From positions 6,846-47,647 of the forward strand of contig MHRM01000012.1 of the NCBI GenBank assembly GCA_001822575.1: a stretch of 40,802 nucleotides of DNA, given 5' to 3'. The translations under genes were made by a program, and so were the position numbers. Below the pieces are notes generated by a model. That model did not search any database and was not told the DNA's origin. It saw only the letters and a list, made by a program, of their open reading frames with translations. Positions 1 through 40,802 of the stretch are shown piece after piece. Numbering within the stretch: position 1 is the first letter of the stretch; the number at the start of each line of letters is the position of its first letter. This DNA comes from Candidatus Taylorbacteria bacterium RIFCSPHIGHO2_02_FULL_44_12 (GTDB lineage: Bacteria > Patescibacteriota > Minisyncoccia > Phycocordibacterales > PALSA-1337).

Positions 1-350
1 ATGATGGAACGGGCCCGGCCAATGTCTTTGGCTTCACCTTTGGAGAGTAATAGATATTTATTCAAGCCCATATGTTCAGCCACTTTGGTCAAGCTGATAG
101 TATTAACGATGGCCGAGCGATAGGCAGTCAATTCGCCCTCGGTATGATGAGGATATTTGCGGAATAAAAAGCTAGTCACAACAAGCTCCAAGACGGCATC
201 CCCCAAGAATTCTAGCCTTTCATTGTGTTCCAAACCGGAACCGCGATTTTCATTTATATAAGATCGGTGGGTGCAAGCGGCTCGCAAAAGCGATATATCG
301 TCAAACTCCACTCCGATGTGTTTGGCCAAGTTTTCAAAATTGATATTCAT
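1..350 (-). CDS. rnc: Ribonuclease III, N-terminal part (gene runs off the left window edge)
   Basis: Not in the ORF track because it is open at the edge. My translation of the minus strand from the ATG at 350-348 gives MNINFENLAKHIGVEFDDISLLRAACTHRSYINENRGSGLEHNERLEFLGDAVLELVVTSFLF...LLLSKGEAKD. It carries the RNase III signature ERLEFLGDA. The start abuts the nusB stop at 352-354. Confidence 0.85.
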   Translation of the reverse strand, partial: MNINFENLAKHIGVEFDDISLLRAACTHRSYINENRGSGLEHNERLEFLGDAVLELVVTSFLFRKYPHHTEGELTAYRSAIVNTISLTKVAEHMGLNKYLLLSKGEAKDIGRARSI

Positions 351-351
351 A

Positions 352-1260
352 CTATTTCTTATTCTTCTGACTCAATATCATAACTGCTTTGGTAACGATC
401 GGCAAAATGTCATTATAAAAATTAAGAGCTAGAATGTCGGAGAGCTTGAACCATTTGGCATCGTCAAGGCCTGGTTTGTCAGCCAATATGAGCTTGCCAA
501 AAGGAGCTTCAGCCAGATAGTAATGAACTTGTTTGCGGATTTTGCCTTTTTCAGGATCATTGGCTATATATTCATTGGAACCGAGATCGGCTTTGATGAC
601 GATGTCTAGACCGATCTCTTCTTTGGCTTTGGCGATAGTGCCGGCTTCGGGGGTTACGCCTTCGGCGATCTTGCCCTTGGTCAGGGTCCAATGGCCGAAG
701 ATGTCATGAACAAAAGCCATGTATGACTCTCCTTCAGATTGACTGTAGACAACTGCTCCGCCCAATCGCTGAACCGGCATATTCTCGTAAGGGACTTCAC
801 TGGTCTTTTTTTTTGTAGAAACTTCATCCTTGCCGGGTTCACCAAGCTCTTTGTAGACGGCTCCGAGAACACCATTGGCAAAGCGACCGCTGGCATCGCC
901 GCCGAATGTTTTGGCCAGCTCTATGGCTTCGTTGATGGCGACCTTGGCCGGAACTTCGCCACGATCAGAGAATAACAGTTCGTAAAGACCTAACCGCAAA
1001 ACATTCCGGTCAATAACCGATATCTTTTCCAGCGGCCAGTCTGGAGCGGCTTGGACGATTATCTCATTGAGATCTTTTAGTTTGGCTAGGACGCCTCTGA
1101 CGAGCTGTTCGGTGAACGATGAATCGCTGGTGCCTGGGGCAAATTCCAGGTTGTTGCGGGCCACGATAATATTGATCTCGGGACCTCCCAGCTGACCACG
1201 GAAATCCCACTCAAAGAGTGATTGGAGAGCTACCGAGCGTGAAAGATGACGATTTGCCAT
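352..1260 (-). CDS. nusB: NusB antitermination factor fused to a C-terminal Nudix-fold domain with a degenerate Nudix box
   Basis: 302 aa. The N-terminal ~140 aa is NusB-like (RSVALQSLFEWDF..., NVLRLGLYELLF, AINEAIELAKTFG). The C-terminal ~140 aa is Nudix-like: GHWTLTKGKIAEGVTPEAGTIAKAKEEIGL aligns to GX5EX7REUXEEXGU. The first E is V and RE is AK. Confidence 0.75.
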   Translation of the reverse strand: MANRHLSRSVALQSLFEWDFRGQLGGPEINIIVARNNLEFAPGTSDSSFTEQLVRGVLAKLKDLNEIIVQAAPDWPLEKISVIDRNVLRLGLYELLFSDRGEVPAKVAINEAIELAKTFGGDASGRFANGVLGAVYKELGEPGKDEVSTKKKTSEVPYENMPVQRLGGAVVYSQSEGESYMAFVHDIFGHWTLTKGKIAEGVTPEAGTIAKAKEEIGLDIVIKADLGSNEYIANDPEKGKIRKQVHYYLAEAPFGKLILADKPGLDDAKWFKLSDILALNFYNDILPIVTKAVMILSQKNKK

Positions 1261-1380
1261 TGTGATAAAAGAACTGTTTACATAAAGGACTATTCAAGTG
1301 TTACTACATAAAAACAAAAATCATTCTCACCAACTCTTGGGGGTTTGAACAAGCTCTTGGGCCCGAACGACTGACGGCTG

Positions 1381-1611
1381 TCATTTTTTGTTCTCCTTCC
1401 CTTTTCCCGCAATCTTGGCATTCTTGCGTAGAGCTTTTGCTCCCATATCTATAACCATGCGGCCTTTGTAATGACCGCAACCGACGCACAAAACATGACT
1501 CCTATGCAGAGCTCCGCAGTGAGAACACTTGGAAAACCGAGCGGAAGAAAGGGCGTGATGCGAACGCCTATTGCCCCTATGTGAGCGCGTAGCGCGCATT
1601 CGGACTACCAT
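1381..1611 (-). CDS. rpmF: 50S ribosomal protein L32
   Basis: 76 aa. MVVRMRATRSHRGNRRSHHAL...CSHCG...CVGCGHYKG is a typical L32 N-terminus with a CxxC...CxxC zinc ribbon. Confidence 0.9.
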   Translation of the reverse strand: MVVRMRATRSHRGNRRSHHALSSARFSKCSHCGALHRSHVLCVGCGHYKGRMVIDMGAKALRKNAKIAGKGKENKK

Positions 1612-1659
1612 GGCAAAAGTATTGCATATAAATCTGGGAGGTGCAATGATTTGTTAGAA

Positions 1660-1732
1660 CCGCCCATAGCTCAGTCGGTAGAGCACTCGCCTCTTAAGCG
1701 ATTGGTCGTTGGTTCGAATCCAACTGGGCGGA
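1660..1732 (+). tRNA. tRNA-Lys (anticodon CTT)
   Basis: Hand-folded cloverleaf. The 7-bp acceptor is CCGCCCA/TGGGCGG. The D arm is GCTC-AGTCGGTA-GAGC. The anticodon loop is CTCTTAA and the T arm is GTTGG-TTCGAAT-CCAAC. The discriminator is A and no CCA is encoded. Confidence 0.85.
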
Positions 1733-1741
1733 CAAAGGAAA

Positions 1742-1761
1742 GTAAAAAGGTAAAAGGTAAA
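1742..1761. repeat. Left arm of an A/T-rich inverted repeat (GTAAAAAGGTAAAAGGTAAA) flanking the four-helix-bundle ORF
   Basis: Three GGTAAA(A)-type units lie directly upstream of the ATG at 1761. Their reverse complement (TTTACC units) recurs at 2148-2172, just after the stop. Confidence 0.6.
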
Positions 1762-2147
1762 TGGAAAAAGTGCAAAAAGATAATAAAAAATTCAAAGTTG
1801 ATTTCAAAATACGATTGTATGGATGGTCGTTGCGGGTAATCAAAATGATTGATACTCTATCAAAAGGTCAATCAAATTTAGTTATTGGTAATCAATTGTT
1901 GAGAAGTAGTACGAGCATATTGGCAAATTATGTTGAGGGTCAGTCAGCAAGCTCCAGAAAAGATTTCACTAATTTCGTCAACCATTCTCTTAAGTCGGCT
2001 AATGAATCCAAGGTTTGGTTATCATTTTTAAGAGACCTGAAGAAGGGCGATAATGAAGAACTGGAGTGGCTTATAAAAGAATTGATTGAAATATCAAATA
2101 TATTAGCTTCAATAATAATGACATTAAGAAATAAAAAAATAAAATAA
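1761..2147 (+). CDS. Four-helix-bundle protein of the 23S rRNA intervening-sequence protein family
   Basis: 128 aa. F..R....S...NI.EG-type motifs (LLRSSTSILANYVEGQSASSRKDFTNFVNHSLKSANESKVWLSFL) are typical of this family. The gene is very AT-rich compared with its neighbours. Confidence 0.75.
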   Translation: MEKVQKDNKKFKVDFKIRLYGWSLRVIKMIDTLSKGQSNLVIGNQLLRSSTSILANYVEGQSASSRKDFTNFVNHSLKSANESKVWLSFLRDLKKGDNEELEWLIKELIEISNILASIIMTLRNKKIK

Positions 2148-2172
2148 CTTTTACTTTTTACCTTTACCTTTT
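2148..2172. repeat. Right arm of the inverted repeat (ACTTTTACTTTTTACCTTTACCTTTT)
   Basis: Reverse complement of the 1742-1761 units with a one-nucleotide register slip. It lies between the ORF stop and tRNA-Leu. Confidence 0.6.
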
Positions 2173-2183
2173 AAAATTTTACC

Positions 2184-2265
2184 GCCGGGGTGGCGAAATT
2201 GGCAGACGCACTTGCCTTAGGAGCAAGCGGAGCAATCCATGGAGGTTCAAGTCCTCTCCCCGGCA
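2184..2265 (+). tRNA. tRNA-Leu (anticodon TAG), long variable arm
   Basis: The acceptor is GCCGGGG/CCCCGGC. The anticodon stem-loop is CTTGC-CTTAGGA-GCAAG. The variable arm is long (CGGAGCAATCCAT) and the T arm is GGAGG-TTCAAGT-CCTCT. The discriminator is A. Confidence 0.85.
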
Positions 2266-2268
2266 CTA

Positions 2269-2297
2269 TTGACATAGCTTGTGATGCATGATAGCGT
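2269..2297 (+). promoter_or_regulatory. Candidate sigma70-type promoter TTGACA-17-TAGCGT
   Basis: A perfect -35 hexamer lies right after tRNA-Leu. After a 17-nt spacer there is a weak -10 that keeps T1, A2 and T6. It sits upstream of the 2337 ORF. Confidence 0.3.
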
Positions 2298-2336
2298 GTT
2301 TGAGGAGGTGTAAAGAAACAAAACAAAAAAGGACCC

Positions 2337-2705
2337 ATGAATACAGAAGAAAAAACGATTGATATCTGCGATGAACCACAAGTGTCGGCAATGTGTCGGC
2401 AAGCACTACTCACTTACTTGCCGAGGCTTATTGGGGATAAGCTCCCATATATGGCCTGTGTGAGCTGGGACAGCCCCACAGATATTCCCACCAAGTATTT
2501 GCCACATATCCTAATTGTGGCGCCCGGAAAAGATGGTCACCGGTGGCCGATAATTGAGAAAGCCAAAGCATTGGGAATCAATGTGGTAGTCTGGAGTGGT
2601 GATCCAGCAAATGCCGAAAGAGCTTCGGGCATTGGGGCCTTGTTCCAAGAAAAAAAGGAAGGAAGTAAGCCTTTGGTTGAGCTTATTGTTCCCTTCCTGA
2701 AATGA
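2337..2705 (+). CDS. Hypothetical protein, possibly a CheY-like pseudo-receiver domain
   Basis: 122 aa. The pattern TIDICDE ... HILIVAPGKDG ... INVVVWSGDP ... GALFQEK ... LVELI resembles a response-regulator receiver. The phospho-acceptor Asp position appears to be Ala or deleted. This is based on pattern recognition only. Confidence 0.4.
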   Translation: MNTEEKTIDICDEPQVSAMCRQALLTYLPRLIGDKLPYMACVSWDSPTDIPTKYLPHILIVAPGKDGHRWPIIEKAKALGINVVVWSGDPANAERASGIGALFQEKKEGSKPLVELIVPFLK

Positions 2706-2719
2706 ACCAGATCGACCTT

Positions 2720-2756
2720 GGCGCGCGCTCCTTCGGGAAGCGCGCCCACTTTTTTA
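2720..2756 (+). terminator. Rho-independent terminator
   Basis: A GC-rich hairpin GGCGCGCGCTCC-TTCG-GGAAGCGCGCC has a TTCG tetraloop and one bulged A. It is followed by CACTTTTTT. Confidence 0.8.
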
Positions 2757-2773
2757 TAAAACCATTATTTCAA

Positions 2774-2808
2774 CGAGGCGAGGCCTCAACCATGGAGGTC
2801 CGACCTCC
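2774..2808. repeat. Dispersed palindrome family, copy 1 (CGAGGCGAGGCCTC + GGAGGTCCGACCTCC)
   Basis: The same two-module motif recurs at 4719-4771, 4864-4900 and 16065-16096. The core alone recurs at 28843-28865 and 30984-31000. Confidence 0.8.
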
Positions 2809-2833
2809 CTGGTTTAGCATAACATAACACCTA

Positions 2834-2862
2834 TTGACTTTTGTAAAGGGTTCGGGTAGAAT
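2834..2862 (+). promoter_or_regulatory. Sigma70-type promoter TTGACT-17-TAGAAT
   Basis: TTGACT lies at 2834-2839 and TAGAAT at 2857-2862, separated by exactly 17 nt. It is upstream of the large membrane-protein gene. Confidence 0.55.
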
Positions 2863-2930
2863 ATGGCCAATATCGTGTAGTTTTGAAAAGTAAACAAAGC
2901 CCAGAAACGGGCACAACCAATGGAACAAAA

Positions 2931-4622
2931 ATGGCAGAAAATAATCCCTTGTCGATAATCATCGACAACGATTTAAATATTGTAGTCAACAACCCTTGGG
3001 TGGAGAAACTTGTTGCTGAAATCCGCCAGACCGGTAACGGCCAAGCAACGGTATGGCCTTCACAGGAAGTAAAGATGCCAATGGGGACTGATAACAAGGT
3101 CAGCCTTGACAACCTAAAGAGAAATATCTCTCCTGTTCCTCCCGGCTCGTACAGGGCAATAATCAAGGCCATCTACGCAATGGATGCCGGAGGAGAAACC
3201 GAAGAGAAGGTTATTGCATTCAAATTGACCAAAGAGCAGATAGACTGGCTATCGGCTCCGGCGATCAAGCCTCCAAAACCGACTATGCAACATCCACCAG
3301 AACCCACTTCTGAAGCGTCCGGGCAAGAAGAAGCCCAGCAGATGCTGAAAGAAGTTGAGGAAAGGGCAAGTGCCCGACTTGAGGAGGAGCGAAGAAGAGA
3401 AGCGGCTGCAAAACCGCCCACTCCACTTCCAGCAGCAAAAGTGCAACCGAAAAAGGAGACAGTTCGCATCTACTTGCCTTCGGCTCCAGCTGAGCCTGCC
3501 CCCGGAGCTCCAGTTGAAGAAAAGCCGGCACCATCGAAGGTGGCACCCGCTCAACCACAGGAAGACTTGCGAATCGGACTTCAAGCTGAGCGGATCAAAA
3601 AACAGGAAGCTGAAAAAGCTCAGCTTGCCAAACAACTTGAGGAGGAAAAGCGCGCTGCTCAAACGATCGTTGAGGAGGAGAAGAAAAAAACTGCCGAGGC
3701 TCAGAGGCTAGCTGCGGAATTAACTCTTCGATTGACGGCCGCTCAAGCATCGGTGACCGCAGCTCAAGCTGCTGCACCTCCAAGCGAGATGGTGAACTTC
3801 CAAAAAAAACTGGATGCCCTCGCCGCCAAAACCGCATCGCTGTCTCAACTTCCGCCCAACCCCCCACCACCCATTGAGGAAAAATCGTCTGACAAAAAAA
3901 CAGACAAACTTCGGGAGATTGCAAAAAAAGGCCTCCCTTGGTGGTTCATTGTCGGACTGGTGGCGCTCCTCTCTTTGATAGGAGGAACCATCTTCAAGAA
4001 AATGGTGTGGGAAAAGAGAGTAACCGACACACTCCCTCATTCCGGCGGTGCCTTGCAATCATTGCAAGAGGAAAACAAGGCGCTCAAAGAGTTGTTGGCA
4101 AGTAAATCCGTTTCTCCCGCCGCCATCCCAACGCCGACTAATGTCGCAGATGTCGGTGGCGCATCGCCCACCCCAACCAGTCCGGTTGGTAGTGGTGGAC
4201 AGTCTGTGGTGGTCAGTGGAAGCGGCAATGCTTTCCACGCTCCCCTCATCCTGAATGGAGCACACATTCCTCTGGTACCCGTGAGTTGGTTGTGCGTCAG
4301 CACAACAAATTCATTCTCGGTGCCGTCGGGATTGAACCTCCGCACTGGAACCGTGGTCTATTCTTGGGAGGAAGAACTCCTTCCGGGCCAGATCATGGAT
4401 CGACTCATAGATGGTCCCGAGTGGGAACTGTCTTATGAAGTCCGAGGTTTCAAATACCCTGTCATTGACACGGCCATATGCCTCAACAGCAAATGGGTTG
4501 AAACCTCCCAGTGGTCGTCATCGGATCGATCTGGGATCCCCACCACCGGCCAGCGTTTCAGAATTATTCCTGGAATGCAGTCTGTGACTATCACCTTCAC
4601 AGTGAGGAAAATCCGCCGCTAG
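2931..4622 (+). CDS. Large single-pass membrane protein with a Pro/Glu/Lys/Ala-rich coiled-coil region and a beta-rich C-terminal domain (hypothetical)
   Basis: The ORF is open from a TTG at 2883, and the first ATG is at 2931 (MAENNPLSIII...). It has a TolA-like charged helical stretch (EEERRREAAAKPP..., KKQEAEKAQLAKQLEEEKRAAQTIVEEEKKK). There is one TM helix (LPWWFIVGLVALLSLIGGTIF), then a PT-rich linker and a ~150-aa C-terminal domain. The start codon is uncertain. Confidence 0.6.
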   Translation: MAENNPLSIIIDNDLNIVVNNPWVEKLVAEIRQTGNGQATVWPSQEVKMPMGTDNKVSLDNLKRNISPVPPGSYRAIIKAIYAMDAGGETEEKVIAFKLTKEQIDWLSAPAIKPPKPTMQHPPEPTSEASGQEEAQQMLKEVEERASARLEEERRREAAAKPPTPLPAAKVQPKKETVRIYLPSAPAEPAPGAPVEEKPAPSKVAPAQPQEDLRIGLQAERIKKQEAEKAQLAKQLEEEKRAAQTIVEEEKKKTAEAQRLAAELTLRLTAAQASVTAAQAAAPPSEMVNFQKKLDALAAKTASLSQLPPNPPPPIEEKSSDKKTDKLREIAKKGLPWWFIVGLVALLSLIGGTIFKKMVWEKRVTDTLPHSGGALQSLQEENKALKELLASKSVSPAAIPTPTNVADVGGASPTPTSPVGSGGQSVVVSGSGNAFHAPLILNGAHIPLVPVSWLCVSTTNSFSVPSGLNLRTGTVVYSWEEELLPGQIMDRLIDGPEWELSYEVRGFKYPVIDTAICLNSKWVETSQWSSSDRSGIPTTGQRFRIIPGMQSVTITFTVRKIRR

Positions 4623-4647
4623 GGCAGAATCCTCACTTCGCAGATTG

Positions 4648-4697
4648 CCCCCGTGTAGTGCATGCTTTACAGCGTGTATTACCGGGGGTGATTTTTT
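4648..4697 (+). terminator. Candidate terminator
   Basis: The stem pairs CCCCCGTGTA with TACCGGGGG (9 bp with one bulge and a long loop). It is followed by TGATTTTTT, 26 nt after the stop codon. Confidence 0.45.
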
Positions 4698-4718
4698 ATA
4701 CGAAAAGTAAACATTCAC

Positions 4719-4771
4719 CGAGGCGAGGCCTCGCTGGACCAAGGTCGGACCTCGAGGTCAGACCTTGGTCC
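4719..4771. repeat. Dispersed palindrome family, copy 2 (CGAGGCGAGGCCTCG + a 36-nt palindrome containing two core units)
   Basis: At 4736-4771 the sequence GGACCAAGGTCGGACCTC|GAGGTCAGACCTTGGTCC is self-complementary in 17 of 18 positions. Confidence 0.8.
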
Positions 4772-4863
4772 AAAACGGGCATTTGACTAAACCAGAAAAC
4801 TATGCCAGACTATTACCAGTCAGGCATTCGTGTGAATGTTCGTTGACAGATAATTTGAGTTAC

Positions 4864-4900
4864 AGAGGTCGGACCTATGTATCATATAGGCCAGGCCTCG
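4864..4900. repeat. Dispersed palindrome family, copy 3 (AGAGGTCGGACCTAT ... ATAGGCCAGGCCTCG)
   Basis: The core matches 16081-16096 (CAGAGGTCGGACCTATGTA). The GAGGCC module is in inverted order. Confidence 0.75.
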
Positions 4901-4973
4901 TTGATTTCGTAAACCAGAACTTCTCCGTAAGGGTTGTTCGCAAAAAGAAAGATAAAAAGTGAATGGAACGAAT

Positions 4974-5939
4974 ATGAATAGAGACGCAACGGAGTCACCC
5001 AGACTAAAGCCGTTTGGAAACCCAGTAAGCATTACAATCATCTGGGTAATAATCGTCTTGGGAGGAGTTGGTATTCTGCTGGCTCTGCTAGGAAAATTCT
5101 TGGGGATCATAGTATTCGTCATAGGAATGCTGATCCTGAAGTTCGGACTAACGAAATTCTCGCCAGATAAACCACGGATCGCCGGACTTCTGACCAGAAA
5201 TGGCGTTCCAATAAAAGGAAGAGATGGTAATGGTTATGTGGTTGGTGGAATTACCATTCTCATGGATTATTTCCCTTTTTACATAGGAGCCATTCCCATA
5301 GACATAACGAATCAGGATAAGGACTTCCCTGTGAAGATTACATGCAAGGGCACAGATCAAGATGGCAATGGAACAGTACAATTAGAAGGGATTGTTTCGG
5401 TTTCATGGAGACCAGATCTCGCCGACCTTCAGGACTATGTTGATTCCGGATCATCTCCAGAGAAAATCTGGGCACAACTGGACGACATAGTCGAAAACAG
5501 AGTCAGAAGCGAGTGTAAGGATAAATCTTGGTTATATCTTGTCCAAGAAGGGGGTGAGGCAGTCGGTGATTTTGTCAGGAGAAGCATTCTTGATCATTCC
5601 TCATTCGGGATAGATCTATTCAAAATACAGATTGTCTTGAACGCTCCCAGTGATTTAGTCAAAGGAGCGTTGAATCGGGAAATAGAGTTACAACAACGCC
5701 AGTCCGATCTATTGGACTATGCGACAATGCGTTTAGCGGCTAAAGAGCTTTGGGACGCATTTGAACTTGATCCAAAGACAAGGGGGAAATACGGACTGGA
5801 TGACTGTCTTCAGATGATTCAGAGACAACACCAGATCCAAGAAGGACGGTCTGTCTTGATAGATAGCGCTGGCGTATCCGGAGCCATCAACATAGCCAAC
5901 TTCACCGCGCAGCTAAATCAAAAAGGGGGCGGGTCATGA
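4974..5939 (+). CDS. Membrane-anchored SPFH (band 7 / prohibitin-like) domain protein
   Basis: There are two N-terminal TM helices. An SPFH-like core follows (FPFYIGAIPIDITNQDKDFPVKI..., GIVSVSWRPDLADLQDYV, FGIDLFKIQIVLNAPSDLVKGALNREIELQQRQ). An in-frame GTG at 4959 is an alternative start. Confidence 0.55.
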   Translation: MNRDATESPRLKPFGNPVSITIIWVIIVLGGVGILLALLGKFLGIIVFVIGMLILKFGLTKFSPDKPRIAGLLTRNGVPIKGRDGNGYVVGGITILMDYFPFYIGAIPIDITNQDKDFPVKITCKGTDQDGNGTVQLEGIVSVSWRPDLADLQDYVDSGSSPEKIWAQLDDIVENRVRSECKDKSWLYLVQEGGEAVGDFVRRSILDHSSFGIDLFKIQIVLNAPSDLVKGALNREIELQQRQSDLLDYATMRLAAKELWDAFELDPKTRGKYGLDDCLQMIQRQHQIQEGRSVLIDSAGVSGAINIANFTAQLNQKGGGS

Positions 5940-6388
5940 CAAAAATCAAATTGGGTGGATGGGTTATGTTGGTGTTGGTGTTTGGAATCCTATCTGTCTG
6001 GGTCCTCGGCCTCTGGCTAAAAGACCCATCAAAGCCGATGTTCGCGGAGACAGGCACAAGCCCCCGCCAGACACGAACATCTGCCAATTACACAAGCAAG
6101 AACTGGCTCCGCATCACCAACATTATGGTTGTCAGTGGTCAATGGTCGCAGGAAATCACCGTTGACAAAAGCCGAGGAGACGAAAGATTGGACTCCAGGC
6201 TCCTTACACCTGGCGTGTGGTGGCAGATCAAGGTGAATGGAGTGGAATATCCACCCATGCCTCCATTAAATTCCCCTGAAGCCAAGGCTGTGGAGTTGCC
6301 GGAGGTCAACTCCATGCAATGGCGAGTGATCCCCAATTCCTCGGTCTCTCTGGGGACAATTGAGTATTGGGTCACAAAAAGGTATTGA
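5936..6388 (+). CDS. Small membrane-anchored protein, translationally coupled to the SPFH gene (hypothetical)
   Basis: 150 aa. The ATG overlaps the upstream TGA (ATGA at 5936-5939). It has one N-terminal TM helix (GWVMLVLVFGILSVWVLGLWL) and a beta-rich C-terminal part. Confidence 0.6.
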   Translation: MTKIKLGGWVMLVLVFGILSVWVLGLWLKDPSKPMFAETGTSPRQTRTSANYTSKNWLRITNIMVVSGQWSQEITVDKSRGDERLDSRLLTPGVWWQIKVNGVEYPPMPPLNSPEAKAVELPEVNSMQWRVIPNSSVSLGTIEYWVTKRY

Positions 6389-6500
6389 GAAGAACGCGGA
6401 GCATAGAATAGTAGCACAGTGCATGAGGCAGTGGACACGGATGTCCATTGTCTCTTTTTTTATAAAACCCATTTCTCTGCCTTTTCGCCAAATAGCAAAT

Positions 6501-6588
6501 CAAAAAATCCCCCGTAGTCGAATCCCCCTTTGAAAAAGGGGTGGATTGATGCCGAGCGAAGCGAGGTATCAAGAGGGGGGATTTTTGG
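6501..6588. repeat. Nested palindromic element at a convergent gene junction (likely bidirectional terminator)
   Basis: The outer stem pairs AAAAATCCCCC (6503-6513) with GGGGGATTTTT (6576-6586). The inner hairpin is AATCCCCCTTT-GAAA-AAGGGGTGGATT. A/T runs lie on both sides. Confidence 0.65.
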
Positions 6589-6596
6589 CAAGGGAT

Positions 6597-6881
6597 TCAA
6601 ATCCCCTTGAGTGTATTTGACACCAGATAAATAATGCCCCAGGCCGAGATCATGATGAACATCCCGATGATCCCTCCCAACATATGATTGCGGCCCTGTT
6701 CGCGAGCCGCTGGGTCTCCCCCTTTCCAGATCATTTCAAAAATCCCATAAGCAAAAACAACCACTCCGACTGCGAACATAAGTCCGACGATCGGAGTAAT
6801 TATATTTGATACTATAGGCTGTATAGCCTGCCCGAACGATTCAGGTCCTGATGCGGCGTTTGCTATAGAGGCTAGAGTCAT
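6597..6881 (-). CDS. T4SS pilin-like (TrbC/VirB2-type) small membrane protein, paralogue 1
   Basis: 94 aa with two TM helices separated by a short charged loop (KGGDPAAREQGRNHMLGGIIGMFI). It has the same architecture as the four genes upstream. Confidence 0.6.
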   Translation of the reverse strand: MTLASIANAASGPESFGQAIQPIVSNIITPIVGLMFAVGVVVFAYGIFEMIWKGGDPAAREQGRNHMLGGIIGMFIMISAWGIIYLVSNTLKGI

Positions 6882-6908
6882 AATACAACATAGAGAACCG
6901 GAGAATTA

Positions 6909-7343
6909 TTATCTCGGAGTCTGAATGTCAATTAAAGGAAAATCTCCAGCAGGAGCCCTATTGGAACCAGTGTTGAATGTGGTTGTCAAGATTCGCACAA
7001 GCCCCCAAATGGAAAGAATGATAAACAAACCAACAATACCCCAAAGAATCTTTTGTCCGGCTTCTTGGCGCGCCGCGGCATCGGAGCCTCCAATTATCAG
7101 ATATCTAACAACGCTGTAAACAATCCAGATGACAGCAACAGAAATCAAAACATACACCACAAAATTACCAATCCTAGAAAATTGGTTTGAAATTGCGGCG
7201 GTATTAGTTGTAAAAGCGTTTACATTATAGTCTGGACCAGGGGGCGGTATGGTATGATTTGAAGCATAACTCTGAACCGCTAATCCTTGCGCAAACACAA
7301 AAGCCACAACTAAACATACTACATAGGTAATAATTTTCTTCAT
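6909..7343 (-). CDS. T4SS pilin-like small membrane protein, paralogue 2
   Basis: 144 aa. A signal peptide is followed by two TM helices with the loop IIGGSDAAARQEAGQKILWGIVGLFI. Confidence 0.6.
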   Translation of the reverse strand: MKKIITYVVCLVVAFVFAQGLAVQSYASNHTIPPPGPDYNVNAFTTNTAAISNQFSRIGNFVVYVLISVAVIWIVYSVVRYLIIGGSDAAARQEAGQKILWGIVGLFIILSIWGLVRILTTTFNTGSNRAPAGDFPLIDIQTPR

Positions 7344-7492
7344 AGTGATGATGAAACTAATAAATAATAATTAACCCCCTCATTCTATCTCATCCGCAAA
7401 TGGCTGGAAAGGCCCAACTGTGGATATGAGAATAGAAAGGCCTTTTGTAAAACTCTGGAAATAACAAGAAATGCACGCGAGGATACCACCGC

Positions 7493-7912
7493 TTATCTCC
7501 CAGGATTACTTCCTGAATTTGGATTTGAAGAAGAAGGAGGAAAAAGGTTACCAAAGTCCGTCCAGGAAGAAGGCCTATTGGCTTGGTTGCCGAGATTGTC
7601 CCCAAATGTATTGCGAAGAATGTTGACGATGCCCCAGAATGAAAGGATCACGAAGAAACCTATCAGACTATACATCAGATATAGACCCGCCTGTTTCCTG
7701 CCCTCGGCGCTATCATTCGGCCGGATGAAATACTGAATAATATACCAGACGAACATGATCACCGCCAAGCCCATCAACAAGAATAGGACCTGGTTCAGAT
7801 AATCAATGATCTGATTGATCAAATACTTGAGATCCTTATCCGCCGCCAAAACCACAAATGGCGCGAATATGGCGAACATGCTAGCGGAAATGATTTTTGT
7901 TTTGTATGTCAT
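7493..7912 (-). CDS. T4SS pilin-like small membrane protein, paralogue 3
   Basis: 139 aa. A signal peptide is followed by two TM helices with the loop RPNDSAEGRKQAGLYLMYSLIGFFV. The C-terminal tail is Ser/Asn/Pro-rich. Confidence 0.6.
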   Translation of the reverse strand: MTYKTKIISASMFAIFAPFVVLAADKDLKYLINQIIDYLNQVLFLLMGLAVIMFVWYIIQYFIRPNDSAEGRKQAGLYLMYSLIGFFVILSFWGIVNILRNTFGDNLGNQANRPSSWTDFGNLFPPSSSNPNSGSNPGR

Positions 7913-7924
7913 GTTGTTTTTATA

Positions 7925-7967
7925 ATTATAACTAGTTACTAGTAACCAGCAACCAGTTACCAGTAAC
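7925..7967 (-). promoter_or_regulatory. Internal promoter (-10 TATAAT) preceded by two GTTAC-N2-GTAAC palindromes (candidate operator pair)
   Basis: The minus strand reads GTTACTGGTAAC-TGGTTGCTG-GTTACTAGTAAC-TAGT-TATAAT-12 nt-ATG(7912). The two 12-nt palindromes are 21 bp apart centre to centre. Confidence 0.4.
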
Positions 7968-8482
7968 TATCTACCCTCCAAGGCATTCCTAGCACTATCC
8001 GTCACTCCCTTATTAACCGTACCTGTAGACTCCAAAGTGCTGATGATGATAGACACCATCAGTCTCGCCCCCAAAACTATAGCCACTCCAGCCACGATCC
8101 ACGACAACCATATTCCGTTCTTTTTCAATTCAGCTGGATTGCCGCGAGAGAGAATAAATCTCAAACCAACCCAGACTATCAGAAGAACGGCAAAAATGAT
8201 CACAATGTAGCTGAATATTTCTAGAAACTTTTCTATCAAAGCCCCTATTGAACCTAGATTTTTGCTCAATGGGTTCTGCAAAGGGATTATCTTGCCATTG
8301 CCGGCAGTGCCGCCCGCGGAACTTGGATTTACTGAATTACCAGCCGGCCCACCTACGGTCGTGTTATTTGCTGGAGGATTTTGGGCATATGAGATTGATG
8401 GTACAGAAACAAGAAATGTTCCAATTGTTAAGACGAGTAGGAAGTAGGAATAAGGAGGTAGGAAGTATGGGGGGGTTTTCAT
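7967..8482 (-). CDS. T4SS pilin-like small membrane protein, paralogue 4
   Basis: 171 aa. It starts with an MKTPPYFL signal region and a Gly/Asn/Pro-rich spacer. The motif NPL...SIGALIEKFLE and two TM helices with the loop SRGNPAELKKNGIWLSWIVAGVAIV follow. Confidence 0.65.
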   Translation of the reverse strand: MKTPPYFLPPYSYFLLVLTIGTFLVSVPSISYAQNPPANNTTVGGPAGNSVNPSSAGGTAGNGKIIPLQNPLSKNLGSIGALIEKFLEIFSYIVIIFAVLLIVWVGLRFILSRGNPAELKKNGIWLSWIVAGVAIVLGARLMVSIIISTLESTGTVNKGVTDSARNALEGR

Positions 8483-8506
8483 GATGTTAAAATGAAATAC
8501 AAAATC

Positions 8507-8992
8507 CTAGGAGCCGAGCAAGAATTTGAAGCCTTGATTGTCCGTAAGCCATGAAAGAAGCTGATAGACGATAAACCAGGCTGACAGCATAAGTATAAAC
8601 CCGAGACCGATCTTTGGGAACATACTCGTGGCTTTTGAGATATTTGCGGGCTTGCCGGTGATATATAAATACCCTGCCCATGAAAAGCCAAATATGGCCG
8701 CGAAAACACCGCCCACCATCATGATATTCAAAATATGCTGAACTTGTAGCATCAGTCCCTTGAAATCACATGGAACATATTTTGGATCATAATCTGGACT
8801 GGAAGGTTTGTTGGCTCCCGCCGGACCATCGCAAACGATAAATTTGAAGATTCCTCTGCCCTGACTGTCTGTTTCGCTAATATTGATAGAAGGAGCGGGT
8901 TGGGCATTGACTGAAGAGACATTTATGATCAGAGAAAAAACCATAAGTGCGAATAAGGAAGTGGGAATTAGGAAGTAGGGGGGAGTTTTCAT
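8507..8992 (-). CDS. T4SS pilin-like small membrane protein, paralogue 5
   Basis: 161 aa with the same MKTPPYFL N-terminus as paralogue 4. It has two Cys residues in the exposed part and two TM helices with the loop TGKPANISKATSMFPKIGLGFILML. Confidence 0.6.
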   Translation of the reverse strand: MKTPPYFLIPTSLFALMVFSLIINVSSVNAQPAPSINISETDSQGRGIFKFIVCDGPAGANKPSSPDYDPKYVPCDFKGLMLQVQHILNIMMVGGVFAAIFGFSWAGYLYITGKPANISKATSMFPKIGLGFILMLSAWFIVYQLLSWLTDNQGFKFLLGS

Positions 8993-9001
8993 GATATTGT
9001 C

Positions 9002-10294
9002 TTATTCTTCTAGAGCCTGCTGTAATAGCGAACTATATTGATCCTGGGCATCATTCAAGGCTTGGGTGATACTGCGACGACCGCTAGTCAGAGACTCAAC
9101 CAAAGTTGTGAAGACTTGTCGCGAATCAGCCGGATCGGTATCTGGCCAGGTTCGAGCCACTAAGGCCGCCTGGTTGAATATGGATATATACGAATCCGAA
9201 GAGCCTTGAGTTATGAGGTCGCGACGGACTGTCGGCAAATACATGGTCCTGGAAAGTTCCGCTATATTCTCGGGCAAAGTCAAGGCCTTAATGACTTCGT
9301 AAGTAGCGGATTGATTGGGCGAAGCTCGAACAATTGATAAGCCGTACATTTTGCCGTAAGTGGCTTTTTGTCCGCCTGTCCGTAGCTGTGGCAAAAGAGC
9401 CGCGTCAAAGTTCAGGTTGGGATTTTTGTCGTGAATATCACCGAGCTCCGAAGCAAAACCAAAATAGATAGCCAATGTGCCGCCCAAAAAGGCTGATTTG
9501 GACTGTGGCAATCCCCTATTCCAGGAATAATCTTCATTGGAAGGATCGGCAAAGCGGACGAAAAATTGGAGAGGTGAAGACAAGCTTGGATTCTGGGTGC
9601 CAAACAAGGTGATGGAAAAACCATTGTTAGTTCTAGAGACTATAGGGTTGCCTGCCTGCAAGAATAGAGATCCAAGCAATTCACGGGCATTGGTAATATT
9701 GGAAAACTCGCCCATAGCCAAAGCCGACTTGCGAATATTGCCATTTGTATCTTTGGTTGTCAGTTTGGCAACCAGAGAATCAAACTCATCCCAATAGCGC
9801 GGATAAGTAGCGATGCCGGCAGAATCAAAAGTATCTCTATTCCAGAACATGATCAAGGGATCAATGGTAAATGGCAAAGCCATAAGACCATCCGGGAAGA
9901 GATATATTTCCCCTTCTTGAATATAAGTATCACGAAAGTCCCGTTGGGATATTAATTCATAAGGTATGGGGTAAATCTTGTCAGTGTGGGGCAGAAACAT
10001 ATCAGCCGTTATAAGAATGGCGTCCGGTCCTCTGCCGCGGGCCAAAACCGATATGAAGTCTCGCGAGAATTGCTCGGGGCGTTTCTCCGTGTATGAGACG
10101 GTGAATTTTTGAGTGGAAGCATTGCTCACCATAGCCGCGTATTGTTCAAAAATATCAGAAGGAAATGTCCCCCAGATTGTTATTGGCGGCAAAGTCTCCC
10201 CGCTTCCCGAACCTTTGTAGGTGGCAAAAGCCGTCACCCCGGCGATAATAAAAAGTATAAATATGGACAAGGTTATGATTTGAAATTTACTCAT
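9002..10294 (-). CDS. Extracellular solute-binding protein (ABC-type, family 1 / MalE-like), membrane-anchored, no cognate permease or ATPase nearby
   Basis: 430 aa with an N-terminal TM anchor. SBP-like blocks are present (ITIWGTF, DAILITADMF, PFTIDPLIMFWNRDTFDSAGI...YWDEF). Confidence 0.65.
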   Translation of the reverse strand: MSKFQIITLSIFILFIIAGVTAFATYKGSGSGETLPPITIWGTFPSDIFEQYAAMVSNASTQKFTVSYTEKRPEQFSRDFISVLARGRGPDAILITADMFLPHTDKIYPIPYELISQRDFRDTYIQEGEIYLFPDGLMALPFTIDPLIMFWNRDTFDSAGIATYPRYWDEFDSLVAKLTTKDTNGNIRKSALAMGEFSNITNARELLGSLFLQAGNPIVSRTNNGFSITLFGTQNPSLSSPLQFFVRFADPSNEDYSWNRGLPQSKSAFLGGTLAIYFGFASELGDIHDKNPNLNFDAALLPQLRTGGQKATYGKMYGLSIVRASPNQSATYEVIKALTLPENIAELSRTMYLPTVRRDLITQGSSDSYISIFNQAALVARTWPDTDPADSRQVFTTLVESLTSGRRSITQALNDAQDQYSSLLQQALEE

Positions 10295-10310
10295 ATGATA
10301 TAGGCTGGAA

Positions 10311-10832
10311 TTATCGGCTTAATATCAGACCATAGTGGTGATCACCGGCTGGAAATGACTGTTCCCAGACGAAGCCGTTCTTCTCAAAAAGAATTCTGGT
10401 TTCAGCCGAAGAAATACTATTTTTCGGGGACATAGAACCGCCTGGTTCCCAGTCTACCACCAGGACCTTGCCTCCAGTTTTCAAAACTCGCTTAATTTCC
10501 AGGACAAAATCATCTCTTTTTGAGATTTCAATCTGAAAAAGAATGTTGGAAGCTATCACCCTGTCGGCCATGGATTCGCGCAACTTCGTCCCGCCGATCT
10601 TCTCCAGATCTCCAACTATGACCTCTATGTTACGAATACCTTGGGCGGAAGAAATAGAACGCAATCTCTCCAAAAGATCTTTTTGGATATCTATGGCATA
10701 AACACGACCGCTGGCTCCAACCCTTCGGCCAGATTCTATGCTATAAAAACCAGAACCGGCCCCAAGGTCAACGACCTTCATGCCTTCAACTAGACCAAGC
10801 TTGGCGATATTGGCGGCCGGTTCGGAGAACAT
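10311..10832 (-). CDS. Class I SAM-dependent methyltransferase
   Basis: 173 aa. Motif I is VVDLGAGSGFYS, post-I is VYAIDIQ, and GGKVLVVDW follows. Confidence 0.8.
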   Translation of the reverse strand: MFSEPAANIAKLGLVEGMKVVDLGAGSGFYSIESGRRVGASGRVYAIDIQKDLLERLRSISSAQGIRNIEVIVGDLEKIGGTKLRESMADRVIASNILFQIEISKRDDFVLEIKRVLKTGGKVLVVDWEPGGSMSPKNSISSAETRILFEKNGFVWEQSFPAGDHHYGLILSR

Positions 10833-10838
10833 TCCCTC

Positions 10839-10847
10839 ATTATAACA
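10839..10847 (-). promoter_or_regulatory. Extended -10 promoter (TGTTATAAT) 6 nt upstream of the methyltransferase ATG (leaderless configuration)
   Basis: The minus strand reads CTTGTTATAAT-GAGGGA-ATG. Confidence 0.5.
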
Positions 10848-10887
10848 AGAAATGGATGGGAAGGAGAGATATTGTGGGGACAGAATT

Positions 10888-11085
10888 GTTTTTCAATGTC
10901 TCGCCTTGCCTGTCCGCAAACAACGCCCAAAGCCGAATCATCTCCTTCGCAAACCCGATTTTTAAAAAAATAAAGATTATATCCTGTATACAACTCGCGT
11001 ATTGCTAAAGAATCAGGGTTTGTGAAGGAGATGATCGGCGGAGGGCGGAGGTTTGATAGCAGGCAAGGCGAGACATTACAAAAAT
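10888..11085. repeat. ~198-nt long imperfect palindrome (MITE-like) abutting the gyrA stop codon
   Basis: A perfect 18-bp inverted repeat pairs AATGTCTCGCCTTGCCTG (10895-10912) with CAGGCAAGGCGAGACATT (11060-11077). A second conserved arm block pairs GAATCATCTCCTTCGCAAACCCGATT (10935-10960) with AATCAGGGTTTGTGAAGGAGATGATC (11011-11036). Confidence 0.8.
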
Positions 11086-13550
11086 ATCAATGTCGCCAGA
11101 GAATCACCTTCACGCAATTTCATGATCCGGACGCCCTGGGTAGAGCGACCCAAGCTTGGTATCTCCTTTATGTCAACGCGGATGACCTGGCTCTTTTTGG
11201 ACATAGCCACCACTTCCTGATCTTCATCAGTAACAACCTTGGCCGCCATCAATGAACCGGTCTTGGTCGTGACATTCATGGTCAATATGCCCGATCCGCC
11301 GCGTTTTTGGATTTTGTATTCGGACAGTTTGGTTTTTTTGCCATAACCATTTGCGCCCATCACGAACAAGGACGGATTCTTGGCTTCCTTGGAAACAATA
11401 TCCGCTGATATGACCTGATCGCCTTTTGAGAGCTTTATGACCCTGACTCCGGCGGCATTCCTGCCCATTTGCCTAACATCACTTTCCTTGAAATGAATAG
11501 ACTGGCCTTCCTTGGTGGCAATAACCACATCGTCGCCAAGGGAAGCGAATGACACCGAGATCAATTCATCGCCAGACTCCAAGGTGATGGCGATCAAGCC
11601 CGAACGGCGAACATCCCGAAAATGGGAAGCCGCGGACTTCTTGCCGGTACCCGCCCGAGTAACCATGAACAGTGACATTCCTTCAGCCGCCTTTTTGTCT
11701 CTGGGCATAGGCAAGATTGATGTGACCTGTTCACCCTCGGACAAGGGTAGGAAATTCATCACCGACTTGCCTTTGGTGGCTCTACGAGCTTCGGGTATAT
11801 CGTACATCTTGATCTGATAAGCCTTGCCACGATCGGTGAAGAACAGAAGATCATTGTGAGTGGTGGCATAGACCAGATGGGTGATAAAGTCTTCTTCTTT
11901 GGTATCAAGATCTACCACCCCGACGCCGCCACGCTTTTGTCTGCGGTATTCGGATGGATCAGTCCGTTTTATATATCCGCCCTTGGTGAAGACCAATACG
12001 GACTCCTGATCAGGAATGAGATCTTCAGCGCTAAACTCTTTGATACCGTGTTTGACAAGTTTGGTCCGACGATCGTCTCCATATTTAGCAGATATAGCGG
12101 TAAGTTCGTCTTTGATGATAGTTCTGACTCTCTTTTCGCTAGCCAGAATGCTTTTGAGCTCGGCAATCAAGGCTTGGATTTCGGATAGTTCTTCCAGGAC
12201 TTTCTTGCGTTCCAATCCGGCTAGTTTTGCCAATCTCATCTCCAATATGGCCGTGGCTTGTTTGTCGCTAAATTTGAACTTTTTTATCAGGTTGGCATGA
12301 GCAGAAATAGCATCCACCGAACCACGAATGAGACTGATGATTTCGTCTATGTGGTCAAGAGCTTTTTTGAGACCGATCAGGATATGTTCGCGATCTTCGG
12401 CTCTAGTTAGCTCAAATTGGGATTTGCGTCGGACCACCGCTATCCGGTGTTTGATAAATTCTTCCAAAATAGACTTGAGGGAGAGAGTGTGGGGGACGCC
12501 GTCAACCAGAGCCACCATATTGACATGGAAGGCGTCTTCCAAACGAGTGTGTTTGTACAGGAGATTCAAAACTTTCTCGGGATAAGATCCCTGCTTGAGC
12601 TCTATGACTATCCTCATATCCTTGTCGGACTCATCTCGCAGACCCCTGACCCCCTCTATCACTTTTTCCCGAACCAGATCGGCTATCTTGATAATCAGAT
12701 CTGTCTTGTTGACCATATAGGGGATGGAAGTGATGATGATCTGGACCGAACCCTTCTTGTCCTCCACTATCTCGGCTTCACCACGGACCGATATACCGCC
12801 GCGACCAGTGGCATAGGCGTGGTGAATGTCTTTTTCTCCATACATCACTGCCCCAGTCGGGAAATCTGGTCCTTTGACAAATTGGAGAAGATCTTCGGTG
12901 GTGGCGGTTGGTTCGTCTACTAGATGCAAGGTGGCATTTATGATTTCGCCAAGATTGTGAGGAGCGATATTAGTAGCCATACCGACGGCAATACCCAGAG
13001 TTCCATTCAAGAGAAGATTTGGCACGGCTGTGGGCATAACTGTCGGTTCGGTCCGAGTGCCATCATAGTTTGGCCGAAAATCAACAGTGTTCTTGTCTAT
13101 ATCACCGAGAAGTTCGGCCGAAAGACGAGACATTTTGGCTTCGGTATAACGCATGGCCGCGGCTGGATCGCCGTCTATGTTGCCAAAATTGCCTTGACCA
13201 TAGACCAGGGGATATCTCATGGAGAAATCCTGGGCCATCCTTACCATAGACTCGTATACAGCGGCATCTCCATGAGGATGATAGCTACCGAGGACATCTC
13301 CGACGACCACGGCCGATTTGCGGAATTTGGCGGAAAAAGTCAAGCCTTTTTCGTGCATGGCGAAGAGAATACGACGGTGTACGGGCTTGAGTCCATCACG
13401 AACATCGGGAAGAGCCCGATCGGTGATCACGGACATGGCGTAGTCAAGAAAAGACTCGCGCATCTCGGTGCTAATATTCCGAGCCACAATACCTATATGT
13501 GGTGGTTTATTGGGGATTTTTGGTTCCAGTGAATCAGATTTCTTGGCCAT
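11076..13550 (-). CDS. gyrA: DNA gyrase subunit A
   Basis: 824 aa with [26 protein letters not shown], the active-site AAMRYTE motif and C-terminal beta-pinwheel repeats. Confidence 0.95.
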
Positions 13551-13555
13551 GATAT

Positions 13556-13855
13556 TTATTTCCCGGGACTGACTTGAATCTCATTGTACTCTACTTTTCG
13601 GGAGCCAAATATTAGGTGCTTTATGTCGTCAAATAGTATTCCAGCCCCAGCGACCAGAGACTGGGTGGGAGATTGTGCTTTGCGGGAGGTCCCTATCACT
13701 GCCGTCGCTCCGGAACCACCACCAATAGAGAATGAAGCCAGCCAAAATATGGCGATGATGGCTGTTACCGTAAAAGAAGACCAAAAAGCGATCCTCTTGC
13801 GAATATGGTGAGGCTTGTCTCGCAAGCGTTCTATGTGTGAAGTTATTGAAGCCAT
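13556..13855 (-). CDS. Small single-pass membrane protein (hypothetical)
   Basis: The ORF track gives 13556-13888. The internal start MASITSH at 13855 avoids overlap with the upstream gene. The TM helix is [19 protein letters not shown]. Confidence 0.45.
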
Positions 13856-13868
13856 AAAAAAACAAAAT

Positions 13869-14501
13869 TCATTCTCTTTGGAGAACAATCACTTGGGAAT
13901 CTTTGCCTTCCAAATCCTTTTTCTTTAGGGTTAATTTTAACACAGGATCGGGATTTTCGCCGGCTTCTTTGAGGAAGATCTTCAGGGCGTCTTTGCCCAT
14001 CCCGTCGCCATAATGGATCGGAATAATGATCTTGGGATTTATAGTTATGGCCAGTTTGTAAGCGGCCGAAGGATCTAGTATCCCTTGTCCACCAATGGGA
14101 ATAAAAAGAATGTCCACATCGTCAATGGCTTCCTCGGCTTCTTTGGGCAAGTCGGGAGTAGATAGAGCTCCTAGGTGGCAAATACGCATGCCCTCCAAGG
14201 CCACCATGTATATTGTATTGATTCGCTCTTCGGCTTTGTATCTTGAAGTGGAAGAAAATCCAGTGATGAATACGCTCCGTATCTCATATTCCCCAGGTCC
14301 GGAAATGACAAACGGCTTTTTGTCGCCAAAAGAAACAGTGTCCACGCCATTCATGTCGGAATGATTGAGGCTGGAAAGGACGATGTCAGCTCCAAATTTT
14401 GAAGACTTCAAGCTTGAATCTTTGGATATGGGATCAAAGGCCAGAACAATCTCTCCGAACTGGATTTTGACAAATGATCCGCCAAGATAGGTGATGATCA
14501 T
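13869..14501 (-). CDS. MBL-fold metal-dependent hydrolase (UPF0173 / Lactamase_B_3-like)
   Basis: 210 aa with MIITYLGGSFVKIQ..., ADIVLSSLNHSDM and ICHLGAL...DILFIPIGG motifs, typical of this small MBL family. Confidence 0.65.
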   Translation of the reverse strand: MIITYLGGSFVKIQFGEIVLAFDPISKDSSLKSSKFGADIVLSSLNHSDMNGVDTVSFGDKKPFVISGPGEYEIRSVFITGFSSTSRYKAEERINTIYMVALEGMRICHLGALSTPDLPKEAEEAIDDVDILFIPIGGQGILDPSAAYKLAITINPKIIIPIHYGDGMGKDALKIFLKEAGENPDPVLKLTLKKKDLEGKDSQVIVLQRE

Positions 14502-14507
14502 AGTTAT

Positions 14508-14516
14508 ACATTACCA
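14508..14516 (-). promoter_or_regulatory. Extended -10 (TGGTAATGT) 6 nt upstream of the ATG (leaderless configuration)
   Basis: The minus strand reads TGGTAATGT-ATAACT-ATG(14501). Confidence 0.45.
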
Positions 14517-14525
14517 TACCTTGTC

Positions 14526-14545
14526 ATTCCCGCGAAAGCGGGAAT
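14526..14545. repeat. Short hairpin repeat ATTCCCGC-GAAA-GCGGGAAT
   Basis: A perfect 8-bp stem with a GNRA-type loop lies in the divergent intergenic region. It generates the spurious peptide SFPRKRES in ORF 14491-14676. Confidence 0.7.
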
Positions 14546-14588
14546 CCAGGGTCCTACAACAGTTTTTTAAACTATACCACCTATCGCT

Positions 14589-14677
14589 GACCCGACCCCT
14601 CTCGGCGAGACCAGCTCTCCCTTCGTTTTGCTCCGCAAAAGTCGGGAGACTGGCTCTCGCCTGCGGAGGCGGCTGAC
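14589..14677. repeat. Structured palindromic element, intergenic copy (paralogue of the hisS-internal copy)
   Basis: CCCTCTCGGCGAGACCAGCTCTCCCTTCGTTTTGCTCCGCAAAAGTCGGGAGACTGGCTCTCGCCTGCGGAGGCGGCTGAC is roughly 85% identical by eye to 29572-29660. It forms a nested hairpin of about 17 bp outside and 6 bp inside. Confidence 0.85.
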
Positions 14678-14823
14678 AGATGAAAAGGAGGTGATAATAG
14701 ACATATCAAAATCATCGTGATAGATTGAATATGTAGAGTTTTGTTGCCGTTCGTTTACCACAAAGTTCGCGTCATCCCGCACTTATCTTTATTATCAAAT
14801 AAAAAGCGGAGCGCGATTCATTC

Positions 14824-16053
14824 ATGTTCAAAAAAATAAGAGAAACCCTGTCAAGTTCAAAGAAACAAAAAACTGAAGAAACCGATCCTGTGTCAACTGA
14901 ACTAAAAGCATATCTAGGAGAGGAAACTGAAAAGAAAAAGACTATTCACTCAAGCGAAAAAAAGACAGATGTCAAAGTTATCGCCGAAAAGACTGGCGCT
15001 ATGGCTCCTTTTCTGAATATCATGAAGGATCCGCCGCAGATCGGAGATCTGGTGGAGGGTCCGGTGATTGCCGTAGAGAAGTCCTCGGTTTTTATTGACC
15101 TGCCGCCATTTGGGACCGGTATCATTTATGGCCGTGAATTTATCGTTGCCCGTGATGTCATCAAAAAGATCAATATTGGCGACATGGTGGCCGCAAAGAT
15201 CGTAGACAATGCCCACAAAGAAGGTTATTACGAATTGTCTCTGAAAGAGGCCCGCCAGGCTCTGATCTGGAGCGAAGCCGAAACAGCTATCAAGGAAAAG
15301 AAAACTCTTGACCTCTTGGTCAAAGAAGCCAATAAGGGTGGCTTACTCGTAGAATGGCAAGGGATCGTCGGTTTCCTACCAGCCTCACAACTCAAGGCCG
15401 AACATTATCCGCGGGTAACTGACGGAGACAAAGACAAGATCCTGGAAGAGCTCAAAAAACTTGTCGGCACCCGTCTATCCGTATCCATCATCGCCGCTGA
15501 TCCCAAAGAAGGCAAACTAATATTCTCGGAAAAGGGCTCCGAGCACAAAGAAAAAGAAAAGATCGTCAGCAAATACGAAATAGGCGACGAAGTGGAAGGG
15601 GTTGTGACCGGAGTGGTTGATTTTGGAGTCTTTGTCAAACTAGAAGAGGGACTGGAGGGCCTAGTCCATATATCCGAAATAGATTGGGGTCTGGTGGACG
15701 ATCCACGCAATTTTCTCAAAGTTGGCCAAAATATCCGAGCCAAAATCATAGAGATCAAAGACGGCAAGATCTCTCTATCTCTCAAACAGCTCAAAGCCAA
15801 CCCCTGGGTGGAAGCCGCCAAAAAATACAAAAAAGACAGCCTTGTTACGGGTGTAATCATCAAATTTAACAAACACGGAGCTCTGGCTTCGGTAGAGGAA
15901 GGAGTAGCGGGATTGGTTCATATTTCAGAATTTGGTTCCGAAGAAAAACTCCGATCGGCCCTTGAATTGGGCAAAACCTACCCATTCAAGATCACTCTCT
16001 TTGATCCCAAAGACCAAAAGATGGCGTTGTCATATGGTGCAGAGAAGAAGTAA
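14824..16053 (+). CDS. rpsA: 30S ribosomal protein S1 (four S1 domains, Lys/Glu-rich N-terminal extension)
   Basis: 409 aa with repeated S1 motifs (GDLVEGPV..., GYYELSLK, GDEVEGVVTGVVDFGVFVKL, GLVHISE twice). A GGAG lies 14 nt upstream of the ATG. Confidence 0.85.
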   Translation: MFKKIRETLSSSKKQKTEETDPVSTELKAYLGEETEKKKTIHSSEKKTDVKVIAEKTGAMAPFLNIMKDPPQIGDLVEGPVIAVEKSSVFIDLPPFGTGIIYGREFIVARDVIKKINIGDMVAAKIVDNAHKEGYYELSLKEARQALIWSEAETAIKEKKTLDLLVKEANKGGLLVEWQGIVGFLPASQLKAEHYPRVTDGDKDKILEELKKLVGTRLSVSIIAADPKEGKLIFSEKGSEHKEKEKIVSKYEIGDEVEGVVTGVVDFGVFVKLEEGLEGLVHISEIDWGLVDDPRNFLKVGQNIRAKIIEIKDGKISLSLKQLKANPWVEAAKKYKKDSLVTGVIIKFNKHGALASVEEGVAGLVHISEFGSEEKLRSALELGKTYPFKITLFDPKDQKMALSYGAEKK

Positions 16054-16064
16054 CGAGGTTTCAG

Positions 16065-16096
16065 CGAGGCGAGGCCTTGCAGAGGTCGGACCTATG
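16065..16096. repeat. Dispersed palindrome family, copy 4 (CGAGGCGAGGCCTTG + AGAGGTCGGACCTATG)
   Basis: It fills the convergent rpsA/pth junction and overlaps the pth stop codon. Confidence 0.8.
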
Positions 16097-16685
16097 TAAC
16101 ATTAAAAACGCTCATGGCTTTTTCTCTGCCGTCTTTGATGATCATAACCACTGCCTCGGCCGCCGATTTCCCTACTTTTTTGAGAATCTTCAACTCTTCA
16201 TCTTTGTATTTGCCGAGAATGAACTTTTCTATCTTGTTATCACCGTGAGGAACTTTTGCCAATCCTTTGGCATTGGCCGGAGCGGTGCCTATCCGGATAC
16301 GGATGAAAGCTCCGGTTTTGAGAGACTTGATAATAGACTGGAGACCATTGTGCCCACCCGAACTACGATTGAATGATATTTTCATTCGCCCCAAAGGAAG
16401 TTGAAAATCATCATAAATAACGATCAATTTTTCTGCCGCTTTGATGCTTTTGACTATTTTGGATATGGCTATACCGGATTTGTTCATGAATGTTTCCGGA
16501 GCTATCAATCTTATCTTTTCTTTTGCTATTTTCAGCTCGCCAACCATGGAATTAAATTTTTTGTCATAGAAAAGATCTCCTGATTCTTTTTTGATTATTT
16601 CAAGCAAAATCATCCTGCCAGTATTGTGGCGAGTGCCGTCATATTCTTCTCCTGGGTTGCCCAATCCAGCGATAATGTAAGACAT
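16092..16685 (-). CDS. pth: Peptidyl-tRNA hydrolase
   Basis: 197 aa with MSYIIAGLGNPGEEYDGTRHNTG and SSGGHNGLQSI motifs. Confidence 0.92.
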   Translation of the reverse strand: MSYIIAGLGNPGEEYDGTRHNTGRMILLEIIKKESGDLFYDKKFNSMVGELKIAKEKIRLIAPETFMNKSGIAISKIVKSIKAAEKLIVIYDDFQLPLGRMKISFNRSSGGHNGLQSIIKSLKTGAFIRIRIGTAPANAKGLAKVPHGDNKIEKFILGKYKDEELKILKKVGKSAAEAVVMIIKDGREKAMSVFNVT

Positions 16686-16691
16686 GAGAAT

Positions 16692-16721
16692 AGTTTACAC
16701 TGCAAGATATAAATTTGTAAA
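16692..16721 (-). promoter_or_regulatory. pth promoter TTTACA-18-TAAACT, -10 placed 6 nt from the ATG (leaderless configuration)
   Basis: The minus strand reads TTTACA-AATTTATATCTTGCAGTG-TAAACT-ATTCTC-ATG. Its -35 overlaps the -35 of the divergent lepB promoter. Confidence 0.45.
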
Positions 16722-16743
16722 TAACCGAGGATTCCGATACAAT
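16715..16743 (+). promoter_or_regulatory. lepB promoter TTGTAA-17-TACAAT, -10 placed 9 nt from the ATG at 16753
   Basis: TTGTAA lies at 16715-16720 and TACAAT at 16738-16743, with an exact 17-nt spacer. Confidence 0.5.
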
Positions 16744-16752
16744 GCTCCCACT

Positions 16753-17388
16753 ATGGATCCTATACGGACTACTGATGGCGGATCTGCCGATTCTGCAAGC
16801 TCTTTTGAGAAGATAAAGCACCCAATATTACATAGCCTCGGCGAGTGGACACGGGTCATTGTCATTGCCGTGCTCATTTCTCTGCCAATCCGATTTTTCA
16901 TCGCCGAACCATTCGTTGTCAATGGAGCATCCATGGATCCGACATTTTCCACCGGCCAATTTTTGATCGTGGATCGTCTGACATACCGTTTTGCCTCGCC
17001 TTCACGCGGAGATGTTGTGGTCTTCGCTTACCCCAATAACCCTCGCGTCTACTATATCAAACGGATTATTGGTCTGCCCGGGGAAACCCTAACAGTCAAT
17101 GATGGCTTTGTGAGCATATTATCCGGAGACAATCACGCCTCCTCTACGTTGTCGCTTGAAGAACCCTACATAACAAATTCTCATCGATCTCATGACAATA
17201 TCGCCGTAAGCCTGGGACCAACCGAATACTTTGTGATGGGTGACAACAGGACCCAGAGTTCGGACTCTCGGGTCTGGGGACCATTGGACAGAGATCTCAT
17301 TGTCGGCAGACCTTTGCTGCGCCTCTTGCCTTTTGAGAACATTGATCTTTTGCCAGGAAAATATCATGACAAAAATAATTCACGCTAA
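16753..17388 (+). CDS. lepB: Signal peptidase I
   Basis: It has the catalytic Ser box GASMDPTF, the Lys box YIKRIIGLPGE and GDNRTQSSDSR. The start was moved from 16684 to the ATG at 16753. The longer ORF would run through both divergent promoters and overlap the pth start. Confidence 0.85.
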   Translation: MDPIRTTDGGSADSASSFEKIKHPILHSLGEWTRVIVIAVLISLPIRFFIAEPFVVNGASMDPTFSTGQFLIVDRLTYRFASPSRGDVVVFAYPNNPRVYYIKRIIGLPGETLTVNDGFVSILSGDNHASSTLSLEEPYITNSHRSHDNIAVSLGPTEYFVMGDNRTQSSDSRVWGPLDRDLIVGRPLLRLLPFENIDLLPGKYHDKNNSR

Positions 17389-18625
17389 TCTCCGCAATAA
17401 AAAAGGAGATTCCCGATTTGTCTCCCGTGAGCATCTGGACAAGATTGGCGAAACTGCCGTTTATTACGGATTCATGCCCATAAAAAGCCCCGTGATATCC
17501 AAGACCGATCTGGAAATAGCCCGAGGTTTTGTTGAAGCAGATTATGTGGACGATCAAACAGAACTTCATAGCCATTTGCCCCTACATGTCGAAGAAAAGA
17601 TCGCTCTCATCCGGGCCTATAGCGAAAGAAATATGGACAGCTTGCCCCAACCGGTCATGCTCTACCTCAAAGATCCTGGCCGTGGTTCGACCAAGAAGAC
17701 CGAAGATCGCCGTTATGCCGATTTGGAAATCATAGGAGTATCTGGAAGTATAGCTGAAGCCTTGCTCATTCAGACTTCGCGAGCGATCTTGGCCGAAGAA
17801 GGATATCGTCATATCGCTGTGGAGATCAATTCATTGGGAGACAAGGACTCCATGGCCCGTTTTGCTAGGGAGCTCTCGGCTTACTATCGCAAAAACATCA
17901 ATACCATGTCCCCCGAATGCCGCCAACTCTTCAAGCGCGATCCTTTCAAGCTGTTGTCTTCCTCCGAAGAATCCTGCCTTGAGCTCAATAAGCTAGCTCC
18001 CAGGTCCATGGATTTCCTGCCGGAAGCCAGTCGCAGACATCTAGAAGAAGTCCTTGAATATTTGGAAACTCTAAAAATACCGTACATTATCAATAATAGT
18101 CTAATAGGCAATCGTTCTTATTGCTCCGAAACCATATTCACCATCGTCAATACCGACCCGGCTAATAAGAAGTCAAAAGATTCTCGGATTTTGGCTTTGG
18201 GAGTGAGTTGGAATAATTTGGGGAAACATGTCGGGATCAAACGAGATATTTCCGGGGTGGGATTATCCATACTTATAAAGGGACGTGTGACAGGACTACG
18301 CAAACCTATAGGCAAAGTCAAAAGACCGATTGCCGCTTTTGTTCAGCTAGGCATGGAATCAAAACTACTTTCTCTGAAGGTCATAGAGAGTCTACGCCAG
18401 GTCAAGATCCCTCTCCATTTTTCTCTGGCCAAAGACCGCCTAGGGGCCCAAGTTTCTTCAATGGACAAACTCCATACACCCTATGTCATAGTGATCGGCA
18501 AGAAAGAAGCGGTAGAGCGAACCGCCATAGTCCGCCGAACCGACACCTACTCCCAAGACATCGTCCCATTGGCCGACCTCCCCAACTACATGAAAAAGGC
18601 CGAGAAAAAGTATTTTGGGAAGTAG
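17366..18625 (+). CDS. Histidyl-tRNA synthetase-like paralogue with degenerate catalytic motifs and an intact HGTP-type anticodon-binding domain
   Basis: The bacterial HisRS topology is conserved (VEINSLGDKDSMARFARELSAYYRKN...RDPFKLLSS...LETLKIPYIINNSLIGNRSYCSETIF). Motif 2 (expected fRYErPQxGRxREF) reads MLYLKDPGRGSTKK, and motif 3 (expected GGRYD) reads LALGVSWNNL. The C-terminal 90 aa is anticodon-binding-domain-like. The start was taken at the ATG at 17366 (MTKIIHANL). Confidence 0.6.
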   Translation: MTKIIHANLRNKKGDSRFVSREHLDKIGETAVYYGFMPIKSPVISKTDLEIARGFVEADYVDDQTELHSHLPLHVEEKIALIRAYSERNMDSLPQPVMLYLKDPGRGSTKKTEDRRYADLEIIGVSGSIAEALLIQTSRAILAEEGYRHIAVEINSLGDKDSMARFARELSAYYRKNINTMSPECRQLFKRDPFKLLSSSEESCLELNKLAPRSMDFLPEASRRHLEEVLEYLETLKIPYIINNSLIGNRSYCSETIFTIVNTDPANKKSKDSRILALGVSWNNLGKHVGIKRDISGVGLSILIKGRVTGLRKPIGKVKRPIAAFVQLGMESKLLSLKVIESLRQVKIPLHFSLAKDRLGAQVSSMDKLHTPYVIVIGKKEAVERTAIVRRTDTYSQDIVPLADLPNYMKKAEKKYFGK

Positions 18626-18682
18626 GGCTTGCCATTCGACGGGGCGACCTTGCGGAGAGGAAAAAGAATGTTTGCCAGGATC
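18623..18682. repeat. Half-copy of the GGGYTTRCCATTC...TTGCG...AATGTTYGCC repeat family
   Basis: TAGGGCTTGCCATTCGACGGGGCGACCTTGCGGAGAGGAAAAAGAATGTTTGCCAGGATC aligns with 27556-27615 and 36121-36186. Its first three bases are the stop codon of the upstream gene. Confidence 0.75.
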
Positions 18683-18735
18683 TAATAATTAGTGTGCGAA
18701 TTCACGATACTTTATTTGCTCCATATTCAAAGCCG

Positions 18736-18744
18736 TGTTACGAT
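18736..18744 (+). promoter_or_regulatory. Extended -10 (TGTTACGAT) 7 nt upstream of the rpsU ATG at 18752
   Basis: The sequence is TGT-TACGAT-GCGTCTT-ATG. Confidence 0.4.
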
Positions 18745-18751
18745 GCGTCTT

Positions 18752-18997
18752 ATGATAAATGTTGAGGTAACCAAAAATTCTGGAGAGAATGGCATCAGCC
18801 TGATCCGTCGTTTCAGCCGCAAAGTCCAGGGAGCTGGGATTCTACCTCGTGTTCGAGGTTTGCGATTCAATAGTCGGGTCCAATCAGCTTTCAAGGTCAA
18901 ACAAAGAGCTCTCAAAGGTATTTCCCGTCGGGCCGCCATGGCAGAATTGGTCAAACTTGGCAAGGCGCCGGTCAAGAAAACCCGTGGCGGAAAGTAA
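18752..18997 (+). CDS. rpsU: 30S ribosomal protein S21
   Basis: MINVEVTKNSGENGISLIRRFSRKVQGAGIL... is a typical S21 N-terminus and is basic. An alternative ATG lies at 18743. Confidence 0.8.
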   Translation: MINVEVTKNSGENGISLIRRFSRKVQGAGILPRVRGLRFNSRVQSAFKVKQRALKGISRRAAMAELVKLGKAPVKKTRGGK

Positions 18998-19018
18998 GAG
19001 CCTGTTCACAATCTAAAG

Positions 19019-19393
19019 ATGCTCACTGTCGCCAATCAAACAAGGTCCGTCATACCCAAGATCAAATTTCAAGAAATAAAAAAACTAACCTTGGGTGATG
19101 ATTATAATCTCAATCTTGTTTTCATTCCTTCTTCGCGAATATCCAAGCTCAACAAGATCTACCGTGGCAAAGATCATCCAACCGATATTTTGAGTTTCCC
19201 CATATCAAACAATCAGGGGGAAATATATTTGTGCTTAAGCGAAGCTAGGAAAGAGGCCAGAAAATTTGCTCGATCATATGACAACTTCATAGCCTTTTTA
19301 TTCATTCACGGCTGTACACATTTGAAAGGATACGACCATGGCAGTACAATGGAGAACATAGAGGTTAATTTGCGCAAAAAGTTTTCTATCTGA
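19019..19393 (+). CDS. ybeY: rRNA maturation endoribonuclease YbeY
   Basis: 124 aa with the zinc motif HGCTHLKGYDH and TDILSFP. Confidence 0.88.
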   Translation: MLTVANQTRSVIPKIKFQEIKKLTLGDDYNLNLVFIPSSRISKLNKIYRGKDHPTDILSFPISNNQGEIYLCLSEARKEARKFARSYDNFIAFLFIHGCTHLKGYDHGSTMENIEVNLRKKFSI

Positions 19394-19449
19394 TTTTATT
19401 GGATTATGAGCACTTTTCACCTTCAACTTTTAACTTTTCAAATCTTCAC

Positions 19450-20631
19450 ATGTCCCGTTCAATCATTACCGGTATAGATGTCGGCACCAAGCATGTCAAA
19501 GTAGTCATCGCGGATGCGAGAAGTAAAACCGAAAAGGGTCTACCCAAGATCATTGGTCTTGGCATAGCCGAGTCTCGCGGTCTACGACATGGATATATCA
19601 CCAATATCCGCGACGCCGCCGAGAGCATAAGATCTGCCATAAACAATGCCCAAGAAAAAGCCGGAGTAAAGATCAAAAAAGCCTTTGTGGGAGTAGGAGG
19701 GATTGGTCTTTCTGGAATAACCGTAACAAGCTCCATTATGACCTCGCGAGCCGATGCCGAGATCACGGCCCTTGATCTGAAGAAATTGCGAGAACAAAAC
19801 GAGCGGGATATTCCTCGCCAGGCCATAGCCAATCGACGGATTGTCTATGATATACCTCTCTTGTACAAGATAGATGGTATTCCAGCTCTAGGAATGCCAG
19901 AAGGGATGATCGGCAACAAGGTTGAATTAAAAACTTTATTTATGACCTGTCTTGATCATCATGTGACGGATCTAGTTCAGGCTGTCAATGAAACCGGCAT
20001 AGAAGTGGAAGATATAATGGTTTCTCCTGTGGCCGCCGGTTTTGTGACCCTATCAAAAACTCAAAAGATAGCCGGTTGTGTCCTGGCCAATATCGGAGCT
20101 GAAACAGTTTCCATAGCCGTTTTTGAAAACAATATTCCCACTTCCTTGGAAGTTTTTTCTATCGGTTCCACGGACATTACCAACGACATAGCTTTGGGCC
20201 TCAAAGTGCCCCTGGAAGAAGCCGAACAGATCAAGATCGGAGCTATCACCGGCAGTTCTTATCCACGCAAAAAACTAGAAGAGATCGTTTCTGCCCGAAT
20301 GTCAGATGTTTTTGAGCTTATAGAAGCTCATCTCAAGAAAATCGGCCGAAATGGTCTCCTGCCAGCAGGGATCGTCTTGACGGGCGCCGGCGCTGGATTG
20401 AATGCCATAGAGACATTGGCTGGAGCAGATCTGCGCCTGCCAGCCCGGATCGGATCTATCGGCATGACGGAAGGCAAACCTTCTTCTCGCGATACTGTCT
20501 GGGCTGTGGCTTATGGTCTTTGTGTCTGGGGTATTCATGCCGAAGAAGGCCTGGAAATAGATACCTCGGTTCAATTCCTCAAAAAAAGCTGGAAGGCTCT
20601 GACCAGATTCTTCAAACAGTTTTTGCCATGA
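19450..20631 (+). CDS. ftsA: Cell division protein FtsA
   Basis: It shows an actin-fold N-terminus (SIITGIDVGTKHVKVVIA) with DIGAETVSIAVF-like and GIVLTGAGAGL motifs. The C-terminal amphipathic helix is FLKKSWKALTRFFKQFL. The start was taken at the ATG at 19450. Confidence 0.88.
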   Translation: MSRSIITGIDVGTKHVKVVIADARSKTEKGLPKIIGLGIAESRGLRHGYITNIRDAAESIRSAINNAQEKAGVKIKKAFVGVGGIGLSGITVTSSIMTSRADAEITALDLKKLREQNERDIPRQAIANRRIVYDIPLLYKIDGIPALGMPEGMIGNKVELKTLFMTCLDHHVTDLVQAVNETGIEVEDIMVSPVAAGFVTLSKTQKIAGCVLANIGAETVSIAVFENNIPTSLEVFSIGSTDITNDIALGLKVPLEEAEQIKIGAITGSSYPRKKLEEIVSARMSDVFELIEAHLKKIGRNGLLPAGIVLTGAGAGLNAIETLAGADLRLPARIGSIGMTEGKPSSRDTVWAVAYGLCVWGIHAEEGLEIDTSVQFLKKSWKALTRFFKQFLP

Positions 20632-20753
20632 TAAGAGTGACTTCCTCTTCCACTGCACACTTTCACCTTGTAGGAAAACATGACATTTATGATTGAAAAT
20701 ATTCTTCATATAGTCTACCCTATAACCCCATGCTCAACTATCATCTACGCAAT

Positions 20754-20782
20754 TTGCTTAAGAAATATCCTCATGATAATGT
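20754..20782 (+). promoter_or_regulatory. Candidate ftsZ promoter TTGCTT-17-(TGA)TAATGT
   Basis: It has a 17-nt spacer and an extended -10 TG. It lies 48 nt upstream of the ftsZ ATG. Confidence 0.4.
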
Positions 20783-20830
20783 AGGTATTAATCTTTTGGC
20801 TTTGAATGGTAACTAATAAGAAAACAAAAA

Positions 20831-22015
20831 ATGCCCCAAATTACTCCAGAAATTGAAGCTTTTGCCCGAATCAAGGTTCTTGGTGTCGGCGGGTCTGGTT
20901 GCAATGCCATCAACCACATGATTGCCTCAAAAGTCCGAGGAGTAGACTTCATAGCTATAAATACCGATTCTCAAGACCTCCATCGTTCTCTAGCCAAAAA
21001 ACGCGTTCATATAGGCAAGAATATCACTCGGGGCCTAGGTACTGGGATGAATTCTGATCTCGGCCGTCGAGCCGTGGAAGAGACTCATGATGAGATCCAA
21101 GAAGCTATCAAGGGCGCCGATATGGTATTTGTGGCTTGCGGCCTCGGCGGCGGTACGGGCACTGGAGCAAGCCCTATCGTGGCCCGCACCGCCAAAGAGC
21201 TTGGTTGTCTGACTGTTGCTGTCGTCACCAAACCTTTCTTTTTTGAAGGACGCCAACGCAGTCGGATTGCCGATGCCGGCCTGGAAGACTTGCGCAAAGA
21301 AGTAGACGCTATAATTGTTGTTCCAAACGACCGCCTCCTTTCTGCTATAGACAAAGCCACTACCGTCAAGAATGCCTTTGCCATGTGCGACGAAATCTTG
21401 CGCCATGCCGTAGAAGGAATATCCGACCTCATCACTACTTCTGGTATCATCAATATAGACTTTGCAGATATTCGGACCGTCATGGAAAATGCCGGTTCAG
21501 CCCTGATGGGTATAGGTTCGGCTTCTGGCGAAAATCGGGCCATTGAAGCCGCCAAGGCCGCCATCAATTCGCCACTTTTGGATGTTTCAATCGCCGGAGC
21601 CAAGGGTGTCCTATTCTCCATAGCCGGCGGCGAAGACCTAACGATGTTTGAAATCCAAGACGCCGCTCGAGTCATTACTGAATTCATAGACCCAGAAGCC
21701 AAAATCATCTTCGGAGCTGTCCGTGACGACAAGCTCAAGAAAAACGAAGTCCAGATCACTGTTATCGCAACCGGTTTCCCCGAGACAGCCCTGTCAGCGA
21801 CCAAACCTTCACCAATATCAGTCGACCAAACTATCGCTTCCCTCCTCAAAAACGCCGACAAAAACAAGATCTACAACCCAGCTCCAGACATCAAACGCGA
21901 CCACAAAGAAGAATTAGGAAAAACAGATATCAAAAAAGACACTCCCAAGCCAGAGCATGATGAGGATGACTGGGGCGCTATTCCGGCATTCTTGCGTAGG
22001 TCTAGGTTGAAATAA
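20831..22015 (+). CDS. ftsZ: Cell division GTPase FtsZ
   Basis: 394 aa with the tubulin signature GLGGGTGTGASPIVA and the NTDSQDL motif. The C-terminal tail ends in the conserved IPAFLRR peptide. Confidence 0.95.
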   Translation: MPQITPEIEAFARIKVLGVGGSGCNAINHMIASKVRGVDFIAINTDSQDLHRSLAKKRVHIGKNITRGLGTGMNSDLGRRAVEETHDEIQEAIKGADMVFVACGLGGGTGTGASPIVARTAKELGCLTVAVVTKPFFFEGRQRSRIADAGLEDLRKEVDAIIVVPNDRLLSAIDKATTVKNAFAMCDEILRHAVEGISDLITTSGIINIDFADIRTVMENAGSALMGIGSASGENRAIEAAKAAINSPLLDVSIAGAKGVLFSIAGGEDLTMFEIQDAARVITEFIDPEAKIIFGAVRDDKLKKNEVQITVIATGFPETALSATKPSPISVDQTIASLLKNADKNKIYNPAPDIKRDHKEELGKTDIKKDTPKPEHDEDDWGAIPAFLRRSRLK

Positions 22016-22047
22016 AAAGAAAACATAAACTACACCCTCTTTCTTTA

Positions 22048-23184
22048 TCAAATCTCCTCCCTAAGCAGTCTATGATATTTATTGAGAAGAAATGAAACAG
22101 GAAAGAAGGGCATCCAAGCATTGATAATCTTTCTCAAGATTCTTGATTTTACAAAAGCCCATCCACGCATTCTGTTTGTCAGATTACGAGCAATCCTCAC
22201 TCTTTTTTTCCTTTTATCTTGATAGGCTCGCAAAGCCACTTTGAGCGAGTATATATCACCTACCTTCATAAGCTCTCCTGCTAAGACATACCCATCCTCC
22301 ATTGCCATGGAAGCACCAAGTCCAGCATGAGGTTCGAAGCCATGAGCGGCATCACCGACAAGAACCACATTTCCTTTTACTATATTTTTCATTTTGATAT
22401 GAGAAAAATCGCTTGGAATGAAATCCCTATCCTCTAGCATATCAATAAAACCACCTATTCTCACTTGACCTTTAAATGCTACTTTCAATCGGTTTTTCCG
22501 ATGTTCCACATCATCCCATATAGAATGCTTAACTGGAGCACTCAATATTGCAAGAGTCTTGTCTTTGAGGTCAAACATTCCGACAAATTCATTCGGTTCA
22601 ATATATTCAGTTATTGTATTTCTATCCTTAAATGAATTATCAACCCATGCATACCACACTCTCCAGTCATCAAACTTCTCAATACCCTGACCAAAGACCT
22701 TTGAACGAACCTCGGAATGAATACCGTCCGATCCAACAACAAGGTCGTATTCCCTTTCTTCTCCCGAACTGAATGTAACTTTTACTTTATTAGATCTCTG
22801 GATAATTTGTTTTATATTAATTCCAAATAATATTTTTTCCTCACCTACCAAATCTATGAGCATAGTATGCAAAACTGTACGACTTATATTGGTGTGAGCC
22901 ATTCCATATTCTGAATAAAAATTTGAGAGATTATACTTTCTCAACAGATTTCCATTACCGTCACGGACACAATAATAATTTACAGGACATCCAGCCTTAT
23001 CAAACGCTTCTGCTATTCCCAATTTCTCCAATATTCTTCTTCCATTGTTCCATATACAAAGTGAATAGCCTTGGCTTTTGATTGTGGAAGATTTTTCAAT
23101 AAGATCATATTCTATTGACGATTCTTTCAAGAAACCCGCCAATGTCAGTCCGCCTATTCCCGCTCCAACAACTAAGATTCTCAT
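22048..23184 (-). CDS. FAD-dependent monooxygenase (FAD_binding_3 / UbiH-salicylate hydroxylase-like)
   Basis: 378 aa with MRILVVGAGIGGLTLAGFL (GxGxxG), LVVGSDGIHSEVR and VLVGDAAHGFEPHAGLGASMAMEDG. It is markedly AT-rich versus its flanks. Hand counts of sample 60-nt lines give 23-32% GC here, versus about 60% in an ftsZ line. Confidence 0.8.
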   Translation of the reverse strand: MRILVVGAGIGGLTLAGFLKESSIEYDLIEKSSTIKSQGYSLCIWNNGRRILEKLGIAEAFDKAGCPVNYYCVRDGNGNLLRKYNLSNFYSEYGMAHTNISRTVLHTMLIDLVGEEKILFGINIKQIIQRSNKVKVTFSSGEEREYDLVVGSDGIHSEVRSKVFGQGIEKFDDWRVWYAWVDNSFKDRNTITEYIEPNEFVGMFDLKDKTLAILSAPVKHSIWDDVEHRKNRLKVAFKGQVRIGGFIDMLEDRDFIPSDFSHIKMKNIVKGNVVLVGDAAHGFEPHAGLGASMAMEDGYVLAGELMKVGDIYSLKVALRAYQDKRKKRVRIARNLTNRMRGWAFVKSRILRKIINAWMPFFPVSFLLNKYHRLLREEI

Positions 23185-23254
23185 ATTTTCTTCAAAATAT
23201 TTCGCGGCCCTTAAGGATATCTTTTATTATACAATAATAGCAAATAGATAAAAA

Positions 23255-23263
23255 TGCTACAAT
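23255..23263 (+). promoter_or_regulatory. Extended -10 (TGCTACAAT) 9 nt upstream of the trxB ATG
   Basis: The sequence is TGC-TACAAT-GAGCGAGCT-ATG. Confidence 0.45.
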
Positions 23264-23272
23264 GAGCGAGCT

Positions 23273-24211
23273 ATGAAATACGATCTAGCTATCATCGGGG
23301 GAGGCCCAGCCGGAGCGGCGGCCGGGGTCTATGCCGCCCGCAAAAGACTCAAGACCATATTTATCACCAAGGACTGGAATGGTCAAAGCGCTGTCTCCGA
23401 CGGCATAGAAAACTGGATCGGCGATATAAAAATATCAGGGCCTGAACTGGCCAAAAAACTGGAAGCTCATCTCAAGGCTTATTCTGAAAATGTTGTTGAT
23501 ATCCGCGAGGGAGAGCTCTGCCAAAACATTTCCGGTTCAGCCCCCTCTTTCAAAATCAAAACAAACAAAGATATCTATGAAGCCAAAACCATTCTAGTAA
23601 CGACCGGAAGTCATCGCAGGTCTCTAGATATTCCCGGAGCGGCCAAATATGAAAATAAAGGCCTGACATATTGCGCCACCTGCGATGGCCCCCTTTTTGA
23701 CAGCCAAGATGTAGTGGTAGTCGGTGGCGGCAATGCCGGCTTTGAGAGCGCCGCCCAACTCTTATCGTATTGCAAAAGCGTTACTCTGCTCAACCGTAGC
23801 AATACCTTCAAGGCAGATCCGGCAACCATAGAAAAAGTCTTGGCCAACCCGAAGATGAGAGCTGTCAAAAACGCTGTCCCCAAAGAGATCAAAGGAGACA
23901 AATTTGTAACTTCTCTGATCTATGCAGATTCTAGTTCAAACAAAGACGCCGAGCTCGCTGTTACTGGAATATTCGTGGAGATCGGTTCTCTGCCCAATAC
24001 AGATTTTGTCAAAGAATTTGTCATTATGGATCAATACAATCAGATCGTTGTTGATCCCAGGAATCAACGATCATCTACCATCGGCATTTGGGCCGCTGGC
24101 GACTGTACCGATGGTCTCTATCACCAAAACAATATCGCCGCCGGCGACGCCATAAAAGCTATTGAGGATATTTACCTGGAATTACATACCAAAAAGAATT
24201 ATGTGTCATAA
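23273..24211 (+). CDS. trxB: Thioredoxin-disulfide reductase
   Basis: 312 aa with IIGGGPAG, the redox-active CATCDG, VVVGGGNAG and GIWAAGDC motifs. Confidence 0.9.
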   Translation: MKYDLAIIGGGPAGAAAGVYAARKRLKTIFITKDWNGQSAVSDGIENWIGDIKISGPELAKKLEAHLKAYSENVVDIREGELCQNISGSAPSFKIKTNKDIYEAKTILVTTGSHRRSLDIPGAAKYENKGLTYCATCDGPLFDSQDVVVVGGGNAGFESAAQLLSYCKSVTLLNRSNTFKADPATIEKVLANPKMRAVKNAVPKEIKGDKFVTSLIYADSSSNKDAELAVTGIFVEIGSLPNTDFVKEFVIMDQYNQIVVDPRNQRSSTIGIWAAGDCTDGLYHQNNIAAGDAIKAIEDIYLELHTKKNYVS

Positions 24212-24221
24212 GATCGTGTGA

Positions 24222-24397
24222 GCAAACTTTAATAGTATTTTGTGAGCCGAGTACTTGTTTGAGCGTCGTGGACGATTGTTAGGTATGCGAAGGCTTTTGA
24301 TATGGACAAGATAATATCTTGTTACTCCAAGCCGAGCAGACCTTACAATACGTCAGACGCGAGTCACGCAGGCTCACAAAATACTATTAAAGTTTGC
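24222..24397. repeat. 176-nt element bounded by perfect 27-bp inverted repeats (MITE-like / long hairpin) at a convergent junction
   Basis: GCAAACTTTAATAGTATTTTGTGAGCC (24222-24248) pairs with GGCTCACAAAATACTATTAAAGTTTGC (24371-24397). The interior is also partly self-complementary (ACGATTGTTAGGT / ACCTTACAATACGT, and a central ACAAGATA-A-TATCTTGT). Confidence 0.85.
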
Positions 24398-24418
24398 GAA
24401 ACATATTATAACTAACCG

Positions 24419-24865
24419 TCACCAAACATCCTGACTAATAACTAATATAGAATTATCACTAATCCTGACTGATCTTTTACCAAACTTCCGAATACCAGAA
24501 AGGGCAGCAGTGACTGAAATTTCAACATCATAAGATGAAAGATCAGGATTGGGATTGATCACTGAAACTTCACAGCCCAGAGATCGTATTGTTGTAGTCC
24601 CATTCATGAAGAAATCCTTGGCCAGGCTAACAGTAGCTGTGTCTAGACAAGAATGAGTATTGAGCTCCACCTGAATACGCATTTCCTTGCGAAAAACGCT
24701 ATCGGCATAGAGGACTGCCGCGGACAAGGTTGACAGAGAAAAAGCCATAGTGCCCGCTGATACCAGAATAACTGCTATCAGCGCAGTAAATCCGCCGGAA
24801 TGATTGTTAAAACGATTGCTAATCCTTGGGAGATGATTGTGATTATGGAGTAACATAAGCATCAT
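24419..24865 (-). CDS. Type IV pilin-like protein (minor pilin / pseudopilin)
   Basis: 148 aa. A prepilin-like N-terminus (...NNHSGG|FTALIAVILVSAGTMAF) is followed by a beta-rich domain with 2 Cys. The +5 residue is Ile rather than Glu. Confidence 0.6.
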   Translation of the reverse strand: MMLMLLHNHNHLPRISNRFNNHSGGFTALIAVILVSAGTMAFSLSTLSAAVLYADSVFRKEMRIQVELNTHSCLDTATVSLAKDFFMNGTTTIRSLGCEVSVINPNPDLSSYDVEISVTAALSGIRKFGKRSVRISDNSILVISQDVW

Positions 24866-25043
24866 TAATTTTATGAATTAGTCTAATATCGCCAGTCTGA
24901 ATAATCCAAGCATAAGACAAAAAACCAGACAAAAGCATAGATAACAAAGAGGTGTATATCAACACTTCTATGATAGTCAGACCATTTGATCTTGAATATT
25001 CCAATGGCCGATATTTTTTGATTTTAAGGAAAAAATATTTCAT
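24843..25043 (-). CDS. Small type IV pilin-like protein
   Basis: It has the class III signal motif SNG|LTIIEVLIYTSLLSMLL with Glu at +5. The start was taken at MKYFF (ATG at 25043), and the ORF track extends to 25088. Confidence 0.6.
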   Translation of the reverse strand: MKYFFLKIKKYRPLEYSRSNGLTIIEVLIYTSLLSMLLSGFLSYAWIIQTGDIRLIHKINDAYVTP

Positions 25044-26421
25044 ATATCTTGGGCATAGCCGCATCCAGGATGTACAAATGATCGCCATCGCAAGTCAAAG
25101 TCCGAGGGAAAGCAGGTAATGAATAAATTTCCGATGAAGTGGAAACCAGAGAACGATTGAATATCATCAATTCTCGCCCAGCCTGCCTCGTAGCCACATA
25201 AGTGTGGTTTTTGTCCATAACAAGACCATAAATACCGCCTGGAATATCCAGAGAAAATGGAGCATCCAAACTGGCTGAAGACAGAGCGGGCCAACTGAAC
25301 AATTCATGGTCCTTGGCAATGTTGAATCCGCCGACCGTCCTGCCAAAACCAAGTGCTCCCTCAAACATAGAAAGGACCTTCCCTTCCTGCCTTTCCCAGC
25401 CAGAAGGTGTCAATAAACTCAATAAAAACGGACGGAATGGATCGGCAATATCTATAACTCTTAATTGCGGGAAATGAGCCGAGGCGATATAGGCTAGAGA
25501 ATTATTGACGGAAATATCACCGACCCGACTACCGATCTCCATTCCAGCAATCTTGATCGGTGCCAGCGGATTTTGAATATCAATAATAGAAAACTCCTGA
25601 CCATCCCACTTCTCGGTACCAAGATATACACGATCAAATCGGCTGAATATACTGCTTCCCCAAGGGAGTGTTGCTGTGGCGTATGGCAGTGGCAAACGGT
25701 ATGTTCGCTCCAAAATCGGAGACTCCAGCCTATCTAGACGAATGATATGAAGCTGTGCCAAAGTGCTAGCCGCCGCCGCAAAAATCCTTTTGCCGACAAT
25801 AGAAAGAGAAACGAGGCCCGGGCCAGTATTCAGTGTGGAAAGAATAGACGGTGAATCTGGATGGCGAATATCAGCAATGATGATATCTGGGTCACTGGCA
25901 GTAGCCGAGTCCGTGGAAATATAAGCTATGCCATTTCGGACTTCCAGATCGGTCAATGGTAAAGAAGGATTAATCGGTAATATGATCCGCCGTATTAACG
26001 GCTGTTGAATCGCAGGAAATAAGCCCTCAAAAGAGCCGATAATTTTATTATTCCTAAAATCCGCCGAACAAAGAGGTGTGCCGGTAGACACAATAAGATT
26101 TGGAAGTACGGGCCTCCTTATAGCAGTGAAAACGAGGTAATCTAAAGTAATATTATTTTCAATCAGATCATTTCCATAAGAATTTTGATTTACAACGCCA
26201 AGACCAGATTGATAATTGTCAATTAGAACTCTCCTATCACGAGCTCGCTCAAATATATTACCCGCGACCAAGTAAGCCTGGGCTATCACAGCTACAAAAA
26301 GAGCCGATAAAGCCAAAGCCAACATTATGTCCATGACGATAAAACCTTTCTTCGGACAAACTGATCCTGGTTCGGATTTGTTGGCAATCCTATCAATGTT
26401 TAAGTACTCTAGAAATATCAT
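25024..26421 (-). CDS. Large pilin-like protein: prepilin-type N-terminus fused to an LVIVD-repeat beta-propeller (putative pilus tip / adhesin subunit)
   Basis: 465 aa. KKG|FIVMDIMLALALSALFVAV is followed by repeated motifs of the type hydrophobic-x-(I/V)-D-I-x-x-P. These are DIIIADIRHPDSP, FSIIDIQNPLAP, LRVIDIADPFRP and LHIIRLDRLESP. Confidence 0.6.
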   Translation of the reverse strand: MIFLEYLNIDRIANKSEPGSVCPKKGFIVMDIMLALALSALFVAVIAQAYLVAGNIFERARDRRVLIDNYQSGLGVVNQNSYGNDLIENNITLDYLVFTAIRRPVLPNLIVSTGTPLCSADFRNNKIIGSFEGLFPAIQQPLIRRIILPINPSLPLTDLEVRNGIAYISTDSATASDPDIIIADIRHPDSPSILSTLNTGPGLVSLSIVGKRIFAAAASTLAQLHIIRLDRLESPILERTYRLPLPYATATLPWGSSIFSRFDRVYLGTEKWDGQEFSIIDIQNPLAPIKIAGMEIGSRVGDISVNNSLAYIASAHFPQLRVIDIADPFRPFLLSLLTPSGWERQEGKVLSMFEGALGFGRTVGGFNIAKDHELFSWPALSSASLDAPFSLDIPGGIYGLVMDKNHTYVATRQAGRELMIFNRSLVSTSSEIYSLPAFPRTLTCDGDHLYILDAAMPKIYEIFFP

Positions 26422-27445
26422 AGATTGGTAACATAATGGATATGGCTATAGCCGCCACGATGCACCCCATGGCCGCCATCATTAGGGGTTCCAGAAGAGC
26501 GGTGGATCTCTTCAATCCATGATCAATATCTCGCCCCAGAATATCGGCCGCCCGAATCAGACAAAGACCCAAAGTGCCCGAAGCTTCTCCTGCCGAAACG
26601 ATCGGGGTAATATAGCCGGGGATAGTCTTGTCGGAAAAAACACGACTCAAAGACCCGCCGCCGGTGATATCAATGACTCCTTTTTCCAGGATATTCCGCA
26701 AAGGCAGGAATGGCAGAACTAGAACAGCGTTTTTATAAGCCAAAATAACCGACATCCCAGATTCAACCAAAGTGCCAGCAGAACGCAAAAATACGGCCAG
26801 AGAATAATCCTGAATGATTCTGCCGATTATCGGTATTGCTTTGAGCAAGCGTTGATATAGATATCTGAAATGTTGATATTTTTTGTAAGCCCAATAAGCT
26901 CCAAAAACGATCAGGAGAACACCAATCACAAACACTAACCCGTAAGACAATAAACCCTCCGATACAGCCATCACTAATCGCGTCAAAAACGGCAAGGGCA
27001 CATTTAGACTTTTGAGCAGCGGAATGATCTGTGGCATGATGCCGCGCATCAACCCAATAGTAATAATGCCAGCGAACAAGGCGATGGTCAGAGGATAGAC
27101 TAGAGCTGATATACATCTTTTTAACAATTCATCTTGGCGCTCCAAGAGAATACGGGCATCGCCAAGAGCTTTGGCCAACAAGCCAGATTTCTGTCCATGC
27201 TGTATGAGACTGACGGATGTGGCAGACATGCCTGTAAATTGGGAAAGAGCCCGCGACAAGGATCCGCCTGATTGGACCATTGCATAGACTTGTCGTAACG
27301 ACCCAGAATGGCCCTTGGAAATACCTTGGAGAGCGGCCTCCAAAGCAGAAGATATCGTAACTCCCGCTGAAATACACAATTCCAACCGCTCCAAAAGAAG
27401 TATGACATCTCTCCGCTTCCAATTTTTATTTCTTATTTTTTTCAT
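26393..27445 (-). CDS. pilC: Type II secretion / type IV pilus platform protein (GspF / PilC / ComGB family)
   Basis: There are two T2SSF-like repeats and three TM segments. The start was taken at MKKIRNK (ATG at 27445). The 41-codon N-terminal extension in the ORF track runs through the palindromic repeat at 27468-27615. Confidence 0.8.
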   Translation of the reverse strand: MKKIRNKNWKRRDVILLLERLELCISAGVTISSALEAALQGISKGHSGSLRQVYAMVQSGGSLSRALSQFTGMSATSVSLIQHGQKSGLLAKALGDARILLERQDELLKRCISALVYPLTIALFAGIITIGLMRGIMPQIIPLLKSLNVPLPFLTRLVMAVSEGLLSYGLVFVIGVLLIVFGAYWAYKKYQHFRYLYQRLLKAIPIIGRIIQDYSLAVFLRSAGTLVESGMSVILAYKNAVLVLPFLPLRNILEKGVIDITGGGSLSRVFSDKTIPGYITPIVSAGEASGTLGLCLIRAADILGRDIDHGLKRSTALLEPLMMAAMGCIVAAIAISIMLPIYDISRVLKH

Positions 27446-27467
27446 AAAAATAGTATTAGATCCACAA

Positions 27468-27615
27468 GCCCGACGAACATGTGCCCTGCGCTGCCTCGCA
27501 ATGCGTTTGAGCCCCCGAGAATGACCCCTATTTTGGTCGCTCCCGCGAGCCAAAATAGGGTTTGCCATTCGACGGGGCGACCTTGCGAGGCAGCGCGGGG
27601 CACATGTTCGTCTGG
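27468..27615. repeat. 148-nt palindromic element made of two inverted half-units, in the pilB-pilC intergenic region
   Basis: The 30-bp outer stem pairs GACGAACATGTGCCCTGCGCTGCCTCGCAA (27472-27501) with TTGCGAGGCAGCGCGGGGCACATGTTCGTC (27583-27612), with one G-T pair. The central hairpin is CCCTATTTTGG-TCGC-TCCC-GCGA-G-CCAAAATAGGG (27526-27560). Single half-units occur at 18623-18682 and 36121-36186. Confidence 0.85.
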
Positions 27616-27625
27616 TTCTTTGTCT

Positions 27626-28759
27626 TCATGTAGATAAAACTCTAATAATTTCTTCCGGAGTCGTTATACCCCATTGAACTTTTTCGGCTCCATCCTCCGA
27701 CATTGGACGAAAACCATGTGCCGAAGCATATTCTTGGCAGGCTGACAATGATCCAGAATCAGCGATTATCTTCTTCATAGCCTCATCAATAGAGAAAACC
27801 TCGGCTATGATTGACCGACCAGCATAACCACTATGACGACAAACAGTACAGCCAACCCCAAAACACTCACGGCATATAGTCCTGACTAGTCTTTGACCAA
27901 TGATCAATCGAATAGTGGCGGCAATGAGATAACGGTCAACGCCCATATCAACAAGTCTAGTCAAAACTTCAGAGGCTGAACCGGTATGGATGGTAGACAA
28001 AACAAGATGTCCGGTCAGAGCAGTATGGACTGCCACCCGAGCAGTCTCTCTATCACGAATCTCACCGACCATGATGATGTCCGGATCCTGGCGAACGGCC
28101 GCTCTTAACCCGCTTGAAAATGTTACACCGCTTGATTCGCGAGCATGAACTTGTCTAATTCCGGCAATTTCGTACTCTATTGGATCCTCAAGAGTGATGA
28201 TAGATATAGGTTGTCTGGCCTTGATGGATAGACAAGCATGGAGAGTGGTAGTTTTGCCAGAACCAGTCGGTCCGGCCACCAATATCAGTCCTGTAGTGGC
28301 CTGAAGAGCTCTATCAATAGCCTGAACATGCTCCGGAGTAAAACCAAGCCGAGCAAATGACAATTCTGTCAGAGGTCTGGCGGGCAATAGTCTAACCACG
28401 GCATTTTCTCCGTGGTATGTCGGCATGAATGATACACGGACATTGTATAAAGCAGATGCTATACACGCTCTCCAACGACCATCTTGAGGAATGGCATGAA
28501 TATCTGTTCGTGCTCCAGAGAGGATTTTGAGCCTAGCTATCATTTCTTCATGAAAATCCTTAGACAGTACCCCAGCTTCCTCCATCACTCCATCAATACG
28601 CAAACGGATCAAAATATCCTCTATTCGTGGATCAATATGAATATCTGAAGCTCGCGAATGGGCGGCCTGAACAAGGATATCTTCAATGATTTCCATGGCT
28701 GTCTTTGCTTGAATGGGAAACAAAACTTTTAACTCTTTCTTTGTCTGTATTTCATTCAT
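27626..28759 (-). CDS. pilB: Type II/IV secretion ATPase (GspE / PilB / ComGA family)
   Basis: It has Walker A (GPTGSGKTTT), Asp and His boxes, Walker B (DPDIIMVGEIRD) and a tetra-Cys motif (CRECFGVGCTVCRHSGYAGR). The start was taken at the ATG at 28759 (MNEIQ), and a TTG lies at 28765 in the track. Confidence 0.88.
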   Translation of the reverse strand: MNEIQTKKELKVLFPIQAKTAMEIIEDILVQAAHSRASDIHIDPRIEDILIRLRIDGVMEEAGVLSKDFHEEMIARLKILSGARTDIHAIPQDGRWRACIASALYNVRVSFMPTYHGENAVVRLLPARPLTELSFARLGFTPEHVQAIDRALQATTGLILVAGPTGSGKTTTLHACLSIKARQPISIITLEDPIEYEIAGIRQVHARESSGVTFSSGLRAAVRQDPDIIMVGEIRDRETARVAVHTALTGHLVLSTIHTGSASEVLTRLVDMGVDRYLIAATIRLIIGQRLVRTICRECFGVGCTVCRHSGYAGRSIIAEVFSIDEAMKKIIADSGSLSACQEYASAHGFRPMSEDGAEKVQWGITTPEEIIRVLST

Positions 28760-28765
28760 AGTCAA

Positions 28766-28774
28766 AGCCTAACA
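28766..28774 (-). promoter_or_regulatory. Extended -10 (TGTTAGGCT) 6 nt upstream of the pilB ATG (leaderless configuration)
   Basis: The minus strand reads TGT-TAGGCT-TTGACT-ATG(28759). Confidence 0.4.
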
Positions 28775-28842
28775 GTAGAAGATAAAATATCTCTGAATAA
28801 GTGTTAAAGAATAGCCAATAAATCCTTCAAGTTTTGGGAAAA

Positions 28843-28865
28843 CCATGGAGGTCGGACCTCCATGG
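28843..28865. repeat. Dispersed palindrome family, copy 5: perfect 23-nt palindrome CCATGGAGGTC-G-GACCTCCATGG
   Basis: It lies in the divergent pilB/hisS intergenic region and has the same core as the other copies. Confidence 0.85.
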
Positions 28866-28895
28866 TCCTCATACTTCCCCTATCATCCCGTTTTC

Positions 28896-28904
28896 TGCTA
28901 GAAT
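28896..28904 (+). promoter_or_regulatory. Extended -10 (TGCTAGAAT) 6 nt upstream of the hisS ATG (leaderless configuration)
   Basis: The sequence is TGC-TAGAAT-GCGTTC-ATG(28911). Confidence 0.5.
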
Positions 28905-28910
28905 GCGTTC

Positions 28911-30314
28911 ATGAAAAAAAGTGTCCTATCAACCGAGCCATACAAGGGCGTCCGTGATTTTTTCCCCGCGGATATGGCCGCGGAAAGAAAGATTTTTGAT
29001 ATTTGGAGAAAAACTGTGGAAAAGTACGGCTATGAAGAGTACGGAGCCTCCGTCCTGGAGCCAGCCGAACTATACAGAGCCAAAAGCGGTGAAGAGCTTG
29101 TCAATGAGCAGACATACACTTTCACCGACCGAGGCGACCGCCAAGTCACTCTCCGCCCAGAGATGACTCCGACTGTGGCTAGAATGGTATCAGCCAAGCG
29201 ACGCGAGCTGTCTTTCCCTCTTCGCTGGTACTCTATACCCAACTTATTCCGATATGAACAACCCCAGCGTGGCCGTCTGCGTGAGCACTGGCAGCTCAAT
29301 GTGGATATTTTTGGCGTTGAATCCATAAATGCCGAGATAGAAATCATCAGTATCGCCCATGATATCGTTTGTGCTTATGGCCTCAAAGAGAACGATTTTG
29401 AGATCAGAATCAACAATAGGAAGCTGATGAATTACCTATTCAAAGAAGTTTTTGGCTTGAATGAGGAGGCTACCAAGAAGATGTCTAGACTGATAGATAA
29501 GAAAAATAAAATCTCAAAAGAGGATTTTGAGAAAGGTGTCAGAGAAGTTTTTGACAATCTCACAATTACATCACCGCGCCCTCTCGGCGAGAGCAGCTCT
29601 CCCTTCGTTTCGCAAGCGAAAGTGGGGAGACTGCTCCCGCCTGTGGGTGCGGCTAACGGGAAACTTTCTGATAAATTACTTTCCCTATTAAACTCCCAAA
29701 CCCTTGAAGAATTATCTTCTCAACTGCCAAAAAATGTGGGAGAAAATGAAGGAATAAAAGAGATCCAAAATGTAATTCAAAACCTAGAGAAACTCGGCAT
29801 AACCAATGTCCGTTTTGACCAGTCCTTGATGCGTGGCTTTGATTATTATACCGGGATTGTCTTTGAGATATTTGACCAGAACCCCGTCAATAAGCGTTCT
29901 GTTTTTGGCGGAGGTCGATATGACGATCTCCTGTCAATTTTTGGCGGAGATAAAATTCCAGCTGTGGGATTCGGAGCTGGCGATGTGGCGGCCCGAGATC
30001 TTATGGAGACTTATGGCAATATTTCAGAGACTGATTCATCGGCTGATTTGTATATTTGCACAATTGGAAAACAAAATATTTCCTATGCCTTGAAACTGGC
30101 CCAAAAGCTGCGCCAAAATGAGACCCGAGTTACGGTTGATTTTTCCGAAAAGAAAGTCGGCGACCAGATAGCTTCGGCTGTTAAATATGGTATTCCCAAA
30201 GTCATCTGCATTGGAGACGAAGAAGTGAAAACCACCAAGTTCAAAATTAAAACCCTTGAAACAGGCCAGGAAGTCACTGTCCAGGAAGAAGAACTAATCA
30301 AGAGTCTATTGTAA
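28911..30314 (+). CDS. hisS: Histidine--tRNA ligase (catalytically canonical), carrying an in-frame repeat-derived insertion
   Basis: 467 aa. Motif 1 is LRPEMT, motif 2 is FRYEQPQRGRLREHWQLNVDIFG and motif 3 is GGGRYDDL. GFDYYTG and a C-terminal anticodon-binding domain are also present. Confidence 0.92.
   Translation: MKKSVLSTEPYKGVRDFFPADMAAERKIFDIWRKTVEKYGYEEYGASVLEPAELYRAKSGEELVNEQTYTFTDRGDRQVTLRPEMTPTVARMVSAKRRELSFPLRWYSIPNLFRYEQPQRGRLREHWQLNVDIFGVESINAEIEIISIAHDIVCAYGLKENDFEIRINNRKLMNYLFKEVFGLNEEATKKMSRLIDKKNKISKEDFEKGVREVFDNLTITSPRPLGESSSPFVSQAKVGRLLPPVGAANGKLSDKLLSLLNSQTLEELSSQLPKNVGENEGIKEIQNVIQNLEKLGITNVRFDQSLMRGFDYYTGIVFEIFDQNPVNKRSVFGGGRYDDLLSIFGGDKIPAVGFGAGDVAARDLMETYGNISETDSSADLYICTIGKQNISYALKLAQKLRQNETRVTVDFSEKKVGDQIASAVKYGIPKVICIGDEEVKTTKFKIKTLETGQEVTVQEEELIKSLL
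29572..29660. repeat. Structured palindromic element inside the hisS reading frame (translated as ...SPRPLGESSSPFVSQAKVGRLLPPVGAANG...)
   Basis: It is a nucleotide-level paralogue of intergenic 14589-14677. It folds into the same nested hairpin, with compensatory changes in the stems. Confidence 0.85.
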
Positions 30315-30390
30315 TCTAATGCCGTATTTTACAAGATTCAAGATTCTCTGAATTAGATTTTGAAGAGGCTTTAAGCTTATGAACAGATTC

Positions 30391-30396
30391 TAGATT
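30391..30396 (+). promoter_or_regulatory. Candidate -10 (TAGATT) 8 nt upstream of the ATG at 30405
   Basis: The sequence is TAGATT-GCAAACAC-ATG. Confidence 0.3.
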
Positions 30397-30404
30397 GCAA
30401 ACAC

Positions 30405-30980
30405 ATGCGGACTATCACCTTTGATCTTGAAACTAGAAATTTCTTCCAGGATGTCGGCTCCAATGATCCAGCCGATTTGGATATTTCGGTTGTCTGCATC
30501 CATGATTCTCTGGACGATTCTTTCAAGAGCTTTACCCAGTCAAATATCGGAAAACTCTGGCCTATACTAGAACAAGCGGACATCATAGTGTCTTGGAATG
30601 GTGAACATTTTGACATTCCTATACTGAACAAATACTATTCAGGGGATCTAAAGAAAATAAAGAGCATTGATCTTTTGAAAGAAGTCCAGAAAGTCCTCGG
30701 TCGTCGGCTCAAACTAGATACTGTCGGCCTAGCCACTCTAGGTAGAAAAAAGTCCGGTCACGGCTCCCAGGCCGTAGAATGGTGGCATCAAGGCGAAATA
30801 GAAAAAATTATCACCTATTGTATTGAGGATGTCAGATTGACCAGAGACTTGTACAACTATGCTCGTATCAATAATCATCTCAAATATATAGATCTCGGAG
30901 TGATCAAAGAGATTAAGATTGATACCTTGAACTGGTCAATTCCAGAATCAACCTCTATGCCCTTGACTCTGCCTTTTTGA
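30405..30980 (+). CDS. DEDD-type 3'-5' exonuclease (RNase H-like superfamily, PolB-exo/YprB-like)
   Basis: 191 aa. Exo I is ITFDLET, Exo II is SWNGEHFDIPIL and Exo III is YCIEDVRLTRDLY. Confidence 0.7.
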   Translation: MRTITFDLETRNFFQDVGSNDPADLDISVVCIHDSLDDSFKSFTQSNIGKLWPILEQADIIVSWNGEHFDIPILNKYYSGDLKKIKSIDLLKEVQKVLGRRLKLDTVGLATLGRKKSGHGSQAVEWWHQGEIEKIITYCIEDVRLTRDLYNYARINNHLKYIDLGVIKEIKIDTLNWSIPESTSMPLTLPF

Positions 30981-30983
30981 TTC

Positions 30984-31000
30984 CATAGGTCGGACCTCTG
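30984..31000. repeat. Dispersed palindrome family, copy 6 (CATAGGTCGGACCTCTG, inverted orientation)
   Basis: It is the reverse orientation of the CAGAGGTCGGACCTATG core seen at 4863-4879 and 16080-16096. Confidence 0.8.
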
Positions 31001-31009
31001 TGCTAATAT
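31001..31009 (+). promoter_or_regulatory. Extended -10 (TGCTAATAT) 7 nt upstream of the ATG at 31017
   Basis: The sequence is TGC-TAATAT-TGATTAT-ATG. Confidence 0.45.
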
Positions 31010-31016
31010 TGATTAT

Positions 31017-31766
31017 ATGGAAAATACTGGTCATTCATCATTGACTCTTCCCGGCGCCATAGTCATCGCTGGAGCCATCATCGCCATTGCCATCATATGG
31101 GTAAACAAACCAGCAAATATTGCCTCTCAAGACGGTGAAAATATCCAACAGACCGCTGTCTCAATCATGCCTATAAGCAATGCCGATCACATTCTCGGTA
31201 ACCCCAACGCTCCGATCAAGATCGTGGAATACTCTGATCCTTCTTGCCCATTTTGCAAGATGTTCCACACCACTATGCTTCGTATCATCAATGAATATGG
31301 GCCGACGGGCAAGGTAGCTTGGGTATATCGCCACTTCCCAATTGACAAAGAAGGCACTCGGCCTGATGGTGGGATCCTGCACCCGAATGCCGGACACGAA
31401 TCCCAAGCCCTTGAATGCGCCGCGGATCAGGGCAGCAATGATGCTTTTTGGGCCTTTGCGAATCGTCTTTATGAAGTGACTCCTTCAGTTACTTCACAAA
31501 CTCCCAACGGTCTTGACCAAAAAGAACTGCCCAATATCGCCGCCTTTGTGAAGCTCAATGTGGTTTTATTCAATCAATGCTTGGCCAGCGGAAAATTCAA
31601 AGCTGTAGTAGAAAAACACTATCTGGATGGCATCAACGCCGGAATTTCCGGAACCCCACACTCCATCATCATCACCCCATCAGGCTCTCAAATCCCCCTA
31701 GTCGGCGCTCAACCCTACGAAACCATCAAGGCCGCCCTTGACGCATTATTGCCGGAGGCAAAATAA
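31017..31766 (+). CDS. DsbA-family thiol:disulfide oxidoreductase, membrane-anchored
   Basis: 249 aa with an N-terminal TM helix, the thioredoxin-fold active site CPFC, and GTPHSIIITP (cis-Pro loop region). Confidence 0.8.
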   Translation: MENTGHSSLTLPGAIVIAGAIIAIAIIWVNKPANIASQDGENIQQTAVSIMPISNADHILGNPNAPIKIVEYSDPSCPFCKMFHTTMLRIINEYGPTGKVAWVYRHFPIDKEGTRPDGGILHPNAGHESQALECAADQGSNDAFWAFANRLYEVTPSVTSQTPNGLDQKELPNIAAFVKLNVVLFNQCLASGKFKAVVEKHYLDGINAGISGTPHSIIITPSGSQIPLVGAQPYETIKAALDALLPEAK

Positions 31767-31793
31767 TCAAATACAGATAAGTTGCAATGTGAA

Positions 31794-31919
31794 CCGCAAA
31801 AAACTCCTCACATTCTTGTGGAGACATTGCCAGAGGCCTCAAACCACAGAATCTAAACTTTAGACATAAATATTTGAATCAAGATGAGTCTCCACAAGAA
31901 TGTGAGGAGTTTTTTGCGG
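31794..31919. repeat. 126-nt element bounded by perfect 32-bp inverted repeats at a convergent junction
   Basis: CCGCAAAAAACTCCTCACATTCTTGTGGAGAC (31794-31825) pairs with GTCTCCACAAGAATGTGAGGAGTTTTTTGCGG (31888-31919), with a 62-nt spacer. Confidence 0.9.
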
Positions 31920-31928
31920 AGTAAAACC

Positions 31929-34799
31929 TTATTTATGATATCCCAACACCTTACCCAGCTTGCAATATTGACATTCTTTGTCATCGCAAAAGGAGTTCAG
32001 AAAGGACATCTTTAATATACTTTTGGCTGTGGAAATGATAAGTTTTTTCAGAGCTTCAACTTCATCATCGGAAATATCAAACCTTTCTTTCTTGTATATA
32101 CCACGATCATTCGGCTCAACAAAATCTATTTCGCCGTATTTCATCCGAAGTTTCTTTGATTCTCCCTCAAGAAGTAATTTGTAAAAAACCAATTGCCTTT
32201 TGTAATTACCATCCGCGTCCGCCGTTTTGCCTTCTATTTTATTCCTTGAATGTGGCTTGGCGGTTTTGTAATCCGTCACTATCACATTCTTGTCATCCAC
32301 AAACTCAACCTTGTCCAGCTTGCCCGATAATTCAAGTGTTCCCCCATTCTTGCCATCAATAGCGATACTGACTCCACGGACGCTGTATTCCGTCAATATT
32401 CGCCGGCCTTTTGAGAAATCACAACTAGAATAATATCCCTCCAAAGCCAATCTTCCTCTCTTGTACAAACTCTGAAAAATATCCATGGAAATAGGAGCTT
32501 TTTCCAACTCTTTTTTGAAAGCATTTATGAATAACTTTTTTGTCATTGTCTTGGCTTTTATATAACTATCAAATAGGGCCCGCAAGGCGGAATGAACAGC
32601 CGTACCATAGAGCTGATGAATGCTCTCGGCTTGGGGAATACGGACGAGATTAACAAAGAAATATCTCCACGGACATTGGAGAAAATTGTTTAGATGAGTG
32701 ACAGAGAACCCTTGGGACAGGAATGCTTTCCGGACGAAATCACTATTTACTATGGAAGATGACTTCCCTATTGGCATGCCCGCCAAAGCCCCGAAATAGT
32801 CCCGGGTTCCCCGTGCTGGCGGCCTTTCAAAAGAGACTGTTTCGGAAGGCATCTCTCCCACAAACTGGCTCGGCACCACGGCTTTACCATTCATGGACCG
32901 TGGATATGATACCGTCACTTCACGCCTAGCCCGAGTCATAGCCACAAAGAACAACCTTCTCTCATCTTCTATCCTGCCTGTGTCGCGAGCATGTTCAATA
33001 ATAGGTATAACAAACAGATTGCGTTTGGAGCGATTACCCCATGTTCCATCCACGGCATGAATAATGAAGACATGATCAAATTCCAAACCCTTGGCTCGGT
33101 GAGCAGTCATAAGACGAACACCACCGATGTGTTCGGATTGAGGATTCTTGATAGTCAATCCATGCTCGCGAGCCAGTCCAAGATAATGGACAAAATCAGC
33201 CAGATAAAAGCCCTTCATAGACCGAGCCATATTCATGACCATATCATGAAAGGCCTGTATAGTTGACAATCTTTCCAGAGAATCTTTGGCAGTGATGATA
33301 TCCGAGAGAATACCTGTCTCCCTCATCAAGATGTCAACAAATTCCACAAATGGTACAGTTCGGGCCTGATGAGACCATTGCTTGATCCGATCATAAGCTT
33401 TGCGGATCTTGGGATCGGCTGATTTGATCATAATATAAAGCGGCTTTTTTTGTCTGCTGGACATAGCACATAAAAGAGATACAGTCGCTGGTTCAAGATC
33501 ATTGAAATCCAAGAAGAGAGCCGCCGCCAATTTTTGATCGGATGAAGAGTCATTGATAGCTTCACAGAGGATTGTGATATACATCACATCCCTACTGGAC
33601 AAAAGATCCTTATCAGATTCCACCCGATGCGGTACGCCATAGGCGCCCAAGAAGGTGCTTATGCCCATAGCATGACTATTTTCCCTATACAAAACAGCTA
33701 TTTCTTCTGGTTTTTGTCCGCTTTCTATCAAATGCTTTATGGATTGGGCCACCAAGGCCAATTCATCTTCTTTGGTAGCCGTTTCCGTTACCCCCACAGC
33801 TCTTCCGCCTATCTGCAAAGATACAAGTTTTTCTTTATTTTGATCTGGAATGGAAGGGTTATTGCCGATAATACCGTGAGCCGCATCCAAAATTATTTGG
33901 CTTGAACGATAGTTATGACGAAGATTTATGATCTTGGCCTCTGGATACTTTTCCGAGAAATAAAGAAAGTTCCGGAGAGATGCTCCTTGAAAACGATATA
34001 TAGCCTGTTTATCATCTCCGACAATAAAAAGATTTGGTGAAGGGTGAAAATCCGCCAAAAGTTCCAATATTCTGTTCTGGGAAGCGTTGGCGTCTTGGTG
34101 CTCATCAGCCAAAATATATTGAAAATTTTCTTGAAGTCCTCTTTTGAGATCTATGTCATCTACCATGGCCCGGATCAATTCAAGAAGCATGTCGTCAAAA
34201 TCATATAATTTCCGTCTGGCCAATTCAGCTTCGTAAGCCCCATAAACAAAAGCCAATTCCAAATTTTTTAATTCTTGTTTTTGATCGCTTTTCCCAATAC
34301 TTTCCAATAACATTTTTGGAGATATATTCTCCCGCTTCAATATATGTATCTCCGACAACACTGGCCTGACATAATAAAAAGGAGCTCCGAAAGGACGGAG
34401 TAATTTTATCTCCTTGGAATAAAGGATCTTCTCAATAATATCAGCCTGCTCTGCTTCAGTTATGACCTTGGAACCGATAATTCGGGGAAAATTATCTGGG
34501 TATTGATTTATAATCATTTCGGCAAAACCGTGGAAAGTATGAATATTGACTCTATAAGCCGGTTGACCGATCAGGCTGATTAGCTTTCTCTTCATGGACT
34601 GGGCTCCAGACTCGGTAAAGGTAAGAGCCAAAATGCTGTCTGGAGTAGAATCGGTCAAACGCAATATATTTGCTATCCGTAATGACAAAACCGTGGTCTT
34701 GCCAGTACCAGGTCCAGCAATAACCATCACCGGTCCTTCTATGGCCTCCACGGCCCGACGCTGTTCATCATTCAGTCTCTGGTATATCTGATCTATCAT
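31929..34799 (-). CDS. UvrD/PcrA-family helicase fused to a C-terminal PD-(D/E)XK (Cas4/AddB-like) nuclease with a Cys cluster
   Basis: 956 aa. Helicase motifs are GPGTGKTT, ILADEHQDAN, VGDDKQAIYRFQGA, NYRSS, TAHRAKGLEFDHVFI and VAMTRARREV. The nuclease part has CPWRYF, GTAVHSAL, VIVTDYKT, QLVFYKLL and CDDKECQYC. Its ATG abuts the rpoD stop. Confidence 0.85.
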   Translation of the reverse strand: MIDQIYQRLNDEQRRAVEAIEGPVMVIAGPGTGKTTVLSLRIANILRLTDSTPDSILALTFTESGAQSMKRKLISLIGQPAYRVNIHTFHGFAEMIINQYPDNFPRIIGSKVITEAEQADIIEKILYSKEIKLLRPFGAPFYYVRPVLSEIHILKRENISPKMLLESIGKSDQKQELKNLELAFVYGAYEAELARRKLYDFDDMLLELIRAMVDDIDLKRGLQENFQYILADEHQDANASQNRILELLADFHPSPNLFIVGDDKQAIYRFQGASLRNFLYFSEKYPEAKIINLRHNYRSSQIILDAAHGIIGNNPSIPDQNKEKLVSLQIGGRAVGVTETATKEDELALVAQSIKHLIESGQKPEEIAVLYRENSHAMGISTFLGAYGVPHRVESDKDLLSSRDVMYITILCEAINDSSSDQKLAAALFLDFNDLEPATVSLLCAMSSRQKKPLYIMIKSADPKIRKAYDRIKQWSHQARTVPFVEFVDILMRETGILSDIITAKDSLERLSTIQAFHDMVMNMARSMKGFYLADFVHYLGLAREHGLTIKNPQSEHIGGVRLMTAHRAKGLEFDHVFIIHAVDGTWGNRSKRNLFVIPIIEHARDTGRIEDERRLFFVAMTRARREVTVSYPRSMNGKAVVPSQFVGEMPSETVSFERPPARGTRDYFGALAGMPIGKSSSIVNSDFVRKAFLSQGFSVTHLNNFLQCPWRYFFVNLVRIPQAESIHQLYGTAVHSALRALFDSYIKAKTMTKKLFINAFKKELEKAPISMDIFQSLYKRGRLALEGYYSSCDFSKGRRILTEYSVRGVSIAIDGKNGGTLELSGKLDKVEFVDDKNVIVTDYKTAKPHSRNKIEGKTADADGNYKRQLVFYKLLLEGESKKLRMKYGEIDFVEPNDRGIYKKERFDISDDEVEALKKLIISTAKSILKMSFLNSFCDDKECQYCKLGKVLGYHK

Positions 34800-36059
34800 T
34801 CAATAATTTTTGATCCGATTGATCCTGTCGTGCTGGCGGATCTTTTCGTGAGCCTTGGCTTCTATTTGGCGGATCCGTTCACGAGTAACTCCAAATTCAC
34901 GGCCGACTTCTTCTAGAGTATGGGTAATGCCATCAGTCAAACCATGTCGCATCTCCAAGATTCTGCGCTCTTTTTCGGAAAGATCATCTAGAATAAGATG
35001 AACCTGATCGCGCAGGATCCGTCTGGAAGATTCCTGGTCTGGCGAGAGTATCTTATCATCAGCTATGAAATCTTGAAGGGTGGACTTACCATCTTCATCG
35101 CCCTCGCCGACCGGACTCTCCAGAGAAACAACATCTTGTTCTATCTTTTCTATCTGGTATATTTTCTCTACATCCATGCCCATCTCCATAGCGATCTCTT
35201 CAGGAAGAGGATCCCGACCCAAATCTTGAGTCAATCTACGAACAACTTGTTTGTACTTGGCGATGGTTTCAACCATGTGGACTGGGACCCGAATAGTCCG
35301 AGACTGGTCAGCCAGAGCCCGAGTGATAGCTTGGCGGATCCACCAAGTGGCATAGGTGGAAAATTTGTAGCCCTTTGTCCAGTCAAACTTGTCTACAGCC
35401 CGGAAGAGCCCAAGATTGCCTTCTTGGATCAGATCCAAGAGAGTCAGGTCTGGACTACGTCCGACATATTTCTTGGCAATAGAAACCACCAAACGCAGAT
35501 TGGCTTTGGCCAACAGATTCTTGGCTTCAATGTCACCAGATTCTATTCGTCTAGCCAGATTCTTTTCTTCAGCCCCACTGATCAACGGATATTGACCGAT
35601 CTCTTTGAGATACATTTGAATGGAATCATAGGCCGAATCCGAACCACTCCGAGAATAAGCGGAAGCAGCTTTTTTTGGATTCAAGTCTTCTATCTCCAGA
35701 AGCCCGCCACCTTCTAGAACATCGACATTGGCTCCAGAGAGCTTCAGGTACAATTCATCCAAAAAGAAAATGTCATTTTCTATTTGAGGAAATTCTTTGA
35801 GGATTTCGTCATAGGTCACAAAGCCCCGATCCCGGCCCTTTTGGATGAGCTTATCAGCCCTATTATCAGACAGACGTTCGGCCTTGGTTCTAGGTTTATT
35901 TTTGATAGGAATACTAGCCTTGGCCGATTTGACCATGTCAGGTCTGGTAGCGGATCTTGAAGGACGCTTAGTCTGCTTAGCCGAATGTTTGGCCACGGGC
36001 CTTCTGGATCCCCGCTTATTACGGCGGATTTTATTGTTTGTTTTTTTGGACTTGGACAT
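34800..36059 (-). CDS. rpoD: Primary RNA polymerase sigma factor (sigma-70 family) with a strongly basic N-terminal extension
   Basis: Region 2 is [39 protein letters not shown] and region 4.2 is [20 protein letters not shown]. The start was taken at the ATG at 36059 (MSKSKK), and the track starts at a TTG at 36065. Confidence 0.92.
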
Positions 36060-36091
36060 TGGCAAGAAAAAATAAAACCAGTATTGGGATG

Positions 36092-36120
36092 ATTGTACGC
36101 TATTTTGTGATAATACGCAA
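36092..36120 (-). promoter_or_regulatory. rpoD promoter TTGCGT-17-TACAAT in the dnaG-rpoD spacer
   Basis: The minus strand reads TTGCGT-ATTATCACAAAATAGCG-TACAAT. The leader to the ATG is 32 nt. Confidence 0.5.
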
Positions 36121-36186
36121 TAGGGTTTACCATTCTCGGGGGCTCAAACTACATTGCGGGGAAGTAAAAGAATGTTCGCCGGGCTC
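36121..36186. repeat. Half-copy of the GGGYTTRCCATTC...TTGCG...AATGTTYGCC repeat family
   Basis: TAGGGTTTACCATTCTCGGGGGCTCAAACTACATTGCGGGGAAGTAAAAGAATGTTCGCCGGGCTC. Its reverse complement aligns closely with the left half of 27468-27615 (GAGCCCCCGAGAATG..., CGCAATG..., CGAACAT...). Confidence 0.8.
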
Positions 36187-36201
36187 AACATAATTACTCT
36201 G

Positions 36202-38103
36202 TCATTGCATACCGGATGATGATGCCTTGGCTTTTCTGGCTGACAATTCCTGACATTTCCTAGCCAATTCCGCCACTTTGTGATGTTCTCCGGATTTTTC
36301 CGCCAAACGCAATTCTTTCATCGTATCCATCAGATCTTCATTGATGATATCTCTTTCAAAATTTGAAAGTATCTCTCTAAAATGTTTGTCCCACCCCGCT
36401 TGATCACTGCCAAAGTAGGCCTCGGCTTCAAAAGCCAAATCGGCCATAACCATATCGGCCTGTTTTGCCCGTCTTTGATAAGAATCACCGGCAATCTTCT
36501 TTAGATGATCGCGATATTCTTTGGCTTGAGGAAGGTTATCTTTGTCCATCAGATATAAGATTCCGAACAATTGCCGTTCGGCTCTATCAACATTTTTGAC
36601 TATTTCACTACTTGTCCGCGAAGACTTTGTAGATACGACAGTCTTTGGGTCCGCCGCCTTCAAGCGATTGGCAATGACTTTTAGATCATTCCAAATAACA
36701 TCTTCATTGGCTATTCCGGCTCTATCGCGGATCATCCCAACAAAATGTCCTTTGTCGGTTTCTTTTTCTATATTCACTAATAGCGGAAAGACTCGTTCTT
36801 GAAGGGCTTGAAGTGTCTTCCGTCTATCGGTTATTTCAGCCAAAACATTATCCAGTTCAAATTCCACCACATTCTTGGCTTGACGGAGCGATTGCCTCCA
36901 TAATTCAACATTTTCCTTGACCAAGTCGGCTGGATCTTTGCCGCCTATGATATCGGCAATCTTGACATCCATCCCTATGGACAAAGCGATACCTGCGGCT
37001 CGCAAGGCGGCCTTGCGGCCAGCCAGATCAGAATCAAAAGCAATGATAACATTGGGAGACAGTCTGCGAATAAGGCCTAGATTGTTTACAACCCCCTCTT
37101 TGCTCACTGATCCATCAGAAAGAGCGGTTCCAGAAGCGGCAACGGTATTGCGCACTCCGGCCTGATGTGACAAGACCAAGTCCATCTGCCCTTCTACCAA
37201 AATAGAATAATTCAACCGCCGAATCTCACTCTTAGCTTTGTCCAAACCATACAAAACAGAGGACTTGTCATATAGAGGAGTGTCTGGGCTATTAAGATAT
37301 TTGGCCGACTTGCCATCGTCCTTGACGATTCTACCAGAGAATCCAACTACCCTCCCGCCGGAATCCATGATTGGAAACATTACTCTACCGCGAAACCGAT
37401 CGTAATAGTGTTGTGAGGTTTTACTAGAATTATTGTCTGTAGGGACGGCGATGAAGCCGACCGTTTTGGCAAGCGCGAGCGTAGCGGAGCGTGAGCTGCG
37501 AGCGTTTGCCAAAACAGCGGCGGAAGAAGCCGTCCCTACAGAAGTATCCTCCCACACATCAGTTTCCTTGCGTTTGATCAAACCCACTTTATCTAGCAGT
37601 AGATCATTCCAATTCTTTCTCTTCAAATGATCACGGAGATTGCTCCAGCCTTCCGGCGCCCAACCCAATCTGAAAGTTTTTTGGCTTTCAGCGGAAATGC
37701 CTCTACTTTTGAGATATTCTTGAGCGAGTGGGGATTTGGAGTATTGATCTTCAAAGAATTGAGTGGCTGTTTCCATGATCTGAAACAATATATCGCGCTC
37801 TCCATCGGCTTTGCGGTCAACAGTCAGAGTTACGCCAGCTTTTTCCGCCAAGATCTTAAGAGCTCCCCGAAAATCCAATCCTTCAAACTGTTGAATAAAA
37901 GAAAATATATCGCCCTTTGCTCCGCAACCAAAACAATAGTACCCGCCACGATCCGGCGAGACGAAAAAAGATGGGCTCTTTTCATTGTGAAAAGGACATT
38001 TTGCCTTGTAAGATTTGCCAGCTTTTTCCAATTTGACATAGGTGCCTACCACTTCATCTATAGGCAAACGGCTCTTTATTTCTTCTACGGCGCTCCGATT
38101 CAT
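36202..38103 (-). CDS. dnaG: DNA primase, carrying an in-frame palindromic insertion
   Basis: 633 aa with the zinc ribbon CPFHNEKSPSFFVSPDRGGYYCFGCGAKGD, YDRFRGRVMFPI, and TOPRIM (ILVEGQMD, AFDSDLAG). Confidence 0.92.
   Translation of the reverse strand: MNRSAVEEIKSRLPIDEVVGTYVKLEKAGKSYKAKCPFHNEKSPSFFVSPDRGGYYCFGCGAKGDIFSFIQQFEGLDFRGALKILAEKAGVTLTVDRKADGERDILFQIMETATQFFEDQYSKSPLAQEYLKSRGISAESQKTFRLGWAPEGWSNLRDHLKRKNWNDLLLDKVGLIKRKETDVWEDTSVGTASSAAVLANARSSRSATLALAKTVGFIAVPTDNNSSKTSQHYYDRFRGRVMFPIMDSGGRVVGFSGRIVKDDGKSAKYLNSPDTPLYDKSSVLYGLDKAKSEIRRLNYSILVEGQMDLVLSHQAGVRNTVAASGTALSDGSVSKEGVVNNLGLIRRLSPNVIIAFDSDLAGRKAALRAAGIALSIGMDVKIADIIGGKDPADLVKENVELWRQSLRQAKNVVEFELDNVLAEITDRRKTLQALQERVFPLLVNIEKETDKGHFVGMIRDRAGIANEDVIWNDLKVIANRLKAADPKTVVSTKSSRTSSEIVKNVDRAERQLFGILYLMDKDNLPQAKEYRDHLKKIAGDSYQRRAKQADMVMADLAFEAEAYFGSDQAGWDKHFREILSNFERDIINEDLMDTMKELRLAEKSGEHHKVAELARKCQELSARKAKASSSGMQ
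37437..37541. repeat. 105-nt palindromic element inside the dnaG reading frame (exactly 35 codons: SVGTASSAAVLANARSSRSATLALAKTVGFIAVPT)
   Basis: The outer stem pairs CTGTAGGGACGGC (37437-37449) with GCCGTCCCTACAG (37529-37541). The inner stem pairs GTTTTGGCAA with TTGCCAAAAC. It lies just upstream, in protein terms, of the conserved YDRFRGRVMFPI block. Confidence 0.85.
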
Positions 38104-38109
38104 GGGCTG

Positions 38110-38115
38110 ATTATA
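38110..38115 (-). promoter_or_regulatory. -10 box TATAAT 6 nt upstream of the dnaG ATG (leaderless configuration)
   Basis: The minus strand reads TATAAT-CAGCCC-ATG(38103), immediately after the rpoC terminator. Confidence 0.45.
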
Positions 38116-38119
38116 ACTG

Positions 38120-38150
38120 AAAAAACAAAACCCCGCCGAAGCGGAGTTTT
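38120..38150 (-). terminator. Rho-independent terminator downstream of rpoC
   Basis: The minus strand reads AAAACTCCGC-TTCG-GCGGGGTTTT-GTTTTTT. It has a TTCG tetraloop and a T-run. Confidence 0.8.
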
Positions 38151-38162
38151 GTGGAGTTTACT

Positions 38163-40802
38163 TTAGTCTTTGGTTTCTTTTCTATCATTGACCCCATCTA
38201 CCATATCTTTTTTGGGTGATCCGGCAAAACCAGAGCCGGCTGGGACTAGGCGGCCGATGATGACATTTTCCATCAGCCCAGAGAGATCGTCCTCGGCTCC
38301 GCGGACTGCGTTGGATATCAAAACACGGGTAGTGTGCTGGAATGAAGCGGCCGAGAGAAAACTCTTTCTGGAGAGCGATGTCTCGGTGATGCCCATGACC
38401 AACCGTTCGGCCTTGGCCGGAGAACCTCCAGAAGCCTTGGCAAGAATATTCTCTTCGGACAGATATATATCGTCAACTATCATTCCCTCGGTCAGATTGG
38501 TGTCACCAGCTTCTTTGATCCGGCGACGGGAAAACATTTGTTTGACTATGAGCTCTATGTGTTTCCTTGAAACCGTCTCGCCTTGGAGTTCGTATATCTT
38601 GCCAACTTCGGTGATAACATATTCCTTGGCTCTTTCTTCGCCACCATATTCAAAAACTTCGTCAATATTGGCCGAGCCATCGGTCAAAAGGTCGCCTTTT
38701 TTGACTCTATCTCCTATCTTGACCATTGTAGTCCGGCGATATGGAAAAACATATTCTATCTCTCCACCCGGAGCCAGAGCCTTTTTCTTGCCACGCTTGG
38801 CAGGTGTTGGAGTCTTGATGGATATGTCCTTTTTGCCTTCATCAATCAAAGAATCTGTCAAAACCCGAATGATCTTTTCTTTGCCATTGTCTTTGACATC
38901 GGTTACTACCCCATCCACAGCCGAAACCACGGCTGGGTTTTTGGGTTGGCGCTTTTCAAAAATTTCTTCAACCCGCGGCAGACCTTGAGTGATATCTCCG
39001 CCCTGGGAAGCTGTGCCTCCGGCATGGAATGTCCGCATGGTAAGCTGGGTGCCTGGTTCGCCGATAGCTTGAGCGGCAATTGTTCCAACAGCCTCGCCCA
39101 AAGAGATCAAGCTATTCTTGCCGAGATCTAGACCGTAGCATTGAGCGCATACTCCACGGATAGTCTTGCATGATAGTGGCGAACGGACTCTGATCTCGCT
39201 AACACTGCTATCCTCTATGACCACGGCATCGGTTTTGGATATCAGATGACCCTTTTCAAATATAACCTTGCCTTCGGTGGAGAGGACTTTATCGGCCAAA
39301 ATCCGGCCGCGGACATTTTTTGAAAGCGGAATATTCATTCCCGAGGCACTCTGCCTGCGGATCAAAATGCCTTCCTTGGTGCCACAGTCTTCCTCGGAAA
39401 CCACCACATCTTGTGCCACCACAAAAAGCTTGCGTGTCAGATATCCGGCCTTGGCAGTATTGAGAGCCGTGTCAGTCAGACCCTTTCTAGAACCATGAGT
39501 AGTAATGAAATATTCTATAGGAGTCAAACCTTCCTTGGAACATGAAAGAATCGGAAATTCAATAGTCTCGCCAGAGACCGAAGAAATCAAACCCTTCATC
39601 CCGGCCATCTGGACGATTTGCTTGTAAGAACCACGGGCTCCAGAAGTGATCATGTCATAAACCGAACCATTCTTATCCAAAGTGGCAGGCATGGCTTTTT
39701 CCACATCGCTTTTGGATTTTTGCCAAATCTCTATATGTTTTCTAATCCTCTCTTCTTCGGTCAACAGACCACCCTCAAATTGTTCGGTCACCACTCCGGC
39801 ATTGATCTTGGCATTGGCCACAATGTCTTTTTTGGCCTCTGGAATAACAATGTCATTTATCCCCCATGTCGTTCCGGAATGAGTAGCGTATTTGAATCCA
39901 AAAGATTTGATGGCATCCAATATTGGAGGGGTCTTGTCCACTCCATATCTAGACATGAAGGAATCAACCGTGGCTCCAAGCATCTTATTGTCAATCTCTT
40001 TATTGATAAAAGGATATTCATCTGGCAGAATATCGTTAAATAATATCCGACCGACAGTCGTTTCAAAAAATCCTTCTTTGTATTCAAGATATTTTGGAGA
40101 TTTTGGAGCCAAAATTTTGATCTTGGCCCGGAGATTGAGAGCCTCAAAACTGTGAGCTAGAGTAGCAGCCGAAGGTGATTCAAATATCCCCCCTTCACCT
40201 TGCAATCCCGATATCATTTTGGTTACCCAAAAACATCCCAAAACAATATCAAGCTTGTCCACCGAGACCACCATATTGCCGCTTCCAGGTTTTAGAATAT
40301 TCTTGTTCGAAGCCATGATCTCCCGAGCTTCCATTTGAGCCTCATCGGAGAGTGGAACATGAACAGCCATCTGGTCACCGTCAAAATCGGCGTTGAAAGC
40401 CGTACAAACCAAAGGATGGACTTGGATGGCATTACCTTCTATCAAGATCGGTCTGAATGCTTGAATACCCAGACGATGCAGGGTTGGAGCCCGATTCAAG
40501 AGAACATATTTGCCATATATCACTTCCTCAAGAATTTCCCAGACTTCTTTGGAACCATCATCAATCAAACGATTGGCCCCGCGAATGTTGTAAGCCAACT
40601 CCCTTTTGATCAGACCAGATATCACAAAGGGTCGGAAGAGCTCCAAAGCCATGTGCTTGGGCAGACCACACTGGTCCAGCTTCAGCTCGGGACCAACGAC
40701 TATCACCGACCGACCGCTATAGTCCACGCGCTTGCCAAGCAGATTTTGTCGGAATAGGCCGCGTTTGGATTTGAGACTATCGGACAGAGACTTAAGAGCC
40801 CT
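38163..40802 (-). CDS. rpoC: DNA-directed RNA polymerase subunit beta' (C-terminal ~880 aa; gene continues beyond the right edge)
   Basis: It contains the NADFDGDQM catalytic loop plus trigger-loop and jaw regions. The frame stays open upstream of the track's start at 40727. My translation of 40802-40728 gives [25 protein letters not shown], followed by [13 protein letters not shown]. Confidence 0.95.

Follow-up and report, generated by a model that had tools for sequence, protein, structure and literature searches.

A conserved patescibacterial gene module of a methyltransferase, a membrane-anchored solute-binding protein and five VirB2-like pilin families

Conjugative pilins of the VirB2/TrbC/TraA type (PF04956), which form the F, T, RP4 and H pili, share a signal peptide and, in a core of about 70 aa, two hydrophobic helices that form a hairpin around a short basic loop; both of their termini are expected outside. 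The Gram-positive ABC importers GlnPQ and OpuA carry the substrate-binding domain on the same polypeptide as the membrane domain. A ligand-binding module joined to a pilin moiety is described for the type IV pilin PilB of Streptococcus sanguinis, a modular pilin with an adhesin module (PMC8179133). VirB2-like pilin arrays in Patescibacteria have already been published: in the CPR, PF18895 pilins were found near virB4 in 1,135 of 1,948 assemblies (Quinonero-Coronel et al. 2025), and among 23 Taylorbacteria MAGs in Table S1 of that study, VirB4 is recorded in 14 and scored negative in 9, which may or may not be due to MAG incompleteness. In Candidatus Southlakia epibionticum, six PF18895 pilins (SEML1_0014–0019) are each individually essential, and their array adjoins a VirB4/PrgI/VirB6-like cluster. 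The published accounts of these patescibacterial arrays that we consulted make no mention of a solute-binding protein. A further pilin-like protein of a monoderm T4SS, Mbov_0395 of a Mycoplasma ICE (NF045849), has 80 aa and two TM segments and is encoded by a single gene in the mobile element.

Here we analyze a locus in a 40.8-kb stretch of Candidatus Taylorbacteria DNA (the window). The source organism is an ultra-small groundwater bacterium of the Patescibacteria. The window's ORF list places seven genes, all on the minus strand, at exactly the span that the initial annotation had given for its same-strand cluster: a methyltransferase (MT), a solute-binding protein (SBP) and five small proteins (PIL1–PIL5; Table 1). 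As with the Southlakia and other CPR arrays, this is a tandem set of five to six sequence-divergent, two-TM PF18895 proteins in a monoderm patescibacterium, with paralogues that appear non-redundant; unlike the Southlakia array, which comes without an SBP or MT, it is joined to both and has two promoters bearing a common box, with no T4SS gene in the window. The last of these points agrees with the earlier reading, as a search of the window's larger ORFs found no VirB4, VirB6 or VirD4, and the loci of three relatives with Pfam context (±6–10 kb) likewise contain no T4SS machinery genes.

Table 1. Features of the module and its putative control elements (window coordinates)
Feature	Position	Strand	Description
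P1 upstream box TCCCCA	10875..10880	-	starts 36 nt upstream of the -10 hexamer
P1 extended -10 TGTTATAAT	10839..10847	-	TATAAT (10844-10839) ends 6 nt before the MT ATG
MT	10311..10832	-	173 aa; predicted cytoplasmic class I SAM-dependent methyltransferase (Pfam and PDB matches)
SBP	9002..10294	-	430 aa; TM-anchored MalE-type (oligosaccharide-class) solute-binding protein (Pfam, PDB and Foldseek)
PIL1	8507..8992	-	161 aa; variable signal peptide, small two-Cys ectodomain, two-TM hairpin
PIL2	7967..8482	-	171 aa; signal peptide, Gly/Asn/Pro-rich segment, NPL motif, hairpin, short tail
Stem-loop, 17 bp	7933..7969	-	overlaps the PIL2 stop codon; followed by GTTATAAT (7932-7925)
PIL3	7493..7912	-	139 aa; signal peptide followed directly by hairpin; conserved C-terminal tail
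P2 internal promoter (predicted)	7375..7424	-	box TCCACA 7424-7419; weak -35 TTTCCA 7410-7405; -10 TAGAAT 7387-7382
PIL4	6909..7343	-	144 aa; signal peptide (MKK...), short N-terminal segment, hairpin, tail
PIL5	6597..6881	-	94 aa; minimal hairpin pilin without signal peptide
Terminator-like unit end (tentative)	6502..6541	-	hairpin CCCCTTTTTCAAAGGGGG followed by GGGGGATTTTTT; read directly from the sequence

The best Pfam match of all five small proteins is T4SS_pilin (PF18895), with scores of 25.9 (PIL1), 30.3 (PIL2), 37.4 (PIL3), 34.0 (PIL4) and 40.8 bits (PIL5); four pass the family cut-off of 26.6 bits and PIL1 is 0.7 bits short of it, in line with the T4SS pilin membership first proposed for them. 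PIL1 additionally has 94 homologues, many of them recorded with PF18895. Five tandem genes of this family cannot be a chance occurrence; the same arrangement is found again in 80 other species genomes. Canonical TrbC/VirB2 membership, however, is not supported: the best PF04956 score is 21.1 bits (PIL2) versus a cut-off of 27.9, CagC matches are also weak, and no solved conjugative pilin was reached either by a profile search of the PDB or by a fold search with Foldseek, which returned generic hairpins alone (E > 1). Against the family of the Mycoplasma protein, NF045849, PIL3 and PIL5 score 35.2 and 33.8 bits, both just short of its cut-off of 40; unlike that single gene, the set described here is chromosomal, comprises five genes and accompanies an SBP. 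Likewise, while the proteins resemble VirB2/TrbC/TraA pilins in their signal peptide, hairpin, basic loop and core size, they differ in belonging to a monoderm organism, in comprising five obligatory paralogues as opposed to one major pilin, in their long N- and C-terminal extensions, and in the 400-aa binding protein that one of the paralogues bears or docks.

The helical hairpin is common to all five, even though PIL2–PIL5 are only 22–28% identical to PIL1. In the AF2 model of PIL1 (pLDDT 79) it forms a long pair of helices (77–112 and 115–151), preceded in the sequence by an ectodomain with the motif F..VCDGP...YVPCDF, whose C54 and C75 are invariant among homologues. The second TM segments conserve polar or charged residues, for example an Arg in PIL2 and PIL4 and a Gln in PIL1. 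A signal peptide had been assigned to all five proteins; this holds for PIL1–PIL4 but fails for PIL5, a signal-like segment being present in only 1 of 52 of its orthologues.

Relatives of the SBP are encoded in 564 stretches of the GTDB species-genome collection, and we compared the locus across 80 related species genomes (81 loci in the locus-wide counts). MT lies directly upstream of SBP in 65 of 69 loci, with a median gap of 6 nt and a 4-nt overlap in 12, while the gene preceding MT changes among loci (gyrA in 28 of 48); the MT–SBP–pilin set is retained also where this neighbor differs. Of 65 loci whose downstream sequence extends far enough, 57 have four to six same-strand pilin genes, so that SBP and pilin array occur together in relatives. 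The array order is 1-2-3-4-5 in 34 loci and 1-2-3-4-4-5 in 10; the remaining arrays are mostly partial, owing to contig ends or missed ORFs, with the order unchanged, and two are rearranged. PIL4 is duplicated in about 10 related arrays and is the only family with recent duplicates. In two SBP representatives that are more remote (387 and 399 bits with the SBP profile), gyrA–MT–SBP is followed by five or six pilins. Hence, MT, SBP and the pilins constitute one conserved module, in which the pilins are five old orthologous families of fixed order and a copy number nearly fixed at five. Each family keeps its own signature, for example CDGP...C in PIL1, NPL in PIL2 and the tail in PIL3, and the N-terminal parts, initially called highly divergent, differ among paralogues but are conserved within orthologues. 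Such per-position orthology with individual signatures argues for a single assembly with non-redundant components and not for variation.

The SBP matches Pfam SBP_bac_1/SBP_bac_8 (E about 1e-11 to 1e-12). Its profile recovers 4r9f as the best PDB match (E 4e-18), and Foldseek with the model of a homologous fusion protein returns 4r9g/4r9f, the mannooligosaccharide-bound structures of CpMnBP1, followed by MalE of T. maritima; from these matches, we predict a ligand of the carbohydrate class, probably a glycan. The N-terminal TM helix (about residues 6–24) is as well conserved as the globular domain (score 0.70 for each, as against 0.27 for the cleaved signal peptide of PIL1), which supports the membrane anchoring originally proposed. 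The protein also stands, as had been noted, without a permease or ATPase partner: neither an ABC permease nor an ABC ATPase is present among the window's larger ORFs, and no conserved one lies within ±10 kb in the 81 loci. MT matches Methyltransf_31/25/11 in Pfam (E 2e-17) and 3dh0 in the PDB (E 4.5e-15), with generic NCBIfam matches that are all sub-threshold.

Several relatives encode the SBP and the first pilin as one fused protein. We found 10 distinct SBP–PIL1 fusion proteins of 560–659 aa (11 entries, two identical) spread over at least four independent clades. Two clades retain the fusion among members that are as little as about 70% identical, and in a third the closest relatives (84% identity) have no fusion. 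By hydropathy, the fusions of clades A–C have exactly three TM segments and have lost the hydrophobic core of the PIL1 signal peptide, so that the SBP and PIL1 ectodomains both stay outside; in an AF2 model of one fusion, a TM helix leads into the SBP, which a disordered linker connects to the hairpin. As in GlnPQ- and OpuA-type importers, the binding protein is tethered or fused to a membrane partner, with the two states alternating between related lineages; however, this partner is a VirB2-like hairpin and there is no nucleotide-binding subunit in the module or nearby. PilB is similar in that its pilin moiety bears a globular module for ligand binding, from which the assembly gains a binding function, but it belongs to type IV pili, with an unrelated fold and machinery, and the module here is an SBP that is usually a separate TM-anchored protein. 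Such fusion in several lineages makes the pilins, and not an ordinary transporter, the most likely partners of the receptor.

The module also has its own regulatory signature. A TATAAT-like hexamer lies exactly 6 nt before the MT start codon in 41 of 62 loci, plus some with over-called ORFs, and this retained geometry strongly supports the leaderless-type promoter proposed at the head of the cluster, whose mRNA would be leaderless. A TCC[AC]CA box occurs at most 88 nt upstream of MT in 48 of 62 loci, mostly 48 or 49 nt ahead of the ATG. The promoter before MT was thought to be the single one of the cluster; yet a second, conserved one with the same type of box is found before PIL4 and is predicted to drive PIL4–PIL5. 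The boxes of the two promoters stand 36–37 nt ahead of their -10 elements. In related loci the last PIL4 copy follows a gap whose length, about 85 nt, is conserved, and nearly all of 60 aligned PIL4 upstream segments contain the box (T)AATCCACAG, starting 35–38 nt upstream of the -10 in 53 of the 59 scored. The composite pattern TCC[AC]CA-N29-32-TAnA[AC]T has 127 matches in the 81 loci, 53 before MT and 57 before PIL4, and is almost exclusive to the module. The stem-loop at the PIL2 stop codon (RNA fold -22.3 kcal/mol, z -5.25) is unique within the window and specific to this genome, the median PIL2–PIL3 gap in other loci being 18 nt. The terminator-like end of the unit is absent from the output of the consensus terminator scan.

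On these grounds, we give about even chances to the proposal that the pilins assemble into a VirB2-like, heteromeric structure in the envelope, to which PIL1 attaches the SBP as a glycan-binding receptor. The conserved adjacency, the recurrent fusions and the common, cluster-specific promoter box all bear out the functional link between SBP and pilins that was first suspected from their proximity. They also weigh against the view that the neighborhood is mere synteny, with the SBP serving a distant ABC importer, MT a housekeeping role and the pilins a T4SS, kept together by low rearrangement in small genomes. The frequent presence of gyrA next to MT fits that view, as does the ±10-kb reach of the permease search, but with fusions that are recurrent, long-lived and adapted in topology, an MT–SBP spacing of a few nucleotides, a set that outlasts changes of its upstream neighbor, and a box that P1 and P2 have in common and that is nearly absent elsewhere, we consider it improbable. 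Even less credence can be given to the reading that these are diversified or antigenically variable surface subunits that widen the host range or evade recognition, which takes up the diversified subunits of the first annotation and has been proposed in the literature on CPR VirB2 arrays by analogy with Bartonella and Anaplasma. The low identity between paralogues, their differing exposed segments and the PIL4 duplications agree with it; nevertheless, with every position a distinct and ancient orthologous family in the same order across 80 species, ectodomain motifs kept among orthologues, and PIL4 alone recently duplicated, it is largely refuted.

A stronger, though still unlikely, competitor is a T4SS-independent device in which five hairpins (10 TM helices) and the SBP helix would form a small hetero-oligomeric channel, transporter or receptor for ligand uptake or sensing without an ABC ATPase, on the model of SBP-dependent secondary transporters and ABC importers with a fused binding domain. 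The union of the SBP with a membrane subunit in at least four lineages, its TM helix conserved like a functional one, the lack of a conserved ABC partner nearby, the dedicated promoters, the conserved polar TM2 residues, the lack of a virB4 next to the module and the VirB4-negative Taylorbacteria MAGs in the Table S1 entries would all suit such a device. However, it has no evident energy-coupling component, and to our knowledge there are no transporter families built from five separate two-TM subunits. The fusion linker is moreover long and disordered in the AF2 model, which suggests tethering over a rigid docking site, and in other Patescibacteria the PF18895 hairpins sit inside the T4SS gene cluster and are essential with it.

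Under the preferred proposal of a pilin structure with an attached receptor, PIL1–PIL5 would insert into the membrane so that their termini face outward and the charged loop faces inward, and would together build a single heteromeric structure of the envelope: a short pilus or conduit of the VirB2 type, or the membrane base of one. PIL4 and PIL5, with their own promoter, are probably the bulk subunits and PIL1–PIL3 specialized minor ones. The SBP would be held on the outer face of the membrane by its own TM helix, docking with PIL1 or, in some lineages, fused to it; a TM-anchored SBP tied to PIL1 would be hard to extract into a filament, which argues that PIL1 at least stays membrane-embedded. 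As the putative carbohydrate-binding head of this structure, the SBP might either anchor the cell to glycans of a host or of the environment or capture a ligand for passage along the pilins. Assembly would probably be driven by a VirB4-type T4SS machinery encoded elsewhere in the genome, with MT as a possible co-regulated cytoplasmic accessory.

To the known patescibacterial arrays, these results add a conserved MT–SBP–pilin module with positional orthology, SBP–PIL1 fusions, no nearby conserved ABC partner and two promoters with a common box. Taken together with the proposed mechanism, and with the same even confidence, we posit that it may represent the version of the VirB2-like pilin array found in Paceibacteria (Taylorbacteria-like Patescibacteria), a self-contained unit with two promoters to which a receptor has been added.

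The initial annotation described seven consecutive same-strand genes at 6597-10832, and ORFs are found at exactly these positions on the minus strand (see the table). They encode a class I SAM methyltransferase (MT), a TM-anchored MalE-type solute-binding protein (SBP) and five two-TM pilin-like proteins (PIL1-PIL5), which together constitute the MT-SBP-pilin array module. Scanning the window with an HMM built from the five pilins yields no sixth one, and Rfam and tRNA scans detect no family and no tRNA in the cluster or its 243-nt and 149-nt spacers. The remainder of the window is an ordinary patescibacterial chromosome, with gyrA, S1, Pth, signal peptidase, FtsA/FtsZ, HisRS, sigma-70, DnaG and RpoC. 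It also codes for a 302-aa protein that joins NusB to a NUDIX hydrolase domain at the C-terminus (352-1260, minus strand), and in the stretch 1660-2266 a PF05635 gene (1761-2147), specifying a 23S-rRNA-intervening-sequence-type four-helix protein, lies between tRNA-Lys(CTT) and tRNA-Leu(TAG) with no rRNA in the window.

Table. Coordinates of the module genes and of their predicted promoters
Feature	Position	Strand	Remark
MT	10311-10832	-	ORF
SBP, 430 aa	9002-10294	-	ORF
PIL1	8507-8992	-	ORF
PIL2	7967-8482	-	ORF
PIL3	7493-7912	-	ORF
PIL4	6909-7343	-	ORF
PIL5, 94 aa	6597-6881	-	ORF
P1, extended -10 TGTTATAAT	10847-10839	-	ends 6 nt before the MT start codon
P2, box and -10 TAGAAT	box 7424-7419; -10 7387-7382	-	conserved pre-PIL4 spacer

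In groundwater and soil metagenomes, 21 contigs carry the exact SBP sequence, and those of sufficient length keep the gene order of the window; SBP homologues are labelled Patescibacteria, Paceibacterota or Taylorbacteria by the source records. A scan of one genome per GTDB species recovered 564 stretches with an SBP relative, of which we analysed the best 80, each with ±10 kb flanks (81 loci with the window); in these an HMM iterated from the five window pilins picks out 352 pilin ORFs. The co-occurrence of the SBP and the pilin array is borne out, as almost all gene maps display an MT-SBP-(4-6 pilins) arrangement. Four to six same-strand pilin genes are present in 57 of the 65 loci having at least 2.8 kb past the SBP, lower counts being largely artefacts of crude ORF picking. 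The MT gene lies immediately 5′ of the SBP gene in 65 of 69 loci, with a median gap of 6 nt and a 4-nt overlap in 12 loci, and gyrA is the gene upstream of MT in only 28 of 48; thus, MT belongs to the module and gyrA lies outside it. On adequate contigs, two more distant SBP representatives likewise occur in the order gyrA-MT-SBP with five or six PF18895 genes behind them, and the SBP family as a whole matches 1,420 clusters (50% identity) at E <= 1e-30. On these comparative grounds, the module is a real and strongly conserved feature. The MT itself has a Rossmann-type SAM-binding domain (Methyltransf_31, 63.6 bits; Methyltransf_25, 54.3 bits; PDB 3dh0, E 4.5e-15) and reaches no NCBIfam equivalog at its cut-off.

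Two sets of neighbors flank this core. At five loci (L007, L056, L068, L071 and L080) an extra ORF of 76-252 aa matching the hairpin HMM sits between gyrA and MT, on the opposite strand, divergent and just upstream of MT; it may be either a sixth member of the family or an artefact of ORF calling on that strand. On the other side, three plus-strand genes for membrane proteins converge on the array in the window: a 579-aa Ala/Glu/Lys/Pro-rich protein with a central TM helix (2883-4622), a 326-aa protein with two TM helices at its N-terminus (4959-5939) and a 150-aa TM-anchored protein (5936-6388). None of the three has a match in Pfam, NCBIfam or the PDB, and the 150-aa protein shows no similarity to the C-terminus of the 579-aa protein. 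In many relatives the array is followed by genes of like size and orientation, but only about 19 of 49 loci show similarity to the ORFs at 5936-6388 and 4959-5939; all three were left out of the module. The 3-5 kb region with its many overlapping ORFs was also considered as rRNA and rejected: Rfam finds none, and the region is the gene of the low-complexity Ala/Glu/Lys/Pro-rich protein.

PF18895 (T4SS_pilin) is the top Pfam match for all five small proteins, at 25.9, 30.3, 37.4, 34.0 and 40.8 bits for PIL1 to PIL5. With the gathering cut-off at 26.6 bits, PIL2-5 lie above it and PIL1 lies 0.7 bits below, and PF18895 is on record for many PIL1 orthologues. Pilin membership is accordingly upheld in the sense of PF18895. 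The initial annotation had likened them to the conjugative TrbC/VirB2 pilins, and membership of that canonical family is not supported: the best score against PF04956 is 21.1 bits (PIL2) versus a cut-off of 27.9, PIL5 scores 10.8 bits, and PIL1, PIL3 and PIL4 have no match. Although PIL2-PIL5 are only 22-28% identical to PIL1, a helical hairpin is common to all five, with two hydrophobic helices and a short charged loop between them seen in the pilin alignment, the hydropathy of the fusions described below and the family signatures; the AlphaFold2 model of PIL1 places the helices at 77-112 and 115-151. Searches for a solved pilin came back empty both by profile (60 hairpin cores versus PDB sequences, none at E <= 10, the best match being Sec61-gamma at a noise-level E of 0.3) and by Foldseek with the PIL1 model versus the PDB, which returned generic hairpins only (T3SS needle, small terminase, ATP synthase c; E > 1) that are uninformative for the family. 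PIL3 and PIL5 approach NF045849, the Mycoplasma ICE 'pilin-like conjugal transfer protein' (35.2 and 33.8 bits versus a cut-off of 40), a near-match that would be consistent with the reported MPF-FATA ancestry of the patescibacterial T4SS.

Each pilin in the related arrays was assigned to whichever window paralogue scored best, with a wide margin over the second-best score. The order 1-2-3-4-5 is found in 34 loci and 1-2-3-4-4-5 in 10; the remaining arrays are mostly partial due to contig ends or missed ORFs, with order unchanged, and two are rearranged. Each family has its own signature. PIL1 combines a variable putative signal peptide with a small ectodomain bearing two invariant cysteines (F..VCDGP ... 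YVPCDF) and a highly conserved hairpin. In PIL2 a putative signal peptide precedes a low-complexity segment and an NPL motif, and TM2 contains an arginine; in PIL3 the hairpin comes right after the putative signal peptide and is followed by a conserved C-terminal tail. PIL4 is a short form, duplicated in some arrays, and PIL5 is a minimal hairpin of 94 aa. A signal peptide had been ascribed to all five: a hydrophobic N-terminal segment is present in most orthologues of PIL1 (60/67), PIL2 (68/71), PIL3 (49/68) and PIL4 (62/80), whereas PIL5 lacks it in all but one of 52. Likewise, the exposed N-terminal parts are highly divergent between paralogues, as had been noted, but conserved among orthologues. 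The pattern had been read as one of diversified surface subunits, and that reading is not supported by five ortholog families with a fixed order. Such conservation of the orthologue segments is expected of non-redundant parts of a single assembly and is the opposite of antigenic variation. By these comparisons the array comprises five old families rather than copies in diversification.

The SBP displays the type II periplasmic-binding-protein fold, with SBP_bac_1 and SBP_bac_8 matches above their cut-offs (46.7 and 45.3 bits). Its profile retrieves the mannooligosaccharide-binding protein 4r9f first from the PDB (E 4e-18), with sugar and maltodextrin binders next, and Foldseek with the model of a 57%-identical fusion homologue gives 4r9g/4r9f (E about 5e-22), then Thermotoga MalE, the target-normalised TM-score to 4r9g being 0.73-0.76. 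The domain has many invariant aromatics (W41, W151, W168, Y256, W258 and W383), suggesting a putative sugar site. The N-terminal helix is as conserved as the globular domain (mean commonest-residue fraction 0.70 versus 0.70, as compared to 0.27 for the signal peptide of PIL1); hence, it looks like a retained, functional TM helix and not a cleaved signal. The window has no ABC permease or ABC ATPase. The concern that a permease might lie just beyond it is also allayed, as there is no EAA-loop permease within ±10 kb in the 81 loci, where a motif-based test finds only six scattered ORFs with Walker A and LSGGQ near the SBP. The description of the SBP as lacking an ABC partner therefore stands, and by these motif searches it appears to be truly orphan within the ±10 kb reach.

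In the window 9 nt separate the stop codon of the SBP from the start codon of PIL1, and elsewhere the two form one protein. We found 10 distinct fusions of 560-659 aa (11 entries, two identical) in at least four clades. Clade A is 84% identical to its nearest unfused relative; members of clades B and C are 70-76% identical among themselves and 61-66% to their nearest unfused relatives; and clade D is 45% identical to its own. This pattern indicates that the fusion arose repeatedly and was kept across long divergence. (A joint alignment of fusions, SBPs and PIL1 homologues was discarded, as MAFFT spread the short PIL1 rows across the SBP.) By hydropathy, the fusions of clades A-C have exactly three hydrophobic segments, namely the SBP N-terminal helix and the pilin hairpin, with a polar linker replacing the hydrophobic core of the PIL1 signal peptide. 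This loss would be precisely the change needed for both ectodomains to lie outside. The AlphaFold2 model of one fusion, P0050 (pLDDT 77), has a TM helix at 5-27, the SBP domain at 40-435, a disordered linker at 437-481 and hairpin helices at 513-547 and 551-586.

The prediction of a leaderless promoter before MT (P1) receives strong comparative support: a TATAAT-like hexamer lies exactly 6 nt before the MT ATG in 41 of 62 related loci, and in several further loci an over-called MT ORF reads the TATAAT as 'YN'. The cluster had been thought to have this promoter only; however, a second conserved one (P2) precedes PIL4. Gaps within the array are tight (medians of 5.5, 18 and 9 nt), with the exception of that before the last PIL4 copy (median about 85 nt), and almost every one of the 60 loci aligned has a conserved predicted promoter in this spacer. 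A box, (T)AATCCACAG, begins 35-38 nt upstream of a TATAAT-like hexamer in 53 of the 59 pre-PIL4 spacers that were scored; the corresponding box of P1 is TGTCCCCA, at the same distance from its -10. The composite TCC[AC]CA-N29-32-TAnA[AC]T has 127 matches in the 81 loci, 53 of them pre-MT, 57 pre-PIL4 and only 17 elsewhere, making the box a module-specific cis-element. ATCC[AC]CA alone is near chance (349 matches versus about 279 expected) and concentrated before PIL4, and we rejected it as a general promoter element. The box is presumably a candidate site for a dedicated regulator, and a promoter of their own suggests that PIL4 and PIL5 might be made in larger amounts. The runs holding module sequence are DNA metagenomes only (groundwater and soil), with no RNA run among those listed, so co-transcription and start sites are predicted from sequence comparison; transcripts would begin at about 10832, the A of the MT start codon, and at about 7375.

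Further candidate signals occur in the window. A 17-bp near-perfect stem-loop over the PIL2 stop codon (7933-7969, minus strand; -22.3 kcal/mol, z -5.25), unique within the window, is followed by GTTATAAT and no U-tract. It is not conserved in related loci, where the PIL2-PIL3 gap has a median of 18 nt, and may serve to stabilise or process the mRNA, or as an additional promoter for PIL3. In the 243-nt gyrA-MT spacer (10833-11075, minus strand), which has no Rfam match, GGATATAAT is a second -10-like site; the spacer also has a T-rich run, and a 33-codon ORF after AAGGAG ends inside the P1 -10 region. GTTATAAT recurs within 38103-38155 (minus strand), 7 nt before the dnaG ATG (dnaG, 36202-38103) and just after a terminator-like hairpin 3′ of rpoC. 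With this second candidate leaderless promoter, mRNAs lacking a leader would seem to be common in this genome.

Tandem arrays of 2-11 VirB2-like genes (PF18895/PF04956) are known in Patescibacteria, with 441 arrays in 383 assemblies and a mean identity of 25% (PMC12102498). In Candidatus Southlakia epibionticum six PF18895 genes (SEML1_0014-0019), all scored essential, lie beside a VirB4/PrgI/VirB6-like cluster, SEML1_0006-0013 (PMC10633639). Reviews describe the function of the patescibacterial T4SS as 'completely unknown', and speculate on uptake from the host; both the T4SS and the pilin arrays are essential in the sole species tested. Having five tandem divergent PF18895 genes, where at least two define an array, the present module is a variant of the patescibacterial VirB2-like pilin array. 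Unlike that of Southlakia, it adjoins no virB4 cluster: as had been stated, VirB4, VirB6 and VirD4 are missing from the 40.8 kb, and no VirB4, VirB6 or VirB3 lies next to the array there or in the Pfam-annotated contexts of three related loci (L001, L089 and L091). Among the 23 Taylorbacteria MAGs covered from Table S1 of PMC12102498, VirB4 is listed for 14, a class-level figure, and in Paceibacteria virB4 is reported to be usually near dnaA, i.e., away from this module. Further distinguishing traits are the obligatory and sometimes fused SBP, the methyltransferase, the fixed set of five paralogue families and the dual promoter specific to the module; these papers on the arrays and on Southlakia make no mention of a solute-binding protein or methyltransferase tied to one, and combined full-text searches are empty. 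The window also has a separate type IV pilus cluster (24419-28765, minus strand) with a PilB-like ATPase (T2SSE, 27626-28765), a PilC-like platform protein (T2SSF, 26393-27568), a 465-aa protein of unassigned family and one of 148 aa whose N-terminus, GFTALIAV, is prepilin-like, indicating that the organism has type IV pili besides the VirB2-like set.

As the most likely mechanism overall, with about an even chance of being right, we posit that the five hairpins form a single heteromeric VirB2-like envelope structure with the SBP as its carbohydrate receptor. PIL4 and PIL5 would be the likely bulk subunits and PIL1-3 specialised ones. The SBP, anchored via its own helix and joined to PIL1, might serve in attachment to host or environmental glycans or in handing its ligand over to the conduit. 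Three helices hold the SBP-PIL1 unit in the membrane, so that PIL1 is probably retained at the base and would not move out into a filament. Assembly would probably proceed via a T4SS encoded elsewhere, with the MT as a co-regulated accessory.

An alternative we consider unlikely dispenses with this machinery and takes the module as a T4SS-independent, SBP-dependent membrane device. Another possibility, that the genes are held together by mere synteny, is less probable still, being contradicted by the SBP-PIL1 fusions and the shared box. Least credible is a variation array: arrays of this type have been likened to systems of antigenic variation or host-range adaptation (PMC12102498), and the positional orthology of the five families contradicts this. 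The prevailing antigenic-variation reading of such arrays is thereby corrected, at least in the present lineage.

A bolder form of the heteromeric-structure proposal, which we put forward as a long shot, is a hitherto unrecognised type of uptake or contact device wherein the SBP hands host or environmental carbohydrate to a five-hairpin VirB2-like conduit instead of an ABC permease, the conduit acting alone or plugged into the patescibacterial T4SS. If true, it would involve a dedicated transcription factor on the TCC(A/C)CA box and a methyltransferase modifying a component or cargo, and nutrient acquisition would for the first time be tied in concrete molecular terms to the essential T4SS pilins of Patescibacteria. 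The conserved promoter pair, one predicted to be leaderless, with its operator-like box is useful for work on gene regulation in organisms where characterised promoters are almost absent. In a large and widespread group (about 1,400 SBP-family clusters at 50% identity), the module joins an identifiable ligand-binding protein of well-understood fold, fused in some lineages, to unexplained pilins, and this soluble binding protein offers an experimentally tractable handle on pilin function.

Follow-up and report, generated by a model that had tools for sequence, protein, structure and literature searches.

The hisS gene of a Candidatus Taylorbacteria bacterium carries, read in frame, one copy of a dispersed palindromic element of 87 nt, here called family A. 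In a related genome, copies of the same family are intragenic, preserve the frames of their host genes, and are read in several frames, and the hairpin formed by the element covaries among copies. The best explanation, to which we assign a probability of nearly four in five, is that the element is a non-autonomous, GC-rich selfish palindrome of ~87 bp, REPIN- or MITE-like in character, that is dispersed in Paceibacteria and landed in a loop of HisRS.

The hisS Element and Its Intergenic Paralogue

The stretch of DNA analyzed (40,802 nt; hereafter, the window) contains the features listed in Table 1. The hisS product was assigned to the Pfam families tRNA-synt_His and HGTP_anticodon and matches PDB HisRS chains (E = 5e-81). 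It is identical to the proteins OHA24136.1 and OHA30971.1 of Candidatus Taylorbacteria, and the label "CPR-like" given to the DNA in the initial annotation is therefore correct.

Table 1. Positions of the palindromic elements and associated genes in the window
Feature	Position	Strand	Remarks
hisS, host gene	28911..30314	+	467 aa, archaeal/eukaryote-like class II HisRS
Family-A palindromic element	29572..29658	+	87 nt, GC 0.67; in frame in hisS
Family-A palindromic element, intergenic paralogue	14590..14678	+	Covariance model 75.6 bits, E = 1.4e-18
Metallo-beta-lactamase-fold gene	13869..14501	-	Divergent; flanks the intergenic paralogue
S1-domain gene	14824..16053	+	Flanks the intergenic paralogue
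Second in-frame palindrome	37436..37544	-	Unrelated sequence family; in dnaG
dnaG, host gene	36202..38103	-	

The initial annotation described a segment of hisS resembling an intergenic segment, and both sequences were found where it had placed them. The two copies are 83% identical (71/86) in global pairwise comparison, and the hisS copy scores 95.9 bits with the covariance model (E = 3.5e-24). A 25-mer of the common 5′ arm, searched with up to 3 mismatches, was found at these two sites only, with 0.00 matches in shuffled sequence, and the number of family-A copies within the 40.8-kb window is two. Each copy folds, as had been claimed, into one long hairpin, whose minimum free energy (MFE) is better than that of every shuffle: in hisS it is −53.9 kcal/mol (z = −5.6), and at the intergenic site −45.9 kcal/mol (z = −4.1). 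The opposite strands of both copies fold equally well. The compensatory differences named between the copies—TTTCGC/GCGAAA versus TTTTGC/GCAAAA, and GCAG/CTGC versus CCAG/CTGG—are genuine.

In HisRS, the element is read as SPRPLGESSSPFVSQAKVGRLLPPVGAANG (residues ~221–250), placed between motif 2 and motif 3 as had been proposed. Comparison with orthologues and PDB chains identified the segment as inserted: many HisRS orthologues are without any insert, and the site has 43–68 residues in the window HisRS versus 10–33 in the solved HisRS chains 1wu7 and 3hri. Two HisRS cluster members of 432 aa were considered as element-free alleles, but are actually N-terminal truncations still bearing the element. 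In an AlphaFold2 model, residues 219–247 were predicted to be coil with pLDDT below 50, flanked by confident helices at 203–215 and 249–260; this model, mediocre overall (mean pLDDT 62.6) and for that reason a weak guide to surface loops, weakly suggests that the element occupies a permissive loop on the HisRS surface, with an insertion-domain helix on either side.

Dispersal of the Element in a Related Genome

In ~100 kb of the related MAG CAYHFU01, searched with covariance model R1, 18 family-A copies were found; together with the two copies in the window, they form the dispersed, nucleotide-level repeat family that had been suspected. The CAYHFU01 copies are a near-identical population around a master sequence and occur in both orientations and in four reading frames, the sense frames giving PRPLGD... 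and TPALSATT..., and the antisense frames AAPAGENSPPRGACDETEELLSPRGRG and RRPQARAVLREELATRRR. Two thirds of these copies (12/18) are intragenic and in frame, with LigA, PfkB, PyrD, MnmA, UvrD, Ndh2, UvrB (two copies), PIF1 helicase, RecG, DnaE, and SMC as hosts, and all 12 lie in long ORFs that have Pfam domains on either side or reach the contig end. In CAYHFU01, three copies measure 88 nt and their host ORFs are nonetheless open, so either the logic of a length that is always 3n is inexact or the boundaries of the element are not fully defined.

The element is ~29 codons long and almost stop-free in six frames, the window copy being open in essentially all six; insertion would thus keep the host frame, whatever the phase or orientation. 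Selection would then purge only those copies at sites where the protein cannot tolerate them.

When 185,579 species genomes were scanned once for an exact pattern, copies were detected in MAG CAYHFU01 alone, the other matches being rejected as chance, hairpin-less occurrences in high-GC genomes, and a scan of JGI metagenomes returned the Hainich organism and one further partial copy, with the remaining matches due to chance. Among viral contigs, none of five pattern matches was a true copy by the covariance model, and a phage-borne source is thus not supported. A search of a 5.8-billion-protein index with the six joined element frames as query gave nothing at E up to 10; matches to this query are probably too short and compositionally biased to score.

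Conservation and Covariation of the Hairpin

Across copies, 94.1% of stem cells pair, versus 40–55% when the partners are slid; 11 of the 25 stem pairs are altered on both sides, and none of 500 shuffles reached the observed pairing values. The proposal that the hairpin is kept via compensatory changes is therefore upheld beyond the two window copies. The MFE of the folded family copies ranges from −46 to −56 kcal/mol (z from −4.1 to −5.6), and the double changes in the stem are nearly all from one Watson-Crick pair to another, with G-U pairs being rare.

Conservation is at the level of the nucleotide sequence, and not of the peptide. The hisS copies of the window and of L002, a locus from another species, are 80% identical, whereas the surrounding hisS sequences are 65% identical overall and 38% identical at third codon positions. 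Furthermore, the L002 copy is 92–95% identical to paralogues in its own genome. As the DNA of the element is read in four frames and in both orientations, the peptide is not what is conserved. Thus, of the earlier suggestion that selection acts on nucleic-acid structure rather than on the peptide, the nucleotide-level part stands, but RNA structure is probably not the constraint: both strands fold, both gene orientations are used, and G-U pairs are few, so the constraint looks like DNA palindromy or mobility. The palindrome would also be able to persist by arm-to-arm templated repair, with no selection on structure.

A homologous peptide at the same place in an orthologue, lacking nucleotide similarity to non-coding loci, had been named as evidence that would speak against a repeat. 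An orthologue with a homologous peptide at this place exists (P0002, 68% identical), but the nucleotide similarity is not absent: the DNA of its insert is 92–95% identical to dispersed copies in its own genome, and the P0002 insert is therefore also a member of the repeat family.

Re-Occupied Loops in HisRS, UvrD, and DnaG

A hairpin was found at the same loop in all six HisRS orthologues that carry an insert and whose DNA was read (z from −4.1 to −8.9), and these hairpins belong to several sequence families. The L048 hisS contains at this loop a nested dRS3-like element, a widely dispersed palindrome type; this assignment is confirmed at the DNA level for L048 only, with dRS3-like inserts in P0006, P0015, and P0016 being suggested by their peptides. 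L003 and L049 have the outer ends CACCGCG...CGCGGCTGAC in common or are matched by the covariance model, despite very different cores, and L049 carries its own variant of the element both in hisS and in uvrD. Occupation of the HisRS site across lineages could partly reflect one old, diverged insertion.

Similar re-occupation was observed in other enzymes. One loop of UvrD is empty in the window, filled by family A in L033, and filled by a 140-nt nested palindrome in L050; short, variable, non-repeat loops at this site have no hairpin (z near 0). The dnaG palindrome of the window is read as about residues 187–223, splits the DNAG_N domain into two matching stretches, and forms the strongest hairpin of the window (−65 to −70 kcal/mol). 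Its site comprises 66 residues, versus 15 in Aquifex DnaG (2au3). No other copy of this palindrome was found in the sequence examined. Purging of intolerable insertions only would explain why loops of HisRS, UvrD, and DnaG have repeatedly been occupied by different palindromes.

The recurrence of hairpins at one site also invites a different explanation, namely that the segment is an old, vertically inherited loop of Paceibacteria HisRS that is not mobile and is kept palindromic by an intrinsic mutational process, through template switching or arm-to-arm correction in quasi-palindromes, with ectopic gene conversion occasionally copying pieces to other sites. That the loop is filled in many orthologues, with a hairpin in each one read at the DNA level, and that L003 and L049 share these outer ends or match the model despite their different cores would both be expected of such a loop; the predominance of Watson-Crick to Watson-Crick double changes with few G-U intermediates is what arm-to-arm copying gives, and neither an empty/filled allele pair nor, in the window and sister contigs, a transposase was seen. 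Nevertheless, vertical inheritance is quite improbable in view of CAYHFU01, where 18 near-identical copies are spread over spacers and unrelated genes in both orientations and four frames, and of the greater similarity of the L002 hisS copy to its paralogues (92–95%) than to its positional orthologue in the window (80%). In addition, L048 carries a different and widely dispersed type of palindrome at this position, and many HisRS orthologues are without an insert.

A very stable hairpin with compensatory pairing, present at the hisS position in all six of these orthologues, might equally suggest a selected cis-acting structure—a pause site, RNase III site, attenuator, or protein-binding site—that regulates HisRS, with the intergenic copy acting likewise upstream of the S1-domain gene. 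Such a role is very improbable, however, because copies are found in either orientation within their host genes, these dozen genes are unrelated in function, both strands fold equally, no U-tract follows the hairpin, many HisRS orthologues are insert-free, and the sequence families at the site differ. Neither the whole window at Rfam gathering thresholds nor the surroundings of the element at E up to 1 gave an Rfam match, which also counts against a regulatory RNA. ARAGORN detected only two ordinary tRNAs in the window, far from the element.

Ends, Target, and Mobilization

Among the 20 copies, 5′ flank positions −5 to −3 were found to be T in 13, A or G in 18, and A in 13, respectively, against a background of about 25% per base. 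The 3′ end of the element has the motif GGCT-R-W-C, similar to this T-R-A flank motif. No target-site duplication is consistent among the 20 copies, the 5′ flank and 3′ end being similar but not identical in each; the sole exception is the intergenic copy of the window, with GCTGAC on both sides. No transposase was present in the Pfam assignments of the window or sister contigs, and no insertion sequence was found in the sequence examined. Likewise, no pair of empty and filled alleles was found among close relatives, and it is thus from the distribution of the copies that we infer mobility.

As the mobilizing enzyme, a hairpin-recognizing, single-strand HUH/Y1 transposase of the IS200/IS605 or RAYT type may be proposed tentatively. 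Such an enzyme would insert the element 3′ of a T-R-A-rich target without duplication. The hairpin would persist at the DNA level by being recognized by the propagation machinery, by its arms correcting each other, or by both.

Translation of the Element

The open frame suggests that the ribosome would read through the element, adding a loop of ~29 residues that is probably disordered. Predicted tryptic peptides from the HisRS insert include PLGESSSPFVSQAK and LLPPVGAANGK. The element might instead be left untranslated, either by removal from the mRNA or by ribosome skipping, in the manner of the mitochondrial "byp" elements in Magnusiomyces or of the hop in T4 gene 60, so that mature HisRS would lack the 29 residues. 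GC-rich hairpins in an AT-richer genome are a known setting for bypassing; Lang and colleagues are said to have described translational bypassing for such elements in 2014. Excised or bypassed elements, however, are under no constraint on frame, whereas the 12 intragenic CAYHFU01 copies, the dnaG palindrome, and the hisS copies of the window, L002, L003, L048, L049, and L050 are all stop-free and keep the frame. This uniformity argues for read-through, no intron-like or bypass signals were recognized, and an untranslated element is accordingly extremely unlikely.

Strain Variation and Assemblies

Between otherwise identical strains, the 87-nt hisS element contains all eight differences in 21.4 kb and, in a second assembly comparison, four of the five in 2.45 kb; one change is common to both variant assemblies. 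Such clustering of strain differences inside the hisS element is odd. Gene conversion from the intergenic copy was considered, but of the eight L001 differences it could account for just one (29624 G to C).

Disagreement of the assemblies at the element, together with the fact that several contigs of CAYHFU01 and other assemblies end in or beside repeats (L014, L024, and L046), raises the question of whether the in-frame copy arose artificially during assembly or binning, by repeat-induced chimerism. The likelihood of such an artefact is practically negligible: five contigs of up to 119.7 kb, recorded in NCBI (two MAGs), JGI, Logan, and ENA, encode an identical HisRS, and three more independent assemblies have the element at the same site and in the same frame. 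Moreover, at 87 nt the element is below the last k-mer length with which the ENA contigs were assembled (k141, from the contig names).

A broader reading, which we consider unlikely, is that Paceibacteria harbor populations of stop-free hairpin cassettes that time and again colonize the same permissive loops in essential enzymes (HisRS, DnaG, UvrD, UvrB, LigA, and others) and that may also act as hot spots of change. Were the clustering of strain differences genuine, arising from ectopic gene conversion among copies or from hairpin-targeted mutation, these elements would drive fast diversification of loops in the core proteins of ultra-small bacteria; alternatively, the cassettes may have a hairpin-dependent function in the genome.

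Implications

As selfish palindromes, the elements would account concretely for part of the lineage-specific insertions to which CPR proteins owe their divergent appearance. This has consequences for the trimming of marker-gene alignments and for phylogenomics where aminoacyl-tRNA synthetases, DnaG, and UvrB are used. The elements would also help account for contig breaks in CPR MAGs. Covariance model R1 provides a handle for counting the elements and for seeking the mobilizing enzyme.

Comparison with Known Systems

REP/REPIN sequences, which are mobilized by RAYT (IS200/IS605-like Y1 transposases), are comparable to the CPR element in size. Both are imperfect, GC-rich palindromes folding into a single long hairpin, both occur as near-identical copies within a genome, and both are constrained at the DNA level on either strand. 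However, REP/REPIN sequences are essentially extragenic, whereas the CPR element is intragenic in 12 of 18 copies in CAYHFU01 and in one of two in the window; in addition, no RAYT gene was seen among the Pfam assignments of the window region, and the CPR element is without a conserved GTAG-type 5′ tetranucleotide.

Small, non-autonomous MITEs with open frames and sometimes intragenic fusions are represented by QMITE1 of Coxiella (PMC5896051), and the enterobacterial ERIC/RU repeats form occasional in-frame fusions (PMC2759123), as do Anabaena MITEs. MITEs are mostly intergenic, with terminal inverted repeats and target-site duplications; in the CPR element, by contrast, the whole element is a palindrome, no duplication is consistent, and the majority of copies are intragenic. 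The IS200/IS605-derived PATEs of Haloquadratum (PMC3119063) are likewise small and hairpin-bearing. The T-R-A flank and GGCT-R-W-C end of the CPR element resemble the left-target and right-cleavage tetranucleotides of IS200/IS605, although the flank bias is weak and the resemblance no more than suggestive, and insertion of the CPR element would likewise be without duplication. No TnpA or TnpB was identified for the CPR element, however, and pervasive in-frame insertion is not a known property of PATEs. The GC clusters and "byp" elements of yeast mitochondria are mobile GC-rich hairpins that likewise invade protein-coding genes where the genome is richer in AT; byps disrupt the reading frame and the ribosome skips them, whereas CPR elements are stop-free and frame-preserving.

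The closest precedent is the Rickettsia palindromic element (RPE), an in-frame palindromic repeat of ~100–150 nt (Ogata et al. 2000, 2002; as summarized in PMC10969869). According to that source, each RPE encodes one conserved peptide, and palindromic selfish DNA inserted in frame at high frequency is treated as near-unique to Rickettsia. The initial annotation knew of no equivalent description for CPR-like genomes, and a search of the literature on RPE, MITE, REP, and palindromic elements in CPR, Patescibacteria, or Parcubacteria found none. With a further, apparently unrelated case now seen in the Candidate Phyla Radiation, the phenomenon may recur in small, host-dependent genomes of high coding density, where little spacer is left for elements to hide in.

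The two kinds of element differ in several respects. The CPR element occurs in Patescibacteria and RPEs in Alphaproteobacteria, and the two were compared by description. The CPR element is a nearly perfect, single GC-rich hairpin of 87 nt, rather than ~100–150 nt. Its copies use both orientations and no fewer than four frames, whereas RPE is described in the same source as having a conserved peptide in a single frame. A further difference from RPE is that the loops bearing the CPR element hold palindromes of other families in other lineages. With a Candidatus Taylorbacteria host and this difference in length, the CPR element is not filed as a member of the RPE family. Both, however, are dispersed in a small-genome, host-dependent bacterium, both lie in frame in unrelated housekeeping genes with intact ORFs and also in spacers, both are without a known transposase or clear target duplication, and in both the added peptide probably occupies a site that the protein tolerates. 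Overall, the precedent drawn in the initial annotation is apt, and the CPR element is best read as a functional analogue of RPE: a multi-copy hairpin inserted in frame in housekeeping genes.

Two copies in the window and their hairpin

The element lies in an ORF translating to a 467-aa class II histidyl-tRNA synthetase (HisRS) identical to OHA24136.1/OHA30971.1 of Candidatus Taylorbacteria; the same protein is recorded from several sources, on five contigs of which the longest has 119.7 kb, and its closest homologues are from Patescibacteria/Paceibacteria throughout. The feature described in the initial annotation proved to be real: both quoted sequences were found in the window as written, and the hisS and intergenic copies share 71 of 86 positions (83% pairwise identity). 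Folding gives a single long hairpin for each copy, with energies of −53.9 kcal/mol (z = −5.6) in hisS and −45.9 kcal/mol (z = −4.1) in the spacer, the complementary strands fold equally well, and both of the compensatory stem differences reported earlier are present. Within the window, neither a search with a 25-mer of the shared arm (≤3 mismatches; shuffles gave 0.00) nor a covariance model based on 11 diverse copies detected further members of this family (family A). In L006, an assembly of the same strain, positions 1–220 are an unrelated stretch containing its own self-palindrome, and agreement with the window ends 20 nt past the intergenic element (window 14698); the stretch reflects either misassembly at the repeat or a variant form of the spacer.

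The hisS copy reads in frame as SPRPLGESSSPFVSQAKVGRLLPPVGAANG (residues 221–250). HisRS aligns to solved structures in two blocks, and the region of the element comprises 43–68 residues as compared with 10–33 in Thermoplasma 1wu7 and Trypanosoma 3hri, bearing out the proposed insertion between motifs 2 and 3. In an AlphaFold2 model (31 orthologues; mediocre overall, mean pLDDT 62.6), residues 219–247 are a low-confidence coil flanked by confident helices (203–215 and 249–260). The best structural matches of this bacterial enzyme are archaeal (1wu7) and eukaryotic (3hri, 3hrk), not bacterial.

Coordinates of features in the window
Feature	Position	Strand	Remark
hisS	28911-30314	+	HisRS
Family-A copy	29572-29658		in hisS
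Family-A copy	14590-14678		in 322-nt spacer
Metallo-beta-lactamase-fold gene	13869-14501	-	borders the spacer
S1-domain gene	14824-16053	+	borders the spacer
dRS3-form palindrome	14516-14545		GTCATTCCCGCGAAAGCGGGAATCCAG
Second in-frame palindrome	37436-37544		in dnaG; -65 to -70 kcal/mol
Long intergenic inverted repeats or hairpins	4581-4690, 6501-6610, 10889-11083, 24222-24397, 27469-27615, 31794-31919		-47 to -59 kcal/mol
Direct repeats	18620-18682, 27553-27587, 36119-36186		AATAGGGTTTGCCATTCGACGGGGCGACCTTGCG...
AGGTCSGACCT	2796, 4742, 4866, 16083, 28849, 30987		11-nt palindrome

A dispersed family read in frame

Scanning one genome for each of 185,579 species with the pattern CCTCTCGGCGANANCAGCTC yielded 33 loci, 14 of which (15 matches) are in a single metagenome-assembled genome, CAYHFU01, labeled uncultured Ca. 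Saccharibacteria. The other loci are single matches without the hairpin in high-GC genomes, at about chance expectation. The covariance model identified 18 family-A copies in the CAYHFU01 loci, 12 of them within long open frames of recognizable housekeeping genes, with Pfam domains on either side of the element or up to the contig end. The hosts are LigA, PfkB kinase, PyrD, MnmA, UvrD-type helicase, Ndh2, UvrB (two copies), PIF1-like helicase, RecG, DnaE, and SMC. Four reading frames are represented, two in sense (PRPLGD... and TPALSATT...) and two in antisense (AAPAGENSPPRGACDETEELLSPRGRG and RRPQARAVLREELATRRR). Three copies are 88 nt long owing to one extra base (GGGCGACGGCT; L015:4491-4578, L032:3052-3139, and L033:2422-2509), which nevertheless leaves the host ORF open in both L015 and L033; the ends assigned to the inserted unit are therefore provisional. 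Contigs L014, L024, and L046 end inside a copy, and these repeats thus appear to break short-read CPR genome assemblies. Since two Hainich-aquifer metagenome contigs from the sample that also yielded the contig of the HisRS orthologue P0002 are identical to CAYHFU01 loci, this protein most likely belongs to the CAYHFU01 organism.

A second palindrome family of ~105 nt in CAYHFU01 (GTYAGCCGCCTCGACCGTCG...GAGGGAGAGGCGG) directly adjoins family-A copies (L010, L015, L023, and L036), and likewise lies in frame (...PPLPPRHDEVSHIRCARSTLVAGSTVEAADA...) within PyrD, UvrB, and PfkB. Its first 12 nt, GTCAGCCGCCTC, recur on the reverse strand of the intergenic copy in the window.

Conservation of the palindrome

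Across the alignment of 11 sequences, pairing holds in 94.1% of stem cells, as against 40–55% when partners are slid by 1–3 columns; 11 of 25 stem pairs have changed on both sides, and none of 500 shuffles reached the observed values. At one stem position, the CAYHFU01 copies have either A-T or G-C, without exception. The earlier proposal of selection on nucleic-acid structure rather than the peptide is supported by this pairing and by the several reading frames. G-U changes on one side of a pair are rare, folding is alike on the two strands, and copies face either way with respect to transcription; the constraint therefore looks like one on DNA palindromy rather than RNA structure. Between the window and L002, which carries the hisS of P0002, the hisS copies are 80% identical, whereas the flanking hisS is 65% identical and its third codon positions only 38%; the L002 copy shares 92–95% identity with paralogues at other loci of its genome. 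These identities fit recent insertion or homogenization by the family, but not an old, freely drifting protein loop.

Re-used loops in HisRS, UvrD, and DnaG

The HisRS site is empty in many orthologues (419–445 aa) and filled in others. When filled sites were read as DNA (window, L002, L003, L048, L049, and L050), all six showed a strong hairpin (z = −4.1 to −8.9). By score, L003 and L049 carry diverged family-A relatives (66 and 42 bits), with the L049 variant present in its uvrD in the same frame; the nested palindrome of L048 (GTCATTCCCGC...GCGGGAATGAC) belongs to another type, and L050 has yet another. One UvrD loop is empty in the window, but filled by a family-A copy in L033 and by a 140-nt nested palindrome (z = −8.1) in L050. 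Short variable stretches at or near this site in L003 and L048 form no hairpin (z = +0.7 to −1.5), indicating that hairpins are not general to variable loops. When the window was scanned for strong local hairpins, a second in-frame palindrome was found in dnaG; it splits the DNAG_N domain at a place with 66 residues here versus 15 in Aquifex DnaG, and has no other copy among the sequences compared.

The small palindrome ~50 nt upstream of the intergenic copy has the form ATTCCC-N8-GGGAAT, which we take to be that of the neisserial dRS3 repeat. Its translations, VIPAKAGIQ and LDSRFRGND, are insert peptides in the same HisRS loop of P0006, P0012, P0016, and P0033, and the DNA of L048 confirmed a nested palindromic insert. 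The exact 18-mer occurs in a Neisseria paper (PMC7593972). The six long intergenic inverted repeats or hairpins, some AT-rich with arms of 27–33 nt, are unrelated to family A by BLAST; the one at 6501 (AAAAATCCCCC...GGGGGATTTTT, inner CCCCTTT-AAAGGGG) resembles the in-frame palindrome of L050 uvrD. The direct repeats, in three spacers, are 81–94% identical, and one is an arm of the inverted repeat at 27469. The window contains six occurrences of AGGTCSGACCT where 0.01 would be expected; each is in a spacer at a gene end, one of them ~50 nt upstream of the hisS start, and the motif could be a terminator core or binding site.

Strain differences within the element

Over 21,404 nt, contig L001, from another assembly, differs from the window only by eight substitutions, all at 29604–29661; in a further assembly (L051), four of five differences in 2,453 nt lie within the element. 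Protein variants agree with this clustering. The changes are mostly pair-breaking and in the 3′ arm, and seven of the eight in L001 replace the window base by G or C. In dnaG, whose hairpin is equally strong, L001 and the window agree throughout the palindrome. Sequencing error provoked by the hairpin could account for this clustering, which could also be real, arising by ectopic conversion among copies or from a mutation hot spot. The change from G to C at 29624, common to both assemblies, equals the base of the intergenic copy.

Spread and comparison with known systems

Family A forms a conserved hairpin and has frame-preserving copies within genes, and the window copy is essentially stop-free in all six frames. 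We infer that such a stop-free element of ~29 codons would act as a translationally neutral cassette in any codon phase or orientation of insertion, with selection then leaving copies only in spacers and tolerant surface loops, which would explain the "hot spots" of insertion. No consistent target-site duplication was found in the copies, and the Pfam annotations of the window region include no transposase. In the 5′ flank, positions −5 to −3 favor T-R-A; a similar motif, GGCT-R-W-C, makes up the 3′ end. Hairpin-recognizing single-strand Y1 transposition (IS200/IS605, RAYT) is, by resemblance, a possible but rather doubtful mover.

The interpretation in the initial annotation, which named Rickettsia palindromic elements (RPEs) as precedent, is supported. 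A full-text search of one literature library linked no such elements to CPR bacteria, an absence that is no proof of novelty; a 2024 review still singles out RPEs for the unusual frequency of their in-frame insertions (PMC10969869). RPEs are nearest in behavior, but have one peptide per family, unlike family A, which on present evidence does not descend from RPEs. REPINs are nearest in shape, although family A differs from REP/REPIN in location, and it lacks the duplications of classical MITEs. Family A belongs to a known kind, the protein-coding palindromic selfish repeats, and the phylum here is new.

Follow-up and report, generated by a model that had tools for sequence, protein, structure and literature searches.

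A probable REPIN- or RPE-like palindromic repeat lying in frame in the primase gene dnaG of a Candidatus Taylorbacteria genome

Introduction

How does a gene for the replicative primase come to hold a long palindrome within its reading frame and still appear intact, and where would such a sequence have come from? The question is raised by a stretch of 40,802 nucleotides from Candidatus Taylorbacteria bacterium RIFCSPHIGHO2_02_FULL_44_12 (contig MHRM01000012.1), referred to here as the window. Palindromic repeats that lie in frame in essential genes are familiar mainly from Rickettsia and a few free-living bacteria rich in REPs, and one is now seen in the CPR/Patescibacteria, whose genomes are extremely reduced.

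Results and discussion

The dnaG gene (36202..38103, minus strand) lies in the order rpoB-rpoC-dnaG-rpoD and is an intact open reading frame for a DNA primase of 633 aa, which carries the Pfam domains Zn_ribbon_DnaG, DNAG_N and Toprim, matches solved DnaG structures, and has all DnaG domains and invariant residues. This reading frame confirms the claim of the initial annotation that the element lies wholly inside dnaG, in frame, as 35 codons with no stop; the element is open in three of its six frames. The length of 105 nt and the 35-residue peptide also stand as first described (residues 188-222, SVGTASSAAVLANARSSRSATLALAKTVGFIAVPT, SVGTASS...IAVPT), and the codon-phased interval is 37438..37542 on the minus strand, one base off the 37437-37541 that had been given on the basis of 13-bp arms. 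The peptide is indeed just upstream of the YDRFRGR block, if not directly before it, with 12 residues (DNNSSKTSQHYY) separating it from DRFRGRVMFPI. The spacing is as unusual as had been suspected, 54 residues as against 7 in Pseudomonas (5vaz) and 67 as against 16 in Aquifex (2au3). The insertion had been placed between the zinc-binding and RNA-polymerase domains, which proved wrong: Pfam DNAG_N is split at profile position 64/65, and the site is inside the N-terminal subdomain of the RNA-polymerase domain. AlphaFold2 gives pLDDT values of 33-44 for residues 182-228 (37420..37560, minus strand), a predicted disordered loop made of a low-complexity linker and the element, compared with ~90 on both sides, and within DnaG values below 50 are found solely there and at residues 488-503. 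In this model the insert peptide is predicted to occupy a surface turn or loop that leaves the DnaG fold undisturbed.

Chimeric reads can create palindromes, and about 5% of the genome was examined, so a second dnaG may lie beyond; the element might on these grounds have been produced by assembly or amplification through a chimeric inverted junction, or this dnaG might be a pseudogene with a functional copy elsewhere. However, the identical 633-aa protein occurs on 18 contigs from several assemblies, and the dnaG DNA is 100% identical across the six loci compared (four from ENA and two from JGI assemblies). Recurrence of the identical gene in independent assemblies shows that the element did not arise during assembly. 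The palindrome is also imperfect and internally asymmetric, and the reading frame, with its domains and invariant residues, sits in the conserved rpoC-dnaG-rpoD context. An artefact or pseudogene is thus effectively refuted already, and we give it next to no credence. The initial annotation had itself named two doubts, a chimeric contig junction and conservation of the 35 residues in distant orthologues; the junction is reproduced in independent assemblies, and the insert residues are not conserved among orthologues.

The whole palindromic element covers 107 nt (37436..37542), forms a long imperfect hairpin on either strand, and has a G+C content of ~62% as against ~45% for the window. Its left outer arm, TCTGTAGGGACGGC (37436..37449, plus strand), contains a GTAG tag at 37439-37442 followed by a GGACGGC half-stem; the right outer arm, GCCGTCCCTACAGA as written on the plus strand (37529..37542, minus strand), is the exact reverse complement with CTAC at 37536-37539, and the two pair at 14/14 positions. 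Enclosed by them is an inner hairpin (37463..37515) with the arms GTTTTGGCAAGCGC (37463-37476) and GCGTTTGCCAAAAC (37502-37515), which pair at 13/14 positions, the single non-Watson-Crick pair being G-T on the plus strand and A-C on the dnaG sense strand. The hairpin with an outer and an inner stem that was first noticed is therefore real, with arms that measure longer than reported. The central loop (37477..37501, plus strand) runs through (N)AGCG pentamers, GAGCG TAGCG GAGCG TGAGC, and includes GCGTAGC (GCG-N-AGC).

The outer arms open two REP-like units, both degenerate. The left one, GGACGGC-GATGAA-GCCGACC (the arm plus 37450-37462), has 6/7 pairs around a 6-nt loop, and the right one, read as the reverse complement, GGACGGC-TTCTTCC-GCCGCT, has only ~4-5/7 pairs. 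Since the right internal segment (37516-37528, AGCGGCGGAAGAA) is not complementary to the left one, the two units make a heterodimer, and the predicted fold of the element puts both REP sub-hairpin segments in an internal loop and not in separate hairpins. GTAG at one outer end and its complement CTAC at the other, with two inverted units around a spacer and the whole forming one hairpin, are the architecture of the 124 REP doublets from other phyla with which we compared it. As RNA, the sense strand of the element has a minimum free energy of -64.6 kcal/mol (z = -6.95, 0/200 shuffles as stable); the DNA fold gives z = -7.6. The whole linker region is more structured still than its surroundings, with z = -8.0 and -72.5 compared with a minimum of -53.4 for any segment of the same length elsewhere in the gene. 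The antisense (plus) strand is more stable than the sense strand (-80.7 vs -72.5) and holds all six AGCG motifs of the window element. We considered a nested insertion, in which the linker flanks would be the remains of an earlier outer hairpin, and rejected it (flanks alone, z = -1.0). The flanks, ...ATTATTG and AGTATCC..., have no direct repeat, and no target-site duplication was found at the element. Rfam returned no relevant match for the whole window at the gathering threshold or for 37300-37700 at E<=1, and a promoter and terminator scan of the element was negative. In the spacer between rpoC and dnaG there is a terminator-like hairpin distinct from it. We also set aside an intein, an intron and an intrinsic terminator, for the length of the element is insufficient, the reading frame continues through it, and the stem is not followed by a run of T.

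The termini were compared with other genomes by scanning GTDB with the pattern GTAGGGACGGC-N60-90-GCCGTCCCTAC, for which ~2 chance matches are expected by our rough estimate. At least 119 loci matched, many per genome, and the same 11-mer that heads the element begins the REP doublets at these loci. Those listed come from Verrucomicrobiota, Acidobacteriota, Bacteroidales, Planctomycetota, Cloacimonadota, Desulfobacterales and others, with none from Patescibacteria among them, and all of the listed doublets are built alike: GTAG, a hairpin, a variable spacer, an inverted hairpin and CTAC. At one Verrucomicrobia locus (L023), doublets with the head GTAGGGACGGC stand on both sides of a RAYT gene, which matches the NCBIfam model NF047646, REP-associated tyrosine transposase, at 91.9 bits (cut-off 80). 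By their sequence, the termini of the element (GTAG and GGACGGC) are those of this widespread type of GTAG-tagged REP doublet. In addition, the loop motif GAGCGNAGCG is common to the element and one REPIN family of other phyla, and loop-related motifs are found in 7 of the 124 listed doublets. The core reached a best local score of 24 against these 124, with a shuffled null of mean 21 and maximum 30, a result that lacks significance; it is thus the 11-13-nt termini and the 10-nt loop motif that carry the relationship.

Within the genome, the element appears to be alone of its kind. No second copy of the exact element was found in 48 kb, ~5% of a roughly 1-Mb genome, and no RAYT or other transposase was found in the same 48 kb. 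The search for the 13-nt termini that the initial annotation had proposed yielded a single occurrence within the window and no further copy. A search of the element peptide against 1.84 billion cluster representatives gave no other in-frame copy, its only matches being the DnaG it came from and two proteins of low-complexity or tandem-repeat sequence; a protein search with the three open frames joined by X's gave no match and missed DnaG itself as well. A metagenome scan with GTAGGGACGGC-N8-20-GTTTTGGCAA gave one match, which lies inside an unrelated coding sequence, forms no palindrome and was treated as chance; the element's own locus was not returned, and the organism is evidently missing from that collection.

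Other hairpin repeats do occur in the 48 kb. Family X has three copies, an intergenic one at 14597-14677 and two that lie in frame within genes, namely hisS (29574-29657) and an aminotransferase gene (L120:105-184), and between these paralogous copies there is structure-preserving covariation at 16/33 pairs. Family Y has two copies, with a common core and unrelated, perfectly paired outer stems; as the stems differ and the core is shared, a palindrome arm in this genome can change as a whole. A second palindromic element in an essential coding sequence of the window, as had been claimed, therefore exists in the hisS copy of Family X, not in the element at 6501-6588 that had been named, which is intergenic. 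The likeness of its core to that of the dnaG element is real, if small: GAGCGNAGCG occurs twice in the window, with 0.10 expected, and both copies are at hairpin tips (6554 and 37477). An inverted repeat at 32978-33176 in a UvrD-like gene, with 16-nt arms at 88% and no further structure, was treated as chance.

These repeats bear on whether the palindrome might have arisen in place, by inverted duplication or template switching in an expanded low-complexity linker followed by templated correction, with no mobile element involved. The exact element appears single-copy, the linker is of low complexity and varies in length in relatives even where no hairpin is present, and the Family Y copies combine a common core with unrelated perfect outer stems, all of which would fit such a local origin. 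Yet both arms match exactly the head of a widespread REP doublet, at many times the number of loci estimated for chance; GAGCGNAGCG is shared with one REPIN family and with another hairpin of the window; and the G+C content of the element departs from that of the window. An insert at the same site in another lineage (P0002/P0004) is, moreover, a demonstrable copy of a dispersed family, being a member of Family X (E = 3.5e-9). We consider a local origin rather improbable.

The site itself was compared across 120 DnaG orthologues, and insert folding was examined for the 9 inserts with DNA. In 46 of the 120 the turn has its minimal length of 5-9 residues, and in 28 of the 120 it has at least 25 extra residues; it is the sole internal site at which any sequence has so many. 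Filled turns are patchy on the DnaG tree, with closely related filled and empty pairs (P0091/P0119, P0009/P0049, P0071/P0067, P0061/P0103 and P0055/P0118). All nine inserts with DNA form strong hairpins: the seven tested against shuffles have z from -4.9 to -9.4, with 0/200 shuffles as stable, and those of P0004 and P0009, folded without shuffles, reach -61.4 and -76.0 kcal/mol. Their stems are unrelated in sequence and belong to several unrelated families. For example, besides the Family X member, the inserts of P0058, P0083 and P0055 share a small hairpin of 27 nt that is 100% identical to window 14526-14547. Motifs related to GAGCGNAGCG are also found at the hairpin tips of relatives' inserts. 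The DnaG turn is a lineage-wide hot spot for large indels in Paceibacteria DnaG, and it holds hairpins of several families.

Recurrence at one turn could also mean that the host keeps the hairpin as a cis-acting dnaG structure, so that selection for structure and not tolerance would be responsible. Such a structure might act as RNA, as an RNase III site or by pausing ribosomes, with less primase made relative to rpoB-rpoC and rpoD, or as DNA, as a structure at the primase gene. On one hand, hairpins are found in the same turn in 9/9 lineages examined, and dnaG lies between highly expressed RNA polymerase genes. On the other hand, the turn is minimal in the 46 orthologues mentioned, near sisters of insert-bearers included, and the same repeat families occur in unrelated genes and spacers. 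In favour, the more stable fold belongs to the sense strand in 7/9 inserts; in the window, however, it is the antisense strand that folds better and carries all the AGCG motifs, so that the orientation is not fixed. The orthologous inserts of P0002 and P0004 have 80% DNA identity inside the insert and 89% outside, with 9/30 pairs changed on both sides and none broken (slid controls, 0). This would be expected of a selected structure, but since covariation is also seen among the Family X paralogues, it is a property of the repeats and not of dnaG. The scan for promoters and terminators gave nothing at the element, and the rpoC-dnaG spacer already has its terminator-like hairpin. A cis-acting role thus seems quite unlikely.

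We conclude that the element is probably a non-autonomous selfish palindromic repeat of REPIN or RPE type, tolerated in a surface loop of DnaG. Two head-to-head GTAG-tagged REP-like units would flank a structured spacer, and the element would have landed in a Paceibacteria dnaG, perhaps mobilised in the form of a single-stranded DNA hairpin by a transposase acting in trans, of the HUH/Y1 (RAYT) type or another. Its in-frame, stop-free state would then reflect a survivorship filter in an essential gene: the element survives because it adds a whole number of codons, brings no stop into the dnaG frame, and sits in a short surface turn that tolerates a disordered loop, and for these reasons it is read through and translated as 35 extra residues. 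The hairpin may persist because the structure is needed by the repeat family, or because templated repair corrects imperfect palindromes, and not through any need of dnaG. A further reading, which we regard as unlikely, is that the DnaG turn is a landing site throughout Paceibacteria, at which structured palindromic repeats of several families are caught time after time and retained as hairpins. This might be more than passive tolerance, either because elements target the primase site or because the host sets primase dosage within the rpoBC-dnaG-rpoD cluster by hairpin. If this were true, CPR bacteria would possess their own counterpart of the RPEs, its arms co-evolving in ways that preserve the structure.

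In many lineages, hairpin elements of several families have been taken up by a single surface turn of the replicative primase, and the filled and empty alleles that result form a natural series. This is useful for studying how selfish hairpin DNA enters coding sequences, how arms co-evolve, and how far a core replication enzyme tolerates insertion. It also matters for the annotation and phylogenomics of CPR bacteria, as the inserts inflate protein length and make unalignable segments in markers such as dnaG and hisS.

Comparison with known repeat systems

RPEs are palindromic repeats of ~100-150 nt that lie in frame in essential genes of a reduced genome and are translated as surface peptides, with several families per genome and both intergenic and intragenic copies. 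For Rickettsia guanylate kinase, the protein has reportedly been compared with and without its RPE. The Rickettsia palindromic elements RPE-1 to RPE-8 reportedly go back to Ogata et al. in 2000 and 2002. The dnaG element is likewise a stop-free, in-frame palindrome in a conserved gene, absent from orthologues; its peptide is predicted to lie in a loop with the fold undisturbed, and its host genome has several hairpin families with intergenic and intragenic copies. The lineage is unrelated, however, so membership of an RPE family is not expected, and the sequences probably differ. A further difference is that, throughout a whole bacterial class, elements of different families have entered this one turn of DnaG again and again.

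Bacterial MITEs are also found in genes, as with Correia/NEMIS and the ERIC/RU elements (Delihas 2007, PMC2759123). Like them, the element is small, non-autonomous, built on inverted repeats and hairpin-forming, and such elements can be in frame within ORFs. Classical MITEs, however, have IS-derived terminal inverted repeats and a target-site duplication, whereas the element has inverted termini with unduplicated flanks (TTG/AGT) and no known parent IS.

GTAG REPs form head-to-head dimers, or REPINs, that are mobilised by RAYT transposases (Di Nocera et al. 2013, PMC3733652; Bertels & Rainey 2011, PMC3116915). Intragenic GTAG REP dimers, found in Opitutus terrae and others, encode 20-30 residues and are often in replication or repair genes (PMC3733652, which also covers the Rickettsia RPEs). 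REPINs are multicopy with a cognate RAYT, whereas the element is single and without a RAYT in the 48 kb examined; its two REP sub-hairpins are degenerate; its host, with a very small genome, is one of the CPR bacteria, which do not appear in the REP surveys compared or among the loci listed from the genome scan; and dnaG is absent from the genes listed as REP-tagged. The likeness is nevertheless extensive. GTAG stands at the outer end of each arm with a G+C-rich stem directly after it, two inverted units enclose a structured spacer of ~50 nt in a single hairpin of ~100 nt, and the head is identical to that of the doublets beside the RAYT gene of L023. As with the intragenic REPINs of 20-30 or more residues, the element lies within a replication gene and has no target duplication. 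It is probably a known type of selfish-DNA insertion, here in a new host (CPR/Patescibacteria) and a new gene (dnaG).

The palindrome within dnaG

The DNA primase gene of this Paceibacteria (CPR/Patescibacteria) genome lies at 36202..38103 on the minus strand, in the gene order rpoB-rpoC-dnaG-rpoD. Its 633-aa product carries CHC2 zinc ribbon, DNAG_N and Toprim domains and strongly matches solved DnaG structures, and its closest homologues are Patescibacteria/Paceibacterota proteins with at most 61–63% identity. Read from the sequence, the gene contains a 107-nt palindrome (37436-37542), whose outer arms (TCTGTAGGGACGGC and GCCGTCCCTACAGA) are complementary at 14/14 positions and whose inner arms (GTTTTGGCAAGCGC and GCGTTTGCCAAAAC) are complementary at 13/14. 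On each side, outer and inner arm are separated by a 13-nt segment, these two segments being mutually unpaired, and (N)AGCG pentamers abound in the 25-nt central loop. The element has ~62% G+C vs. 45% for the window, and is far more stable than shuffled sequence both as RNA in the dnaG sense (MFE -64.6 kcal/mol, z = -6.95) and as DNA (z = -7.6). As the initial annotation described, it is an in-frame insertion wholly within dnaG: codon-phased, 37438-37542 gives 35 codons (residues 188-222) without a stop. This state is unremarkable in itself, because three of the six frames of the element are open.

The 633-aa protein is encoded identically on 18 contigs, and the gene DNA is 100% identical across the six loci read (four from ENA and two from JGI assemblies); the assembly error that the initial annotation had raised is therefore excluded. 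An artefact or a pseudogene is effectively excluded. Upstream, within the 59-nt rpoC-dnaG spacer, a terminator-like hairpin with a T-run (38125-38152, minus strand) could attenuate read-through into dnaG. In a strain variant of the locus (ENA ERZ27254845), with 4 mismatches to the window over 14.6 kb, the ORF calls divide rpoC into two (832 and 400 aa), versus a single ORF of 1235 aa.

A recurrent insertion site in DnaG

The insert interrupts Pfam DNAG_N at profile position 64/65, which places the site within the N-terminal subdomain of the RNA-polymerase domain and not, as first proposed, between the zinc-binding and polymerase domains. The expectation that other DnaG proteins have few residues here was borne out: Pseudomonas DnaG (5vaz) has 7 vs. 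54 in the window protein, and Aquifex DnaG (2au3) has 16 vs. 67 at the same place. In an AlphaFold2 model (46 input sequences, mean pLDDT 82), pLDDT falls below 50 in two segments only, 182-228 and 488-503. The former comprises linker and element and has flanks at ~90, so that the model predicts a disordered surface loop, made of the extra residues, directly upstream of the conserved YDRFRGRVMFPI strand.

We aligned 120 DnaG orthologues and measured the linker between GLxKK and YDRFRGR. It is minimal (5–9 residues) in 46 orthologues and 12 residues long in 24, while 28 have at least 25 residues beyond the conserved columns at this turn; no other internal DnaG site has 25 or more extra residues in any of the 120. 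The long inserts are mutually unrelated at the protein level, small clades excepted, and are scattered over a neighbour-joining tree in which filled and empty sites form close pairs (P0091/P0119, P0009/P0049, P0071/P0067, and the window's DnaG with P0003). Insert DNA was obtained for nine insert-bearing genes. Seven were tested against shuffles, with z from -4.9 to -9.4, none of 200 dinucleotide shuffles equally stable, and each insert more stable than all same-length windows elsewhere in its own gene; the remaining two were folded only (P0004, -61.4 kcal/mol; P0009, -76.0 kcal/mol). Stem sequence varies from clade to clade. That several families have hit one and the same DnaG turn again and again throughout a bacterial class makes the site worth pursuing.

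Our preferred explanation, which we consider probable, is that dnaG was invaded by a selfish palindromic repeat, which has been retained owing to its intact frame, its lack of stops, and its position in a disordered turn on the protein surface. The in-frame, stop-free state would then reflect which insertions survive selection in an essential gene. On the other hand, the hairpin could be a regulatory structure that the host maintains in dnaG, given that hairpins are found at the site in nine of nine lineages, that the inserts show compensatory changes, and that the sense strand folds better in 7/9 of them. However, many orthologues have an empty site, near sisters included, and in the window's element the polarity is reversed (antisense -80.7 vs. 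sense -72.5), with every AGCG motif on the antisense strand. We regard such a regulatory role as unlikely, also in view of where else these repeats occur.

Dispersed hairpin repeats in the same genome

Self-comparison of the window plus 7.3 kb past its end (contig L120 of the same genome) identified dispersed hairpin families. Family X, a hairpin of ~85 nt, has three copies there: one intergenic (14597-14677, between ORFs 13869..14501 and 14824..16053), one in frame in hisS (29574-29657; histidyl-tRNA synthetase, ORF 28911..30314, plus strand), and one in frame in an Aminotran_5 gene (L120:105-184; aminotransferase/cysteine-desulfurase-like). The hisS copy encodes SPRPLGESSSPFVSQAKVGRLLPPVGAA, where HisS is ~35 residues longer than PDB 1wu7, and the L120 copy encodes DVRDLSTTADLPSFCSAKVGRLLSSADAGT. 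In another lineage, P0002 and P0004 have a dnaG insert that itself belongs to Family X (E = 3.5e-9). Likewise, a small hairpin, GGATTCCCGCTTTCGCGGGAATGAC, which distant relatives (P0058, P0083, and P0055) have in their dnaG inserts, is found at window 14526-14547, 100% identical over 27 nt. The spacer between ORFs 13869..14501 and 14824..16053 holds two clustered repeats, this small hairpin (14521-14553) and the Family X copy.

The presence of the same families in unrelated places argues against a regulatory structure particular to dnaG, as does the equal covariation of paralogous copies. Among five Family X members, 16/33 predicted pairs have both-sided, pair-keeping changes; between P0002 and P0004 this holds for 9/30 pairs of the orthologous insert, with none broken. 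The repeats themselves, wherever they are located, thus change in ways that preserve structure.

Family Y has two copies (24222-24397, and L120:~2563-2735 in the trmD-rpoB spacer) whose common 126-nt core is 89% identical. The outer stems, of 27–30 bp, are unrelated between copies, each perfectly self-complementary, which could reflect nesting into older palindromes or arms changing as units. A 147-nt near-perfect hairpin with 33-nt arms and 63% G+C (27469-27615) is located in the spacer that separates a T2SSE-like from a T2SSF-like gene; one of its arms is found again at 18620-18654 (94% over 35 nt), with a weaker match at 36119-36185 in the rpoD-dnaG spacer (76% over 70 nt). Two further hairpins, one with 32-nt perfect arms between convergent DsbA-like and UvrD/PD-(D/E)XK genes (31794-31919) and a 195-nt two-tier one downstream of gyrA (10889-11083), have no second copy within 48 kb. 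Elsewhere, a gene at 1761-2147, between tRNA-Lys (1660-1733) and tRNA-Leu (2184-2266), encodes a 128-aa member of the 23S rRNA intervening-sequence protein family (PF05635).

Relation to REP doublets

The 48 kb of window and extension contain no second copy of the exact dnaG element and no transposase gene, and no other proteins with its peptide were found. A metagenome scan was uninformative, returning a chance match only and likewise not the element's own locus. Membership in a multicopy family mobilized by a REP-associated tyrosine transposase (RAYT) in this genome is therefore something that we infer rather than demonstrate. Single-copy status agrees with an origin by local inverted duplication, but this is a misfit with termini that exactly match a widespread REP head, and we consider it improbable.

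A search for GTAGGGACGGC-N60-90-GCCGTCCCTAC that took a single genome from each GTDB species gave at least 119 loci, frequently many per genome, versus ~2 expected by chance (our own estimate, not tool output). The loci listed belong to Verrucomicrobiota (many Chthoniobacter), Acidobacteriota, Bacteroidales, Planctomycetota, Cloacimonadota, Desulfobacterales, Lentisphaeria, and others, with no Patescibacteria among the matches listed. Their common architecture (GTAG, a hairpin of the form GGACGGCnnn-loop-nnnGCCGTCC, a variable spacer, and the hairpin unit inverted) is that of the GTAG-tagged REP head-to-head dimer (PMC3733652), alias REPIN (PMC3116915). At one Verrucomicrobia locus (L023), a gene at 3148-3867 matches NCBIfam NF047646 (REP-associated tyrosine transposase; 91.9 bits vs. 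a cut-off of 80) and has GTAGGGACGGC-type doublets on both sides (3200-3305 and 3737-3846); it was located with an E. coli YafM query but is assigned to its family by the NCBIfam match, not by that query. As the called ORF spans both doublets, the annotation treats REP sequence as coding at this locus too.

Beyond the termini, similarity of the dnaG element's core to 124 REP doublets is not significant, except for the 10-nt motif GAGCGNAGCG, which is found in 7/124 doublets (0.16 expected) and twice in the window (0.10 expected), each time at a hairpin tip. Outside the dnaG element, its only occurrence in the window is within GAGCGAAGCG, at the tip of the 6501-6588 hairpin. The resemblance of the two elements noted initially thus holds for this motif, but the second does not lie in a coding sequence: it is intergenic, between ORF 5936..6388 (plus) and a pilin-like gene, 6597..6881 (minus).

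Palindromic repeats that lie in frame within essential genes are already known from Rickettsia RPEs and intragenic REPs. Our full-text literature search yielded no account of such repeats in dnaG or from CPR/Patescibacteria. Di Nocera et al. reported that intragenic REP dimers encode 20–30 residues, many in replication/repair genes, and dnaG is absent from the REP-tagged genes listed there (PMC3733652). The dnaG element shares with GTAG REP doublets the GTAG and GGACGGC heads and an equal spacing to the GCCGnCC partner, but its sub-hairpins are degenerate.
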